From contig NC_135806.1 in NCBI RefSeq assembly GCF_964213995.1, forward strand, positions 40,920,001-40,984,000: a DNA stretch of 64,000 bases. The letters are read 5' to 3'. This DNA comes from Mustelus asterias (Eukaryota). The notes under the pieces were generated by a model. That model worked only from the letters and a program-made list of their open reading frames with translations. It made no database searches and was not told the origin of the DNA. The position numbers and the translations under genes were made by a program. The stretch's first letter is position 1; every line of letters starts with the position of its first letter. Shown here in pieces: positions 1 to 64,000 of this stretch.

Positions 1-2108
1 CCATTTCCTGATTGGAAAGGGTTCTGAACATAAGTAACAAAGAAAGATTATCAACTTTCTACAAATAGCATCCGTGTGCATGAAGTTGTGTAATCTATAT
101 AATTTAGACAGATGGTCAGGAAGAATATTCCTGCGATGTGTAATGCTGCTTGCTTTGCCAGAGCCCCATTCATATTAAAGTGGCACAAACCATTGCATGC
201 CATGGACAAGGAAGCATGTAGGAACCACTAATTGCACAATTAAGAAACCATACTATTGAACTTTCTGGGTGGAAAGGCAAATAATGCATTTGAACGTTCA
301 ATTACAACTAACAGCATCAAGCACTCTGCAAAGGATGTCACATGAACTTGTTCAAAAACTGTCAAATGAAACCTCTTGTCTCAATCACGTTATATATTTT
401 TACTTGGCTTTCGATGTGAAATATGTAAGCAGTGTAAGTGAAGGCAAGTTTGTCCGAGTGTTTGGAATGGTGATTTTTTTATGTTGCTAAGACAATAAAA
501 CAGCTGAAGAACCCAGTTGTCATTTGCATTTATTTCATTTATTGTCACAGTACATATACATCAGAGCTTATAATTGTGCACAGTCCTCTGATCAATTGGC
601 AATCACCCACTCTCCTGTCTCAGAATCCTGATCCCATCCAGATGTAGTGATTCCGAATGTTTCTCCTGCTTTCTCTCTCTTACCAATGAGAGGTTTCTCT
701 CTTGCCAATGAGAGAATGTTTGTTGACCTTCCCAGCATAGTGCTTATGGTTTCAGTAGAGGATTTTCATAACCACAGTGAATGCTGGGATTTCCCTTGAT
801 ATCTCTCTTGGAGAGCAAGAGAAAATTACTCACACTTGCAGGAAAGATGACTTGTAATGAAGGAGAGCATATGGATGCAGTCAGACAGGAAAAGATCCAT
901 TGCTCCATCCAAGCTGTTCCCCATAACTGTGATACTTTCTGCACCTGAGCACGTACATTTCCCACCCCACCAGAAATCATAGTAACTCCTGAGAGAGGTG
1001 AGGAAACATAAAAAACACAGGCCAACCGGGAATGGGGTGGGGTATTAAATTTTTGTCTGACCTCTTTAAGTGATTAAATTGGTCTAGGAGGCAACTCTAG
1101 CCCTGATTAGTGATATAGCACTTCCCTTTGACACAAGGTGAAGCCTGCTCCAGCCAGAATCAAGTCCTGTACTCCCTTAAAGGAATTCAATGAACTGATG
1201 TTCACTACATGAGCTGGCAGCCTGCTCCACTGACCCTGATTCTTTGGGAGAAGAATCACCTCTGAACATTTAATTTCACTCCTTGCAGAACGAGGTTTGA
1301 CCCCTATTCTTCACCTACCTATTTAGTTGAAGCAAACTTTGCACACAAATTCAATCTTTTCCCTTCAACTTACAAACCTGGAAAGAAAAAGAGAATAAAG
1401 AGGTAGTGCACTGAAAGCTTGAATGTACTGGCAGTGATGAATGGAAGTGTCATCTGTCACTGCCTGTTTGCAATGTTGTAAAGGTGGCTCTTATAGATTC
1501 TTTGAATGACACTTAGGGGTTGCCCACTGCTGGTGAGATATTTCATGATTCTCAACAGCTATCTATATAGCTGGTTCTTTCCAGTTATTTAACATGAGTG
1601 ATACAAACAGCAGTCCTGCCAGGATGTTGGTGGACTTTTGTAACTGCCAACCAATGCCTACCTTTTCCGCATCGAGACCACCTCATCTAGATGAGTGACT
1701 GAACATGCTAGTTAAATGGCTATCCACACTGGCAGCAGCTACACCTCCCCAAGTTGGCTGGGGAAAAGACTCTCTTGACGCATGTCCCAGGACACATAGC
1801 ATGGTTGCTGTAATGCTGACTGCAGAACGTTAGTGGCTCGAAGCAGCTGCATCGAGAGTAATTGGACTGTAATATAAGACTGAAGCAGGGATCAGCCTTC
1901 CCCTCTGGTCTTTGTCATGCTTTTGATGTGAGGTGGTTTTGCCGTATGAACCAACTCCCAGCTGAAAAATGCACACTGACCGATCTGCCACTGAAGTCAC
2001 CTACTCTGCTGACATTCACGTAGGTTCACGAATAAAGAATGGATACGATGGGACAGTAGTAGAGGATGGTCAGTGCCCATGGAGATGCAGTTGCTAAAAG
2101 AGACGAGT

Positions 2109-2863
2109 GGCTGGATTTTATGTGCCCCTGCTGGGTGTGTTTATTGGGAGTGGAGGGGGCATATAAAATATGTTAGTGGTTCACCACTTTCACACCCAGC
2201 CCGAAGGCTAAGCCCCATAATACACGAGGTGGGCAGGTGCCAAAATCAGCAGCTCCCCACCCCCCTCCCCCTCAACCCACCATATGCAAATAAATAAATA
2301 ATTCAAGGTCAGTTATGCTAGTTTGCAAGCCTATTGACTGGGAGAATATGCTCCCCACACCATGGAGTGGGAAGGTGGGAGTGGACGGGGTGGTGGTGGG
2401 GGGGGGTTAGTAGTAGGTTTTTTTTGTTGTCGCTCAGATGATAAAAGGCAGAAGTGGAGCTATATCATTCAGAGGGATGTCCTGTGGTCATCTCCAGGGT
2501 ACGTCCTGTGCGCATTGGGTCCCTCCCCATCTAGATGTCACCCCCGCCTTCCCTCCTCACTGCCTGCTCTCCCAAAACTCATCCCCCTCTTACCCCTGGC
2601 TCTTGGAGCCCCCTCAAAAAGCCCTCATTCCAGCAGCCATCCATCTTCTGGCTGTTCCTTCCTGAGTCCCGGCAGCCACCACCACAGACTTCTGGAGCTG
2701 CTGGGACGGCTGGAGTTGCTGACCAATCTGATTGCTCCCATGAGGGGCAGATATGCCACTATCACCTTGTTTAACCTGCCCCGAGTGGTCTGGCTGCAGG
2801 GTGGGTTTCTTTCCGATGTGTCATCTGTCAGTCAACTTTTCTTCTGTTCATAAAATTCAGCCC
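2109..2863. mobile_element. Non-autonomous PIF/Harbinger-like TIR element
   Basis: Terminal inverted repeats GGCTGGATTTTATG ... CATAAAATTCAGCCC; similar termini recur at 41733, 45629 and 52777. Confidence 0.5.
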
Positions 2864-3102
2864 AAGATTGTAGGGTGAAGAAGGGTGAAACATGACGGAC
2901 TTAAAAGTAGACTTCTAGCCTGAAAATGGCCATTTATGATAGTTCCCACAACTTCGCTTGACATGTCCTTGCCTGCTTTTAAGCATTTAAAACAAACATT
3001 CATTGTACTAAAGTCACAACTGGTCATTTCTAAATTTTTTTCCCAAATGTTGAAACCATATCTCGACAAATAATAATAAAGAATGGTAAACATGTGGCTG
3101 GT

Positions 3103-3378
3103 GATAAAAACAGAAAATACTGGAGGTACTCATAAATCATTTTAATTCTCTACCACATACCAAATCTTCCTGTTTAGTTCATCCCACCACCCCCATCCCC
3201 GTCCCTGTACTTGCTTAAACTATTACATCTCTAACTTTTTCCAGTTCTGACGAAAATCCAACAACTTCAAACATTAACCCTGTTTCTCTCCTCATTGATA
3301 TTGCCTGACCTGCTGAGTATTTCCAGCATTTTGTGTTTACTTCAGATTTCCAGCATCCGTAATATTTTGTTTTTGTAT
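3103..3378 (+). mobile_element. Penelope-derived short element (family B pLTR) with decayed hammerhead motif
   Basis: AGTTCTGACGA...CAAACATTAAC followed by CTGACCTGCTGAGTATTTCCAGCATTTTG...TTCCAGCATCCG; short inverted copy at 3103-3130; same family as 31787-32014. Confidence 0.6.
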
Positions 3379-3553
3379 TAGAAACTAACTTATGACATGA
3401 TTCGGGTCCTCTTCTGTTGCTGTTGCCTTTCCTGTTGCTTCATTTATTAAAAAGCAGTGTGCATTATCCAAATTCTAAGACCTTGATATTCAGTGGCACT
3501 GTCCCTGCTCAACAGCTGTCAAGTCAACATCTGAGGATCCAAAATCCCAGGCA

Positions 3554-3722
3554 GCACATGAGCACTCCCACCCCTATACATCGCAGTATTAGATTAACCC
3601 ACTCGGGGCACATGAGCACTCCCACCCCTATACATTGCAGTATTAGATTGACCCACTCGGGGCACATGAGCACTCCCACCCCTATACATTGCAGTATTAG
3701 ATTGACCCACTCGGGGCACATG
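3554..3722. repeat. 54-bp tandem repeat, 3.1 copies
   Basis: Unit GCACATGAGCACTCCCACCCCTATACATTGCAGTATTAGATTGACCCACTCGGG; only 2 substitutions, both in copy 1. Confidence 0.95.
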
Positions 3723-3767
3723 TCTGAAATTGGGCTGTCCCAGCTCTTGCCTCATCACATGAATGAA

Positions 3768-4018
3768 GGGCAGCACAGTGGCATAGTGGTTAGCACTGCT
3801 GCCTCACAGCGCCAAGGGACCCAGGTTCGATTCCTGGCTTGGGTCAGGAACAGAGTCTGCACATTTTCTCCGTGCCAGTGTGGCTTTCCTCTGGGTGCTC
3901 CAGTTTCCTCCCACAGTCTGAAAGATGTGCTGGTTAAGTGCATTGGCCATGTTAAATTCACTGTAACTTCATTTCAGTGTTAATGTAAACCTACTTGTGA
4001 TACTAATAAATAAACTTT
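3768..4018 (+). mobile_element. HE1-type tRNA-derived V-SINE with an atypical 3' tail
   Basis: Head GGGCAGCACAGTGGCATAGTGGTTAGCACTGCTGCCTCACAGC, B-box GGTTCGATTCC, V-domain GGTGCTCCAGTTTCCTCCCACAGTC; tail is not CR1-like. Confidence 0.85.
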
Positions 4019-4507
4019 AGCAAGGATCCTGTCGGAGTGCTATATAAAGTACTTGTTTGTTACATACAAGTTAGTTGCTAGTTTGTCTTCTTAGACTCCT
4101 CGTTAACTTTAGCCCTCTTTTCATCTTTTACTTTCTCCGTTGCATAAGTGATACTGGGAGCCACGTTGGACTGCTTTTGCCTGTGGTGGAAGTAATTTGT
4201 AGCAGTCAGGTAGGGGTTGGGGTTGCAGGAGGAGCTGGAGCAGTAAAGACTGGAGAGAGCAAGACTGACTTAGAGAAGATGGGAGCATATAGAGGCACTG
4301 CAAATAAACCATATACACAGCGCATCTTCAGGATAAACACTTCACAAACCTGAAACTTCACAGAGCAACAATATTTAAGTCTTCACCAAGGAGACTGGTA
4401 CCCAGTTATGTCATCTGCAGCCACAACTGGAATCTCACACCAGGATTGTTGGTGTCAAGGTTGCCCTGAACTTTAACTTATGCCAAGGGGTCATTCCAGG
4501 TGATATC

Positions 4508-4863
4508 ATAGAATCATCGGATCCTTACAATGCAGAAGAGGCCATTCAGCCCATTGAGTCTGCACCGACTCTCTGACAGAGTATCTTACCCAAGCCCTCT
4601 CCCCTGCCCTACCCCTGTAACCTCACACATTTACCATGGCTAATCCATCCGACCTACGCATCTTTTGACACTAAGGTACAATTTAGCGTGGCTAACCCAC
4701 ATTACCTGCATCATCTTTGCACTGTGAGAGGAAACTGAAGCACCCAGAGGAAACACACGCAGAGAATGGACAAACCCCACACAGACAGTCACCCGAAGCC
4801 GGAATTGAATCCGGGTCCATGGAGCTGTGAGGCAGCAGTGCTAACCACTGTGCCACCGTGCCA
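4508..4863 (-). mobile_element. HE1-type SINE
   Basis: Reverse-complement tRNA head at 4800-4863, V-domain, CR1-like tail ending in TTCTATG. Confidence 0.9.
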
Positions 4864-5704
4864 CTCTTAATATCAGTGATATTGCCCAGATAATTTGAGG
4901 TTCAATACAGCAGGAGGAACAGCTACATCATTTTTCTAATGGACACAGTGAAATGGTAACAGAACATAAGGCTTCGCCCATGTTGCAGACATCCAGCAGG
5001 ATTTCAGGTGCAATAGGCCACAGCCACATTGTCCTGGGTATTCCCCACAGGCTTGCCAACTTCTATCTGGGAGCTGTCGTGGAAAGCTGCTGGCATGGTG
5101 CGAGCTGATTCTAAGTGAACACAAGAGAGAAAAACACACTGAGGTCTCTATAAAACCCATTGCAAAATCCTGCTTCATACCAATTAAAACTTCCTGTAAA
5201 AAAACTAAAGTAAAACTCTCTCCAATTCGCACAATAGTTTCATTTCTTTTAAATCAGCTAGGATTAATTAATCTCTGAAATTTGCTAGTACGTTATGTAG
5301 ATTAGGTAACAGTAAAATAATAGCCCTCACAAACCTTCGCTGTGTCTTGTATAACAAATCCCTGGAGAAGGTTTTCTATTGTGAATGTCCCAGTTTGTAC
5401 ACAGTGAGAAATATGTGCCTTTTATAAAGGCAGACCTGAGAATTTAACATTGTCCAATCACTGCAGCTTTGTGTAAATTGACAATAACACAGCGTTTGAA
5501 TGAACTGCCCTGAAGGTCATTCTTGTCCTGAAGTGAAACTTGAAAAACAAGTAAGTGCTCCCAGTTCCTGCCTGGATTAAGATCAATATTTTCCTCCCCA
5601 CAAAATAAAATCCTATTAAGGTCTTGCTTCTGCCGAAAAGATAGAGTTAGAAACTTGATCTACTGGCACTACAGATTTACAGACATTCCCTGGGGACAGA
5701 CGCA

Positions 5705-7452
5705 CTTATTTATTCATGGGACATGGGCAATGCTGGCTAGGCAAGCATTTATTGCCCATCCTTATTTGCCCTTGTGAAGGTGGTGGCGAACTGCGGCAGG
5801 CCATGTGGTTCTAACCGACAGTTAGAAAGGGAGTTCCAGGATTTTGACCCAGTGACAGTGAAGGAACAGCAATATATTTCCAGGTCAGGGTGATGGTGTT
5901 CCTATGTGTCTGCTAACCTTGGTCTTCTAGGTGGTAGCAGTCCTGGGTCTCATAGAAATCATAGAAACCCTACAGTGCAGAAGGAGGCCATTCGGCCCAT
6001 CGAGTCTGCACCGACCACAATCCCACCCAGGCCCTACCCCCACATATTTACCCGCTAATCCCGCTAACCTACGCATCTCAGGACTCTAAGGGGCAATTTT
6101 TAACCTGGCCAATCAACCTAACCCGCACATCTTTGGACAGTGACATCTTTGGGTCTGAACAGTGCTGTCAAAGGGGCCCTGGTAAGTTGCTGCAGGGCAT
6201 CTTGTAAATGGTAGAGCGAGTGAATGGTGAAGCGAGTGAATGTTTAAGATGGTGGGTGTGGTGCCAATCAAGCAGACTCTTTGTCCTGGATGGTGTCAAG
6301 CTTCTTGAGCATTGTTGAAACTGCACTCATCCAGGCAAATGGAGATATTTCATCACACACTCCTGCCTTGTGCCTTGTAGATGGTGGACAGTCTTTGGGG
6401 AGTCAGGAGGTGAGTTACTCTCTGTAGAATTCCTAGCCTTTGATCTGCTCTTGTAGCCACAGTATTTATTTGGCTAGTCCAGTTCAGTTTCTGACAGTGG
6501 GGATTCATCAATGGTAATACCATCAAATGTCAACAGGAGATGGTTAGATTCTCACTTGTTGGAGATGGCAATTGCCTGGCACTTGCATGCTGCAAATGTT
6601 ATTAACCACTTATCAACCCAAGGCTGGATTTTGTCCAGGTCATAATGCATTTGGATATGGACTCCTTCAGTATCTGAGGAGTCACAAATGGTGCTGAACA
6701 TTGTGCAATCATTCATGAACATCCCCATTCCTGAAGGTCATTGATGGAGCAGCTGAAGATGGTTGGGTCTAGGACACTACCCTGAGGAACTCCTGCAGCG
6801 CTGTACTGGAACTGATTTGATTGACCTCCAATCTTCCTTTGTGCTAGGTATGACTCCAATCAGTGGAGAGTATTTCCCCCGATTCCCAATGACTTCAATT
6901 TTTCCAGGGCTCCTTGATGTCACACTCGGTCAAATGCTGCCTTGATGTCAAGGGCAGTCACTCTCACCTCACCTCTGGAGTTCAGCTCTCATCTATTTTT
7001 GGCGATATTGAGATCTGGAGTTGAGTGGTCCTGGCAGAACCCAAGCTAAGAATCAGTGTTATTGCTGAATAGGTGTCGCATGATGGCACTGCTATGACCC
7101 CTTCCATCACTTTACTGATGATCGAGTGTAAACTGCTGGGACGGTAATTGGCCGGGTTGGATTTGTCCTGTTTTCTGTGCACAGGACATACCTGGGCAAT
7201 TTTCGACATTGCCGGGTAAATGTCAGTGTTGTAGCTGGAACAAGTGGCAAGTTCTGGAGCACAAGTCTTCAGTACCATTGTCCAAATATTGTCAGGGCCC
7301 ATAGCCTTTGCAGTATCCAGTGTCTTCAATTGTTTCTTGATATCATGGAGTAAATCAAATTGATGAAGACTGACATCTGTGATGCTGGGAACCTCAGAAG
7401 GAGCTTGAGATGGATCATCTACTCGGCATGTCTGGCTGAAGATGGTTACAAA
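5705..7452 (-). pseudogene. Decayed L2/CR1-group LINE, RT region to 3' end
   Basis: ORF 6982-7329 has KAMGPDNI..LKTCAPELA..AQVCPVHRKQDKSNPANYRP..SIISKVMEG (LINE RT N-terminal motifs); 3' tail near 5705; interrupted by a SINE at 5950. Confidence 0.8.
5950..6140 (-). mobile_element. 5'-truncated HE1-type SINE (young subfamily)
   Basis: Nearly identical to the 3' halves of 7543-7847 and 16280-16601; TGGGTCT on both flanks. Confidence 0.85.
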
Positions 7453-7542
7453 CCATAATTGAAACTACTGAAGGCAGCCCGCAGCACTGAATATCCCTGG
7501 AGAATTAATGCACCAGTAGAGTGGGTTTCTCCTCAAGATACC

Positions 7543-7847
7543 TTCACAGCTTCACAGCTCCAGGGTCCCGGGTTCGATTCCCGGCTCGGGTCACTGTCTG
7601 TGTGGGGTTTGTACATTCTCCTCGTGTCTGCGTGCGTTTCCTCCGGGTGCTCCGGTTTCCTCCCACAGTCCAAAGATGCGGTTGATTGGCCAGGTTAAAA
7701 AAATTGCCCCTTAGAGTCCTGGGATGTGTAGGTTAGAGGGATTAGTGGGTAAAATATGTGGGGGTAGGGCCTGGGTGGGATTGTGGTCAGTGCAGACTCG
7801 ATGGGCCGAATGGCCTCCTTCTGCACTGTAGGGTTTCTATGATTTCT
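7543..7847 (+). mobile_element. HE1-type SINE with 8-bp target-site duplication
   Basis: TSD AAGATACC at 7535-7542 and 7848-7855; B-box, V-domain and CR1-like tail present. Confidence 0.92.
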
Positions 7848-7959
7848 AAGATACCATTTAATCCAGACTCTCTTATCCCCAACCCACATATCCTTCTATT
7901 CCTCTCATCCTTATGTGTTCCTGTATTTATTCTGCCCCAGAGCTCTATGCTGCCTTAGT

Positions 7960-8330
7960 AGGTCTCCAGGTCGCAGTCTGGCTATTAGATGACAAGGTTT
8001 ATCCCCACCAGACGTGGCTCCTGTTAGGAAGCTGGGTATGGGTACAAATTTACACCTATAACGAGAGTCATGCTTCCAGCAGAAATATCATTGACCATTC
8101 CATCAGATATATCTGCGTCCTTGATTGTACAAAAGAAACTTTGCATATAGTCCTTTGCAGGAATAGACATTTGTATTCACTGCTGCCTGCTCCATAACTT
8201 TGACATAATCCCCTCCAACCATCCTGGTAGTAGGAAATGGAGGAAGAAGAGCAGAAGCAGCATCAACCAGCAGTGCTCCTTGCTGCGGGAGTTCACAGAG
8301 AGCAAATCATCAATAAGTACTTCATCTGAA
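7960..8330 (+). pseudogene. PIF/Harbinger (HARBI1-like) transposase C-terminal relic
   Basis: VWLLDDKVYPHQTWLL and YNESHASSRNIID match the Harbinger motifs WLLGDxGYP and YNxxHxxTRxxIE; acidic tail follows. Confidence 0.7.
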
Positions 8331-8982
8331 CTGTCCCTTCCAGCCCCATTATACCAACACCCCACTATCATAACCACCATCTTCTGTTCCATCATTTTAT
8401 TACCTTCTTGCATCTTGCACTCCCTTGATTACAGATATTAACACCAAAACTAAACCCAAAACAAAAAGCTTCACTCCATCAACTCAATTTATGTTTGGAT
8501 TGTAGATCACTTGCTGAATTATGAATTACCCTTACACAATTCGGTAGTGCCAGTTTGACTTACTTCTCCAGCCTGGTGCTCCTGCAAAGTATCTGCCTAC
8601 TGTCTACACTTTGGGAGGCAACAGGCTGCTGGGCCTCCATTGAGAACACTTCAGTTGGCTACATGACTGACCTGGAGTCATTCTAGGCATTGAGGAGCCG
8701 GCTGAAGACTGGGTCACAGGTATCTGACCCAGTTCACTGTATGACACTGACAAAGGTACAGATGATGTGACGTAGGAACAAGAATGTTGTCCTCAGAAAC
8801 AAAAGCAGATCCCTCACCCATAGTGACAATACCAATCTTTTGGGAATGCACCTCAGCACTCTTATGACTTTGCATGAGGAAAAATGATGATAGGAACTGA
8901 ATGAGCAGAGTGTGGAAGCTCTGAGAGCAGACAGTATTATAGAGGCTCTGACTGCTCTATTGATGGATCTGACAATTTAATT

Positions 8983-9277
8983 GAATCATAGAATCCCTAC
9001 AGTGCAGAATGGGATCATTCTGCCCACCAAGCCTGCACCAACAACAATCCCACCCAGGCCCTATCCCCGTAACCTCAAGTATTTACCCGCTATTCCCCCT
9101 GACACTAAGGGACAATTTAGCATGGCCAATTCACCTAACCTACATATTTTTGGACTGTGGGAGGAAATTGGAGCACCAGGAGGAAACCCACGCAGACATG
9201 GGGAGAATGTCCACACACACAGTCACCCAAGGCCAGAATTGAGGCAGCAGTGCTAACCACTGTGCCACCCTGCCGTC
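8983..9277 (-). mobile_element. HE1-type SINE
   Basis: tRNA head at 9240-9277, V-domain and CR1-like tail on the minus strand. Confidence 0.9.
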
Positions 9278-9959
9278 CCATGAACTTGGTTCATGTTGGT
9301 CAGAGTTATTTCCATGAAGCCCGACATTGATTGGAACGGGGCTCTTCCATGCTCTGATACATTGTTGCAAACTTGCAGTCAGGTTGCCCAATGTACCTCT
9401 GATTTTTGTGATGTATGCCGATATGCTTCCTTCACTAACCTGGGCCCTCAAAGTCAGCATGAGTCCTCTGCAGCAGGGCTAGTATGCCACTGGGACCTCC
9501 AGCAAGCTAACACCTGTGACATCCTATTTCCCTGCCCTGACTCCGGCCCGGATAATTCACCCTGTAAAAATCCTCATCTAGCCTCTCCTCTACAGCATGC
9601 ACAGTGACAACCTTTGAAGATTGTGTCCTAGGATCAAACTGACTAAATTTGTACCCTCCTGAAGTGAGCAGAGGGTGTGCAGGTAGACTTTAGGTTCTCC
9701 ATTCTCCTTCTGCTGACTGATGTGTAACCTTTTTCAGTGTGTTAGTCACAGTCATGTTTCAAGAATGTGTCTGTCTGTCTGTCATGATTCAGTTGTGTGT
9801 GCAAGATGTGGGAAAGATAGGCTGGCAATAGTGGGGAGGGTAGGAGGTAGAGTGTGTCAGCTGGAATGGAAGGAGTGAAGTGTAGGGGATGAAGGGAGGT
9901 GGGGAGGAGACTGATGTAGTGAACAGAGCATTATTAAAATGACAGATAGGATTCTCACT

Positions 9960-10230
9960 GACAATACTGGTGAGGTCATTAAACTTCATTCAGTACTGCA
10001 GTTGTATTCTGGAAGCTGAGCTGTTTGAAATGACCTCCCCAGTGACCTATTCCCTCTGAAGGCGGAGATGTTTCCTGGTGGGCTCTCTGACCTCCAAAGG
10101 CAGGAAATCAACCCACCCCCATCCCCACTCCCTCCGCATACCAGGGGTCGTCTCCAACACTACATCAGGGAACCTGGGTGTCCACTCTGAAGCTAATGCA
10201 ACCATTTTACACCTTTTGCCATGTCCTGCT
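9960..10230 (-). pseudogene. Harbinger Myb/SANT-like DNA-binding protein relic
   Basis: WTPRFPDVVLE ... MKFNDLT resembles the Myb/SANT-like pattern PRFSD..LE ... KKFNDL; convergent with the transposase relic at 7960. Confidence 0.6.
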
Positions 10231-10840
10231 GTGGCAGCCTGCATGCAGCTCCCATTTCCGAGGTGCTGGCTGCTTTACAGTCAGATCTCCGATATCTCTG
10301 GTTGTGACATTTCAGGTCATGGAAAACAATGTCTAAAGACAACTTCTTTCTTTCTTTCTGTGTCTGGACAGCACTAACTCAGGGTTCGTTCAAAGTGGAA
10401 ACTGGTATTAAACTTCAAGTGAATATGTTGAGAGAGTGGAATTAGAAATAGTTTTATTCACTCTGCAGTTGGATCTATTTTAATCTCAAGGCTATTGTTG
10501 TTTATTCTGTTACCATGGTAACAACATATCCCACAATTAGTCAAACCCATCTGCTGTTTCTATATAGATTACCTCAGGGCCTCTGTGGTCTAAGTCTGCA
10601 TGTGATGCATTGAGATTCAATGACTTCAATCATTGGGCGCAGAGGAGTGCGTGTCCACAATTTGGACGTGGAGCCCATCATGCACTATGTGATTTTCCAT
10701 TGATTACATGGGCTGGCCTGTGGGTATGGGGATGGGGGGGTTACGTTGACCAATCTATGTACCGGAGTTCCCCTTCCTCCTACCAGTTCTGTGTTCAGCA
10801 GTGAATTTGTACAACTCACCCTTCAATGGGAAAAAAGATG

Positions 10841-11059
10841 TGTACTATCTCTAATGGCAGGCAATCGCCAGGTAGATTAACTGATAAATGGTTTATCGAG
10901 ATAAACAACTATTTACAGAGAGTGGTTAAAAGGCTGCCATATTCCATAACCAGAGAAACCCCACACTCTGTCCCTGAAACCATGCGTTCCGGCCCAATTG
11001 GCCAACTGGGTCACATGACCCATGGAGAGCTTGCCCCCTTAAAGGTGCGCACTCCCACA
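10841..11059 (-). repeat. 3' LTR of the Gypsy element
   Basis: TGT...ACA termini, directly downstream of the polypurine tract. Confidence 0.75.
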
Positions 11060-14000
11060 CGCTTCCCCCTTTAAGTTCCTGACTAACACATTTCAATAAC
11101 AATGGAACTATTTCCAATATTATGCAATAACTGGAACTCAAACACAGTCTCTTCTAAGGAAAGTTAGTCTGGGGACTTCCTGATCCTTTGGGAACGTTGT
11201 GATTAACGATCGGGTGCCCATCAGCAGAGGTAACTTTGGTTTGAATCTCAATGTGTTGACTCTCAATTTGCAAAGGTGCGTCAGTGCAGATAAGCTCTCC
11301 AGATTCCATTGGAACATTACTTGTCTTTTCCTCTGGGCAGTTTGCTGCAGCATTAGTTTCATCCATTGCAATGTCACTAACAGGCATACTGGGACGGCCT
11401 CACCCATTGGTTCTGCGGGCAATTCTCCTCGTCTTAAATGATCCAAGTGTTTCTTCACCCTTTTTCCCTGAGCATCTACTTCATACAACTCTGGCCCTGT
11501 TCTGGGCATGACCGTTCCAGGGTTCCAGTTCGGACCAACACCAAAATTCTTCACATATACCAAGTCATCCATCTCAAATGCTCTCTCCGTTCTGTTTGAG
11601 TAATGTCATTTCTTTGGTGCTTTTTATTTTGCCTCCATGCTCACTGCCAAATTTGGAAATATCAGATCCAACCTTGTTCTAATACATCTGTCCATGAGTA
11701 ACTTGGCGGGTGTAACTCCTGTGGCGACATGAGGTGTTGTTCTCTAAGTAATCAGGAAACAGTCAGTTTGGTTTGTCGAGAGGCTGATGACTGTTTTCTC
11801 ATGGGAGCTTTGAATGTTTGGGTGGCTCACCCAGCCGGTCCATTTGAAGCAGGCTGATGGGGAGCTGTACGAATATCTAGAAGGCTGTTGGTTCACATGT
11901 ACTGCTGGAATTCTTCACTAGTGAACAATCCCATTATCGGAGACGAGCACCTCTGGCAACCGGTGGGTGGCAAGTGTCTGTTGCTATTTCTCTACCATTG
12001 TGAACAAGGTCGTCGACCTCGTTTTGTGTCTGTCCAACCAGTTGGAGTGCGCATTTATTATGACCAGGAACGTGCTGCCCATGAATGGGCCCACAAAATC
12101 AACATGAAGTTGAATCCAAGGCTGACCTGACCACTCCCAAGGGTGCAGTAAGGCCACAGGTGGCAGTTTTTGCTACATTTGATATCGGTCACCTTGTTTT
12201 GACCAGATTCTCTATATCAGTATCTATCCCGGGCCACCACATGTAACTGCATCCGAGCATCTTTATCTTTGCCATCTCAGGATGGGCACAGTGTAAGTCT
12301 TGTAATAATAACCTTCAAGCGGCAGTGGAAACAACCACCCATGCTCTCCCAACAACACCATGTCGTCTTCACAAATTAATTCATCTTTTATCTGAAAGGG
12401 TCTGAACTGTTCAGACCTGTTGTCATAAAGTCAGCCGTGGAGGATCATATGTTTAATTTTAGCTAATATGGGGTCCAGAGGTTAACCTGACATGCCGATA
12501 TGGGCAATGTATCAAAAGTTTAGAGCAGGAACAATTTCCTGTGGCACTGCAGAGGTGGCATACTGCCTGGTCACAGAAGGTGGCTTAAAGCGTCAACGTC
12601 TGATATGTGTGTTGAAAGGTATACTCAGAGGCTGCTAACTATAGAGCCCAGCGTTGGACCCTAGAGTCTAATAGCCTTGTCCTTGCTAAATAATCCTTAT
12701 AAGGGTTTGTGGTCAGTAACTACTATGAAGTGCCAGCCATAAACGTACTGATGGAATTTCTTCACTCCATGGGTTATGGCTAGTCCCTCTTTTTCGATTT
12801 GGGAATAAGCTTTTTCAGCATCGGTTAGAGTTGGGTGGTTAACCTTTCTGTACCATCTTCCATCCAATGCAATAAAACCACTCTGATTCCATACAGAGAC
12901 AGGTTGCAGGTAAGAATCATCTCTTTTGAGTGAGCAAAATGAACTAAGTGAGTGGATGACCTCAAAGCTAGTTTAACCTGTTCAAAAGCTTCTTTCTGAT
13001 GTTCTCTGCAATACCACCTCTGATATTTCTTCAGCAGTGTGTGTAGAGATGCCAACATTGCTGAAAGATTAGGAATAAATGCCGTAATAATTCACCATTC
13101 CTAAAACAGATTTCAATTCTGAAACATTTTTAGAAGCCGGTGCTTTCTTGATTGCTTTTATTTTTTCTTCCATTGGGTGCAGTCCTTGGACGTCAATTTT
13201 AAATCCGAAGTACGTTACTTCATGAGCTTGGAATGTGAACTTTTCTCTATCAAGCCTTACTCCAGTCTTCTTAAATGTTTTAAAAGTTCTTTGAGATTTG
13301 CTAGATGCTCTTCTTTGGATGCTCCTGTAATCAGTACATAATCCAGATCAACAACCACCTTAGCGAGGTCCTGCAGTAAACTTTCTATCATATGCTGAAA
13401 AATTGCACATGTTGATGAGACTCCAAAGGGTAGCTGGGTATATGATTTTTTTGCATATTGAGAGCCATGAATTCTCTAGATGTCTCGTCTGATACTCATG
13501 GCTCCTATCAAGTTTAGTGTACGTTAAACCTTGTACAAATTTGGCATATAAATCTTCAATTTTTGGTATTGTGTACTGGTCTAATTTGGCCACCTGATTC
13601 AGGGTTAATTTGCAGTCTCCGCATATCCTGATGGTTCCATCAGGTTTGAGCACTGGCATAATGGGAACCGCCCATTCCGAAAATTGCACAGGCTTGATGG
13701 TGCCTATTCTTCTAACCACTTGAGTTCAGACTCAACCTTCTCATGTAAAGTATAGGGAATAGGTCGGGATCTGTAAAACTTAGGCTTGGCCTCAGGATCC
13801 ATGTAGATTTTACTTTTAGATCCTTGCCTACCTTGTCTTGGAACATCTAATTTTTTTTAAGATGTCATGAAAATCTCCTTTTGTTCATTTTGAATATTCT
13901 GAGTCAACTTAATCTGATTTTGCGAAGCCAATCTCGGCCCATCAGGCTTGGCTCTTGCCCCCACCCCTTTCCCCCACTACTATTAAAGGCAGCTGAGCTG

Positions 14001-14192
14001 GCTGGTGGCGATAGCTTACGGGCATTGTTATTGTTCCCAGGATCTTTAAAGGTTCCCCGGTATATGTGACCAGCCTGGTAATCATGCTTTTTAACTTAAG
14101 GTAATTACGCCACCCTGTAGATAATGATACATATTTCCCCCCCTATAACTATAATGGAGGCCCTGTGTCCACCTCTGAGTGGCTGACCATTT
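10841..14192 (-). mobile_element. Decayed Gypsy LTR retrotransposon (protease-RT-RNaseH-integrase, 3' LTR)
   Basis: IKPVQFSEWAVPIMPVLKPDGTIRICGD (RT), RNase H remnants at 12600-13060, integrase C-terminus VYVKNFGVGPNW..G; PPT AAAGGGGGAAG at 11062-11072. Confidence 0.92.
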
Positions 14193-14270
14193 AGACCATA
14201 GACCATAAGACATTGGAGCAGAATTAGGCCACTCGGCCCATCGAGTCTGGTCCGCTATTCAATCATGGCT
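14193..14270 (-). mobile_element. CR1 3' tail
   Basis: Reverse complement of AGCCATGATTGAATAGCGG...GATGGGCCGAGTGGCCTAATTCTGCTCC plus a short TATGGTC repeat tail. Confidence 0.85.
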
Positions 14271-14730
14271 GAGGGGGGGGGGGGGGGGGGGGGCGGTGGT
14301 GAGTGAGGCCAGATCGTTGTCTGGTGGGGGGGGGGTGGGGTGGGGGAGGCCCGATCGCTCACTGGTGGGGGAAGGAGGCAGATGGATCTCTGGTGGGGGA
14401 GCAGATGGATCTCTGGTGGGGGGGCAGATGGATCTCTGGTGGGGGGGGGGGTGGGGCAGATGGATCTCTGGTGGGGGAGGAGGCAGATGGATATCTGGTG
14501 GGGGAGCAGATGGATATCTGGTGGTGGGGGGGGGGGCAGATGGATCTCTGGTGGAGGAGGAGGCAGATGGATATCTGGTGGGGGAGCAGATGGATCTCTG
14601 GTGGGGGGGGGCAGATGGATATCTGGTGGTGGGGGGGCAGATGGAACTCTGGTGGAGGAGGAGGCAGATGGATCTCTGGTGGGGGAGCAGATGGATCTCT
14701 GGTGGGGGGGGCAGATGGATCTCTGATGGG
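14271..14730. repeat. G-rich VNTR, ~24-30-bp unit GCAGATGGATCTCTGGTGG(G/A)n, preceded by poly-G
   Basis: About 13 copies of GCAGATGGAT(C/A)TCTGGTGG between 14378 and 14730. Confidence 0.9.
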
Positions 14731-14822
14731 GCGTGGGGGGGAGGGGGGGTCCGCTGCCACTCTGCGGGCGATCAGCGGGGGGGAGGGGGGCAGGAGTGGT
14801 GATCGGTCTGGGTGGCGGGATG

Positions 14823-15056
14823 GGTGGATAAGGGGGACAGTGATGTGTGTGGGTAGTGGGGGAGGGGTTGATAAGGGGGACAGTGATGTCTGTGGGTAGG
14901 GGGGGGCCGTTAAGGGGGACAGTGATGTGTGTGGGTAGTGGGGGTTGGATAAGGGGGACAGTGATGTCTGTGGGTAGTAGAGTGGGTGGATAAGGGGGAC
15001 AGTGATGTGTGTGGGTAGTGGGGGAGCGGATAAGGGGGACAGTGATGTCTGTGGGA
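14823..15056. repeat. ~38-42-bp VNTR GGATAAGGGGGACAGTGATGT(G/C)TGTGGGTAG
   Basis: 6 copies visible. Confidence 0.9.
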
Positions 15057-15937
15057 GCCATCGCTCCCGCCTTTCGCTCCTGGGCCGCTTTCTCTGCTTT
15101 CTGCGGCCCGAGAGCGACCTGACACGGGTATTACGTTGAAAGTGGAAACATACAAGATGGCAAAGATTAGTGGGATAGATTCCGAATGCAGCAAAGATGG
15201 ACCAAAAAATTATCAGGAGAACCAGTTGATGTTGTATATTTAGATTTCCAAAGGGCTTTTCATAAAGTGCCACACAAAAGGCTATTACACAAGATAGGAG
15301 CTCATGGTGTTGGAGGTAATATTCTGGCATGGATAGAGGATTGGCTGACTCACAGGAAGCAGCGGGTAGTGATAAGAAGGCCTTTTTCAGGCTGGAGTGC
15401 CACAGGGATCAATGCTGGGACCACAGCTCTTCACAATATACATTGGTGATTTGGAGGAAGGACCAGAGTGGCTAAATTTGCGGATGATACAAAAATAGAA
15501 GGGAAGGCAGGTTGTAAGGAGGATGTAAAAAGATTACAGGAAGATATTGACAGGTTAAGTGAGTGGGCAGAAAATTGACAAACAGAATTCAATGTGGGAA
15601 AATATGATTTTGGAAGAAAGAATGAGAAGTCAGATTCTTATTTAAATGGAGAGAGATTGCAGAAAGCTTTAGCACAAAGGGACTTGAGAGTCCTTGTTCA
15701 TGAAACCCAGTAAGCTAGCACACAAATGCAGAAGGTAATAGGGAAAGCAGATGGAATGCTGGTTTTTATTTCAGGGGGGCTGGAGTATAAAAGCTAAGAG
15801 CTGTTGCTGCGTCGGTACAAAGAACTAATGAAGCTATATTTAGAATATTGTGTACAGTTTTGATCCCCTTACTTAAGAAAAGATACATTATTATTAGAGG
15901 TTGTTTATAAGAGGTTTACTAGGATGCTCCCGGACAT

Positions 15938-17325
15938 GAACAAAGAACAAAGAAAAGTACAGCACAGAAATAGGCCCTTCGGCCCTCCAAGCCCCGTGCC
16001 AATCATGATGCCCTAACTAAACTAAAAACAAAAACCTTCTGGCCTTACTCGCTCCATATCCCTCTATTCCCTCCCTATTCATGTACCCATCCAGATACCT
16101 CTTAAATGTTGCTAAAGCGCCTGCTTCCACCACCTCCTCTGGCAGCGCGTTCCAGGCACCCACCACTCTCTGCGTGAAAAACTTCCCCCGCACATCTCCC
16201 TTAAACCTCCCCCCCTCACCTTGGACCTGTGCCCCTTGTAATTGACACTTCCACCCTGGGAAAAATCCTCTGACTATCCGGCACGGTAACACAGTGGTTA
16301 GCACTGCTGCTTCACAGCTCCAGGGTCCCGGGTTCGATTCCTGGCTCGGGTCACTGTCTGCGTGGAGTTTGCACATTCTCCTCGTGTCTGCGTGGGTTTC
16401 CTCCAGGTGCTCCAGTTTCCTCCCACAGTCCAAGGATGTGCGGGTTAGGTTGATTGGCCAGGTTAAAAATTGCCCCTTAGAGTCCTGAGATGCGTAGGTT
16501 AGAGGGATTAGCGGGTAAATATGTGGGGGTAGGGCCTGGGTGGGATTGTGGTCGGTGCAGACTCGATGGGCCGAATGGCCTCCTTCTGCACTGTTGGGAT
16601 TCTATCCTGTCTATGCCTCTCATAATTTTGTAGACCTCTATCAGGTCTCCCCTCAGCCTTCGTCTTTCCAGTGAAAACAATCCTAGTTTATTCAACCTCT
16701 CCTCATAGCCAACACCCTTGAGACCAGGCAACATTCTAGTGAACCTTCTTTGCACTCTCTCCAAAACTTCTATGTCCTTCTAGTAGTATCGTGACCAGAA
16801 CTGCACACAATACTCCAAATGCAGCCTCACCAAGATTTTATATAGGCGCAACATGATTTCCCAGCTCTTGTACTCAATGCCCGGCTGATGAAGACAAGCA
16901 TGCCATAAGCTTTCTTAATCACCTTGGCTACTTGTGTTGCCACTTTTAGGGAACTGTGAACCTGCATGCCCAGATCCCTCTGTATGTTAATGTTCCTAAT
17001 AGTTCTGCCATTTACAGTATAATTTGCACCAAAATTTAATCCTCCAAAACCACCTCACATTTGTTCAGATTAAACTCCTTCTGCCATTCCTGTGTCCAAG
17101 TCTCCAATCGATCTATCCTGTCGTATCCTCTGACCATCCCTGGCACTATCTGTAACTCCACCAATCTTCGTGTCATCCACAAACTTACTAATCAGACCAC
17201 CCACATTTTCCTCCAAATCATTTATATATTCTACAAACAACAGAGGTCCCAGCACTGATCCATGTGGAACACCGCTAGCTACAGATCTCCATTCTGAAAA
17301 ACACCCTTACTCTCTGTCTTCTGAA
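15938..17325 (-). mobile_element. 5'-truncated CR1 nested in the opposite orientation
   Basis: LGPLLFVEYINDL..ISKFVDDTKIGG and [13 protein letters not shown]; (TTCTTTG)n tail at 15938-15955. Confidence 0.9.
16280..16601 (+). mobile_element. HE1-type SINE nested in CR1
   Basis: TSD CTATCC at 16274-16279 and 16602-16607. Confidence 0.92.
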
Positions 17326-19261
17326 CCAAGCCAGGGACTACCATATGAGGAAAGATTAAACAGGTTGGGTCTGTATTCCTTGGAGCTCAGGAGAATGAGA
17401 GGTGATATGATTGAAACATATAAGATTCTTAGGGGGTTAGACAGGGTAAATGATGGGAGGATGTTTCCACTCACGGGAGAGTGTAAGAGGCGGGTATAGT
17501 TGCAGAATAAGGGGATGCTCATTTAAGACACATTTGAGGAAGAATTTCTTCTCTCAAAGAGTGGTGAATCTTTGGAATTCTTTACCCCAAGAACTGTTGA
17601 GGCGAGTTATTAAACATTTTCAAGGCTGAGATCAATGTGTTTTTAATCAGTGGGGGAATTAATGGTTACGGAGAGAAAGCAGGAAAGTGGACTTTGTGAG
17701 TGTTAGATCAGCCATGATCTTATTAAATGGTGCAGCAGGCTCAAAGGGCTGAATGGCCTACTCCTGGTCCAACAGTGCAGCACTCCTTTCATACTGCACT
17801 GGAGTGGCAGAAAGATTTTGTGCTCATGTCTCTGACCTGCAGTTTGGAACCACAACGTTCTGACTCAGAAGGCAACCTTGCTACCATCAGTGCCACAGCT
17901 ATCACCTTAACGCCAATAGTTATCAATTGTTGAATGCAAGTAGATTGAAGTATTTTTAATTAACATGCTACTGGGGTTAGCAGCAATCACTCTCACAGAA
18001 TTGTGCTGTCCGATGGCAGCTGGGCTCAGCTCATACATCAAACTAAAGTTTAACATTTAAAATAGAATTGGAATAGCATTGGAAAAGGAAAATCATCAAA
18101 GGATAAGGGAAAAGAGTAGGGAAATGGGATTAAAATTAAGAATTGGCGCTAACATAGGGAGGTGGACTTTGGCTATGTTGCAATTTGTGTGATTTACTGA
18201 AATCTGGAGCCTGGGTTAATGGCATTTTCCAGTGTACATTTACCCAATGACTTAACCGGTAGGGGAGGTGATAAAGTTACTTGGGTAAATTTGTTAAAGT
18301 CACTTTTAACTGAAAGAATATATTTAAGATCTCTTGCATCAAAGCCATTGTGAAGAGTCTGGACATCATCTACTGCCACAAGCTACATCCTGCTTTCAGC
18401 TTTTGAAACATCTTTCAGGATGTAAATTTGGGGTCTAAATTCGTTACACCCTCTTTGTAGGTCTGGAACACACACAAAACTGCATGGTTGTTAGGGTCAC
18501 TGCTACATTGGTTGAGGTGTTCGTTTATATAAATCTAGCAGGTTTTTGATTTCGAAATGAGGTTCCTGCAACAAATTCAGAATCAGATTAAATGAGTTCC
18601 GCCCCACCACCAATGGATTGTGAGCAGTCTAATCCGGGTCCTAAAGGGGCAACTGACGACTGCTCAAAAGAAAATCTTTCAAAATATCACCATTTTGTAG
18701 AGTTGGAAGAAGCAGTTCTCCTGACTCCATAAAACAACTGTGAGTCCACCCTCAGCACCCTCCCTATCGCCTTCTCCCTGAACTTACCCGATTTTAGCGT
18801 GGAACACAACTAGTAAAGCACCAAACAAATTGATCAGGCTGCCTGAATGGTGTCCTCAGCTTGCCTGAATTATTTTGGTGAGGCCAATATGATGAGAACA
18901 AATTTACATCAATCTCAGACCTCTTCATTTCAGCTTGAGGTGCCTATTAATTTAGGGACCAATATGACCAAGAAGCATGGGCAGCCCACACCAGATCTTG
19001 ACCTGGGGAGGCTCAGAGCCAATAGTCGATACTTGTACCTCAAGGCCCATCAAGGTCTTCTGTCAACTCATTACAGGAAGCTTATTGGCTTTCTGGTTGT
19101 TTGCATGGATATATCATTTGTGTATGGGATCACATGTTCAGAGTGGTTCACAATGTCTGCAATTAATTACCTGAACTTGGATGAAGACTCCCCAGGCTTC
19201 AGACAAACCCAGGCAAAGGACAGCAAGCAAATCCTCATATTGACCAAAGCAGTTTTCAAAG

Positions 19262-19622
19262 GAAAAGACTTGCATTTATACACTGTTTTGCTTAACATTA
19301 GGACTTCGCAAAGTACTTTGCAGTAATCTTTGTTGCAATGTGGAGAAATGTGTCAGCTAACTTGCACACGGCAAGCTCCTAGAAATAACACTGAGATACT
19401 TCATCAATTAATCTGTTTTCTCAGTTACTTTTAATTATGCTGAGGGATGAAGTTAGGAGAACTCCTTAGTCTTTCTTTATAATAGTGCCTGTGAGATCTT
19501 TAATGCCCACCTGAGAGGGTAGATGAGGCCTCGGTTTAACCTCTTACCCTAAAGGTGGCACCTCAGACAGTGCAGCACTTCTTCAATACTGCATTGAAGT
19601 GTCAGTCTTGAGGTGCTCAAGC
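19262..19622 (-). mobile_element. Deu-domain SINE (SacSINE1/AmnSINE-like), old
   Basis: CCACCTGAGAGGGTAGATGAGGCCTCGGTTTAAC..GCACCTCAGACAGTGCAGCACT..ACTGCATTGAAGTGTCAG; related fragments at 17770-17900, 24745-25012, 29540-29660, 35300-35650. Confidence 0.65.
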
Positions 19623-20084
19623 TACTGTTGACACCTCCACACCGTCAACAATGATCCGCATTGCCATCCAATCAGTTGAAACTACAGCACACACATTTAA
19701 GACGAGTTCCTTTTGACTCTGAAATATTCTTTTGGCTTACAAGCCTACCAGTGTTGCATCTTTTTACTTAACTGGAGTGGCAGTATTAGTGAACCTGTCA
19801 TGTCTGGTGCTCTGACTGTGGTTCAGGCCTCCAGGCAGATGGTAAGACAAAGTTGAAGCCTGCTCAGTTTGATTATATTGAATCTGGCAGCTCTGACATA
19901 GCTGCTAGGCAGTGCAACTATAGACAGATCCAATCTCTGTGAGTTTCACATCCCCTAAGAATGTTCCAATGTGCAGTTATTTAATCATTAACACACAAGT
20001 TCCCAAACTTTTTTTTGCAGAGCCCCAACTTTGTAGATTCTTGTTCTATGTGTCGAGCCCCTCTCTTTCCAGGAAATGGAATTT

Positions 20085-21130
20085 TGCATAGGAACTGAAA
20101 TAGGTCATTTAGTCCCTTGAGCCTATCCCACTATCCAATGAGATCATGAATGATCAGTGACCTAACTTCATATACTAGTCTTTGTTCCACAAACCTTAAT
20201 ACCTTTGGAGTATAAAAATCTACTGATCTCAGATTTATAATTAACAACTGATCTAGTGTCAACTGCTGTTGGCAGAAGAGATTTCCAAATTTCTACAACC
20301 CTTTGCGTGCATGTTTTTCCTTATTTCACTCTTGGTTTGTCTCAAAAGTTTATACCATGTCCCCTAGTCCTAAAGTCCCCAAACACTGGAAATAGTTTGT
20401 CTCTATTTAGTCTTTCTGTTCCTCTTAATAATTTGAAAACTTTGATCAAATTACTCTTTAAACTTCTACGTTTCGGGGAATACAGCCAGTTTGTGGAATC
20501 TTTGCTCCTAATTGAACATTTGGAGTCCAGTTCGTTCTGGCAAGTCTACATTATACTCCCTCCAAGACCATTTTATTCTTCAAGTGGTGTGGTGCCCTGA
20601 TCACACTGATCTAGGCTTGATCTAAGCAGGCTGAAATATGACTTCTATCCTCTTGCATTCTATTCCTCGAGATAAAAAGGCCAATATTCCGATAACCATT
20701 TTGGTTATTTTCTCTACTTCTTCATAACATCTCATTGAATAATCCACCAGGATCATAAAGTTTCTTTGGATCTCCACCACTTCTAGCTTTTCACCAGTAA
20801 GAAAATATCTTGCTTAATCCTATTTAGATTCCAAGTAAATGATCACAATTGTCCAGATTGAAATCCATTTGCCACAGTTTTTCCCATTTCCCAACCTTTC
20901 AATATCTCTTCATAATGTTCCATCTATAATGCTTACATTGCTGCCTATCTTTGTGTTATTAGCAAATTGTCTCTTTCTGTCTCATCAGCTATGTCATTGG
21001 TAAATGCAGGATATAGCTGAGAACCCAACATGGGACACCACTGCCAATTGGAGTACCTACCCTTTATCTGGACTGTCTGCTGCTGCTTAGCTAAACTCTT
21101 AACCAGGTCAATAATTTGTCTTCAAATCTA
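20085..21130 (-). mobile_element. Old, highly diverged CR1 3' portion
   Basis: CR1-like tail at 20085-20160 and RT C-terminal remnants without an open frame. Confidence 0.7.
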
Positions 21131-21142
21131 TGGGGCAATCTT

Positions 21143-21352
21143 ACCATTGTCTGTATCTTTAAGACCTGGTTGGCTGTAGAGATTCACATTCTAATCAGTA
21201 TTCTGTAACTTGATTTTGTGTCTCTGTGTGCCCTGTTTGAGAGCAGATTTCCACTCCATCTGATGAAGGAGCAGCGCTCCGAAAGCTAATGGCATTTGCT
21301 ACCAAATAAACCTGTTGGACTTTAACCTGGTGTTGTTAAAACTCTTACTGTG
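21143..21352 (+). mobile_element. Penelope-like pLTR fragment (family A)
   Basis: Closely similar to 29233-29442 and ends at the same CTTACTGTG. Confidence 0.88.
21256..21292 (+). ncRNA. Minimal type I hammerhead ribozyme motif
   Basis: CCAT-CTGATGA-A-GGAGC(AGC)GCTCC-GAAA-GC-TA-ATGG: intact core, stems I and II, palindromic stem III. Confidence 0.8.
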
Positions 21353-21595
21353 GTCACAGATAGGCCAGATAGGTAATGATGACAGCATGTCCTTCCCTAA
21401 AGGACATTAGTGAAGCAGATGGGTTTTTACAAAACTTGACAATGGTTTTATTATCACCACTACTATGGCTAACTTTTCAATTTCAGATTATTAATTCAAG
21501 TTCCATAAACCATGATGGGATTTGAACTCTTGTCCCCAGAGCATTAGCCTGGGTGTCTGGATTACCATTACATTACCATTGCACCACCACTTCCC
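21353..21595 (-). mobile_element. tRNA-derived SINE (same family as 49205-49502)
   Basis: Reverse complement of CCCATCTGCTTCACTAATGTCCTTTAGGGAAGGA and a tRNA-like head near 21520-21590. Confidence 0.7.
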
Positions 21596-22004
21596 TAAAT
21601 TAGTAGCTCCAATTCATTCAATTTGTTCCTTTTACTCAGTGCATTTTTATAAAGAATGCCTATTTATGGCACACATGTTAATCATCATCATAGCATTCCG
21701 TATTTCTCTCTTCTGGTTTATATCTTTTAACTTACCCTTTATGCGTAATTTTAAAAGTATTTCATGGGGTGTGGGTATCACTGGTTAGGCTAGCATTTAT
21801 TGCCCATCCCTTCTTGAACCACTATAGGTCTTGTGGTGTAGGTACGTCCAAAGTGCTTTTGGGAAGGGAGTGCCTAAAGGACAATTTCTGACTGTTTCTC
21901 TTTTCCCTTTTGCTTGTTTTTGAAATATTACTTCACCATCAACCCAGAAATTTAACAGGACTAGCCATATAAATACAATATAAATACAATGGCAACAAGA
22001 GCAG

Positions 22005-22880
22005 GTACTCTCCAAATGGGACCCATTAACTACTCTTCCGTATGGTGGTTTCAAATGGATCACAATGACTGGTTCCTCCCCCAACCTCTCCCATACCCTT
22101 TCTATCTGCTGTGAGATGGCCCTCACTCTGAAACCAGGAATGCAATGTAACATATAAACTTAATCCTTTTTTCAAAGTGTCCCCTTAACAATTAGATCCC
22201 TTACTACTGCCACAAGATGTTTTCCCTCCTCCTCCCCACTCTTCCACCCTATCCTCCTCCCCACTTTGAACAGTTGCTCCGAGTTACCCTGGTCCACATT
22301 CTGACTATCTTTCTGACAGGCTTTATCCCTATCCTCCCTCACAGGTAGCATTGTAGTGTTGAATTGGATCATTTTCTCTGGATTCGCAATTTCACTTTCC
22401 TCTGCACACTATTAGTCACACAGATCCACATTCTAAACCTGGACCTTTCTACAAGATTAACTGAAATCTTGAGTAAACTGCTCCCACTCCCTTATGTGTC
22501 AACATGTTCCCAATTCGCACTCCAGCTCAATGATTCTGACCAAACGGATTTGAGAGAGAGAGACACCTATTGCAGAAGTGTTTGTTCAGTCTCACTGTCC
22601 ACAAACTGCCCTATACTGCAATCCAAATGCACAACCTGCTCTGCAGGTTATTTAGCACAAGTATCAGAAACAAAAAAGCTGCACTCCTTTCCCAACTTTG
22701 CAGTCCATTTATGCTGCATTCTTTTCACAACCAGTCTGCAGTGGCAGATACTGTTCACTTGTACAGGCCTTCTTTAGCCACACCCATCTTACAAGCTCTG
22801 CCTCAGATTCCTGCTCATAGTAATTAGCCGTGACTCAAGCAATGATTTACAGCTGATTGACGGTTCACTGCCTCTAGCAG
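22005..22880 (-). pseudogene. CR1-group LINE 5' region, ORF1 (SGNH esterase-like) relic
   Basis: VAVVRDLIVKG (resembles VVVGDSIVRG) and CIPGFRVRAISQQIERV..GEEPVIVIH (resembles CLPGARVxDI..GEQPVVVVH). Confidence 0.65.
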
Positions 22881-22954
22881 GCAATTTTTAGCTTGCGGTT
22901 GTGTACTTCATATTGCATGATTAATGTCTGTGTAGGTATCACTGATAGTCAATC

Positions 22955-23347
22955 TTTTTGACTAAGAAGTGAACTAAATCAAATTAACTGAGGGGGCAAA
23001 TTAAAAGGGGCAGCCTCCAAAAAGGGGAACCGCTCGAAACAGAAGACAAAGTGGAAAGGAAACTTAAAGCGTCAAACTAAAATATGATTAAAGGCATCGA
23101 TAATTCACCCCTGCCCCGCGGTGCCCAATGGGCATGGAAGGCATCAACAGTGCCCTCGGACGCCGCATGCTCCCTCTCCAGGGACACCTGGCCGTGAATG
23201 TAGCATCGGTAGAGGGCAGACAGTCAGGCCAGATGACCCCCTCAGTTACCTGCTGCTTGGACCTGTTTATGGCCCAGGAGAAGGTTCATAAGGAGGTCCT
23301 CTGCCTTTCCCGCTCCACTCCGCACCAAGTGTCCGTAGATCAGGAGG
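22955..23347 (-). pseudogene. Tx1/L1-clade LINE 3' end
   Basis: Minus-strand translation LLIYGHLVRSGAGKAEDLLMNLLLG ... PDCLPLYRCYIHGQVSLEREHAASEGTVDAFHAHWAP resembles the Tx1 ORF2 C-terminus. Confidence 0.65.
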
Positions 23348-23587
23348 GTGGGGTTTTTTTCAGAGCACTGAGTCCGTTTTGTCACTTTAACTGTTTAGTT
23401 CCCTTTCACTTTTAGATTTTAATATGGAATCCAATCCTATCATGACAGCTCACTGGCCGGGAACTTCTGAGATCAGTTCCCACTTTGCTGGTATTACTTT
23501 GTTGGAATTGCAGCAGAAATCCTGTTTAAATGCATAACAATCCGAGGAACCTTTCAGCCACTGTGTCTGCCATGCTCCACATACCTC

Positions 23588-23882
23588 TCATAGAACATAG
23601 AACATAGAACATTACAGCGCAGAACAGGCCCTTCGGCCCACGATGTTGCACCGACCAGTTAAAAAAAAAACTGTGACCCTCCAACCTAAACCAATTTCTT
23701 TTCGTCCATGAACCTATCTACGGATCTCTTAAACGCCCCCAAACTAGGCGCATTTACTACTGATGCTGGCAGGGCATTCCAATCCCTCACCACCCTCTGG
23801 GTAAAGAACCTACCCCTGACATCGGTTCTATAACTACCCCCCCTCAATTTAAAGCCATGCCCCCTCGTGCTGGATTTCTCCT
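23588..23882 (-). mobile_element. CR1 3' fragment
   Basis: (CATAGAA)n tail and reverse complement of FFTQRVVR.WNALP. Confidence 0.88.
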
Positions 23883-25309
23883 CTACCCCACTCTTAGTGG
23901 CACTCCCTCCAGTTTGGGAATCTTTGCACTGGCATTAGTTAATTTGCCAGTGCTCTCAAAATTTCTCTAGAGTAGGAACAAATCCAATTAATGCACATTT
24001 ACATAGCCTTTACATCGATGTTTTTATATGGTTTGTTGAGTACCAATTATAGACGAGCATACAACTGCAAAATACCAATAAAACATTTTAATTGGTACAT
24101 TTTTAATAAATGAATTTGCTATTCATATAGGATTTGTGCAAAATAAGACTCCTTTACCATGTGTCCATTCATTAAGGGTGCTGTATCTGAAATATTCACA
24201 AAGCCTTTCTTTATGAATGCCTGTCAGTTAGAAATTATCCACGGTCCCTAAGTCTCATCACAAACTACACAGACAGACTCACCCAACAATAACCTCAGGG
24301 GCCCGACTAATATCATTACAATTCGACTGTGTGCAGACGCTTGGCTGGATCCATCCATCAAATGTTGAATGTAACTGCAGTTAGAAGAAAACAGATCTCA
24401 GCCCCCTGCACAATGAGAGCAATTATAAAGCTCCTCTGAAGTTGCATCTGTGGATCTTTTCTTCTTGAAGTCCTAGTAAATGCCAATTTAAATGAGAGTT
24501 TACCACTGAAGCATTTAATTTAAGCACACAAGGCTTGATTAAGGATTTTTTAATTATCAAAAAGTTATAGATCTTCCCATTACTTTGTTGTTCGCTTTTT
24601 TCATTTTGTAAATTGAGTGTTTGAGACATTGATAGTTGGCTGGTTGGAACGATACTTGAACCTGAATTTATATTTTGTCGGCGAGGTGGGCATATCGTTC
24701 CCTGGGTGTTGTAACATTTGCTCCGTTTTATTTGGTTGGTATTATTCTGATCTCTAAGTCGAAAGATTGTGGATTTAAGGCTCTGTGCACACACACTGGA
24801 CTGAGGTACCATGCAAAATAGTTCAGGTGAATGTATTCAAGGAAAAACAAGGAGTTCTCCCAATATCCTGACACGCTTCTCTCCCAATCAACATCACCAA
24901 ACACCATCACCAACCTGTCATTTAATCTCATTGTTGTTTGTGGCACCTTGCTGTGTGCAATTTAGTTGCTGCATTTGCTACAAAGCAGCAGTGGCCAAAC
25001 TTCAAAAATAATTTGTCTCCAAATCCATGGCTTTCAATCTGCTGAGATTTTCAAGCATTTTCTGTTTTTGTGCCATGGGTTTCAACTTTAGCTAATACTC
25101 CCACAAGGATTTTTCTAAAATGTCTTCTGGAAATCCTTATGAATAACATCCATGGAGATTACCCTGTTCACTACTTTAGAAACATCTTTTAAAAATTCAC
25201 TCAGGTTAATCGGGCATGACCTCTCCATACGGCCGATAAAGATCAATGGCAAGATTCTGGAAAATGTGGGTCATTTTCTGTCTCTTTCAGCCTCCTCTTG
25301 ACGAAAGCA

Positions 25310-25721
25310 GCCATGATGTGGAGATGCCAGTGTTGGACTGGGCGGACAAGATGAGAGGTCAGACACCAGGTTATAGTCCAACAGGTCGTGGTGACCCACT
25401 GTAACTACGTATTACATGCCTGGACACACCCGAGACTCCTCCCTTTCCACCTGATCGTGGTATAAAGGTGACGATTCCTCCTCTTTGCCTCAGTCTGGAC
25501 CAGGCTAGCTACAAGGGTGTGTTCCAGTTCTTTGTGATTAAAAGCCTGTTGTATTTCACACACTCGCTGGAGTCCTCGTGAATTGATGGTGCATCACAGG
25601 TTTATTTGTGAAGTGCACACTTCACCTGACTTCACATGACAAAGGAGCAGTGCTTCAAAAGCTTGTGATTTCAAATAAACCTGTTAGACTATAACCTGTT
25701 GTTGTGTGACCTCTCATCTTG
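25310..25721. mobile_element. Miniature inverted Penelope pLTR pair with 14-bp TSD
   Basis: Arms CAAGATGAGAGGTC..CCAGGTTATAGTCCAACAGGTTTATTTG / CAAATAAACCTGTTAGACTATAACCTG..GACCTCTCATCTTG; TSD TCTTGACGAAAGCA at 25296-25309 and 25717-25730. Confidence 0.8.
25387..25596 (+). mobile_element. Solo LTR (210 bp)
   Basis: 5-bp TSD CAGGT (25382-25386, 25597-25601); (T>C)GTGGTG...CATCA termini; TATAAAG and ATTAAA inside. Confidence 0.75.
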
Positions 25722-26093
25722 ACGAAAGCAAACACAGATGATGAAACTCATCCTTGTCTCCAATGTGCCAGTTCAGCCTTTGGCCCACTGAGGAAAAGAA
25801 TGCTTGAGAATCAGGATCTCAACTAAGACTAAGCTAAGACAGCTGGGATCCCCACACTTTCTTATGCACTGGAGCCTTGCTCAATCTACAGAAAACACCT
25901 CAAAGTACTGGAGAAATACCACCAGTGACATCTACATAAGATCTTCCAAATCCAGTGACAAGGAAAGGTGTTCCAACAGCAGCATCTTCTCACCAGCCAA
26001 CATGGCTGGCATCAAGGTGCTAATCATTTAAAACCAGCTCCACTGGGTGGGACATGTTGTTCATGATGCTGACACCAGATTCCTGAAGCAAAC

Positions 26094-26305
26094 TGTAATA
26101 ATTCTTGTTCACCAGTTAGGTAAATAACAACTGCAATGTTTATTTACATGTAATTATAATGCAGAGGCTTGCAGCCTCATAGCTGCCAGCAGGCTTCCAG
26201 GATTTAACTGCTTGTTAATGTGATTCCCCCATCCTGGTCCCTGATTGGGTACCCGGGTCACATGACCGTTTGAGCAGATTGCCCATAAACGGGACAAACA
26301 CCACA
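26094..26305 (-). mobile_element. Probable solo LTR inserted in the RTE
   Basis: TGT...ACA termini; GGGTCACATGACC palindrome also present in the LTR at 10841-11059; interrupts the RTE; TSD not clean. Confidence 0.5.
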
Positions 26306-26679
26306 CATCCGATCTACTTGGAACTCTACTACAGCAGGAGATTCCCAAGGGGACAGCAGAAGTGCTTTCGGGATGTCCTCAAACCAACTCTGAAGAAGTA
26401 AAGCATACCTGTCAGCTCATGGGAGACCCTAGCTTATGGCTGATCAAAATGGAGAAGGTTCATCCAGGAAAGCATCTAACACATTCAGAGACTTCATCGG
26501 GAACGTGCAAAGGTGAAGTCAAGACATCGGGGGGGAGTGGACGAACCTCCAAACAACCCATATACCCAACTTTCAAGCATCACCTTCCCCAAATATGGCA
26601 GAGTCTACAGATCACACATTGGACTTACCAGCCATCTGAGAACCCATTAAACTGGAGTGGAAGCCAATCATCTTCCAAT

Positions 26680-27167
26680 CGACCCTGCAAAATCCTCTTC
26701 ACTAAGAGCTGAGGACTTGTATCAAAATTGTGAGCACTGTCCCACAGATAAGTCGGACAGCATGCTTACATAATTATACGCACTAGGTCTTATAAAACCT
26801 CCCAGTGTCCCAGATACCACCATCAGCATGCTTGGCTAGATCCCACACCACCAGCATTAGAGGTGGCAGCACAGGGTTGGGGAGGAATTGGCCCAAGGAG
26901 TCCTCATCATTGACTCTGAACCCCTTGAAGTTTCATGACTTCAGGTCAAACAAAGGCAAGTAAACGTCCTGTTGATTGCCGCATATCTCCCTCCCTCAGC
27001 TGAAGAATCAGTATTTTTCAATGCTGAATATCACTTGAAAGAAATATTGAGGGTAGCCAGAGTACAACATCTGTGCAGGTTGGGGGACTTCAATGAGCAT
27101 AACCAAGGGTGACGAGGTAGGGTCACTACTGTCCAGATCCTGAAAAGCACATCTGCAAGACTGGACC
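26680..27167 (+). pseudogene. LINE AP-endonuclease fragment (L2/CR1 group)
   Basis: LLIAAYLPPSA and LGDFNEHN motifs (YRPP, GDFN). Confidence 0.6.
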
Positions 27168-28243
27168 TAGAACCATAGAACCATAGAAAATTACAGCTCA
27201 GAAACAGGCCTTTTGGCCCTTCTTGTCTGTGCCGAACCATTTTATGCCTAGTCCCACTGACCTGCACTTGGACCATATCCCTCCACACCCCTCTCATCCA
27301 TGAACCCATCCAAGTTTTTCTTAAATGTTAAAAGTGACCCCGCATTTACCACTTTATCCGGCAGCTCATTCCACACTCCCACCACTCTCTGCGTGAAGAA
27401 GCCCCCCCTAATATTCCCTTTAAACTTTTCTCCTTTCACCCTTAACCCATGCCCTCTGGTTTTTTTCTCCCCTAGCCTCAGCGGAAAAAGTCTGCTTGCA
27501 TTCACTCTATCTATACCCATCAAAATCTTATACACCTCTATCAAATCTCCCCTCAATCTTCTACGCTCCAGGGAATAAAGTCCCAACCTATTCAATCTCT
27601 CTCTGTAACTCAGCTTCTCAAGTCCCGGCAACATCCTTGTGAACCTTCTCTGCACTCTTTCAACCTTATTTACATCCTTCCTGTAACTAGGTGACCAAAA
27701 CTGTACACAATACTCCAGATTCGGCCTCACCAATGCCTTATATAACCTTACCATAACACTCCAACTTTTATACTCGATACTCCGATTTATAAAGGCCAAT
27801 GTACCAAAGGCACTCTTTACGACCCTATCCACCTGTGACGTCACTTTTAGGGAATTCTGTACCTGTATTCCCAGATCCCTCTGTTCAACTGCACTCTTCA
27901 GAGTCCTACCATTTACCCTGTACGTTCTAATCTGGTTTGTCCTTCCAATGTGCAATATCTCACACTTGTCTGCGTTAAATTCCATTTGCCATTTTTCAGC
28001 CCATTTTTCTAGTTGGTCCAAATCCCTCTGCAAGCTTTGAAAACCTTCCTCACTGTCCACTACACCTCCAATCTTTGTATCATCAGCAAACTTGCTGATC
28101 CAATTTACCGCATTATCATCCAGATCATTGATATAGATGACAAACAACAATGGACCCAAAACCGATCCCTGCAGCACACCACTAGTCACAGGCCTCCACT
28201 CAGAGAAGCAATCCTCCCACAACCACTCTCTGGCTTCTTCCAT
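27168..28243 (-). mobile_element. Young 5'-truncated CR1 with an open RT C-terminal frame (331 aa)
   Basis: ORF 27248-28243 with QGSVLGPLLF and KFADDTK; (TTCTATGG)n tail. Confidence 0.95.
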
Positions 28244-28337
28244 TGATGTGGAGATGCCGGCGTTGGACTGGGGTAAGCACAGTAAGAAGTCTCACAACAC
28301 CAGGTTAAAGTCCAACAGGTTTATTTGGTAGCAAATA

Positions 28338-28374
28338 CCATAAGCTTTCGGAGCACAGCTCCTTCGTCAGATGG
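28338..28374 (-). ncRNA. Minimal type I hammerhead ribozyme motif
   Basis: CCAT-CTGACGA-A-GGAGC(TGT)GCTCC-GAAA-GC-TT-ATGG on the minus strand. Confidence 0.82.
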
Positions 28375-29345
28375 AGTGGATATCTGTTCTCAAACAGTGC
28401 AAACAGACACAGAAATCAAATTACAGAATACTGATTAGAATGCAAATCTCTACAGCCAGCCAGGTCTTAAATGTACAGACAATGTGGGTGGAGGGAGCAT
28501 TCAACACAGGTTAAAGAGATGTGTATTGTCTCCAGACAGAACAGCTAGTGAAATTCTGCAAGTCCAGGAGGCAAGCTGTGGGGGTTACTGATAATGTGAC
28601 ATAAATCCAACATCCCGGTTTAGGCCGTCCTCATGTGTGCGGAACTTGGCTATCAGTTTCTGCTCAGCGACTCTGCGCTGTCGTGTGTCGTGAAGGCCGC
28701 CTTGGAGAACGCTTACCTGAAGATCCAAGGCTGAATGCCCGTGACTGCTGAAGTGCTCCCCCACAGGAAGAGAACAGTCTTGCCTGGTGATTGTCGAGCG
28801 GTGTTCATTCATCCGTTGTCGTAGCGTCTGCATGGTTTCCCCAATGTACCATGCCCCATCCCGAGGCATGGTACATTGGGGAAACCATGCAGACGCTACG
28901 ACAACGGATGAATGAACACCGCTCGACAATCACCAGGCAAGACTGTTCTCTTCCTGTGGGGGAGCACTTCAGCAGTCACGGGCATTCAGCCTTGGATCTT
29001 CAGGTAAGCGTTCTCCAAGGCGGCCTTCACGACACACGACAGCGCAGAGTCGCTGAGCAGAAACTGATAGCCAAGTTCCGCACACATGAGGACGGCCTAA
29101 ACCGGGATGTTGGATTTATGTCACATTATCAGTAACTCCCACAGATTTCCCCCTGATCTTGCAGAATCTCACTAGCTGTTCTGCCTGGAGACAATACACA
29201 TCTCTTTAACCTGTGTTTAATGTTCCCTCCACCCACATTATCTGTACCTTTAAGACCTGGCTGGCTGTAGAGACTTGCATTCTAATTAGTATTCTCTAAC
29301 TTGATTTCTGTGTCTCTGTGCACTGTTGGAGAACAGATTTTCACT

Positions 29346-29382
29346 CCATCTGACGAAGGGGCAGCGCTCCGAAAGCTTATGG
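29346..29382 (+). ncRNA. Minimal type I hammerhead ribozyme motif
   Basis: CCAT-CTGACGA-A-GGGGC(AGC)GCTCC-GAAA-GC-TT-ATGG. Confidence 0.82.
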
Positions 29383-29784
29383 TATTTGCTACCAAATAAA
29401 CCTGTTGGACTTTAACCTGGTGTTGTGAGACTTCTTACTGTGGATAAAAGTATGCCAGAGGCATGGGTTGGTGATAGAATTACAACTCTGTTGTGCCAAT
29501 TCTCTCAAATCCAGCACTCACAACCCTGAGGGTCCCTTATAATGATAGCACTCACCTCTGAATCAGAATGTTGTAGCTTCAAATCTCAATCCAAAGAATT
29601 GAGCACATAGTCCAGTTTGACATTTCAGTGCAGTATTTGGGGTGTGCTGCACTGTTGGATGTACAAGGAGAGAAATTGCATTCTATAGCACTTGTTTTTT
29701 AGGCAATAATTGGCATTCTCAAATGTGATAATCGAGTCCTAGATGTGCACACATTTTCGACAGGAAGTGTGCCAGCCCTTACAG

Positions 29785-30272
29785 CAGTGATGGGCAAGCT
29801 AAGCTGGCGAGTGAGCCGCATGAGTGGCCCTCCTTCATCTCAGTGGGCTGCAAGTTTGAAATCAGGCTTGTCCACTAACTATGACCCTTGAATAGGATTG
29901 AATACATTTAACACACACCAAATATTTCCTTCCAAGTTATAGGAAATGCTTAATCATTTAATCATTATCATTTATTGATAGAACTGTTATCAACTTCAAG
30001 TGGTAAAGAAAAAATAAATATTTACACTTGATTGGACGCAGAGGGAGCACATTCTCACAGTCGATGTTGTGCGTAATCAGCATGCACCTCACTTCACTTG
30101 CTTTATGTGTGTATCACTTCAGTCATACTGGTAGTAAGAAAACTACTTGGACAGAAATCAGTGGAATGTGGCAATTCTTCGCATGGACAAAAGGCAACAA
30201 CATGTTCCGTGGTTGCTCTCATAATTTTGATGGGCTGCATATTGCCCCTGGGCCGCATGTGGCCCACCACTG
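29785..30272. mobile_element. hAT-superfamily MITE
   Basis: TIR CAGTGATGGGCAA / TGGCCCACCACTG; 8-bp TSD CCTTACAG / CATTACAG (7/8); subterminal GGGCCGCA motifs. Confidence 0.8.
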
Positions 30273-30279
30273 CATTACA

Positions 30280-31108
30280 GAGTGATCTTACCAAAAAACT
30301 CTAAGTACCGAACGAGGGGGAAAACAGAAGAGAATTGCACTTCTTTTTGGGTGAGCTGCGAGTCTTATGGCACTTAGTGCAAAACAAGTGTCAGGATGAA
30401 ATTCCCACCAGCAAGTCGGCAGGTGGGGGGGGGGGGGGGGGGGGGGGGGGGTAGCTCACCAGGAAAGCCGTCTGCTGAACTCTGGGGGTGCCATTGCGTA
30501 GGTGCCCCAATCTCCCAGAGTACTGGGAATACTGGGAGATCTCCTGCACCTGCCTCCTGGACATCACCACCACCACTGATCGCCCCCCCTGTGCCAGTCT
30601 CCCTGCCCCACCCATCTCACAGACATCGGAACCACCCCCCCCACCCACTTTACGGCCATCAGATCCCGTCTGCAGAGCTCTCCCTTCCCCCTGCCACTTG
30701 CCCCTATCTGCACAGTTCCCCCCTTTCCCTTGCCTATCGCCCCCATCTGCAGAGTTCCTGCCCCCAACCACATCTGGGCTTCAATGGCTTCCGATCTTTC
30801 TGGCGAGGCCATCATGTCTGGCCTCCCACAGGTGACCGGGAGAACCTCGGCCGGCGAGCCGGTAAGTGCAAGTGAGCACAGACGAGGTGTTTGAGAATTG
30901 CTAATGACATATTAATTATGTCATTAATTTTAAACTTGGCTTTCTGGGTGCTTTTTCTGGGCTCGAAGCCGATTTCACCAACAAAACTGGGTCAGTACAA
31001 TCGGGGTAGGTGAGAAACTGGGTACGTTTCTTGTTTTTCGCCTCCCACCTGATTGTACCATCTCGCCTCACCAAAAGTCAGGTGGGAGGAAGTCGTAAGA
31101 TCACACCC
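30280..31108. mobile_element. Harbinger-like non-autonomous element with GC-rich interior
   Basis: Termini GAGTGATCTTAC / GTAAGATCACACCC; poly-G run; internal palindrome TAATGACATATTAATTATGTCATTA. Confidence 0.55.
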
Positions 31109-31255
31109 ATAGAGTTTTACAGCACAGAAAGAGGCCCTTTGGCCCAACATGTCTGTGCCAACAATCAAGCACACATCTATTCTAATCCCATTTTCCAGCA
31201 TTTGGCCCATAGCCTTGTATGCTATGGCGTTTCAAGTGTTCATCTAAATGCTTCT
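31108..31255 (-). mobile_element. CR1 3' fragment
   Basis: CATAGAGTTTTACAGCACAGAAAGAGGCCCTTTGGCCCA tail in reverse. Confidence 0.75.
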
Positions 31256-31699
31256 TGGCAAAAGGATTTGCACGCGCAATAATGATGATGACATTAATCA
31301 GTGTGCAATGTTGTTTTGATCCAACTCTGCCATTTTTGGGCAGCATGCTCCAGCCAAACACCCTACCTTAAACTCCTTGCTGAACATGCATTCAACAGTG
31401 TCCCCACCAGCGCTCGCGCTATTTAAAGGGATTGTGAACTATTTATTGGTTAGCTGCTGGATTATTTCTTCTTGCTGCTGGTACAATGCTAGATGTTTTT
31501 TGGAGCATTCTTATTTCTATCTAAAATGTCAGTAGTCTGCAAGGAGTGGACTGGCTGGTTTTGATGCACATTCTGGTCGTTTTGAAGACTAATACTGAAA
31601 TAGATTGCTTTGAGACAGGGAAGATCCTCCTCCTGCAATTACACAGCCCTGGGATCATAAAGAGACCGCTCACTCAGAGCAGAACAAACTACTGGAGGA

Positions 31700-33010
31700 T
31701 GAAAGAGGTACAGGAGGAGAAAGGCATTCAGCAAGATGCCATATCCCTTGAAAGTCATGAAGGAACATTTCCATGCTTGAGACGTAAGCAAAATATTGCG
31801 GATGCTGGAATCTGAAACAAAAACAGAAAATGCTGGAAAATCTCAGCAGGTCTGACAGCATCTGTGGATAGAGAGAATAGAGTTAATGTTTCGAGTCTGG
31901 ATGACCCTTCGTCAGAGCAGGGTGAAGAGTCACCCAGACTTGAAACATTGGTTCTGTTCTCTATCCACAGATGCTGTCAGGCCTGCTGAGATTTTCCAGC
32001 ATTTTCTGCTTTTGTGCTCGAGACATATTTGCTTCACTACTGAGATTGTGACTGAAATGTGCAAACGGCGGCTGCTGTTACTGCAACCTCAAAGCAGAGC
32101 AAGTTCTGCATTGCCTGTGGCTGTCAACCCAACCATCCATCTTAATTTTATGCATCTGACTTCTTCTAGGTTGCTATTGGAGACAAAAGTTTGCTGTACA
32201 AGGCTACATAAAGGAGGTCACTGAGGATTTCTAGAAACAGAGAGGCAGCTTCTCACAGTCCAACGAAGTGCAGGTTAGGTGGATTAACCATGGTAAATGT
32301 GCAGGGTTACAGGGATAAGGCAGGGGGTGGGGCTGGCCTCGGGGTAAGATGCAAACTCGATGGGCTGAATGGCCTCCTTCTGCAGTGTAGGGATTCTAAG
32401 TTTCTATGGTTCATCTCATTCCCTCTTGCCCAACACATGTAGGTAGATAGAGCACAAGGCGTCCCTCGGATTGTAGGCTTCCTCATGGTCCAGAGTGGCA
32501 CTGACTGTATGTACATTGCTTTCTGTGCACCTTTGCAAACAGAAGCTGATTCCACAATGCGCAGCTGGTATTAGACCAACAGGCAAGTGAATATCTTTAA
32601 CCCTGGCAATAGTCATGATTCCTTCATTCCATGACAGTCCTCCGTGCCAGCTGCGTTTGACCCACAGCAGCAGGTAAAAGGCTGGCTACTGGGTGACGAG
32701 GGTTATCCACCTTTCACATGGCATGTAGTTTGGAATTGACATATGCAAAGCGAGCATACAATATGAGTCACGCTGCTTGAAGAAACATGATGGAGGAGCC
32801 CTGCAGTCCTCAGCTTTGAAGATTTGTGGTAGTGTGCTGTCTGCCACAAACCATGGCCATTGTGCGGACCAGAAGCTGAGGAGCAAAAGCATAAAGAAGA
32901 GGAGAACCAGGAAGTGGAGGACCAAGAAGAGGAACAGAGGTTATACCGTAGTCAGCAGCTTTCTGCCAGGCTCGATGGGATCAAATAATTAATGAGCAAT
33001 ACCAATAACC
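31700..33010 (+). pseudogene. PIF/Harbinger transposase relic with nested insertions
   Basis: 32540-32780 yields FHNAQLVLD..PGNSHDSFI..GWLLGDEGYP..YNMSH; acidic C-terminal stretch at 32880-32940. Confidence 0.75.
31787..32014. mobile_element. Short palindromic Penelope-derived element (family B) with hammerhead-like core
   Basis: Inverted arms CAGAAAATGCTGGAAAATCTCAGCAGG..ACAGCATCTGTGGATAGAGA / TCTCTATCCACAGATGCTGT..CCTGCTGAGATTTTCCAGCATTTTCTG; minus strand CTGACGA-A-GGGTC(ATCCA)GACTC-GAAAC; relatives at 33882-33985 and 52540-52702. Confidence 0.75.
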
Positions 33011-33547
33011 TCAGCCACAGCTCCCCATTCACCAGCAGTGCCCCACATTCCTTACCTTTCCTCTTTCATCCTCTTTCCGACAACATCAAAATAAAAGCCG
33101 TTAGAAATTCCAAAGAAAAATGTATAAAATAAATCATGACCTAATGTATCTAAAAATAACCAAATCTCTGTGCATTCCCAGTGCCTTCTGTGTGCCCTTG
33201 TCTGGCCAAGAGCTCTGCTCCATTGACAACAGCTTGGTTGCTGGAAGGCTGATGATCTTCAATGAGGAGATGGTTTTGGAGGATGACCTAGAAAGCAGCC
33301 TCCACCTTGGCCTGGACTGCAGCAGTCTAGGCTGGCGGGCTGGCTGACACACAATTGCAAGGGCACTGGTAGATTGACAGCAGGGGGGGGGGGGGGGGGG
33401 GGGGTGTCGTGGAACAAGTACTGCCATCCTGAAGAAGTGCAATGAGAGAAAGAAGTTAAGGTATATGGATGCCCTCATACCCTCATTGTCAATCATTTCA
33501 ACTCTGCCAGTGGCCACGCCTTCAGGAATATCCTCTCCCATAAGAAA

Positions 33548-33867
33548 CGGGCAGCACTGTGGCACAGTGGTTAGCACGGCTGCCTCACAGCGCCAGGGAT
33601 CTCGTTTGAATTCCGGCCTTGGGTCACTGTCTGTGCGGAATTTGCATGTTCTCTCCAGCACCTGGGTTTCCTCCGGGTGCTCCGGTTTCCTCCCACACTC
33701 CAAAAACGTGCGGGTTAGGTTGATTGGACGTGCTAAATTGCCCCTTAGTGTCAGCGACTTGCAGGATAAATACGTGGGGTTACGGGGATAGGGTCTGGGT
33801 GGGATTGTGGTTTGTGGAGACTCAATGGGCCAAGTGGCCTCCTTCTGCATTGTAGGGATTCTATGAT
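33548..33867 (+). mobile_element. HE1-type SINE (partial copy also at 32258-32412)
   Basis: Full head, V-domain and CR1-like tail. Confidence 0.9.
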
Positions 33868-34789
33868 CTACTCTATGATCTAAAAGCAAATTACTGCAAA
33901 TGCTGGAATCTGAAACTAAAGCAGAAAATACTGGAAACTCTCAGCAGTCTGACAGCATCTGTGGAGAGATGCTGGATGACTCTTTGTTCCCATGACAGCC
34001 AGCACTGCCTCCTCCATTAGTGTTAAAATTTGCAGGTGCACTCTTCCTCCTCTCGTGCTTTGCTGTTGCCTCCTGCTAATCAGTACTTTCTCCTGTAAGA
34101 AGGAGGAACGTGTGTCAATGAGCATCCTGCTATAAATTTGGCTGATGTGGCTGTCAGTGTATAAAACTGAGCTGTGGGTGTGTGATTGATATTGTTGGTA
34201 GGTGGTTGATGAGGGTGTAGTGAATTGAGTAATAGATGAGGTTATTTGCAGGGTATACCATTTGAAGATGAAGTCACTTTGACAGTCCAGGCTTGCTGTA
34301 GTCTATAACTACTAGGTTGTTTCTCCGTTTGCCAACTCTCTCACATTCTATTTCTTACCTGTTGACATATATTACACCTGTACTATAATATTACATTGCT
34401 TTATTAACATGATTTTAAAAGATGAGAACGTACACTAGCTTTGGTATTATCTGCCCACAAAGTAAGATAGATCCAAATGATGACTGTATCAATTAAATCT
34501 GGCGAAATAAACTTGTTGGAGAGGGTTCAGAGTCTTGATGTATTGTGCTTATGAGGCCTTGAATAGTTCTTCCAACTTCATTCTGCCTCATCGATGTTGG
34601 TTTTTGTTCAATAAAATTGTCTTTTGTTTTATACACTGATATTATTTCTTGCTCACTTATATATGGGTAAGATGGGTCAAATGCGGGCAATTGGGACTAG
34701 CTTTGTGGTAAAGACTGGGCGGCCATGGACAAGATGAGCTGAAGGGCCTGTTTCTATGCTGTAAACCTCTGTGACTTGAAAACTTGTGT

Positions 34790-34970
34790 GAGATCATTGA
34801 ACTTCTTCCTACGCTGCATTCTTGTTTAATGAACAAATATCCTTGTTGCTGGCATCCGCAGCTATTTCTTCCCACTGCCCTCTGGATGTCTCTCCGCCTT
34901 TCCACCTCTTCAACCTCTCCAATGCATTATCTGAAAACCTCAGTGTCTCTCTCGCATGTTGAGTCATTGC
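34790..34970 (-). pseudogene. Harbinger Myb/SANT-like relic
   Basis: Minus strand LRFSDNALE..EEVERRRDI; convergent with the transposase relic at 31700-33010. Confidence 0.6.
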
Positions 34971-36007
34971 TCAAAGTCTCAAGGCACCGATTCAATTTGG
35001 GAAAAGAACTCCAGTTATTGAAGCTACAATGCACCTCCTTTTTAAGAGGTACCGACTGCCTTTAAGCAACACTAGCGTTCTGACATTGGGCCTTCCAGCT
35101 GATGCCAATAAACAGCTGATTGCATGTGGAAATTGTTTTAAAGAGCAGGCAGCACAAATTGAACGTGCTTCTTGGAAAGCCATGAGAGGGAGTGATTTAC
35201 TCACACACTGTGATCCATGATGCCCATTTTCAGGCCTAATCCAAGTTCACCTTAGATGAATGTAGAAGATCTGACAAATTTTGAAGAAGTGCAGGGATAT
35301 TCTCCACATTGACCTGGCCAATATTTATCCCTCAACAAGCCTTACTAAAACAGATTATCTGGTGACTATCTCGATGTTGCTTGTTGGATCCTGCTGTACA
35401 CAAATTAAATTCAGTGCAGAAGAGACCATTCAGCCCATCATGTCTGCATTGACTCCCTGACAGAGTATCTTACCCAGGCCCTCGCCCTGCCATAGCCCCA
35501 CACATTTACCATGGCTAATCCATCTAACCTATAAATTAGTTGCCACATTTCCCATAATACAAGTGTCAAGGTTTTAAAAGTACTTCACTGATGAGGAAGA
35601 TCTTCAAGACACCCGGGGATTGTGAAAGGCATTATACAAACTTAAGTTCTTTCTTTTATATAAATACAAGTATTACCTTTTTAAAAAATTTAATTTATTT
35701 CACTGGATGAAATGTGGTTTATAATGCAGACTGCCTCTTGGGAACAAGTCCTTATCATCAGGATTTCCTCTTCTGCATAGTCTCAGGATGATTGCAACAG
35801 CATGTATTGGTGGGAACTGTTTTCTTTGCTTTTACTAGCACTGCACACAAACCTCTTACATGTTGGCATAACACAAAATCCTCGAGCAGCATGCTACTTA
35901 GAAATGTTACAACTTCCACTGACCTTACCACCCACACAGTGTTTGAAAATTCTAGAAATCCCTGAAATTCTTATCAAGCATGAAAATAATATTGACATTA
36001 ATGAGAG

Positions 36008-36410
36008 AAAGGGCTTGCATTTATATAGCGCATTTTGCATTTGCTAGATGTCTAAAGCACTTCACAGCCAATGAGGTACATTTGGAGTGTAGATACTATT
36101 GCAATTCTAGAAATCTGGTGGCCAATATGTATGCAAAATCCCATAAACAATCACGTGATTAATGACGAGTGAATCCGTTTTAAGAAATGTTGAGGAATAA
36201 ACACTCTAACCTTGTCTTTCTTTAAACTGTGCATGGGAATCTACTGCCAGCATCTGAGCTGGAAGATGGCATATTGATTTAACATCTCATCTGAAAGACA
36301 GCACCTCTGACCGTGTACCGACCCTTCAGTAATGCACTGAAGTGTCAGAATTGATTATGTACCCAAGACTGTGGGCTTTGAATCCACAATGAATCCACGG
36401 AGCCAAGATT
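36008..36410 (-). mobile_element. Deu-domain SINE, old
   Basis: TTTAACATCTCATCTGAAAGACAGCACCTCTGAC..AATGCACTGAAGTGTCAG and tail CTTGCATTTATATAGCGC. Confidence 0.65.
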
Positions 36411-37466
36411 GTCACCACAAAATTTAGCAAGTTAATTTAATAATTCAGAAACATCTATTGTAACTAAATGCTAATAATTAGAAAAATATCTGTCACATAC
36501 TTGGCTAATGGTATAAGTTTTGAATGGATGGATATGTTAGCAACGAATTGGGAACACTGACCATTTCATAAGTTCCCATTGTGCACCCTTGCTGCATGAG
36601 TCCGTGAATGGCAATGTTAAAAAATAAAACCTGCCTTAATACGAGGTAAATTTTTTCGGCTGACAAAGGATGCTCTCACTTTAATACACATTTGCATTTC
36701 ATTTGTGGCAGAAAATTACTGTTCCTTTTTATCTTGCTGCAGACAAATCAGAATAGGAATGCAGATTCCATTATGCAGACACTAAGAAGGCTTTGACCTA
36801 TTATGTGGATGGAACAAAAAGCTTTTTGTAAAGCTCTTCAATGTTGTCTTACGGGTCATACAATTTAATGCTCCCATTTCTAAATAAGGATTAATGAAAT
36901 AGCTGGTTCAATGTAGCCTGCATTGGTATCATGTGGCAAGGATGCTATGGGTGAGACTAAGGGTCATTCGACTGGTTCTCTGTAGATTGTTGGAGCATCA
37001 TTTCAGGTTGTGCCTTAAGCTACTTCCCTTCTATTAAATAAAGGTGGGGAGTAAATTATTATTACCAGGATAACTGCGACCACAATATTACATTCATCAA
37101 CAGTCTCACTTTTACTTCCTTCTGTTACTGACCATTCATATCCTTTTGGCCAGAATGCAAAAATAAAAGCCACCACAAAATAAACATTCATACCAAGCTT
37201 ATAAATGCCAGATTGCAAAGACAAGCCAACTCATCACTCCTGTGCATTCCTTTAGTTCCTTCTGTTTTTAAAAATCTGGTTCAGAGCTCCAATGCACTGA
37301 TGGTGCAGTGGCTGCACAGTGGCTAGTGGAAGGCTGCTGAATTTCTGTAGGGGAGACTGCAAATGGCCTTGGAACATGCACTCAAGAAGCTCAGGTCCCA
37401 GAAGGCCTGACTGAGGACTGCATGAACAGTAGCAGCATGATCCAGCTGGCTGACAGGCCAAGGCAC

Positions 37467-40400
37467 TGATTTGGTTTGATTTGATTTGATTTATTATTGT
37501 CACATGTATTAGTAGATAGTGAAAAGTATTGTTTTTTGCGCACTATACGGACAAAGCATACCATACATAGAGAAGAAAAAGAGAGAGTGCAGAATCCAGT
37601 GTAACAGCTAGGGGGTAGAGAAAGATCAGCTTAACACGAGGTAGGTCCTTTCAAAAGTCTGATGGCAGCAGGGAAGAAGTTGTTCTTGAGTCAGTTGGTA
37701 CGCGTCCTCAGACTTTTGTATCTTTTTCCTGACAGAAGAAGGTGGAAGAGAGTATGTTTGGGGTGTGTGGGGTCCTTGGTTATGCTGGCTGTTTGTCCGA
37801 GGCAGTGGAAAGTATAGACAGAGTCAATGGATGGGAGGCTGGTTTGCGTGATGGACTGGGCTTTGTTCATGACCCTTTGTAGTTTATTGCGGTCTTGGGC
37901 AGAGCAGGAGCCATACCAAGCCGTTATACAACCAGAAAAAATGCTTTCTATGGTGCATCTGTAAAAGTTAGTGAGAGTCGTAGTGGACATGCCAAATTTC
38001 CTTAGCCTCCTGAGAAAGTAGAGGTGTTTGTGGGCTTCTTAACCATAGCATCGGCATGGAGGGACCAGGACAGGTTGTTGGCGATCTGGACACCTAGAAA
38101 CTTGAAGCTCTTGACCATTTCCACTTCATCTCCATTGATGTAGACAGGGCATGGCCTCCACTGCGCTTCCTGAAGTCAATGACTATCTTCTTCATTTTGT
38201 TGACATTGAGGGAGAGATTATTGTCACCGCACCAGTTCACCAGATTCTCTATCTCATTCCTGTACTCTGTCTCGTCATTGTTTGAGATCTGAAACACTAT
38301 AGTGATGTCATCAGCAAAATCGAATTGGAGGGGAATTTGGCCACACAGTCATAGGTGTATGAGTGTATAGTAAGGGGCAGAGGACACAGCCTTGAGGTGT
38401 TGAGGATGATTGCGAAGGAGGTATCACAATCTTTACTGATTGCGGTCTGTGGATTAGGAAGTCTAGGATCCAGTCGCAGAGGGAGGAGCAAAGCCCCAGG
38501 CCACAGAGTTTGGAGATGAGTTTTGCAGGAATAATGGTGTTGAAGGCTGAGCTGTAGTCAATAAATAGGAGTCTGACAGAGGTGTCTTTGTTATCTAGGT
38601 GTTCCAGGTTGAGTGCAGGGCCAGGGAGATGGCGTCTGCTGTGGACCTGTTGCGGCAATAGGTGAACTATAGTGGATCCAGGCAATCTGGGAGGCCAGAA
38701 TTGATCTGTGCCATGAGTAACCTTTCGAAGCACTTCATAATGATGGATGTCAGAACCACCGGACGATAGTCATTAAGGCACACTGTCTGGCTTTTCTTTG
38801 GTACCGGGAAGATGGTCGTCTTCTTGAAGCAGATAAGAACATAAGAACTAGGAGTAGGAGTAGGCCATCTGGCCCCTCGGGCCTGCTCCACCATTCAATA
38901 AAATCATGGCTGATCTTTTTGTGGACTCAGCTCCACTTACCTGCCCGCTCAGCATAACCCTTAATTCCTTTACTGTTCAAAAATTTATCTATCCTTGCCT
39001 TAAAAACATTCAATGAGGTAGCCTCAACTGCTTCACTGGGCAGGGAATTCCACAGATTCACAACCCTTTGTGTAAAGAAGTTCCTCCTCAACTCAGTCCT
39101 AAATCTGCTTCCCTTTATTTCTAGTTCTAGTTTCACCCACCAGTGGAAACAACTTCCCTGCATCTATCTTATCTATTCCCTTCATAATTTTATATGTTTC
39201 GAAAAGATCTCCCCTCATTCTTCTGAATTCCAATGAATATAGCCCCAGTCTACTCAGTCTCTCCTCATAAGCCAACCCCCTCAACTCCAGAATCAACCTA
39301 GTGAGTCTCCTCTGCACCCCCTCCAGTGCCAGTATATCCTTTCTCAAGTAAGGAGACCAAAACTGTACACAGTACTCCAGGTGTGGCCTCACCAGCACCT
39401 TATACAGCTGCAACATAACCTTGCTGTTTTTAAACTCCATCCCTCTAGCAATAAAGGACAAATTCCAATTTGCCTTCTTAATTATCTGCTGCATCTGCAA
39501 ACCAACTCCTTGAGATTCCTGCACAAGGACACCCAGATCCCTCTGCACAGCAGCATGCTGCAATTTTTTACCATTTAAATAATAGTCCATTTTGCTGTTA
39601 TTCCTACCAAAATGGATAACCTCATATTTACCAACATTGTACTCCATCTGCCAGACCCTTACCCACTCACTTAGACTATCTATATCCCTTTGCAGACTTT
39701 CAGCGTCCTCTGCACACTTTGCTCTGCCACCCATCTTAGTGTTATCTGTGAATTTTGACACACTACACTTGGTCCCCAACTCCAAATCATCTATGTAAAT
39801 CGCAAACAATTGCGGTCCCAACACTGATCCCTGAGGCTCACCACTGGTCACTGATCGCCAACCAGAAAAACACTCATTTACCCCCACTCTTTGTTTTCTG
39901 TTAGTTAACCAATCCTCTATCCATGCTAATACATTACCCATAACACCGTGCACTTTTATCTTATGCAGCAGTCTTTGGTGCGGCACCTTGTCAAATGCCT
40001 TCTGAAAATCCAGATACATCACATCCACAGGTTCCTCATTGTCTACTGCACATGTAATGTTCTCAAAGAATTCCACCAAATTAGTCAAACATGACCATCC
40101 CTTCATGAACCCATGCTGCATCTTACCAATGGGACAATTTATATCCAGATGTCTCGCTATTTCTTCCTTGATGATAGATTCAAGCATTTTCCCTACTACA
40201 GAAGTTAAGCTAACCGGCCTATAGTTACCTGCCTTTTGTCTACCTCCTTTTTTAAACAGTGGCGTCACATTTGCTGTTTTCCAATCTGAGAGTCCAGCAA
40301 ATTTTGGTAAATTACCACTAGTGGATTTTCTATTTCTCCCGCCATCTCTTTTAGTACCATGGGATGCATTCCATCAGGACCAGGAGACTTGTCTACCTTT

Positions 40401-41330
40401 AGCTCCATTAACTTGCCCAACACTACCTCTTTCGTGATAATGATAGTTTCTAGGTTCTCACCTGCCAATAGCCTTCCTGTCATCACTTTTTGGCATGTTA
40501 TTTGTGTCTTCCACTGTGAAGACTGACACAAAATACCTGTTCAATGCCTCAGCCATTTTCTCATTTCCAGTTATTACATCTTCCTTCTCATCCTCTAAAG
40601 GACCAATGTTTACTTTAGCCACTCTTTTTCGTTTTATATATTTGTAGAAACCTTTGCTATCTGTTTTTATATTCTGAGCTAGTTTACTCCCATAATTCAT
40701 CTTACTTTTTTATAGCTTTTTTCGTGGCTTTCGACTGACCTTTAAAGATTTCCCAATCCGCTAGGTTCCCACTAATCTTTGCCACTTTGTATGCCTTTTC
40801 TTTCAATTTGATACCCTCCTTTATTTCCTTAGATATCCATGGCTGATTATCTCTTTTTCTTCAGTCCTTCCTTATCACTGGTATATACTTTTGGTGAGCA
40901 CTGTGAAAGATCGCTTTGAAAGTCCTCCACTGTTCCTCAATTGTCCCACCATAAAGTTTTTGCTCCCAGTCTACCTTAGCCAACTCCTCCATTATCCCTT
41001 TGTAGTCTCCTTTGTTTAAGCACAAGACACTGGTATTAATAGGGACCTCAGATTGGTGTAAAGAGAGGTTAAAGATGTCTGCAAATACCCTTGCCAGCTG
41101 GTCCATGCAGGATCTGAGTGCTTATCCAGGTACCCCGTCTGGGCCAGTCGCTTTCTGTGGGATGACCTTCGAGAAGGCTGCTCTGACTTCTGCGATGGTG
41201 AACTTGGATACAGGTTCGGCCGAGGCTTCCGGGGTGGATGACGTCCTCTCACTGACCTCTTGCTCAAAACGGGCCTAGAATGTGTTGAGCTCATCAGGAA
41301 GGGGGTGCATTGGTGCCGGCGACTTTACAT
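37467..41330 (-). mobile_element. Rex1/Babar-clade LINE, split by a CR1 insertion
   Basis: [73 protein letters not shown]; (ATCAA)n tail at 37467-37492; segments 37467-38833 and 41038-41330. Confidence 0.88.
38834..41037 (-). mobile_element. 5'-truncated CR1 LINE (2.2 kb)
   Basis: ORF 39099-40268 covers the RT (NYRPVSLTS, YLDFQKAFDKVPH, PQGSVLGP); (TTCTTATG)n tail. Confidence 0.95.
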
Positions 41331-41732
41331 TGTCTGAGACTGCCTCATCATTGACTGAGGACTCCATTTTTATTTTTTAAAATCAGGGCACCAGTTTTAA
41401 AGATCTTTTGTAACTCCATTGCCGGCGGGGCTGGGCTCAATCAACTGGGATCGCTGCATAACTTTCTTTTTGTATTATGCACCTAAACACACTGTGGAGG
41501 ATGCCACCCTCGGGGCCGACAGCTTTCACCCGGCTTTCCAGACCGCTGAGCCACTTTGCCAAAAAAATGAGAAAATTCCACCCAATGCTTTTACTTCATT
41601 GGAGGAAATTTCTGAATGAAGTACTGGGTGTCAGACTAGTGTTCCATCAATTGGAGACAGTGGGCAGGCTGAGGGAGGTGGTAGTGAGATAAAGCTGTGT
41701 GTCATTAGAATACATGTGGAAACTGACACAAT

Positions 41733-44700
41733 GGGCTGAATTCTCCCATCTCGCCCACAGCGGGTTTAGTGTTGGGTGGGAGTGGAGAATCTAGTGGGAA
41801 GCAAGCCCACCAGTGTAAAATCATAGAACATAGAAAAAATACAGCACAAACAGGCCCTTCGGCCCACAAGTTGCGCCGGTCATGTCCCTACCTACCTAGG
41901 CTTATATATAGGCTTATCTATAACCCTCAATCCTATTAAGTCCCATGTACTCATCCAGAAGTCTCTTAAAAGACCCTATCGAGTTTGCCTCCACCACCAC
42001 TGACGGCAGCCAATTCCACTCACCCACCATCCTCTGAGTGAAAAACTTACCTCTGACATCTCCTCTGTACCTACTCCCCAGCATCTTAAACCTGTGTCCC
42101 CTCGTAGCAGCCATTTCAGCCCTGGGAAAAAGCCTCCGAGAATCCACCCAATCTATACCTCTCAACATCTTGCACACCTCTATCAGGTCACCTCTCATCC
42201 TTCGTCTCTCCAAGGAGAAAAGACCGAGCTCCCTCAGCCTATCCTCATAAGGCATGCCAACCAATCCAGGCAACATCCTTGTAAATCTTCTCTGCACCCT
42301 TTCAATCATTTCCACATCCCTCCTGTAATGAGGCGACCAGAATTGAGCACAGTACTCCAAGTGGGGTCTGACGAGGGTCTTATAAAGCTGCATCATTATC
42401 TCCCGACTCTTAAACTCAATCCCTCGATTGATGAAGGCCAGCACACCATATGCCTTCTTAACCACCTCCTCTACCTACGAGGCTGATTTAAGAGTCCTAT
42501 GGACCCGGACCCCAAGGTTCTTCTGATCCTCTACACTGCTAAGAGTCTTACCCTTGATATTATACTCCTTCATCCCATTTGACCTGCCAAAATGGTCCAC
42601 TACACATTTATCCGGGTTGAAGTCCATCTGCCACTTCTCCGCCCAGTCTTGCATCCTATCTATGTCACGCTGCAGCTTCTGACATCCCTCCAACCTATCC
42701 ACAACACCACCAACCTTCGTATCGTCGGCAAACTTACCAACACGTCCCTCCACTTCCTCATCCAGGTCATTTATGAAAATGATAAACAGCAAGGGTCCCA
42801 GAACAGATCCCTGGGGCACTCCACTGGTGACCGACCTCCATTCAGAAAAAGATCCTTCTACAACCACTCTCTACCTTCTGCAGGCAAGCCACTTCTGAAT
42901 CCACAAGGCAACAGCCCCTTGAATCCCATGCCCTCTCACTTTCTCGAGAAGTCTTGCATGGGGGACCTTATCGAACGCCTTGCTGAAGTCCATGTAAACC
43001 ACATCTACCGCTTTTCCTTCATCAATGTGTTTGCTCACATTTTCAAAGAACTCCACCAGGCTAGTAAGGCACGATTTGCCTTTGACAAAGCCGTGCTGAC
43101 TACTTTTGAGCATACTAAACTTCTCTAAATGTTCATAAATCCTGTCCCTCAGGATCTTCTCCATCAACTTACCAACCACTGAGGTTAGACTCACTGGTCG
43201 GTAATTTCCTGGGCTTTCCCTATTCCCTTTCTTGAATATAGGAACCACATCCGCAATCCTCCAATCCTCCAGAACCTCTCCTGTCTCCATCGACGACGCA
43301 AAGATCATCGCCAGAGACTCTGCAATCTCTTCCCTCGCCTCCCACAGTAACCTGGGGTACATCCCATCCGGTCCTGGCGACTTATCTATCTTGATGCTAT
43401 TCAAAATTTCCAACACATCCTCTTTCTTAATGTCCACATACTCAATCTTTGCAGTCTGCCTCAATCCTGTAGTACAACCACCCAGGTCTTTTTCCACCGT
43501 GAATACCGAGGTAAAATATTCATTAAGTACCTCTGCTATTTCTTCCGGTTCTGTACAGACTTTCTCACCTTCACCTTTTATAGGTCCTATTCCTTCACAT
43601 CTCATCCTTTTACTCTTCACATATTTATAGAACGCCTTAGGGTTCTCCTTAAGCTTACCTGCCAAGGCCTTCTCGTGACCCCTTCTGGCTCTCCTAATTT
43701 CTTTCTTAAGTCCCTTCCTGCAAGCCGTATACTCATCTAGATCCCTATCATCGCCTAGCTCTCTGAACCTTTTGTACGCTTTCCTTTTCTTTTTGACTAG
43801 ATTCAGCGCAGCTTTTGTGCACCACAGTTCCCGTAACCTACCAACACCTCCCTGTCTCATCGGAACGTTGTCATGCAGAACTCCAGACAAACATTCCTTG
43901 AAAATCTGCCACCTTACTTCAGTACTTTTCCTCGAGAATGCCTCCTTCCAATTTACGCCTCTAATCTCCTGCCTGATGGCTTCATATTTCCCCTTACTCC
44001 AGATACACACTTTCCTAGCTTGCCTGATCCTATCTCTTTCCAATGCTAGCGTAAAGGAGATAGAGTTATGATCACTATCCCCAAGATACTCCCCCACTGA
44101 GAGATTCGACACCTGTCCAGGCTCATTTGCCAGTACCAGATCGAGTACAGCCTCTCCTCTTGTAGGCTTATCCACATGCTCTGTCAGGAAACCCTCCTGA
44201 ATACACCTAATAAACTCCTCCCCATCTAAACCCCTTACCCTAGGGATATTCCAATCGATGTTTGGGAAATTAAAGTCTCCCATCACGACAACCCTGTTAT
44301 TCCTACATCTCTCCAGGATCTGTTTCCCTATCTGCTCCTCAACATCCCTGTTACTATTGGGCGGCCTGTAGAAAACACCCAGCAAAGTTATCGACCCCTT
44401 CCCGCTCCGAACTTCCACCCACAGAGACTCCGTAGACAATCTCTCCACGGCTTCCACCTTCTCTACAGCTGTGACACTATCCCTGATCAGCAGTGCCACT
44501 CCCCCCCCTCCCTCTTTCGCCTTCCTCTCTGTCCTTTCTGAAACATCTGAAACCCGGCACCTGAAGTATCCAGTCCTGTCCCTGTCCCCAAGTCTCCGTA
44601 ATGGACCACATCACACTTCCAAGCATCGATCCACACTCTAAGCTCATCCACTTTATTCACTACACTCCTTGCGTTAAAATAGACACATCTCAAACCTTTG

Positions 44701-45281
44701 GTCTGAGCTCTCCCCTTCTCCGTCACCCGTCTATTCTCCCTCTTACACTGTGTACAATCCTTCTCTATTTGCGGGCTAACCTCCTCGCTCTCAGTCACCT
44801 CATCACGATTCCCTCCCCGCAACCTTTCTAGTTTAAAGTCTCCCCAAATCATGTTGTAATTCTCCCAATGGCGGGTTAATGGCAGGTCTGTTTTCCCACT
44901 GGCCGGTGGAGTGAACGCCATTTATGTTCATTTGCATCTCATGAACGCTCATTAAACAGCTGCCCCCTGGCATCCCATCAGGCCCTTCAATCTTATGTAA
45001 CCCCAGCAAGAAATTATATCAGCCTAAAACCTAATTGCTAAAGAGTGGCATGTACAAGGCAGCCCTTAGTTTGCAAGATACTTTGGGGTGAGTGCAACAT
45101 TGCCATTGTGCTACTCTATTCCTGATACACTGTACAACACTCCATTGGGGCAAACCGGATCCTGCCCTCCATCTGTATGCCAAGCTGGTGTTCATGGACA
45201 GCACTATGTTTGTGTGTGTTGCCATTATAGTAGCTCTTCCCACATTGCTGCCATTTCATAAGGGTGGTAAAATTCTGGCCC
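41733..45281. mobile_element. Harbinger-like TIR element interrupted by the 3-kb CR1
   Basis: Left terminus GGGCTGAATTCTCCC, candidate right terminus TAAAATTCTGGCCC; pairing of the two ends is uncertain. Confidence 0.35.
41822..44846 (-). mobile_element. Young CR1 LINE with nearly intact ORF2 (APE endonuclease + RT)
   Basis: ORFs 42871-44499, 42475-42867 and 41914-42465 are collinear; FYRPPNS, GDFNFP, LDLVL, SDHN, KFADDTK; TSD AAATCAT on both flanks. Confidence 0.95.
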
Positions 45282-45628
45282 TACATTCCAGCCTTGGGAA
45301 CATCCTGGATCCAGATCGAGGAGGTATGTCACATCACCATCCCCCCAGCTGCATTGTGATAATGTCTGTTGGAACGTAACTCCGGCAGTTCCTGTCTGAC
45401 CAGCAAAGTGAACAGAACTCCAGGCAAGAGCCTGCGCTGTCGACCATCCAGCAGAAAGAACTGGGATCCTCATCAGACTTGCCATATGCTGAAACCTCAG
45501 AACTTGTGCCTCCTGACTGACTCATTCTATGTGCCTTCTCCTATCATGCCAGCCTCCCTCTGGAAAGACAAAGCCTTTGAGAATCAACCAACCAACCTAT
45601 GGAACGAACATTCCAGGGAACACATGGG

Positions 45629-46643
45629 GGGGGCGATTTTCCCCAAAACATTAAATGCCAAATTCACGTAAAAACTGGAGGAAATGGTTTTTTCAGCGGT
45701 ATTTTCAAAATGAATCTCCCACACTCTGAGCACTGCAGAGTGCCCCAGAAAGATTCACGTTGAAAATACAGGGGTGGAGCCTATTCCCGCTGGAGAGGCC
45801 GGCCGCATAGCGCTGAGCGGGCCGATGCGCATGCGCCGATCTATCAGGTGGAGATTGGTGCAGGCAGTAGCCCCATACTGCCGGCCTCCCCATCACTGGC
45901 CAGTGATTAAGCTGCTAGCTCAATCACTAGCCAACCCTGCGTCCTTGCACAGCTGGCCATGCGACCCCTCCACCCCCCGATCGCTGGCCTCCCGGACCAA
46001 TGCGGGCCAGCCCTGATGTTCCCCGCCCCTGGGCAGTCCCAATCCCCCCCCCCCCCCCCCCCCCCCGACCCCAGCAGTCCCGACCCCCCACAGCAGCCCT
46101 CCACCCCCCCCCCACCTGGATGGCCACCCCCGATCACCCCCTTCCCTCCCTCTGTCACTGATCCCATCTGCAGAGTGGCAGTGGAACCCCCCCACTCCCA
46201 CCGATGCCCCCCCCATAAGCCCTGCCTCCAATAGGCCCTGCCCCCCTCTGGTCCTGCCCCTTGGCACTGCCTGATGCATGGTGGGCAGTGCCAAGGTGCC
46301 CCTTGGGCAGTGCCAAGGGGACAGGCTGGCAGTGCCAGCCTGGCACTGCCCAGGGGGCATACCCCTCACCCCTGACCTCCTAGGGGGGACATTCCTTCAC
46401 TCCAGCAGGGTCGGGTCGCCAGTTCCCTGTTGGGGAACAGTGGGGAGCTGTTGCAAATCCCCCTGGAGTGAACCACTCCCGGCGGGGGGGGGGGAGATGC
46501 TAGCGGGCCCAAGGACTGCAGTCCTGGGCCCGCTAATGATATTTAAATTGAAATTTAAATAAGGAAATTAGCTCCGCATGGGAAATCGGCACGGAGCTGA
46601 TGACTCCGCTGGAGCAGCGCAGTGGGCTGGGAAAATCACGCCC
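45629..46643. mobile_element. Harbinger-like non-autonomous element, GC-rich
   Basis: TIR GGGGGCGATTTTCCC / GGGAAAATCACGCCC; poly-C; TGGCACTGCC/GGCAGTGCCA repeats; palindrome GCTAAT..ATTTAAAT..ATTTAAAT..ATTAGC. Confidence 0.6.
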
Positions 46644-46659
46644 GTGATTCTGGACTCTG

Positions 46660-46880
46660 GACACATGTCACCCGGTACTTGTGTTTTTGTTGTGGATGTG
46701 ACCTGAACTCTCTTCCTCCTTTTTCCTTATCCCCTATTTATTGTCTGGGTATAAAAAGGGGTGGATGTTGCAAAACACTTCTTGGGGTATGTGTCTGTGT
46801 AGAAATAAAGCAACCCTTTTATTTTCATCTTAGCTCGAGCTTGCTGTGCAAGTTATTAACAGAGGATTGGAACATTTTCA
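46660..46880 (+). mobile_element. LTR-like fragment (3' half)
   Basis: TATAAAA at ~46750, AATAAA at ~46804, ends ...TTTTCA. Confidence 0.35.
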
Positions 46881-48262
46881 AATTGAAGGGTTGGGAAAAA
46901 TATGCCACCAGTTATAAAGGAAACCTTTATGTTTACAGACAGGTAGAGAGTGGGGAAATCAGGGCTGTTTAAATTAACCCTCCTCCAGTCCATGACAGTT
47001 CATTTCTTCTCCACAAAGACAGCATTGTCATAATGTCGATGTCCTCCTCATGCTCAGCATGCTTAGTGGTGGTTAGGTGAGCCCTGGAAAGGGCATCTGC
47101 TAAGTACGGTTCCTTACCACGTTTATAGATCACACTGAAGTTGTCACTGGAGCCTGAGCGTCATTCTCTGCAGACACGGTAAGCAATATGGAGGAGCTTT
47201 TAGAGAATGCCATTGAGCAGCTGGTGATCAGGTTCAACGGTGACAGGGCAGCCGTAAATGAAATTGTGAAATTTCTCTCAGGCAAAGACAAGGAGGAGGA
47301 GTTATTTCTCGATCGAGGCATAGCGTACTTCAGTGTCAGTGAGGGCTCCTGGTGCAATAGTCACTGGTCTGCCTTTCTGGGTGGACACTGCTCCAAGCTC
47401 ATGCTGAGACACATCTGCTGATAACGCTACTGGTTTGAACTTCAAAGTATTGTAACACTGGAGGGGCTGAAAGCAGGTCCTTGAGTCTGTTGAATTCACT
47501 GTGTGGTGCTCCTGCCAGCACCATTCCACATCCTAGTGGAGAAGTTGGCATAGGGGTGCAGTCACTTTGCTGTAGCAATTTGGATAGGTAATTTGCCATG
47601 CTGAGGAAGCGCTGCAGCATGGTCTGTCATCAGGAGTTGGTATTTTCCATATAGCCTTTGTCTTGTCTGGGTCTGGCTTCACACCGTTGGCAGTCAGCAG
47701 GTGGCCCACATAGAAGACTTCACTGACACTGAATTTGTATTTGGCAGGGTTGAACTTCAACTGTACGGTTCTGATTCTGTTAAGGACCAAATGCAGATGT
47801 TCATCATGCTCCTCCACTGTGTGCTCCCAAATTAGGATGTCATTAATGATGATTTTGCATGGTGGCCCTGCAATGAGCTGTTCCATGGACTTCTGAAAGA
47901 TCTCACTACCAGTGAAATACCATAAGCCAGGGCATGCACAGGAATCTGTATCTGCCCACTGGAGACATGAACGTCATGCACTTCAAGGATTCTTCATCAC
48001 GCAGGATTTGCTAAAATCCGCATTTTGCTTCCAAGATGCTGAAGACTTTGGCATTAGGCATGTCTGCAATGATCTGTACGACTGTCTTCATTAGACGTTG
48101 AGATCATAAGTGCTTTGTTAAGGTGAACTGGGTCAATACAGATTCTGACTGTGTCATCTTTCTTTACCGCAGTTACTTTCCTGGAGATCCATTCTGTGGC
48201 TTCGCCTATGACATCCAGTCTTGTCATTCGGCCTAGTTTGTCTATTATCTGCTGTTTTATGG

Positions 48263-49095
48263 TACAAAGAACAAAGAACAAAACAGCATAAGAACAGGCC
48301 CTTCGGCCCTCCAAGCCCGTGCCGCTCCCTGGTCCAAACTAGATCATTCTTTTGTATCCCTCCATTCCCACTCCGTTCATGTGGCTATCTAGATAAGTCT
48401 TAAACGTTCCCAGTGTGTCCGCCTTCACCACCTTGCCTGGCAGCGCATTCCAGGCCCCCACCACCCTCTGTGTAAAATATGTCCTTCTGATATCTGTGTT
48501 AAACCTCCCCCCCCTCACCTTGAACCTATGACCCCTCGTAAACGTCACCACCGACCTGGGGAAAAGCTTCCCACCGTTCACCCTATCTATGCCTTTCATA
48601 ATTTTATACACCTCTATTAGGTCACCCCTCATCCTCCGTCTTTCCAGTGAGAACAACCCCAGTTTACTCAATCTCTCCTCATAACTAAGCCCCTCCATAC
48701 CAGGCAACATCCTGGTAAACCTCCTCTGTACTCTCTCCAAAGCCTCCACGTCCTTCTGGTAGTGTGGCGACCAGAACTGGACGCAGTATTCCAAATGCGG
48801 CCGAACCAACGTTCTATACATCTGCAACATCAGACCCCAACTTTTATACTCTATGCCCCGTCCTATAAAGGCAAGCATGCCATATGCCTTCTTCACCACC
48901 TTCTCCACCTGTGACGTCACCTTCAAGGATCTGTGGACTTGCACACCCAGGTCCCTCTGCGTATCTACACCCTTTATGGTTCTGCCATTTATCGTATAGC
49001 TCCTCCCTACATTAGTTCTACCAAAATGCATCACTTCGCATTTATCAGGATTGAACTCCATCTGCCATTTCTTTGCCCCAATTTCCAGCCTATCT
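48263..49095 (-). mobile_element. Young 5'-truncated CR1 nested in the Gypsy
   Basis: Open frame KWQMEFNPDKCEVMHFG...; (TTCTTTG)n tail. Confidence 0.93.
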
Positions 49096-49204
49096 GTAAG
49101 GGGCATTGTTTTTGGAGCTAGCCATTTGGAGATACTGAACCATCCAACCTCATGTGATAGATAACAGGCAGGGGGGGACTGCACATGAAGTACTAAATTC
49201 AGGG

Positions 49205-49502
49205 GAGGTGGTGGGGTGGTGGTATTGTCATTGGACTAGTAATCTAGAGACCCAGGTTAAAGCTCTGGGGACCGGGGTTTGAATCTCACCACTGCAGAGG
49301 GTGAAATTTGAATTCAATAAAAAAATTCTGGAATGATTGCCCTGTAATGGGCAATGATGAAAAAATGATGACCATGAAACAATTGTCGGAAAAACCCATC
49401 TTTTTCACTTATGTCCTTTAGGGAAGGAAATCTGCCATCATTACCTGGTCTGGCCTACATGTGACTCCAGTGCCACATCAATGTGTTTGACTCTCAATTG
49501 CC
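49205..49502 (+). mobile_element. tRNA-derived SINE, followed by an L2-group fragment (49520-49630)
   Basis: Head GGTGGTATTGTCATTGGACTAGTAATCTAGAGACCCAGG..GGTTTGAATCTCACC; body AAAAACCCATC..TGTCCTTTAGGGAAGGAAATCTGCC. Confidence 0.75.
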
Positions 49503-49769
49503 TAGGAATACTGCGGCATATAACTCATCTCCTGACTCTTCAAAGGTGAACAGGCTTTGGGGAGTCAGGAGGTGAGTTTCACGCCACAGTATTCCTAGCC
49601 TCTGATCTGCCCTTGTAGCCACTGTGTTTATGCTTATGTGCAATATTGTCAGGGAGACCAGCAGTGATTTAACATCCTGGTCAACTACATGGAATTGAAA
49701 CTTGCCCTGCATGCAGCCTAAGGTGAGTGTGTCTTCTGTGGATATGGTTTGTTCATCATATGCAACAGA

Positions 49770-50630
49770 TGATAACATAAAATTACAAAGGGATATTGAT
49801 AGAGTAAATGAATGAACACAACTGTGGCAGATGGATTTCAATCTAAACATTTTGGACTGAAAAAGAATAGATCAGGGTACTTTCTGGAGGGTATGAAGTT
49901 AAATACAGTAGATGTTCAAAGAGACTTTGGGGTTCAGGTGCCACGATCATTAAAATACCAAGTACAGATGCAGAAAAAAATCAAGAAGGCGAATGGAATG
50001 CTGGCCGTTATATCTAGAGGACTGGAATATAAGGATGCAGAAGTTATGCTGCGGCTACACAAAACCCTGGTTAGACCCCACTTGGAGTACTGTGAGGAGA
50101 TCTGGGCACCACACCTTAGGAAGGATATATTGGCCTTGGAGGGAATACAATGCAGTTTACAAGAATGATATCTGGACTTTGGGGTTGAATTATGAGGAGA
50201 GATTATACAAATTAGATTGGTTTTCTCGAGAATTTATAAAGTTAAGGGGTGATCTGATCGAAGTCTTCAAGATACTGACAGGAAAAGACAGGGTCGATAA
50301 AGATAAACTATTTCCACTGATTGGAGATTCTAGAACTAGGGGGGAATAGCATAAAAATATTGGCCAGACCGTTCAAGAGAGATGTTAGGAAGCACTTTTA
50401 TGCCCAAAGTGGGGTAGAGATTTGGAACTCTTTTCCACAAACCACAATTGATCCTAAATCAGTTGCTATCTTTAAATCTGAGATAGATACTTTTTTGTTA
50501 AGCAAAGATATTAAAGGATATGGGCCAAAGGCAAGTATATGGAGTTAGGCCACAGATCAGCCATGATCTCATTAAATGGCGGAATGGGCTTGATGGGCTG
50601 AATGGCCCACTCCTGTCCTTATGTTCCTAT
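49770..50630 (+). mobile_element. CR1 3' portion nested in the Gypsy
   Basis: KKANGMLAVISRGLEYK..LVRPHLEYC; tail ...TATGTTCCTATG. Confidence 0.9.
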
Positions 50631-51674
50631 GAAACAAGGTTGACTTTGTTGGTTGAATCAAGTGCAGTACAGGGCCTGAATTATTTCAGCAGTGGCTTCG
50701 ACAAAACATTACATTTTGCCCCAGTACCAAGTCTAACTTTGTTGCGAGCAATGCTGAGCGTTGTGAATCTTTCACCCTCTTCAGTGATGAGGTCAATACT
50801 TTCATGGTCGATTGCTTCCAGGGGCATAGGGTTTTGATTCATCTCAGCTCATTCACTTTGTTTATGTGCTGAGCTTTGCAGAGGTAGGGATAGTAATTTG
50901 CCATGCTGAGGAAGCACTAAGCTTTGGCTGCAGCATGTCTTGTGATAGTAGCTGCACGATACGGCTTTGATCTCCAACACTTGGCAAAATAACTCCCTCT
51001 ACCATCGTTATTGCAGTGCTTGTTAAGTGCAAAGCACGCGCTTCTTCTTCTGTGGGTACTGGCAGTTGCAGTTTGAGCAGGGTATGTTTTGTACAGAAAA
51101 GACTTCAGCTGTTCGTGTTAATTCTTTACTGCGCCTCTCAGATTGCACATTCAACGTGCAAATATTAATGGCAGATTCCAAGGTTAATTTTTTTTCTGGG
51201 AGAAGCTGCTTGCGCACACTGTCACTGTGTATTCCACACACTATACGGTCTCTAACAAGTTTGTCAGTGAGAGCACCAGATTCACACTTTCTTGCCTGAA
51301 TTTTCAGTATTGGAATGTCCCACTGTATTAATTCATTGGGTTTCTGACTGGCTGTGCTGAAAGCGTGTCTATCTATGACTACATTTTTTACAGGTATGCC
51401 ATTTTGTTGAAATTTCTTTACTTATTCCCCAGGGTCCTCTTTGTCTTCCCCCTCCTGGAATGTGAAGGATTCCAATGTCTCCACAACCTCCGGAACCACC
51501 AGGTTCAGCAACGTGTAGGCTCGGACTTTCTTTGATTTGCCGGACAGGCCAGCATAGCAGTATGCACTCCATTCCTTCTCAAACATTTTCCAATTGTTGG
51601 CAATGTTTTCATCAATAGTAAGTGGGTTGAAGTGCTTGAGCTCTTGTGCAATTGCAGCTAGCTCCTGACACAAT

Positions 51675-51877
51675 GTAAAGGTAAAGTCACCATGGTCCCA
51701 GATGACCATAGGCTGTGACTGGTGGTGATTTAACCTGAGGATCACCACACCTCAAGGTGAGGGACAAGGTTGAGAAAGTGGGCCTTCATGAATAACCTCA
51801 GCCGGTATGGGAATTGAACCCGTGCTGTTGGCGTCGCTCTGCATCATTAGCCGTCCAGCCTACTGAGCTAAACTGGC
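51675..51877 (-). mobile_element. tRNA-derived SINE inserted at the Gypsy primer-binding site
   Basis: A-box TAGCTCAGTAGG, B-box GGTTCAATTCC, tail GACTTTACCTTTAC; flanks CACAA / CACCA. Confidence 0.75.
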
Positions 51878-52202
51878 ACCAGGTGTAATTATGTGGTTGT
51901 GTGGGAATGAGAACACACGTGATAATGTCAACAGTTTATTAAGAAGTCCTTAACTGCCGTTACATACTATGCCCGTAGCTATGTGGGAGTCACTTCTGCC
52001 CCCCTCTCCTACATTGCATATCAATTCCTGTGCACAGGTCATTTGGCAAGTTGTGAATGAATGCACATTCTACCTTCCCTTTTAGAGGCCCAGACTAGTT
52101 TTAAGCAGTGCTAGCTACTCACCATATTGGCACCCTTCAGATGGGCCCAGTCAATCAACAGTTAGCTGTTTCCCTGTTGAAATCATTCAAATCAGCAAGC
52201 AA

Positions 52203-52415
52203 TAGAGGGTGGTGGGTGAATGGAATCGGCTGCCGTCAGTGGTGGTGGAGGCAAACTCGATAGGGTCTTTTAAGAGACTTCTGGATGAGTACATGGAACT
52301 TAATAGGATTGAGGGTTATAGGTAAGCCTATATATAAGCCTAGGTAGGTAGGGACATGACCGGCGCAACTTGTGGGCCGAAGGGCCTGTTTGTGCTGTAT
52401 TTTTTCTATGTTCTA
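52203..52415 (+). mobile_element. CR1 3' fragment, same subfamily as 41822-44846
   Basis: Near-identical to the reverse complement of 41822-42035. Confidence 0.92.
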
Positions 52416-52776
52416 ATACAAAGTTGGCCTACTGCCTGAATTGCACCGAATTGGTACACTGATCCTTGCACTTGTTTTCAGGGGATATCTAATTTAGTAA
52501 CCAAAGTGTCACGTGATAAAGGAATGGGGTTTAAACATAAGAAAAACAAAAAGTGCTGGAAAAACTCAGCAAGTCTGGCAACCCCTGAGGAGAGAGAAGC
52601 AGAGTTAACATTTCGAGTCCATATGGTCTTCTTTCGCTGAGCTTTTCCAACACTTTTTGTTTTGATTTCAGATCTCCAGCATCCACAATATTATGTTTTA
52701 TTTGAGGTTTCTAAGGTACCTGGATTGTACCAGACTAAACACAGTGAAGTTTAATGGTCAATTTTCGTTCACAAGT

Positions 52777-55700
52777 GGGCTGAATTTTAAGCTGCGGAAG
52801 GGGCCTCCACCTACCAAGCCAGCAGCCAGCTAAGTCTTCAGGCCTTTCATTGACTCACTCACACTGGGGGGAAGTCCCGCCACTGAGAGCTGCAGGCTAA
52901 TTGACCACAAGTCCCCTGAAGAAGAGCTAGGAGCCTGGATTAAGTCAAGTCCAACAAAGGTCAGCAAATGCAGATACTGTTCAATTTCTCTCCAGTGGTG
53001 AATTCAACCTCCTGTCGATATTCAGATCTATGACATTTTTAATATTATGGTTGACCCAGGGGTAAAGATACAAATGGGGAGGTGGAGGAAGGGTGAGAAG
53101 ACGGGAAGAAAGAGGTGGGAGAAAGGAGGAAGAGGTGAATCAAGGAAAGGGAGGAAGAAAATGAGTGGGAGAGAATGTAGGAAACAGTAGGGGTGGGGGC
53201 GATGAATGAGGATTGGGGTGGGCATACTGAGTAATGCTCGATGGGTGTGGGCACATTGAGCAATGTTCAGTGGGGGTGGATACTGGGTAATGCTCAATGG
53301 GAGTGAGCACTGGTAATGCTCAGTGGAGGTGGGCACTGGTAATGCTCAGTGAGGTGGGCACTGGGTAATGCACAGTGGGGGTGGGCAATGGGTAATGCTC
53401 AGTGGGGGTGGACACTGGGTAATGCTCAGTGGAGGTAGACACTGGGTAATGCTCAGTGGGGGTGGACACTGGGTAATGCTCAGTGGGGGTGGACACTGGG
53501 TAATGCTCAGTGGGGGTGGGCACTGGGTAATGTTCAGTGGGGGTGGGCACTGGGTAATGCTCAGTGGGGGTGGGCACTGGGTAATGTTCAGTGGGGGTGG
53601 ACACTGGGTAATGCTCAGTGGGGGTGGACACTGGGTAAGGCTCAGTGGGGGTGGACACTGGGTAATGCTCAGTGGGGGTGGACACTGGTAATGCTCAGTG
53701 GGGGTGGGCACTGGGTAATGCTCAGTGGGGGTGGGCACTGGGTAATGCTCAGTGGGGGTGGACACTGGGTAATGCTCAGTGGAGGTGGACACTGGGTAAT
53801 GCTCAGTGGGGGTGGGCACTGGGTAATGCTCAGTGGGGGTGGACACTGGGTAATGCTCAGTGGGGGTGGGCACTGGTAATGCTCAGTGGGGGTGGACACT
53901 GGTAATGCTCAGTGGGGGTGGGCACTGGGTAATGCTCAGTGGGGGTGGGCACTGGGTAATGCTCAGTGGGGGTGGACACTGGGTAATGCTCAGTGGAGGT
54001 GGACACTGGGTAATGCTCAGTGGGGGTGGGCACTGGGTAATGCTCAGTGGGGGTGGACACTGGGTAATGCTCAGTGGGGGTGGGCACTGGTAATGCTCAG
54101 TGGGGGTGGGCACTGGGTAATGCTCAGTGGGGGTGGACACTGGGTAATGCTCAGTGGAGATGGGCACTGGGTAATGCTCAGTGGGGGTGGGCACTGGGTA
54201 ATGCTCAGTGGAGATGGGCACTGGGTAATGCTCAGTGGAGATGGGCACTGGGTAATGCTCAGTGGAGATGGGCACTGGGTAATGCTCAGTGGGGGTGGGC
54301 ACTGGGTAATGCTCAGTGGGGGTGGGCACTGGGTAATGCTCAGTGGGGGTGGACACTGGGTAATGCTCAGTGGAGATGGGCACTGGGTAATGCTCAGTGG
54401 GGGTGGGCACTGGGTAATGCTCAGTGGAGATGGGCACTGGGTAATGCTCAGTGGAGATGGGCACTGGGTAATGCTCAGTGGAGATGGGCACTGGGTAATG
54501 CTCAGTGGGGGTGGGCACTGGGTAATGCTCAGTGGGGGTGGGCACTGGGTAATGCTCAGTGGGGGTGGACACTGGGTAATGCTCAGTGGGGGTGGACACT
54601 GGGTAATGCTCACTGGGGGTGGACACTGGGTAATGCTCAGTGGGGGTGGACACTGGGTAATGCTCAGTGGGGGTGGGCACTGGGTAATGCTCAGTGGGGG
54701 TGGACACTGGGTAATGCTCAGTGGGGGTGGGCACTGGGTAATGTTCAGTGGGGGTGGGCACTGGGTAATGCTCAGTGGGGGTGGGCACTGGGTAATGTTC
54801 AGTGGGGTGGACACTGGGTAATGCTCAGTGGGGGTGGACACTGGGTAATGCTCAGTGGGGGTGGACACTGGGTAATGCTCAGTGGGGGTGGGCACTGGGT
54901 AATGCTCAGTGGAGATGGGCACTGGGTAATGCTCAGTGGGGGTGGGCACTGGGTAATGCTCAGTGGGGGTGGGCACTGGGTAATGCTCAGTGGGGGTGGA
55001 CACTGGGTAATGCTCAGTGGAGGTGGACACTGGGTAATGCTCAGTGGGGGTGGGCACTGGGTAATGCTCAGTGGGGGTGGACACTGGGTAATGCTCAGTG
55101 GGGGTGGGCACTGGTAATGCTCAGTGGGGGTGGGCACTGGGTAATGCTCAGTGGGTGTGGACACTGGGTAATGCTCAGTGGAGATGGGCACTGGGTAATG
55201 CTCAGTGGGGGTGGGCACTGGGTAATGCTCAGTGGAGATGGGCACTGGGTAATGCTCAGTGGAGATGGGCACTGGGTAATGCTCAGTGGAGATGGGCACT
55301 GGGTAATGCTCAGTGGGGGTGGGCACTGGGTAATGCTCAGTGGGGGTGAGCACTGGGTAATGCTCAGTGGGGGTGGACACTGGGTAATGCTCAGTGGAGA
55401 TGGGCACTGGGTAATGCTCAGTGGGGGTGGGCACTGGGTAATGCTCAGTGGAGATGGGCACTGAGTAATGCTCAGTGGAGATGGGCACTGGGTAATGCTC
55501 AGTGGAGATGGGCACTGGGTAATGCTCAGTGGGGGTGGGCACTGGGTAATGCTCAGTGGGGGTGGGCACTGGGTAATGCTCAGTGGAGATGGGCACTGGG
55601 TAATGCTCAGTGGGGGTGGACACTGGGTAATGCTCACTGGGGGTGGACACTGGGTAATGCTCAGTGGGGGTGGACACTGGGTAATGCTCAGTGGGGGTGG

Positions 55701-58700
55701 GCACTGGGTAATGCTCAGTGGGGGTGGACACTGGGTAATGCTCAGTGGAGATGGGCACTGGGTAATGCTCAGTGGAGATGGGCACTGGGTAATGCTCAGT
55801 GGAGATGGGCACTGGGTAATGCTCAGTGGGGGTGGGCACTGGGTAATGCTCAGTGGAGATGGGCACTGGGTAATGCTCAGTGGGGTGGGCACTGGGTAAT
55901 GCTCAGTGGAGATGGGCACTGGGTAATGCTCACTGGGGGTGGACACTGGGTAATGCTCACTGGGGGTGGACACTGGGTAATGCTCAGTGGGGGTGGACAC
56001 TGGGTAATGCTCAGTGGGGGTGGGCACTGGGTAATGCTCAGTGGGGGTGGACACTGGGTAATGCTCAGTGGAGATGGGCACTGGGTAATGCTCAGTGGAG
56101 ATGGGCACTGGGTAATGCTCAGTGGAGATGGGCACTGGGTAATGCTCAGTGGGGGTGGGCACTGGGTAATGCTCAGTGGGGGTGGGCACTGGGTAATGCT
56201 CAGTGGGGGTGGACACTGGGTAATGCTCACTGGGGGTGGACACTGGGTAATGCTCAGTGGGGGTGGACACTGGGTCATGCTCAGTGGGGGTGGGCACTGG
56301 GTAATGCTCAGTGGGGGTGGACACTGGGTAATGCTCAGTGGGGGTGGGCACTGGGTAATGTTCAGTGGGGGTGGGCACTGGGTAATGCTCAGTGGGGGTG
56401 GGCACTGGGTAATGTTCAGTGGGGGTGGACACTGGGTAATGCTCAGTGGGGGTGGACACTGGGTAATGCTCAGTGGGGGTGGACACTGGGTAATGCTCAG
56501 TGGGGGTGGGCACTGATAATGCTCAGTGGGGGTGGGCACTGGGTAATGCTCAGTGGGGGTGGGCACTGGGTAATGCTCAGTGGGGGTGGACACTGGGTAA
56601 TGCTCAGTGGAGGTGGACACTGGGTAATGCTCAGTGGGGGTGGGCACTGGGTAATGCTCAGTGGGGGTGGACACTGGGTAATGCTCAGTGGGGGTGGGCA
56701 CTGGTAATGCTCAGTGGGGGTGGGCACTGGGTAATGCTCAGTGGGGGTGGACACTGGGTAATGCTCAGTGGAGATGGGCACTGGGTAATGCTCAGTGGGG
56801 TGGGCACTGGGTAATGCTCAGTGGAGGTGGGCACTGGGTAATGCTCAGTGGAGATGGGCACTGGGTAATGCTCAGTGGAGATGGGCACTGGGTAATGCTC
56901 AGTGGGGGTGGGCACTGGGTAATGCTCAGTGGGGGTGGGCACTGGGTAATGCTCAGTGGGGGTGGACACTGGGTAATGCTCAGTGGAGATGGGCACTGGG
57001 TAATGCTCAGTGGGGGTGGGCACTGGGTAATGCTCAGTGGGGGTGGGCACTGGGTAATGCTCAGTGGAGATGGGCACTGGGTAATGCTCAGTGGAGATGG
57101 GCACTGGGTAATGCTCAGTGGAGATGGGCACTGGGGAATGCTCAGTGGGGGTGGGCACTGGGTAATGCTCAGTGGGGGTGGGCACTGGGTAATGCTCAGT
57201 GGGGGTGGACACTGGGTAATGCTCAGTGGGGGTGGACACTGGGTAATGCTAACTGGGGGTGGACACTGGGTAATGCTCAGTGGGGGTGGACACTGGGTAA
57301 TGCTCAGTGGGGGTGGGCACTGGGTAATGCTCAGTGGGGGTGGACACTCGGTAATGCTCAGTGGGGGTGGACACTGGGTAATGCTCAGTGGGGGTGGGCA
57401 CTGGGTAATGCTCAGTGGGGGTGGGCACTGGGTAATGCTCAGTGGGGTGGGCACTGGGTAATGCTCAGTGGGGTGGACACTGGGTAATGCTCAGTGGGGG
57501 TGGGCACTGGGTAATGCTCAGTGGGGTGGACACTGGGTAATGCTCAGTGGGGGTGGACACTGGGTAATGCTCAGTGGGGGTGGACACTGGGTAATGCTCA
57601 GTGGGGTGGACACTGGGTAATGCTCAGTGGGGGTGGACACTGGGTAATGCTCAGTGGGTGTGGGCACTGGGTAATGCTCAGTGGGGGTGGGCACTGGGTA
57701 ATGCTCAGTGGGGTGGACACTGGGTAATGCTCAGTGGGGGTGGGCACTGGGTAATGTTCAGTGGGGGTGGACACTGGGTGATGCTCTGTGGGGTGGACAC
57801 TGGGTAATGCTCAGTGGGGGTGGGCACTGGGTAATGCTCAGTGGGGGTGGACACTGAGTAATGCTCAGTGGGGGTGGGCACTGGGTAATGCTCAGTGGGG
57901 GTTGGGCACTGGGTAATGTTCAGTGGGGGTGGGCACTGGGTAATGCTCAGTGGGGTGGGCACTGGGTAATGCTCAGTGGGGGTGGGCACTGGGTAATGCT
58001 CAGTGGGGTGGACACTGGGTGATGCTCTGTGGGGTGGGCACTGGGTAATGCTCAGTGGGGGTGGACACTGGGTAATGCTCAGTGGGGGTGGGCACTGGGT
58101 AATGCTCAGTGGGGGTGGGCACTGGGTAATGTTCAGTGGGGGTGGGCACTGGGTAATGCTCAGTGGGGGTGGGCACTGGGTAATGCTCAGTGGGGGTGGG
58201 CACTGGGTAATGCTCAGTGGGGGTGGGCACTGGGTAATGCTCAGTGGGGGTGGACACTGGGTAATGCTCAGTGGTGGTGGGCACTGGGTAATGCTCAGTG
58301 GGGGTGGACACTGGGTAATGCTCAGTGGGGGTGGGCACTGGGTAATGCTCAGTGGTGGTGGACACTGGGTAATGCTCAGTGGGGGTGGGCACTGGGTAAT
58401 GCTCAGTGGGGTGGACACTGGGTAATGCTCAGTGGTGGTGGACACTGGGTAATGCTCAGTGGGGGTGGGCACTGGGTAATGTTCAGTGGGGGTGGACACT
58501 GGGTAATGCTCAGTGGGTATGGGCACGTTGCCTACAAAAGCTGCTGAGTTACCTGGGTATCGGCCAGCAGACCGAAATATTGCAGTGGAGGCAGTATGAG
58601 GCCCTTAAGTGGCAGCTAATTATCCATTCAAGGGCTTCAAAAGGCCTTACAACCCCCCCCGCCCTACCCCCCCCCCCCCCCCCCCCCCCCCCTATGGGAA

Positions 58701-58803
58701 ACAGGTCAGAAATGGGCAGCAAGGCGACAGGCTGGCTACCTGCTTTATTTGGTGTGACCCCTGCCTTCAAATGTGCTGGTGCAGGAAGAGTAAAATTCCC
58801 CCC
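52777..58803. mobile_element. Putative Harbinger-like TIR element enclosing the minisatellite
   Basis: GGGCTGAATTTTA at left, TAAAATTCCCCCC at right; subterminal palindrome GCCCTTAAGTGG..CCATTCAAGGGC. Confidence 0.45.
53213..58526. repeat. 27-bp minisatellite, ~195 units
   Basis: Consensus CACTGGGTAATGCTCAGTGGGGGTGG(G/A); variants GGAGATGG, GGAGGTGG and single-G deletions; degenerate copies at the left edge. Confidence 0.98.
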
Positions 58804-59024
58804 CTTAGACCCCAATCTTGACAGGAATGTGGATAATGAGCTGGGGGATGCCTAGCTTTCATTGGAATATCCACCCCTTGACTGCACCCCCCTCCTCACC
58901 ACTTGACCTGCCTCCACTATTCCCAGCAGTGGCCTGATTGGAGTTAGGTTTGGGATTTTAAAATGTTAACATCTCATTTGACATCAACACATCCAACTTT
59001 GGGGGTTAATCCATAAATAAAAAT

Positions 59025-59325
59025 CCATAAACTCCTACAGTGCAGAAGGGGGCCATTCAGCCCATTGAGTCTGCATTGACCCTTTGAAAGAGCATTCTAC
59101 ATGGGCCCCACTCCCCCGCCCCATCCCCATAGCTGCATACATTTAGCATGGCCAATCCACCTAACCCGCACATCTTTGGAGTGTGGGAGGTAACAGGAGC
59201 ACCCAGAGGAAACTCACACAGACACGGGGAGAATGTGTGAACTCCACACAGACAGTGACCCAAGGCCAGAATTGAACCTGAGTCCCTGTTGCTGTGAGTC
59301 AGCAGTGCTAACCACTGTGCTTCCC
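59025..59325 (-). mobile_element. HE1-type SINE
   Basis: Head, V-domain and tail on the minus strand. Confidence 0.88.
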
Positions 59326-60097
59326 AAAAAAATCACACCTTCTTTAGAGAGTGATTAGAATGTGGAACTTGCTAGCGCAAAATACTTGGATGCCAGTGTT
59401 CTCCAATTTTTAAGACTGTGCCAGTTTTATCTGAATCTCACTTGGCAGAGTTTGGGGAATTTGGTCTGATGCACTCTATGGTTACCGTCAAATAAACATT
59501 GTTTTAGTTTTAGGAGAGGATGCCATGGAGGACATGGCATTCTGGATCACACCACACAACGTGGAGCTAACCAAATGCTCCAGTTTCAGCAAAATATTTC
59601 ACACTTCTGCCAGAAGTTGAAAAATAAATACAAGTGTAGATTGTGTTATTTCTCAGTGGAAAAGCTTCCTGTCAGCTGGTCTAACTTCAAAGTCCGAGAC
59701 ACTGGTTCTGTGCCACATCACTCAGGGCTGTGTGACCAAACTCAACATTCAACAATGTAAACCCTTCAGAGTTCTTCCACAATTGCAGTATAATAACACA
59801 GTGTGATGTCAATCAGGTCAGCTTCCTGGCAGTTATTTGGCTGACAGGACTTCCTGCTGACGCAGCACTTTGATACCATGAGAAAATCCCAGGGTAACTT
59901 GACAAATTGTAGTCTGCAGCTTCCAGGGGCAGGTGGATCTGTTGTGTGGGATCTTCATCCGTAACCACAAGCTATCCTTTTCACTGTGCTCTCCTTCCCA
60001 ACCCACCACCTGCCTCCTTCCCTAGCTACATAGAAAATGTCTGCATGAATATCACAAGTATTTGTGTAAAATAATAATAACTGGAAACTTCGTATAA

Positions 60098-60419
60098 GGG
60101 CAGCACGGTGGCACAGTGGTTAGCACCGCTGCCTCACAGCGCCAGAGACCAGGGTTCAATTCATGGCTTGGGTCACTGTCTGTGTGGAGTTTGCACATTC
60201 TCTGTGTTTGCGTGGGTTTTCTCCGGGTGCTCCGGTTTCCTCCCACAGTCCCAAGATGTGCAATTTAGATTGATTGGCTATGCTAAATTGTCCCTTAGAG
60301 TCAGGGGGATTAGCAGGGTAAATATATGGGGTTACAGGGATAGGGCCTGGTTGGGATTGTCATCGGTGCAGACTCGATGGGCCAAGTGGCCTCCTTCTGC
60401 ACTGTAGGGATTCTATGAT
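60098..60419 (+). mobile_element. HE1-type SINE, full length
   Basis: GGGCAGCACGGTGGCACAGTGGTTAGCA ... GGATTCTATGATT. Confidence 0.92.
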
Positions 60420-61189
60420 TATTCAATGAAGGAATTTTACTACCTTACATTGAATGAAGCTACTTTTAAATCCCTACATTGTTAAGTGGAACAAGCAGCG
60501 TGTAATACTACTTAGAGACTGGAAGCATTTCATAAACCATTATCAGAAAATCAAATGGTTTATAGATATTATCTGAACCCCTTGAGTCTTTTATTTTTCT
60601 CTGTCAATCATTTTCTTTGACAGTCTATTATAGACCTGATGAAATGAAATTCACCCTATCAAGAGCAATACTGAAATTATGCCAATTGAGGAATATTACC
60701 ATGACTGACAAGGTGGCTTTAATGAAATATATCCCAGCTGTTGGCAAGCAAGATTTTAGGTTTGAGATCAGGGGATACGTAGGAGAGCATCAACTAATTT
60801 TGATGGTTGGGAATTAAATTACTACAATATTTGAAAAAAAGTTTCATCTCAGAGGTGAAAAATAAATCAAAGTTATCACTCAATGACACACATAGAATCA
60901 GATAAAGATAAATAAGTTTCAAGATGCCAAGGCTCAGATTGTGGGAGTTATTCTGGCCAAAGAGTGAAAACAGGTGCTAAATGGGAGCAGTGCTGATGAG
61001 ACGCATCTGTTTGAAAATTGGGATGTAGCAGACAGTTTTAGTCCTAATTGTTGATAATTATAATTTGAAATTGCTTGGTGATGTTAAACACAATTTTCAG
61101 CAGAATATGTGGGTCCCTTGCACTTACTTCCACTGAAGGTATAGAGTGCTCTGGTTCGCACATATCGGCACATTTCAGGAAAGCCCAGT

Positions 61190-61320
61190 GAGATGGCGCA
61201 CAGGTTCTCAGATGCAGCGTTAGAGATACAGGTGGAAGTGGTCCGGAGGAGGAGGGGCTCCCTGTGGCTGCAGGGAGGGAAGATGCCACCTCACCCTGCT
61301 GTCCATTCCCGCCAGCAGTT
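61190..61320 (+). pseudogene. Harbinger Myb/SANT-like N-terminal relic
   Basis: AHRFSDAALEIQVEVVRRRRGSL; same motif as the relics at 9960 and 34790. Confidence 0.55.
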
Positions 61321-61424
61321 GGTGTTTGTAATGATGCATGCTTACAGACTTCATCAGGAAAAGCTGTACAGAGGCTGGCAATCCCCCAGCTGCCCCAGTC
61401 CTTACATGTCTACTACCTGCCTTC

Positions 61425-61605
61425 ATAGAATCCCTACAGTGGAGGAGGAGGTCAGTGAGTCCATCGAGCTTGTACCGACAACAATCCCACCCAGGCCCTA
61501 TCCCTGTAACTCACATATTTACCCTGTTAGTCCCCCTGATACTAAGAGGCAATTTACCATGGCTAATCAACCTGATCCACACACCTTTGGAGTGTGGGAG
61601 GAAAA
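61425..61605 (-). mobile_element. HE1-type SINE 3' half (5' half of another copy at 63030-63158)
   Basis: CATAGAATCCCTACAGTG..CCCACCCAGGCCCTATCCC..GGAGTGTGGGAGGAAA. Confidence 0.8.
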
Positions 61606-62159
61606 CAGAAACCCATGCTGTAGCGGGATCTTTCTCTTTACTCCACTTACAGGCCGGTATTTGGGGGTCTGCCGATAGCTGCGAGTGTCTCTCTCTTACA
61701 GGCCTGAAAATTTCAAAGGCCGGGGGATGCCGCACTGGGGCAACTCCGCAGGAGAGAGCGCTGAATCAGGCTCACCGTTTATACCTGACCGGTAACCTGA
61801 TACTTATATCACACTGCCATCCCAAAACCGCCACCAAGGCCTGAGTGATTCTCTCCCTTGTCGGTGGGACAACGGCCACCCTGCACCCACTCCACTCGAG
61901 TAGGTCTCCAAGAGAGAGAACAGAGAGACTCTGTTCTTTATCTCCTGACCAGCAGTCTCCCTTGAGTGAGCGGGTTTGAATCACTCAGATCACCCTCGGT
62001 TCTAGACTCCGGATTTATGGTAAGGGATATTGAAACTGTGACCTCGTCAGAGTGCGCTGATGAGAGAACAAGAGGCAAGACGGACTCCAAACGAGTTTCA
62101 AAACTTACAGCGATTTATTTAACAATAGAATCAACCTCTCCAATACCACACCACACATG

Positions 62160-62347
62160 GACTGCCTGCTGTGATAGTGGAGTCGGACACTTTAGGAACT
62201 TTCAAGCGGCTATTGGATAGGCACATAGAGCACACTAGAATGATAGGGAGTGGGATAGCTTGATCTTGGTTTCGGAAAAGGTTCGGCACAACATCGTGGG
62301 CCGAAGGCCCTGTACTGTGCTGTACTGTTCTATGTTCTATGTTCTAT
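62160..62347 (+). mobile_element. CR1 3' fragment
   Basis: GGGCCGAAGGCCCTGTACTGTGCTGTACTG(TTCTATG)3. Confidence 0.88.
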
Positions 62348-64000
62348 GAATAAAACTTATACTTTATACTATCACTGTGGGAGAAATGCTAACGGGTACA
62401 ACGTAAAATCTTATTTTACACAGTTCAAAACAAGATTACTGAACTTTAAAATTACAATACACCACCCCTCCCCTTGCCTCAACCTCTATCCTATCCTCGG
62501 GAGCTTCACAAGGTTGGCTGGGATACTCACAATTCTAAAAGGGGTTCCTTTGTGGTGGGCTCGAATGTCTTAGTGCAGGGTCGAAACTGGGCTGCTGTTG
62601 GTCTTCACCTCTGCACATCAGCTTGCGATTCTGGAAGAGGAGCTCGGTCCTGCTTGTCTGCCTCCCTTGATCTTAACTTCAGCCCAATTTAACAACCAAC
62701 TTCCCTGCCCCCGTAGGTGATTTTCAAGGACAATGGGCTTTCGATCACCGTGGCCATTGTCTCCCTGCTGGCCTGTTTACTGTTCATCTGCTGGTCTCCA
62801 TCTCCCTTTGTCCTTCTGATGATTAGATCACTGGTGTGTCTGCCTTTCTGCCGCACTTGGCCACTTGTATATTCAGGGGGCTCACACCTTTCCTTAGCAC
62901 AGTCCACAGGCAGGTTATGTTTGTCTTGCCGAGCCTTCTGGGAAGTTTTATCAGCCAGCAACCAGAGTTGGCCACTTTTAAACTGCCAGGTTTCTCCTGA
63001 GTCCTTTTAAAATATGGAGGATTGCCCTGAAACTTACACATGCAGACAAGGGAAGAATGTGCAAACTCCACACAGACAGTGACCCAAGGCTAGAATTGAA
63101 CCCAGGTCCCTGGTGCTCTGAGGCAGCAATGCTAACCACTGTGCCACTGTGCTGCCCTTCTAGATGTCTCCTGCTTAGGGTAGGACTCCACCCCCTGGGG
63201 TGATTACCCACTCTCAGTCCCAATTGGTCCTTCAAGCCTCTTCTGTTGTGTTGCCCTTAAAGTGACAATCACCACATCATTGCTCTGTCTGGTCTCATTT
63301 CCTCTTCCCATTTCTCATACAAACAAAGGAGAATCCACAACAAGATGCTGACTTCAAGGAGGTGGTCAATAAGATGGATTAGCACAGCACTTACTTTTTA
63401 ACAGTGAAACCCTAAGAGAATTTCTGGAATATATATTGCTGTAGTAGTGGTGAAGTCTTAATGTGTCTCAGAGCTCACCACAGTCCCAGCGGCAATGACA
63501 ATGAGATAATGAGATTTCCCTCAGTGGTGAATATTCCTTAATCTAGCACTTGGAATTGATATCAAGAAGAAACAGCTGTAAGGAGAGAGTGTTTGTTGAA
63601 GCATTCACCACCAGAATGTAGTACAGTGTCTTTAATGATTGCTAGCAGGCACTTAAATGATAATTAATTGATTAACATACCGCTGGCTTGCTGTTCCTAC
63701 CACTGGCGAAAACACCTTTACCAAGATGGCAACTTACACGAAACACAAGATAAACTAGTGTTTCAGCCTAAGGCCTCATTTTGGCCAATTCTTTACTTCT
63801 TTAGTGGCTAAAGTTGTCCTGCTGTGTCTTTTCTATTCACATGTCAAACAATCACGGAATGTTCCAACACCATAACAGGCAATGCTGACTCTGTGCATGT
63901 CCACTGTCATCTCCACTCTCCTGTTCACTCCCCGCACCTTTTAATATCCCACCTAGTCTAATCGCTGGGGAACCGAAGGCCTAATGGTATTATTGCTGGA

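Follow-up and report, generated by a model that had tools for sequence, protein, structure and literature searches.

The window analysed here is a stretch of 64 kb, and its longest inverted repeat is a palindrome whose arms (28278–28855 and 28865–29442) measure 578 nt each, are 96% complementary and lie 9 nt apart. This bears out the preliminary description, which had reported two arms of about 580 bp around a 9-nt spacer; the spacer sequence is also as given there. The palindrome sits 41 Mb into a 148-Mb contig of the 3.68-Gb assembly. Base-by-base comparison of the arms yielded 24 substitutions and no indels. The arms are unequal at their outer ends, the left one carrying an extra 34-nt tail (28244–28277, minus strand) and the right one none; the tail was delimited by arm comparison and by the presence of exactly one tailed arm in 45 of 50 palindromes of the same family.

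Inward from the tail, the left arm consists of a pLTR or untranslated part of haplotype L (28278–28584, minus strand), which shows 0–5 differences over 229 nt from the family copies L029, L033, L047 and L055, and of the last 89 codons and stop codon of a GIY-YIG endonuclease (28585–28855, minus strand), identified from arm comparison, reading frames and Pfam. A 3-nt insertion of non-element sequence (28856–28858) joins the two 5′-truncated ends; the remaining 6 nt of the 9-nt centre continue the right arm, and the tailed arm extends 0 nt into it. The right arm begins with a C-terminal endonuclease fragment and stop (28859–29135, plus strand), of which 28865–29136 equals the left arm exactly and is the putative crossover interval, with no site diagnostic for L or R. 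It ends with a tailless pLTR or untranslated part of haplotype R (29136–29442, plus strand), 5–10 differences from copies L025, L081, L121, L003 and L004 and 24 from the left arm. The preliminary description had assigned an endonuclease C-terminus, a pLTR and a hammerhead to each arm. All three are present, but the GIY half of the domain is missing, and the tail, the clustering of the arm differences and the lack of a target duplication had been overlooked.

Each arm codes for the last 89–92 residues of the endonuclease, from the YIG half onward; the GIY half and its cysteines are absent, and the YIG half and the histidines are kept. The Pfam GIY-YIG model matches the arms with E-values of 0.004–0.009 and 17–18 bits, under the curated cut-off of 22.6. 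No protein product is predicted, and the element copy is predicted to be dead. A longer family copy, L021, contains the reverse transcriptase (RT) catalytic motif, thumb, linker and endonuclease in a single frame, with a CCHH motif and two cysteines between GIY and YIG recognised by eye, and with a zinc-finger-like C-X4-C-X2-C motif in the linker that separates RT from endonuclease (EN), a region that lies outside the window arms. Available text of PMC8557442 defines EN+ Penelope-like elements by a CCHH endonuclease and describes a CX2-5CxxC linker motif in Neptune and Nematis; by these definitions, the linker and endonuclease motifs identify the family as a putative Neptune/Nematis-type Penelope-like retrotransposon. 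The family or the locus thus offers an RT-EN open reading frame and CCHH motif (both in L021), a pLTR hammerhead, and an inverted truncated copy with a one-sided tail. A target-site duplication is lacking at the locus and present in 88 of 96 other pairs; such duplications are variable within the class according to the part of PMC3846280 consulted, and we read the missing one as a secondary loss. The earlier assignment to Penelope-like elements with inverted pLTRs and dimer-type minimal hammerheads therefore holds. A non-LTR retrozyme was considered and rejected, since the arms are head-to-head, a coding fragment is present and the locus contains no tandem repeat; retrozymes of this kind are described, in the portion of the preprint available (bioRxiv 10.64898/2026.07.22.740005), as non-coding head-to-tail tandem units with a hammerhead in each.

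The left arm contains a minimal type I hammerhead motif at 28338–28374 (minus strand), located by a fixed-register pattern, pair counts and folding, with a predicted cut between 28342 and 28341. Its counterpart in the right arm (29346–29382, plus strand; inspection, fold and pattern) has a predicted cut between 29378 and 29379. Both show the conserved core, one additional base after position 9, helices I and II of 4 and 5 bp, respectively, and a 2-nt linker, and features such as this linker are typical of dimer-type minimal motifs, as far as the accessible sections of PMC4209133 describe them. In 172 pattern-selected family motifs, among which overlapping loci were counted more than once, standard pairs account for 94–100% per position, and helix I shows a T-A to C-G change. 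A search with Rfam models gave no hammerhead at the gathering threshold and none among the 10 matches down to an E-value of 10. The claim that the hammerheads are intact thus survives for the core and for helices I and II, seen by inspection in both arms, but covariance models miss them. (Rfam miRNA matches at the palindrome centre scored below gathering and were set aside as generic hairpin matches.) The proposal that stem III is the palindrome AAGCTT needs correction: the A at its start and the T at its end occupy core positions 14 and 17 and do not belong to helix III. Position 17 is U in 112 of the 172 family motifs, including both window arms, and A in 52; because of the latter, the conserved palindrome is the inner AGCT.

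Where truncated copies end bears indirectly on whether the family ribozyme is used. The palindrome counts are 406 per 40,051 copies for centres just upstream of the predicted cut and 84 per 30,675 for centres at a position in the endonuclease; 23 of 80 arms (40 of the 406 loci) end within 2 nt of the cut, vs. 7 of 100 at the control position, and both arms end there in 7 of 40 loci, vs. 0 of 50, a comparison that rests on a single control position and is to be read knowing that short insertions are in any case more frequent towards the 3′ end. This gathering of truncated ends at the predicted cut suggests that the family ribozyme probably cuts somewhere in the life cycle. For monomers of such minimal ribozymes, the text of PMC4209133 that was available reports no cleavage, and for dimers little.

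The flanks of the palindrome do not match each other. The left end landed in a fragment of a CR1-type LINE that runs from the RT to the 3′ end (27167–28246, minus strand; Pfam RVT_1, E = 3.5e-13, on the frame 27251–28291); the name CR1 is our presumption from its 3′ repeat. Within it, a TG at 28231–28232 (plus strand) forms the left half of the family target signal TG-N16-CA, derived from counts in empty sites, and 28235–28246 (plus strand) is the left copy of a 12-bp target-site duplication known from siblings in CR1, its last 3 nt being common to the tail; the right copy is absent. The right flank (29443–29458, plus strand) is a different target site, in single-copy DNA; its CA half-site lies 13 nt off the junction, compared with 14 nt in the CR1 siblings.

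Exact matches to the left junction, at the same CR1 nucleotide, occur 390 times genome-wide (control, 0), a raw count that is relative to no CR1 copy number, and this shared landing nucleotide itself fits the TG-N16-CA rule. The insertions at this one nucleotide of the CR1 RT frame (28230–28253 in the window plus 389 other places) vary in length and have their own duplications. Other repeat positions also recur as targets among the reconstructed empty sites. Among 30 CR1-site siblings, 21 have an inverted arm, and all 21 retain both the duplication and the continuation of CR1 (22 of 22 in a second parse). At the window palindrome, a target-site duplication was looked for in the window and is absent, and the CR1 continuation, taken from siblings L043 and L069, has no close match beside the locus. 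Searches for where the older LINE to the left of CR1 continues, and for a duplicated CR1, returned nothing usable. The reciprocal tailed junction gave 0 matches in the assembly with the tighter pattern, and the missing halves of both presumed insertions were not found elsewhere in it. Two looser matches to a reciprocal product were set aside: L190 carries its own duplication, and L191 has a different upstream flank context.

The two arms are also not the same haplotype. They are 100% identical over the 272 nt nearest the centre and over the outermost 77 nt, and all 24 mismatches are confined to offsets 273–501, i.e., 229 nt of untranslated DNA that begins to differ two bases past the endonuclease stop codon (P about 2e-10 if differences were uniform). 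Twenty to 21 of the 24 are alleles common to other family copies, and this clustering, with the shared alleles, rules out uniform decay of originally identical arms after insertion. Neither do these features suit a fold-back read artefact, which is ruled out by the tail, the haplotype differences and a junction of the family type. Among 70 symmetric pairs, the window palindrome is the only one with arms differing at five or more shared sites. Duplications are missing in five of the 69 others, without haplotype discordance. No site in the inner 272 nt tells L from R, and of 69 unrelated arms, 7 match the window arms exactly over this segment as well, so that two independent templates could have left the same pattern. 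Among the family arms compared, haplotype blocks make up a mosaic in the untranslated part, which varies far more than the endonuclease end; this suggests frequent template switching or conversion among pLTR variants.

Palindromes of this kind are common, as a genome-wide count of the sort proposed in the preliminary description revealed: those centred in the same 30-nt interval alone number 84 by exact pattern (control, 0). The first 50 of them, window locus included, comprise 45 with one tailed and one tailless arm, one with two tails and four that are broken. A second sample, unselected for this centre, consisted of the first 60 tail matches of one contig end (C1), of which 59 could be parsed; these gave 39 tailed/tailless head-to-head pairs, one tailed/tailed pair and 19 tails for which the chaining rule gave no partner, at least three of them with one lying beyond a longer gap. 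Exact tail matches total 78,528 in the genome, and matches to the 3′ region 205,381. Scaling the former by 39/59, a fraction sampled at one contig end, suggests some 40,000–60,000 hairpin-forming insertions, a number relevant to dsRNA load, assembly and rearrangement. Duplications of at least 8 bp flank 64 of the 69 symmetric pairs and 24 of the 27 asymmetric ones. Arms differ by 1.1–1.9% within a locus, vs. 3.5–16% between loci, so the arms usually share a template. With regard to the cruciform-prone site suggested in the preliminary description, sibling palindromes persist to 5–6% arm divergence with their target duplications intact. The shape itself, an adjacent inverted truncated copy with a one-sided tail of 30–40 bp and a duplication, is a published one in what was available of PMC8557442 and PMC3846280. 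The window locus is thus real and ordinary in kind, and mildly unusual as a mosaic.

Two cases stood apart in these surveys. L056 (G000:C9:65442815-65445856) has two tails and host flanks that are mirror images too, unlike all other pairs, and is either a DNA-level inverted duplication or an assembly artefact. The palindromes at the L198 region and at G000:C1:34521260, separated by 16.5 kb, share one junction and probably stem from a segmental duplication.

How such pairs arise can be approached through their symmetry, their targets and their templates. The 5′ ends of the two arms fall within 25 nt of each other in 23 of the 39 unselected pairs, where 6.1 are expected and 16 was the maximum in 20,000 shuffles. 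TG-N16-CA is present in 90 of 124 reconstructed empty sites, a set that excludes the CR1 hot-spot loci, as against 7–27 sites for other spacings; this symmetry points to a two-fold symmetric cutter. Arms that differ at five or more family-shared sites occur in none of 69 symmetric pairs (window locus excluded), vs. 5 of 27 asymmetric pairs (26 distinct, one having been counted twice), a threshold that was chosen afterwards: P is 0.069 at three or more shared sites, 0.002 at four and 0.001 at five, and 0.008 by a rank test. The five discordant pairs (L007, L022, L023, L129, L151) have intact duplications and arms asymmetric by 121–701 nt; ascertainment was mixed, three of the five lying at loci that had been chosen because they resemble the right arm. 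From these pairs, some insertions appear to use two templates.

For the window locus, the best explanation, which we hold to be probable, is a dead, 5′-truncated head-to-head insertion that was primed from both cut strands and later recombined with a second copy. In a first step, a dimeric RT-endonuclease would have cut a TG-N16-CA site in CR1 with a stagger of about 12 nt. Both 3′ ends would then have primed on the same 5′-broken RNA, one at the end of the tail and the other about 35 nt further in, and both cDNAs would have stopped at about the same base and been joined by the 3-nt insert. The broken 5′ end of the RNA would set the length of both arms, with usually one RNA per insertion. In a second step, homologous recombination inside the identical 272-nt endonuclease segment would have joined on the outer half of an insertion of haplotype R, with loss of the target duplication on the right and of the remainder of CR1. 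Recombination is proposed because the arm differences are shared alleles, the duplication and the CR1 continuation are lost, the right end has a half-site of its own and no reciprocal junction was found. The two arm haplotypes and the missing landing scar are likely to stem from two separate insertions that later recombined, and on the simplest and most likely account, CR1 first received a symmetric L/L insertion, which then recombined with an R-type insertion so that the DNA between them was deleted.

A single event with two RNAs and two cut sites, the left end primed at CR1 on an L-type RNA and the right at a distant site on an R-type RNA with loss of the intervening DNA, could produce the same arms, and we judge it unlikely. 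Discordant pairs with an intact duplication do exist (the five named above), the inner identity of the window arms is uninformative, and the right end resembles a genuine cut site. All five of those pairs are asymmetric and duplicated, however, whereas the window palindrome is symmetric to 6 nt and has no duplication; the single event requires three coincidences, and recombination one event.

The palindrome might also have been formed first by self-priming or fold-back, a route proposed for Adineta elements in the accessible text of PMC3846280, and then have undergone the same later recombination; we consider this quite improbable. In its favour, the 5′ ends nearly coincide and the arms are nearly identical in the symmetric class, and junctions show microhomologies of 1–5 nt (sibling junctions have either these or insertions of 1–22 nt); symmetric pairs taken alone are compatible with it too. 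The tailless arm is as often the longer, however: in 10 of 16 asymmetric pairs, with the tailed arm longer in 6, and on a finer scale in 22 of 45 pairs, with the tailed arm longer in 16 and the two equal in 7. The arms are therefore not nested, which argues against fold-back from a tailed first strand, as this predicts the opposite. A plus-strand copy of a tailless cDNA would also gain no tail without an extra step, discordant arms lie inside one duplication, and identical junctions recur across subfamilies and hence were not inherited from a palindromic parent; propagation of such a parent was rejected on the same ground. Together, the non-nested arms, the TG-N16-CA target and discordance found mainly in asymmetric pairs favour priming from two strands over fold-back.

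A misjoin in the assembly, fusing two real loci through their identical endonuclease segments, would yield exactly such a mosaic, and we give it little credence. Among the assembled contigs of four sequencing runs, none crosses the whole palindrome; two samples of one study cross the right junction, with 24 and 21 letters inside the element against a threshold of 31. Against a misjoin stand the position of the locus deep within its contig and the failure of the missing halves to turn up elsewhere in the assembly. A 1.2-kb repeat is, moreover, short relative to long reads.

Generalising to the family, we propose that a dimer cuts a two-fold symmetric site and copies from both strands; that equal palindromes would come from one 5′-broken (sometimes ribozyme-cut) RNA, and unequal ones possibly from two RNAs or pLTR copies within one duplication; and that insertions then recombine, deleting host DNA, the window locus being such a scar. 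We regard this combined model as evenly poised between right and wrong. The family pattern makes the origin of inverted insertions directly testable: two strands should be primed, from two start sites, and a minority of insertions should draw on two templates.

In L1 twin priming, both target strands prime reverse transcription and the ends are joined by microhomology, as proposed here, yielding non-overlapping inverted halves. The family described here differs in that both primers start near the 3′ end, so that the arms overlap as a palindrome.

The closest published parallels are the complex EN+ Penelope insertions of Craig et al. (2021, PMC8557442) and Pen2a_Av of Arkhipova et al. (2013, PMC3846280). 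As far as their available text goes, these share with our locus an inverted 5′-truncated copy abutting the 5′ end, a 30–40 bp tail at one end, a pLTR hammerhead and a palindromic junction, and with our family the target duplication. The window arms differ from them in being short and equal, without a full open reading frame or a direct pLTR pair, and in the window copy the duplication is gone and the arms belong to different haplotypes. Counts of symmetry or of arm origin do not appear in the accessible portions of either paper. The Poseidon element of Anolis (PAc; Frangieh et al., 2024, PMC11167929) has, in the sections available, two RT start sites bracketing the tail, like the family here; in vitro, both strands are cut and extended, the enzyme is a predicted dimer, and the ribozyme is inactive without protein. 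Arms, tail and target symmetry of our family fit this behaviour. The Poseidon clade lacks the linker zinc finger that our family has, and PAc prefers AT-rich or ATT targets, in contrast to the spaced TG-N16-CA. Inverted insertions are left unexplained in those sections, and the accessible text of the papers cited calls it an open question how inverted insertions tailed on one side arise in Penelope elements. A literature search, which most subscription papers lay beyond, found none proposing two-strand priming as the source of Penelope palindromes. As far as the searched literature goes, the connection of arm symmetry with template origin, the CR1 nucleotide hit by 390 insertions and the recombinant described here are new.

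Metazoan Penelope-like minimal hammerheads (Cervera and de la Peña, 2014, PMC4209133) share with ours, in the parts of that paper available, a short helix I, the extra base after position 9, a G10.1-C11.1 pair and a palindromic 15–16; Schistosoma is described there as having motif pairs on opposite strands 100–700 bp apart. Ours differ in a helix II of 5 bp and in U17 in each arm (about 30% of the family motifs have A there), and are known from sequence. Inverted Penelope copies in Drosophila (PMC3681739, as available in part) are alike in that inverted repeats may serve as a dsRNA source against the family; there the siRNAs were demonstrated by small-RNA data, whereas the window locus is known from genomic sequence.

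Any read-through RNA of the palindrome is predicted to fold into a hairpin of −1115 kcal/mol with 567 pairs, in which the sense ribozyme pairs with its antisense copy (−95 kcal/mol in the computed duplex, vs. −10 for its own fold), as the preliminary description anticipated. The self-cleavage switch suggested there is not borne out by the model. In either direction the antisense arm would be transcribed first, and the single sense copy has no dimer partner, so that the motif is predicted to be off and not switchable; a ribozyme switch at this locus is unlikely. In any read-through RNA, the ribozyme would be locked in duplex, and the RNA would be at most a generic dsRNA substrate. Production of siRNAs from the locus is plausible by analogy with Drosophila, and the locus is not singled out as a small-RNA source, hairpins being the majority form of the family. 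A selected role as small-RNA source or folding-dependent switch is extremely improbable: a perfect duplex of 272 nt, with a further 77 nt, would make a Dicer substrate if transcribed, the family ribozyme likely cuts, and in transgenic Drosophila siRNAs corresponded to Penelope regions in inverted orientation (PMC3681739, in the part available), but the locus is young, mosaic and one among tens of thousands of similar hairpins, the antisense arm always precedes the lone sense ribozyme, such minimal ribozymes cleaved little as dimers and not at all as monomers (PMC4209133, likewise in part), and no gene was found around it in the frames scanned. No RNA run was listed among the sequencing runs containing the locus, which is silent on expression. 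The scan covered 42 of the 83 window frames of at least 110 aa, a set that short exons would escape, and detected no host gene exon; these frames gave retroelement domains only, plus one ALKBH8_N match, which we take to be LINE-derived. The window locus itself is of little importance, and the interest lies in the pattern of the family.

Other elements in the window include further members of the family. A tailless 3′ fragment at 21145–21352 (plus strand) is 89% identical, has A at hammerhead position 17 and has no partner by BLAST. An older tailed/tailless pair at 25314–25714, about 78% identical to the arms and flanked by a 13-bp duplication, is interrupted by approximately 240 bp, possibly a solo LTR, that start with TG and end with CA. 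Another hammerhead-like core, whose helix II is longer, at about 31870–31940 (minus strand), probably derives from another Penelope-like family. Finally, 53215–58526 is a strongly G-skewed tandem array of a 27-bp unit, with 197 copies and 94% matches.
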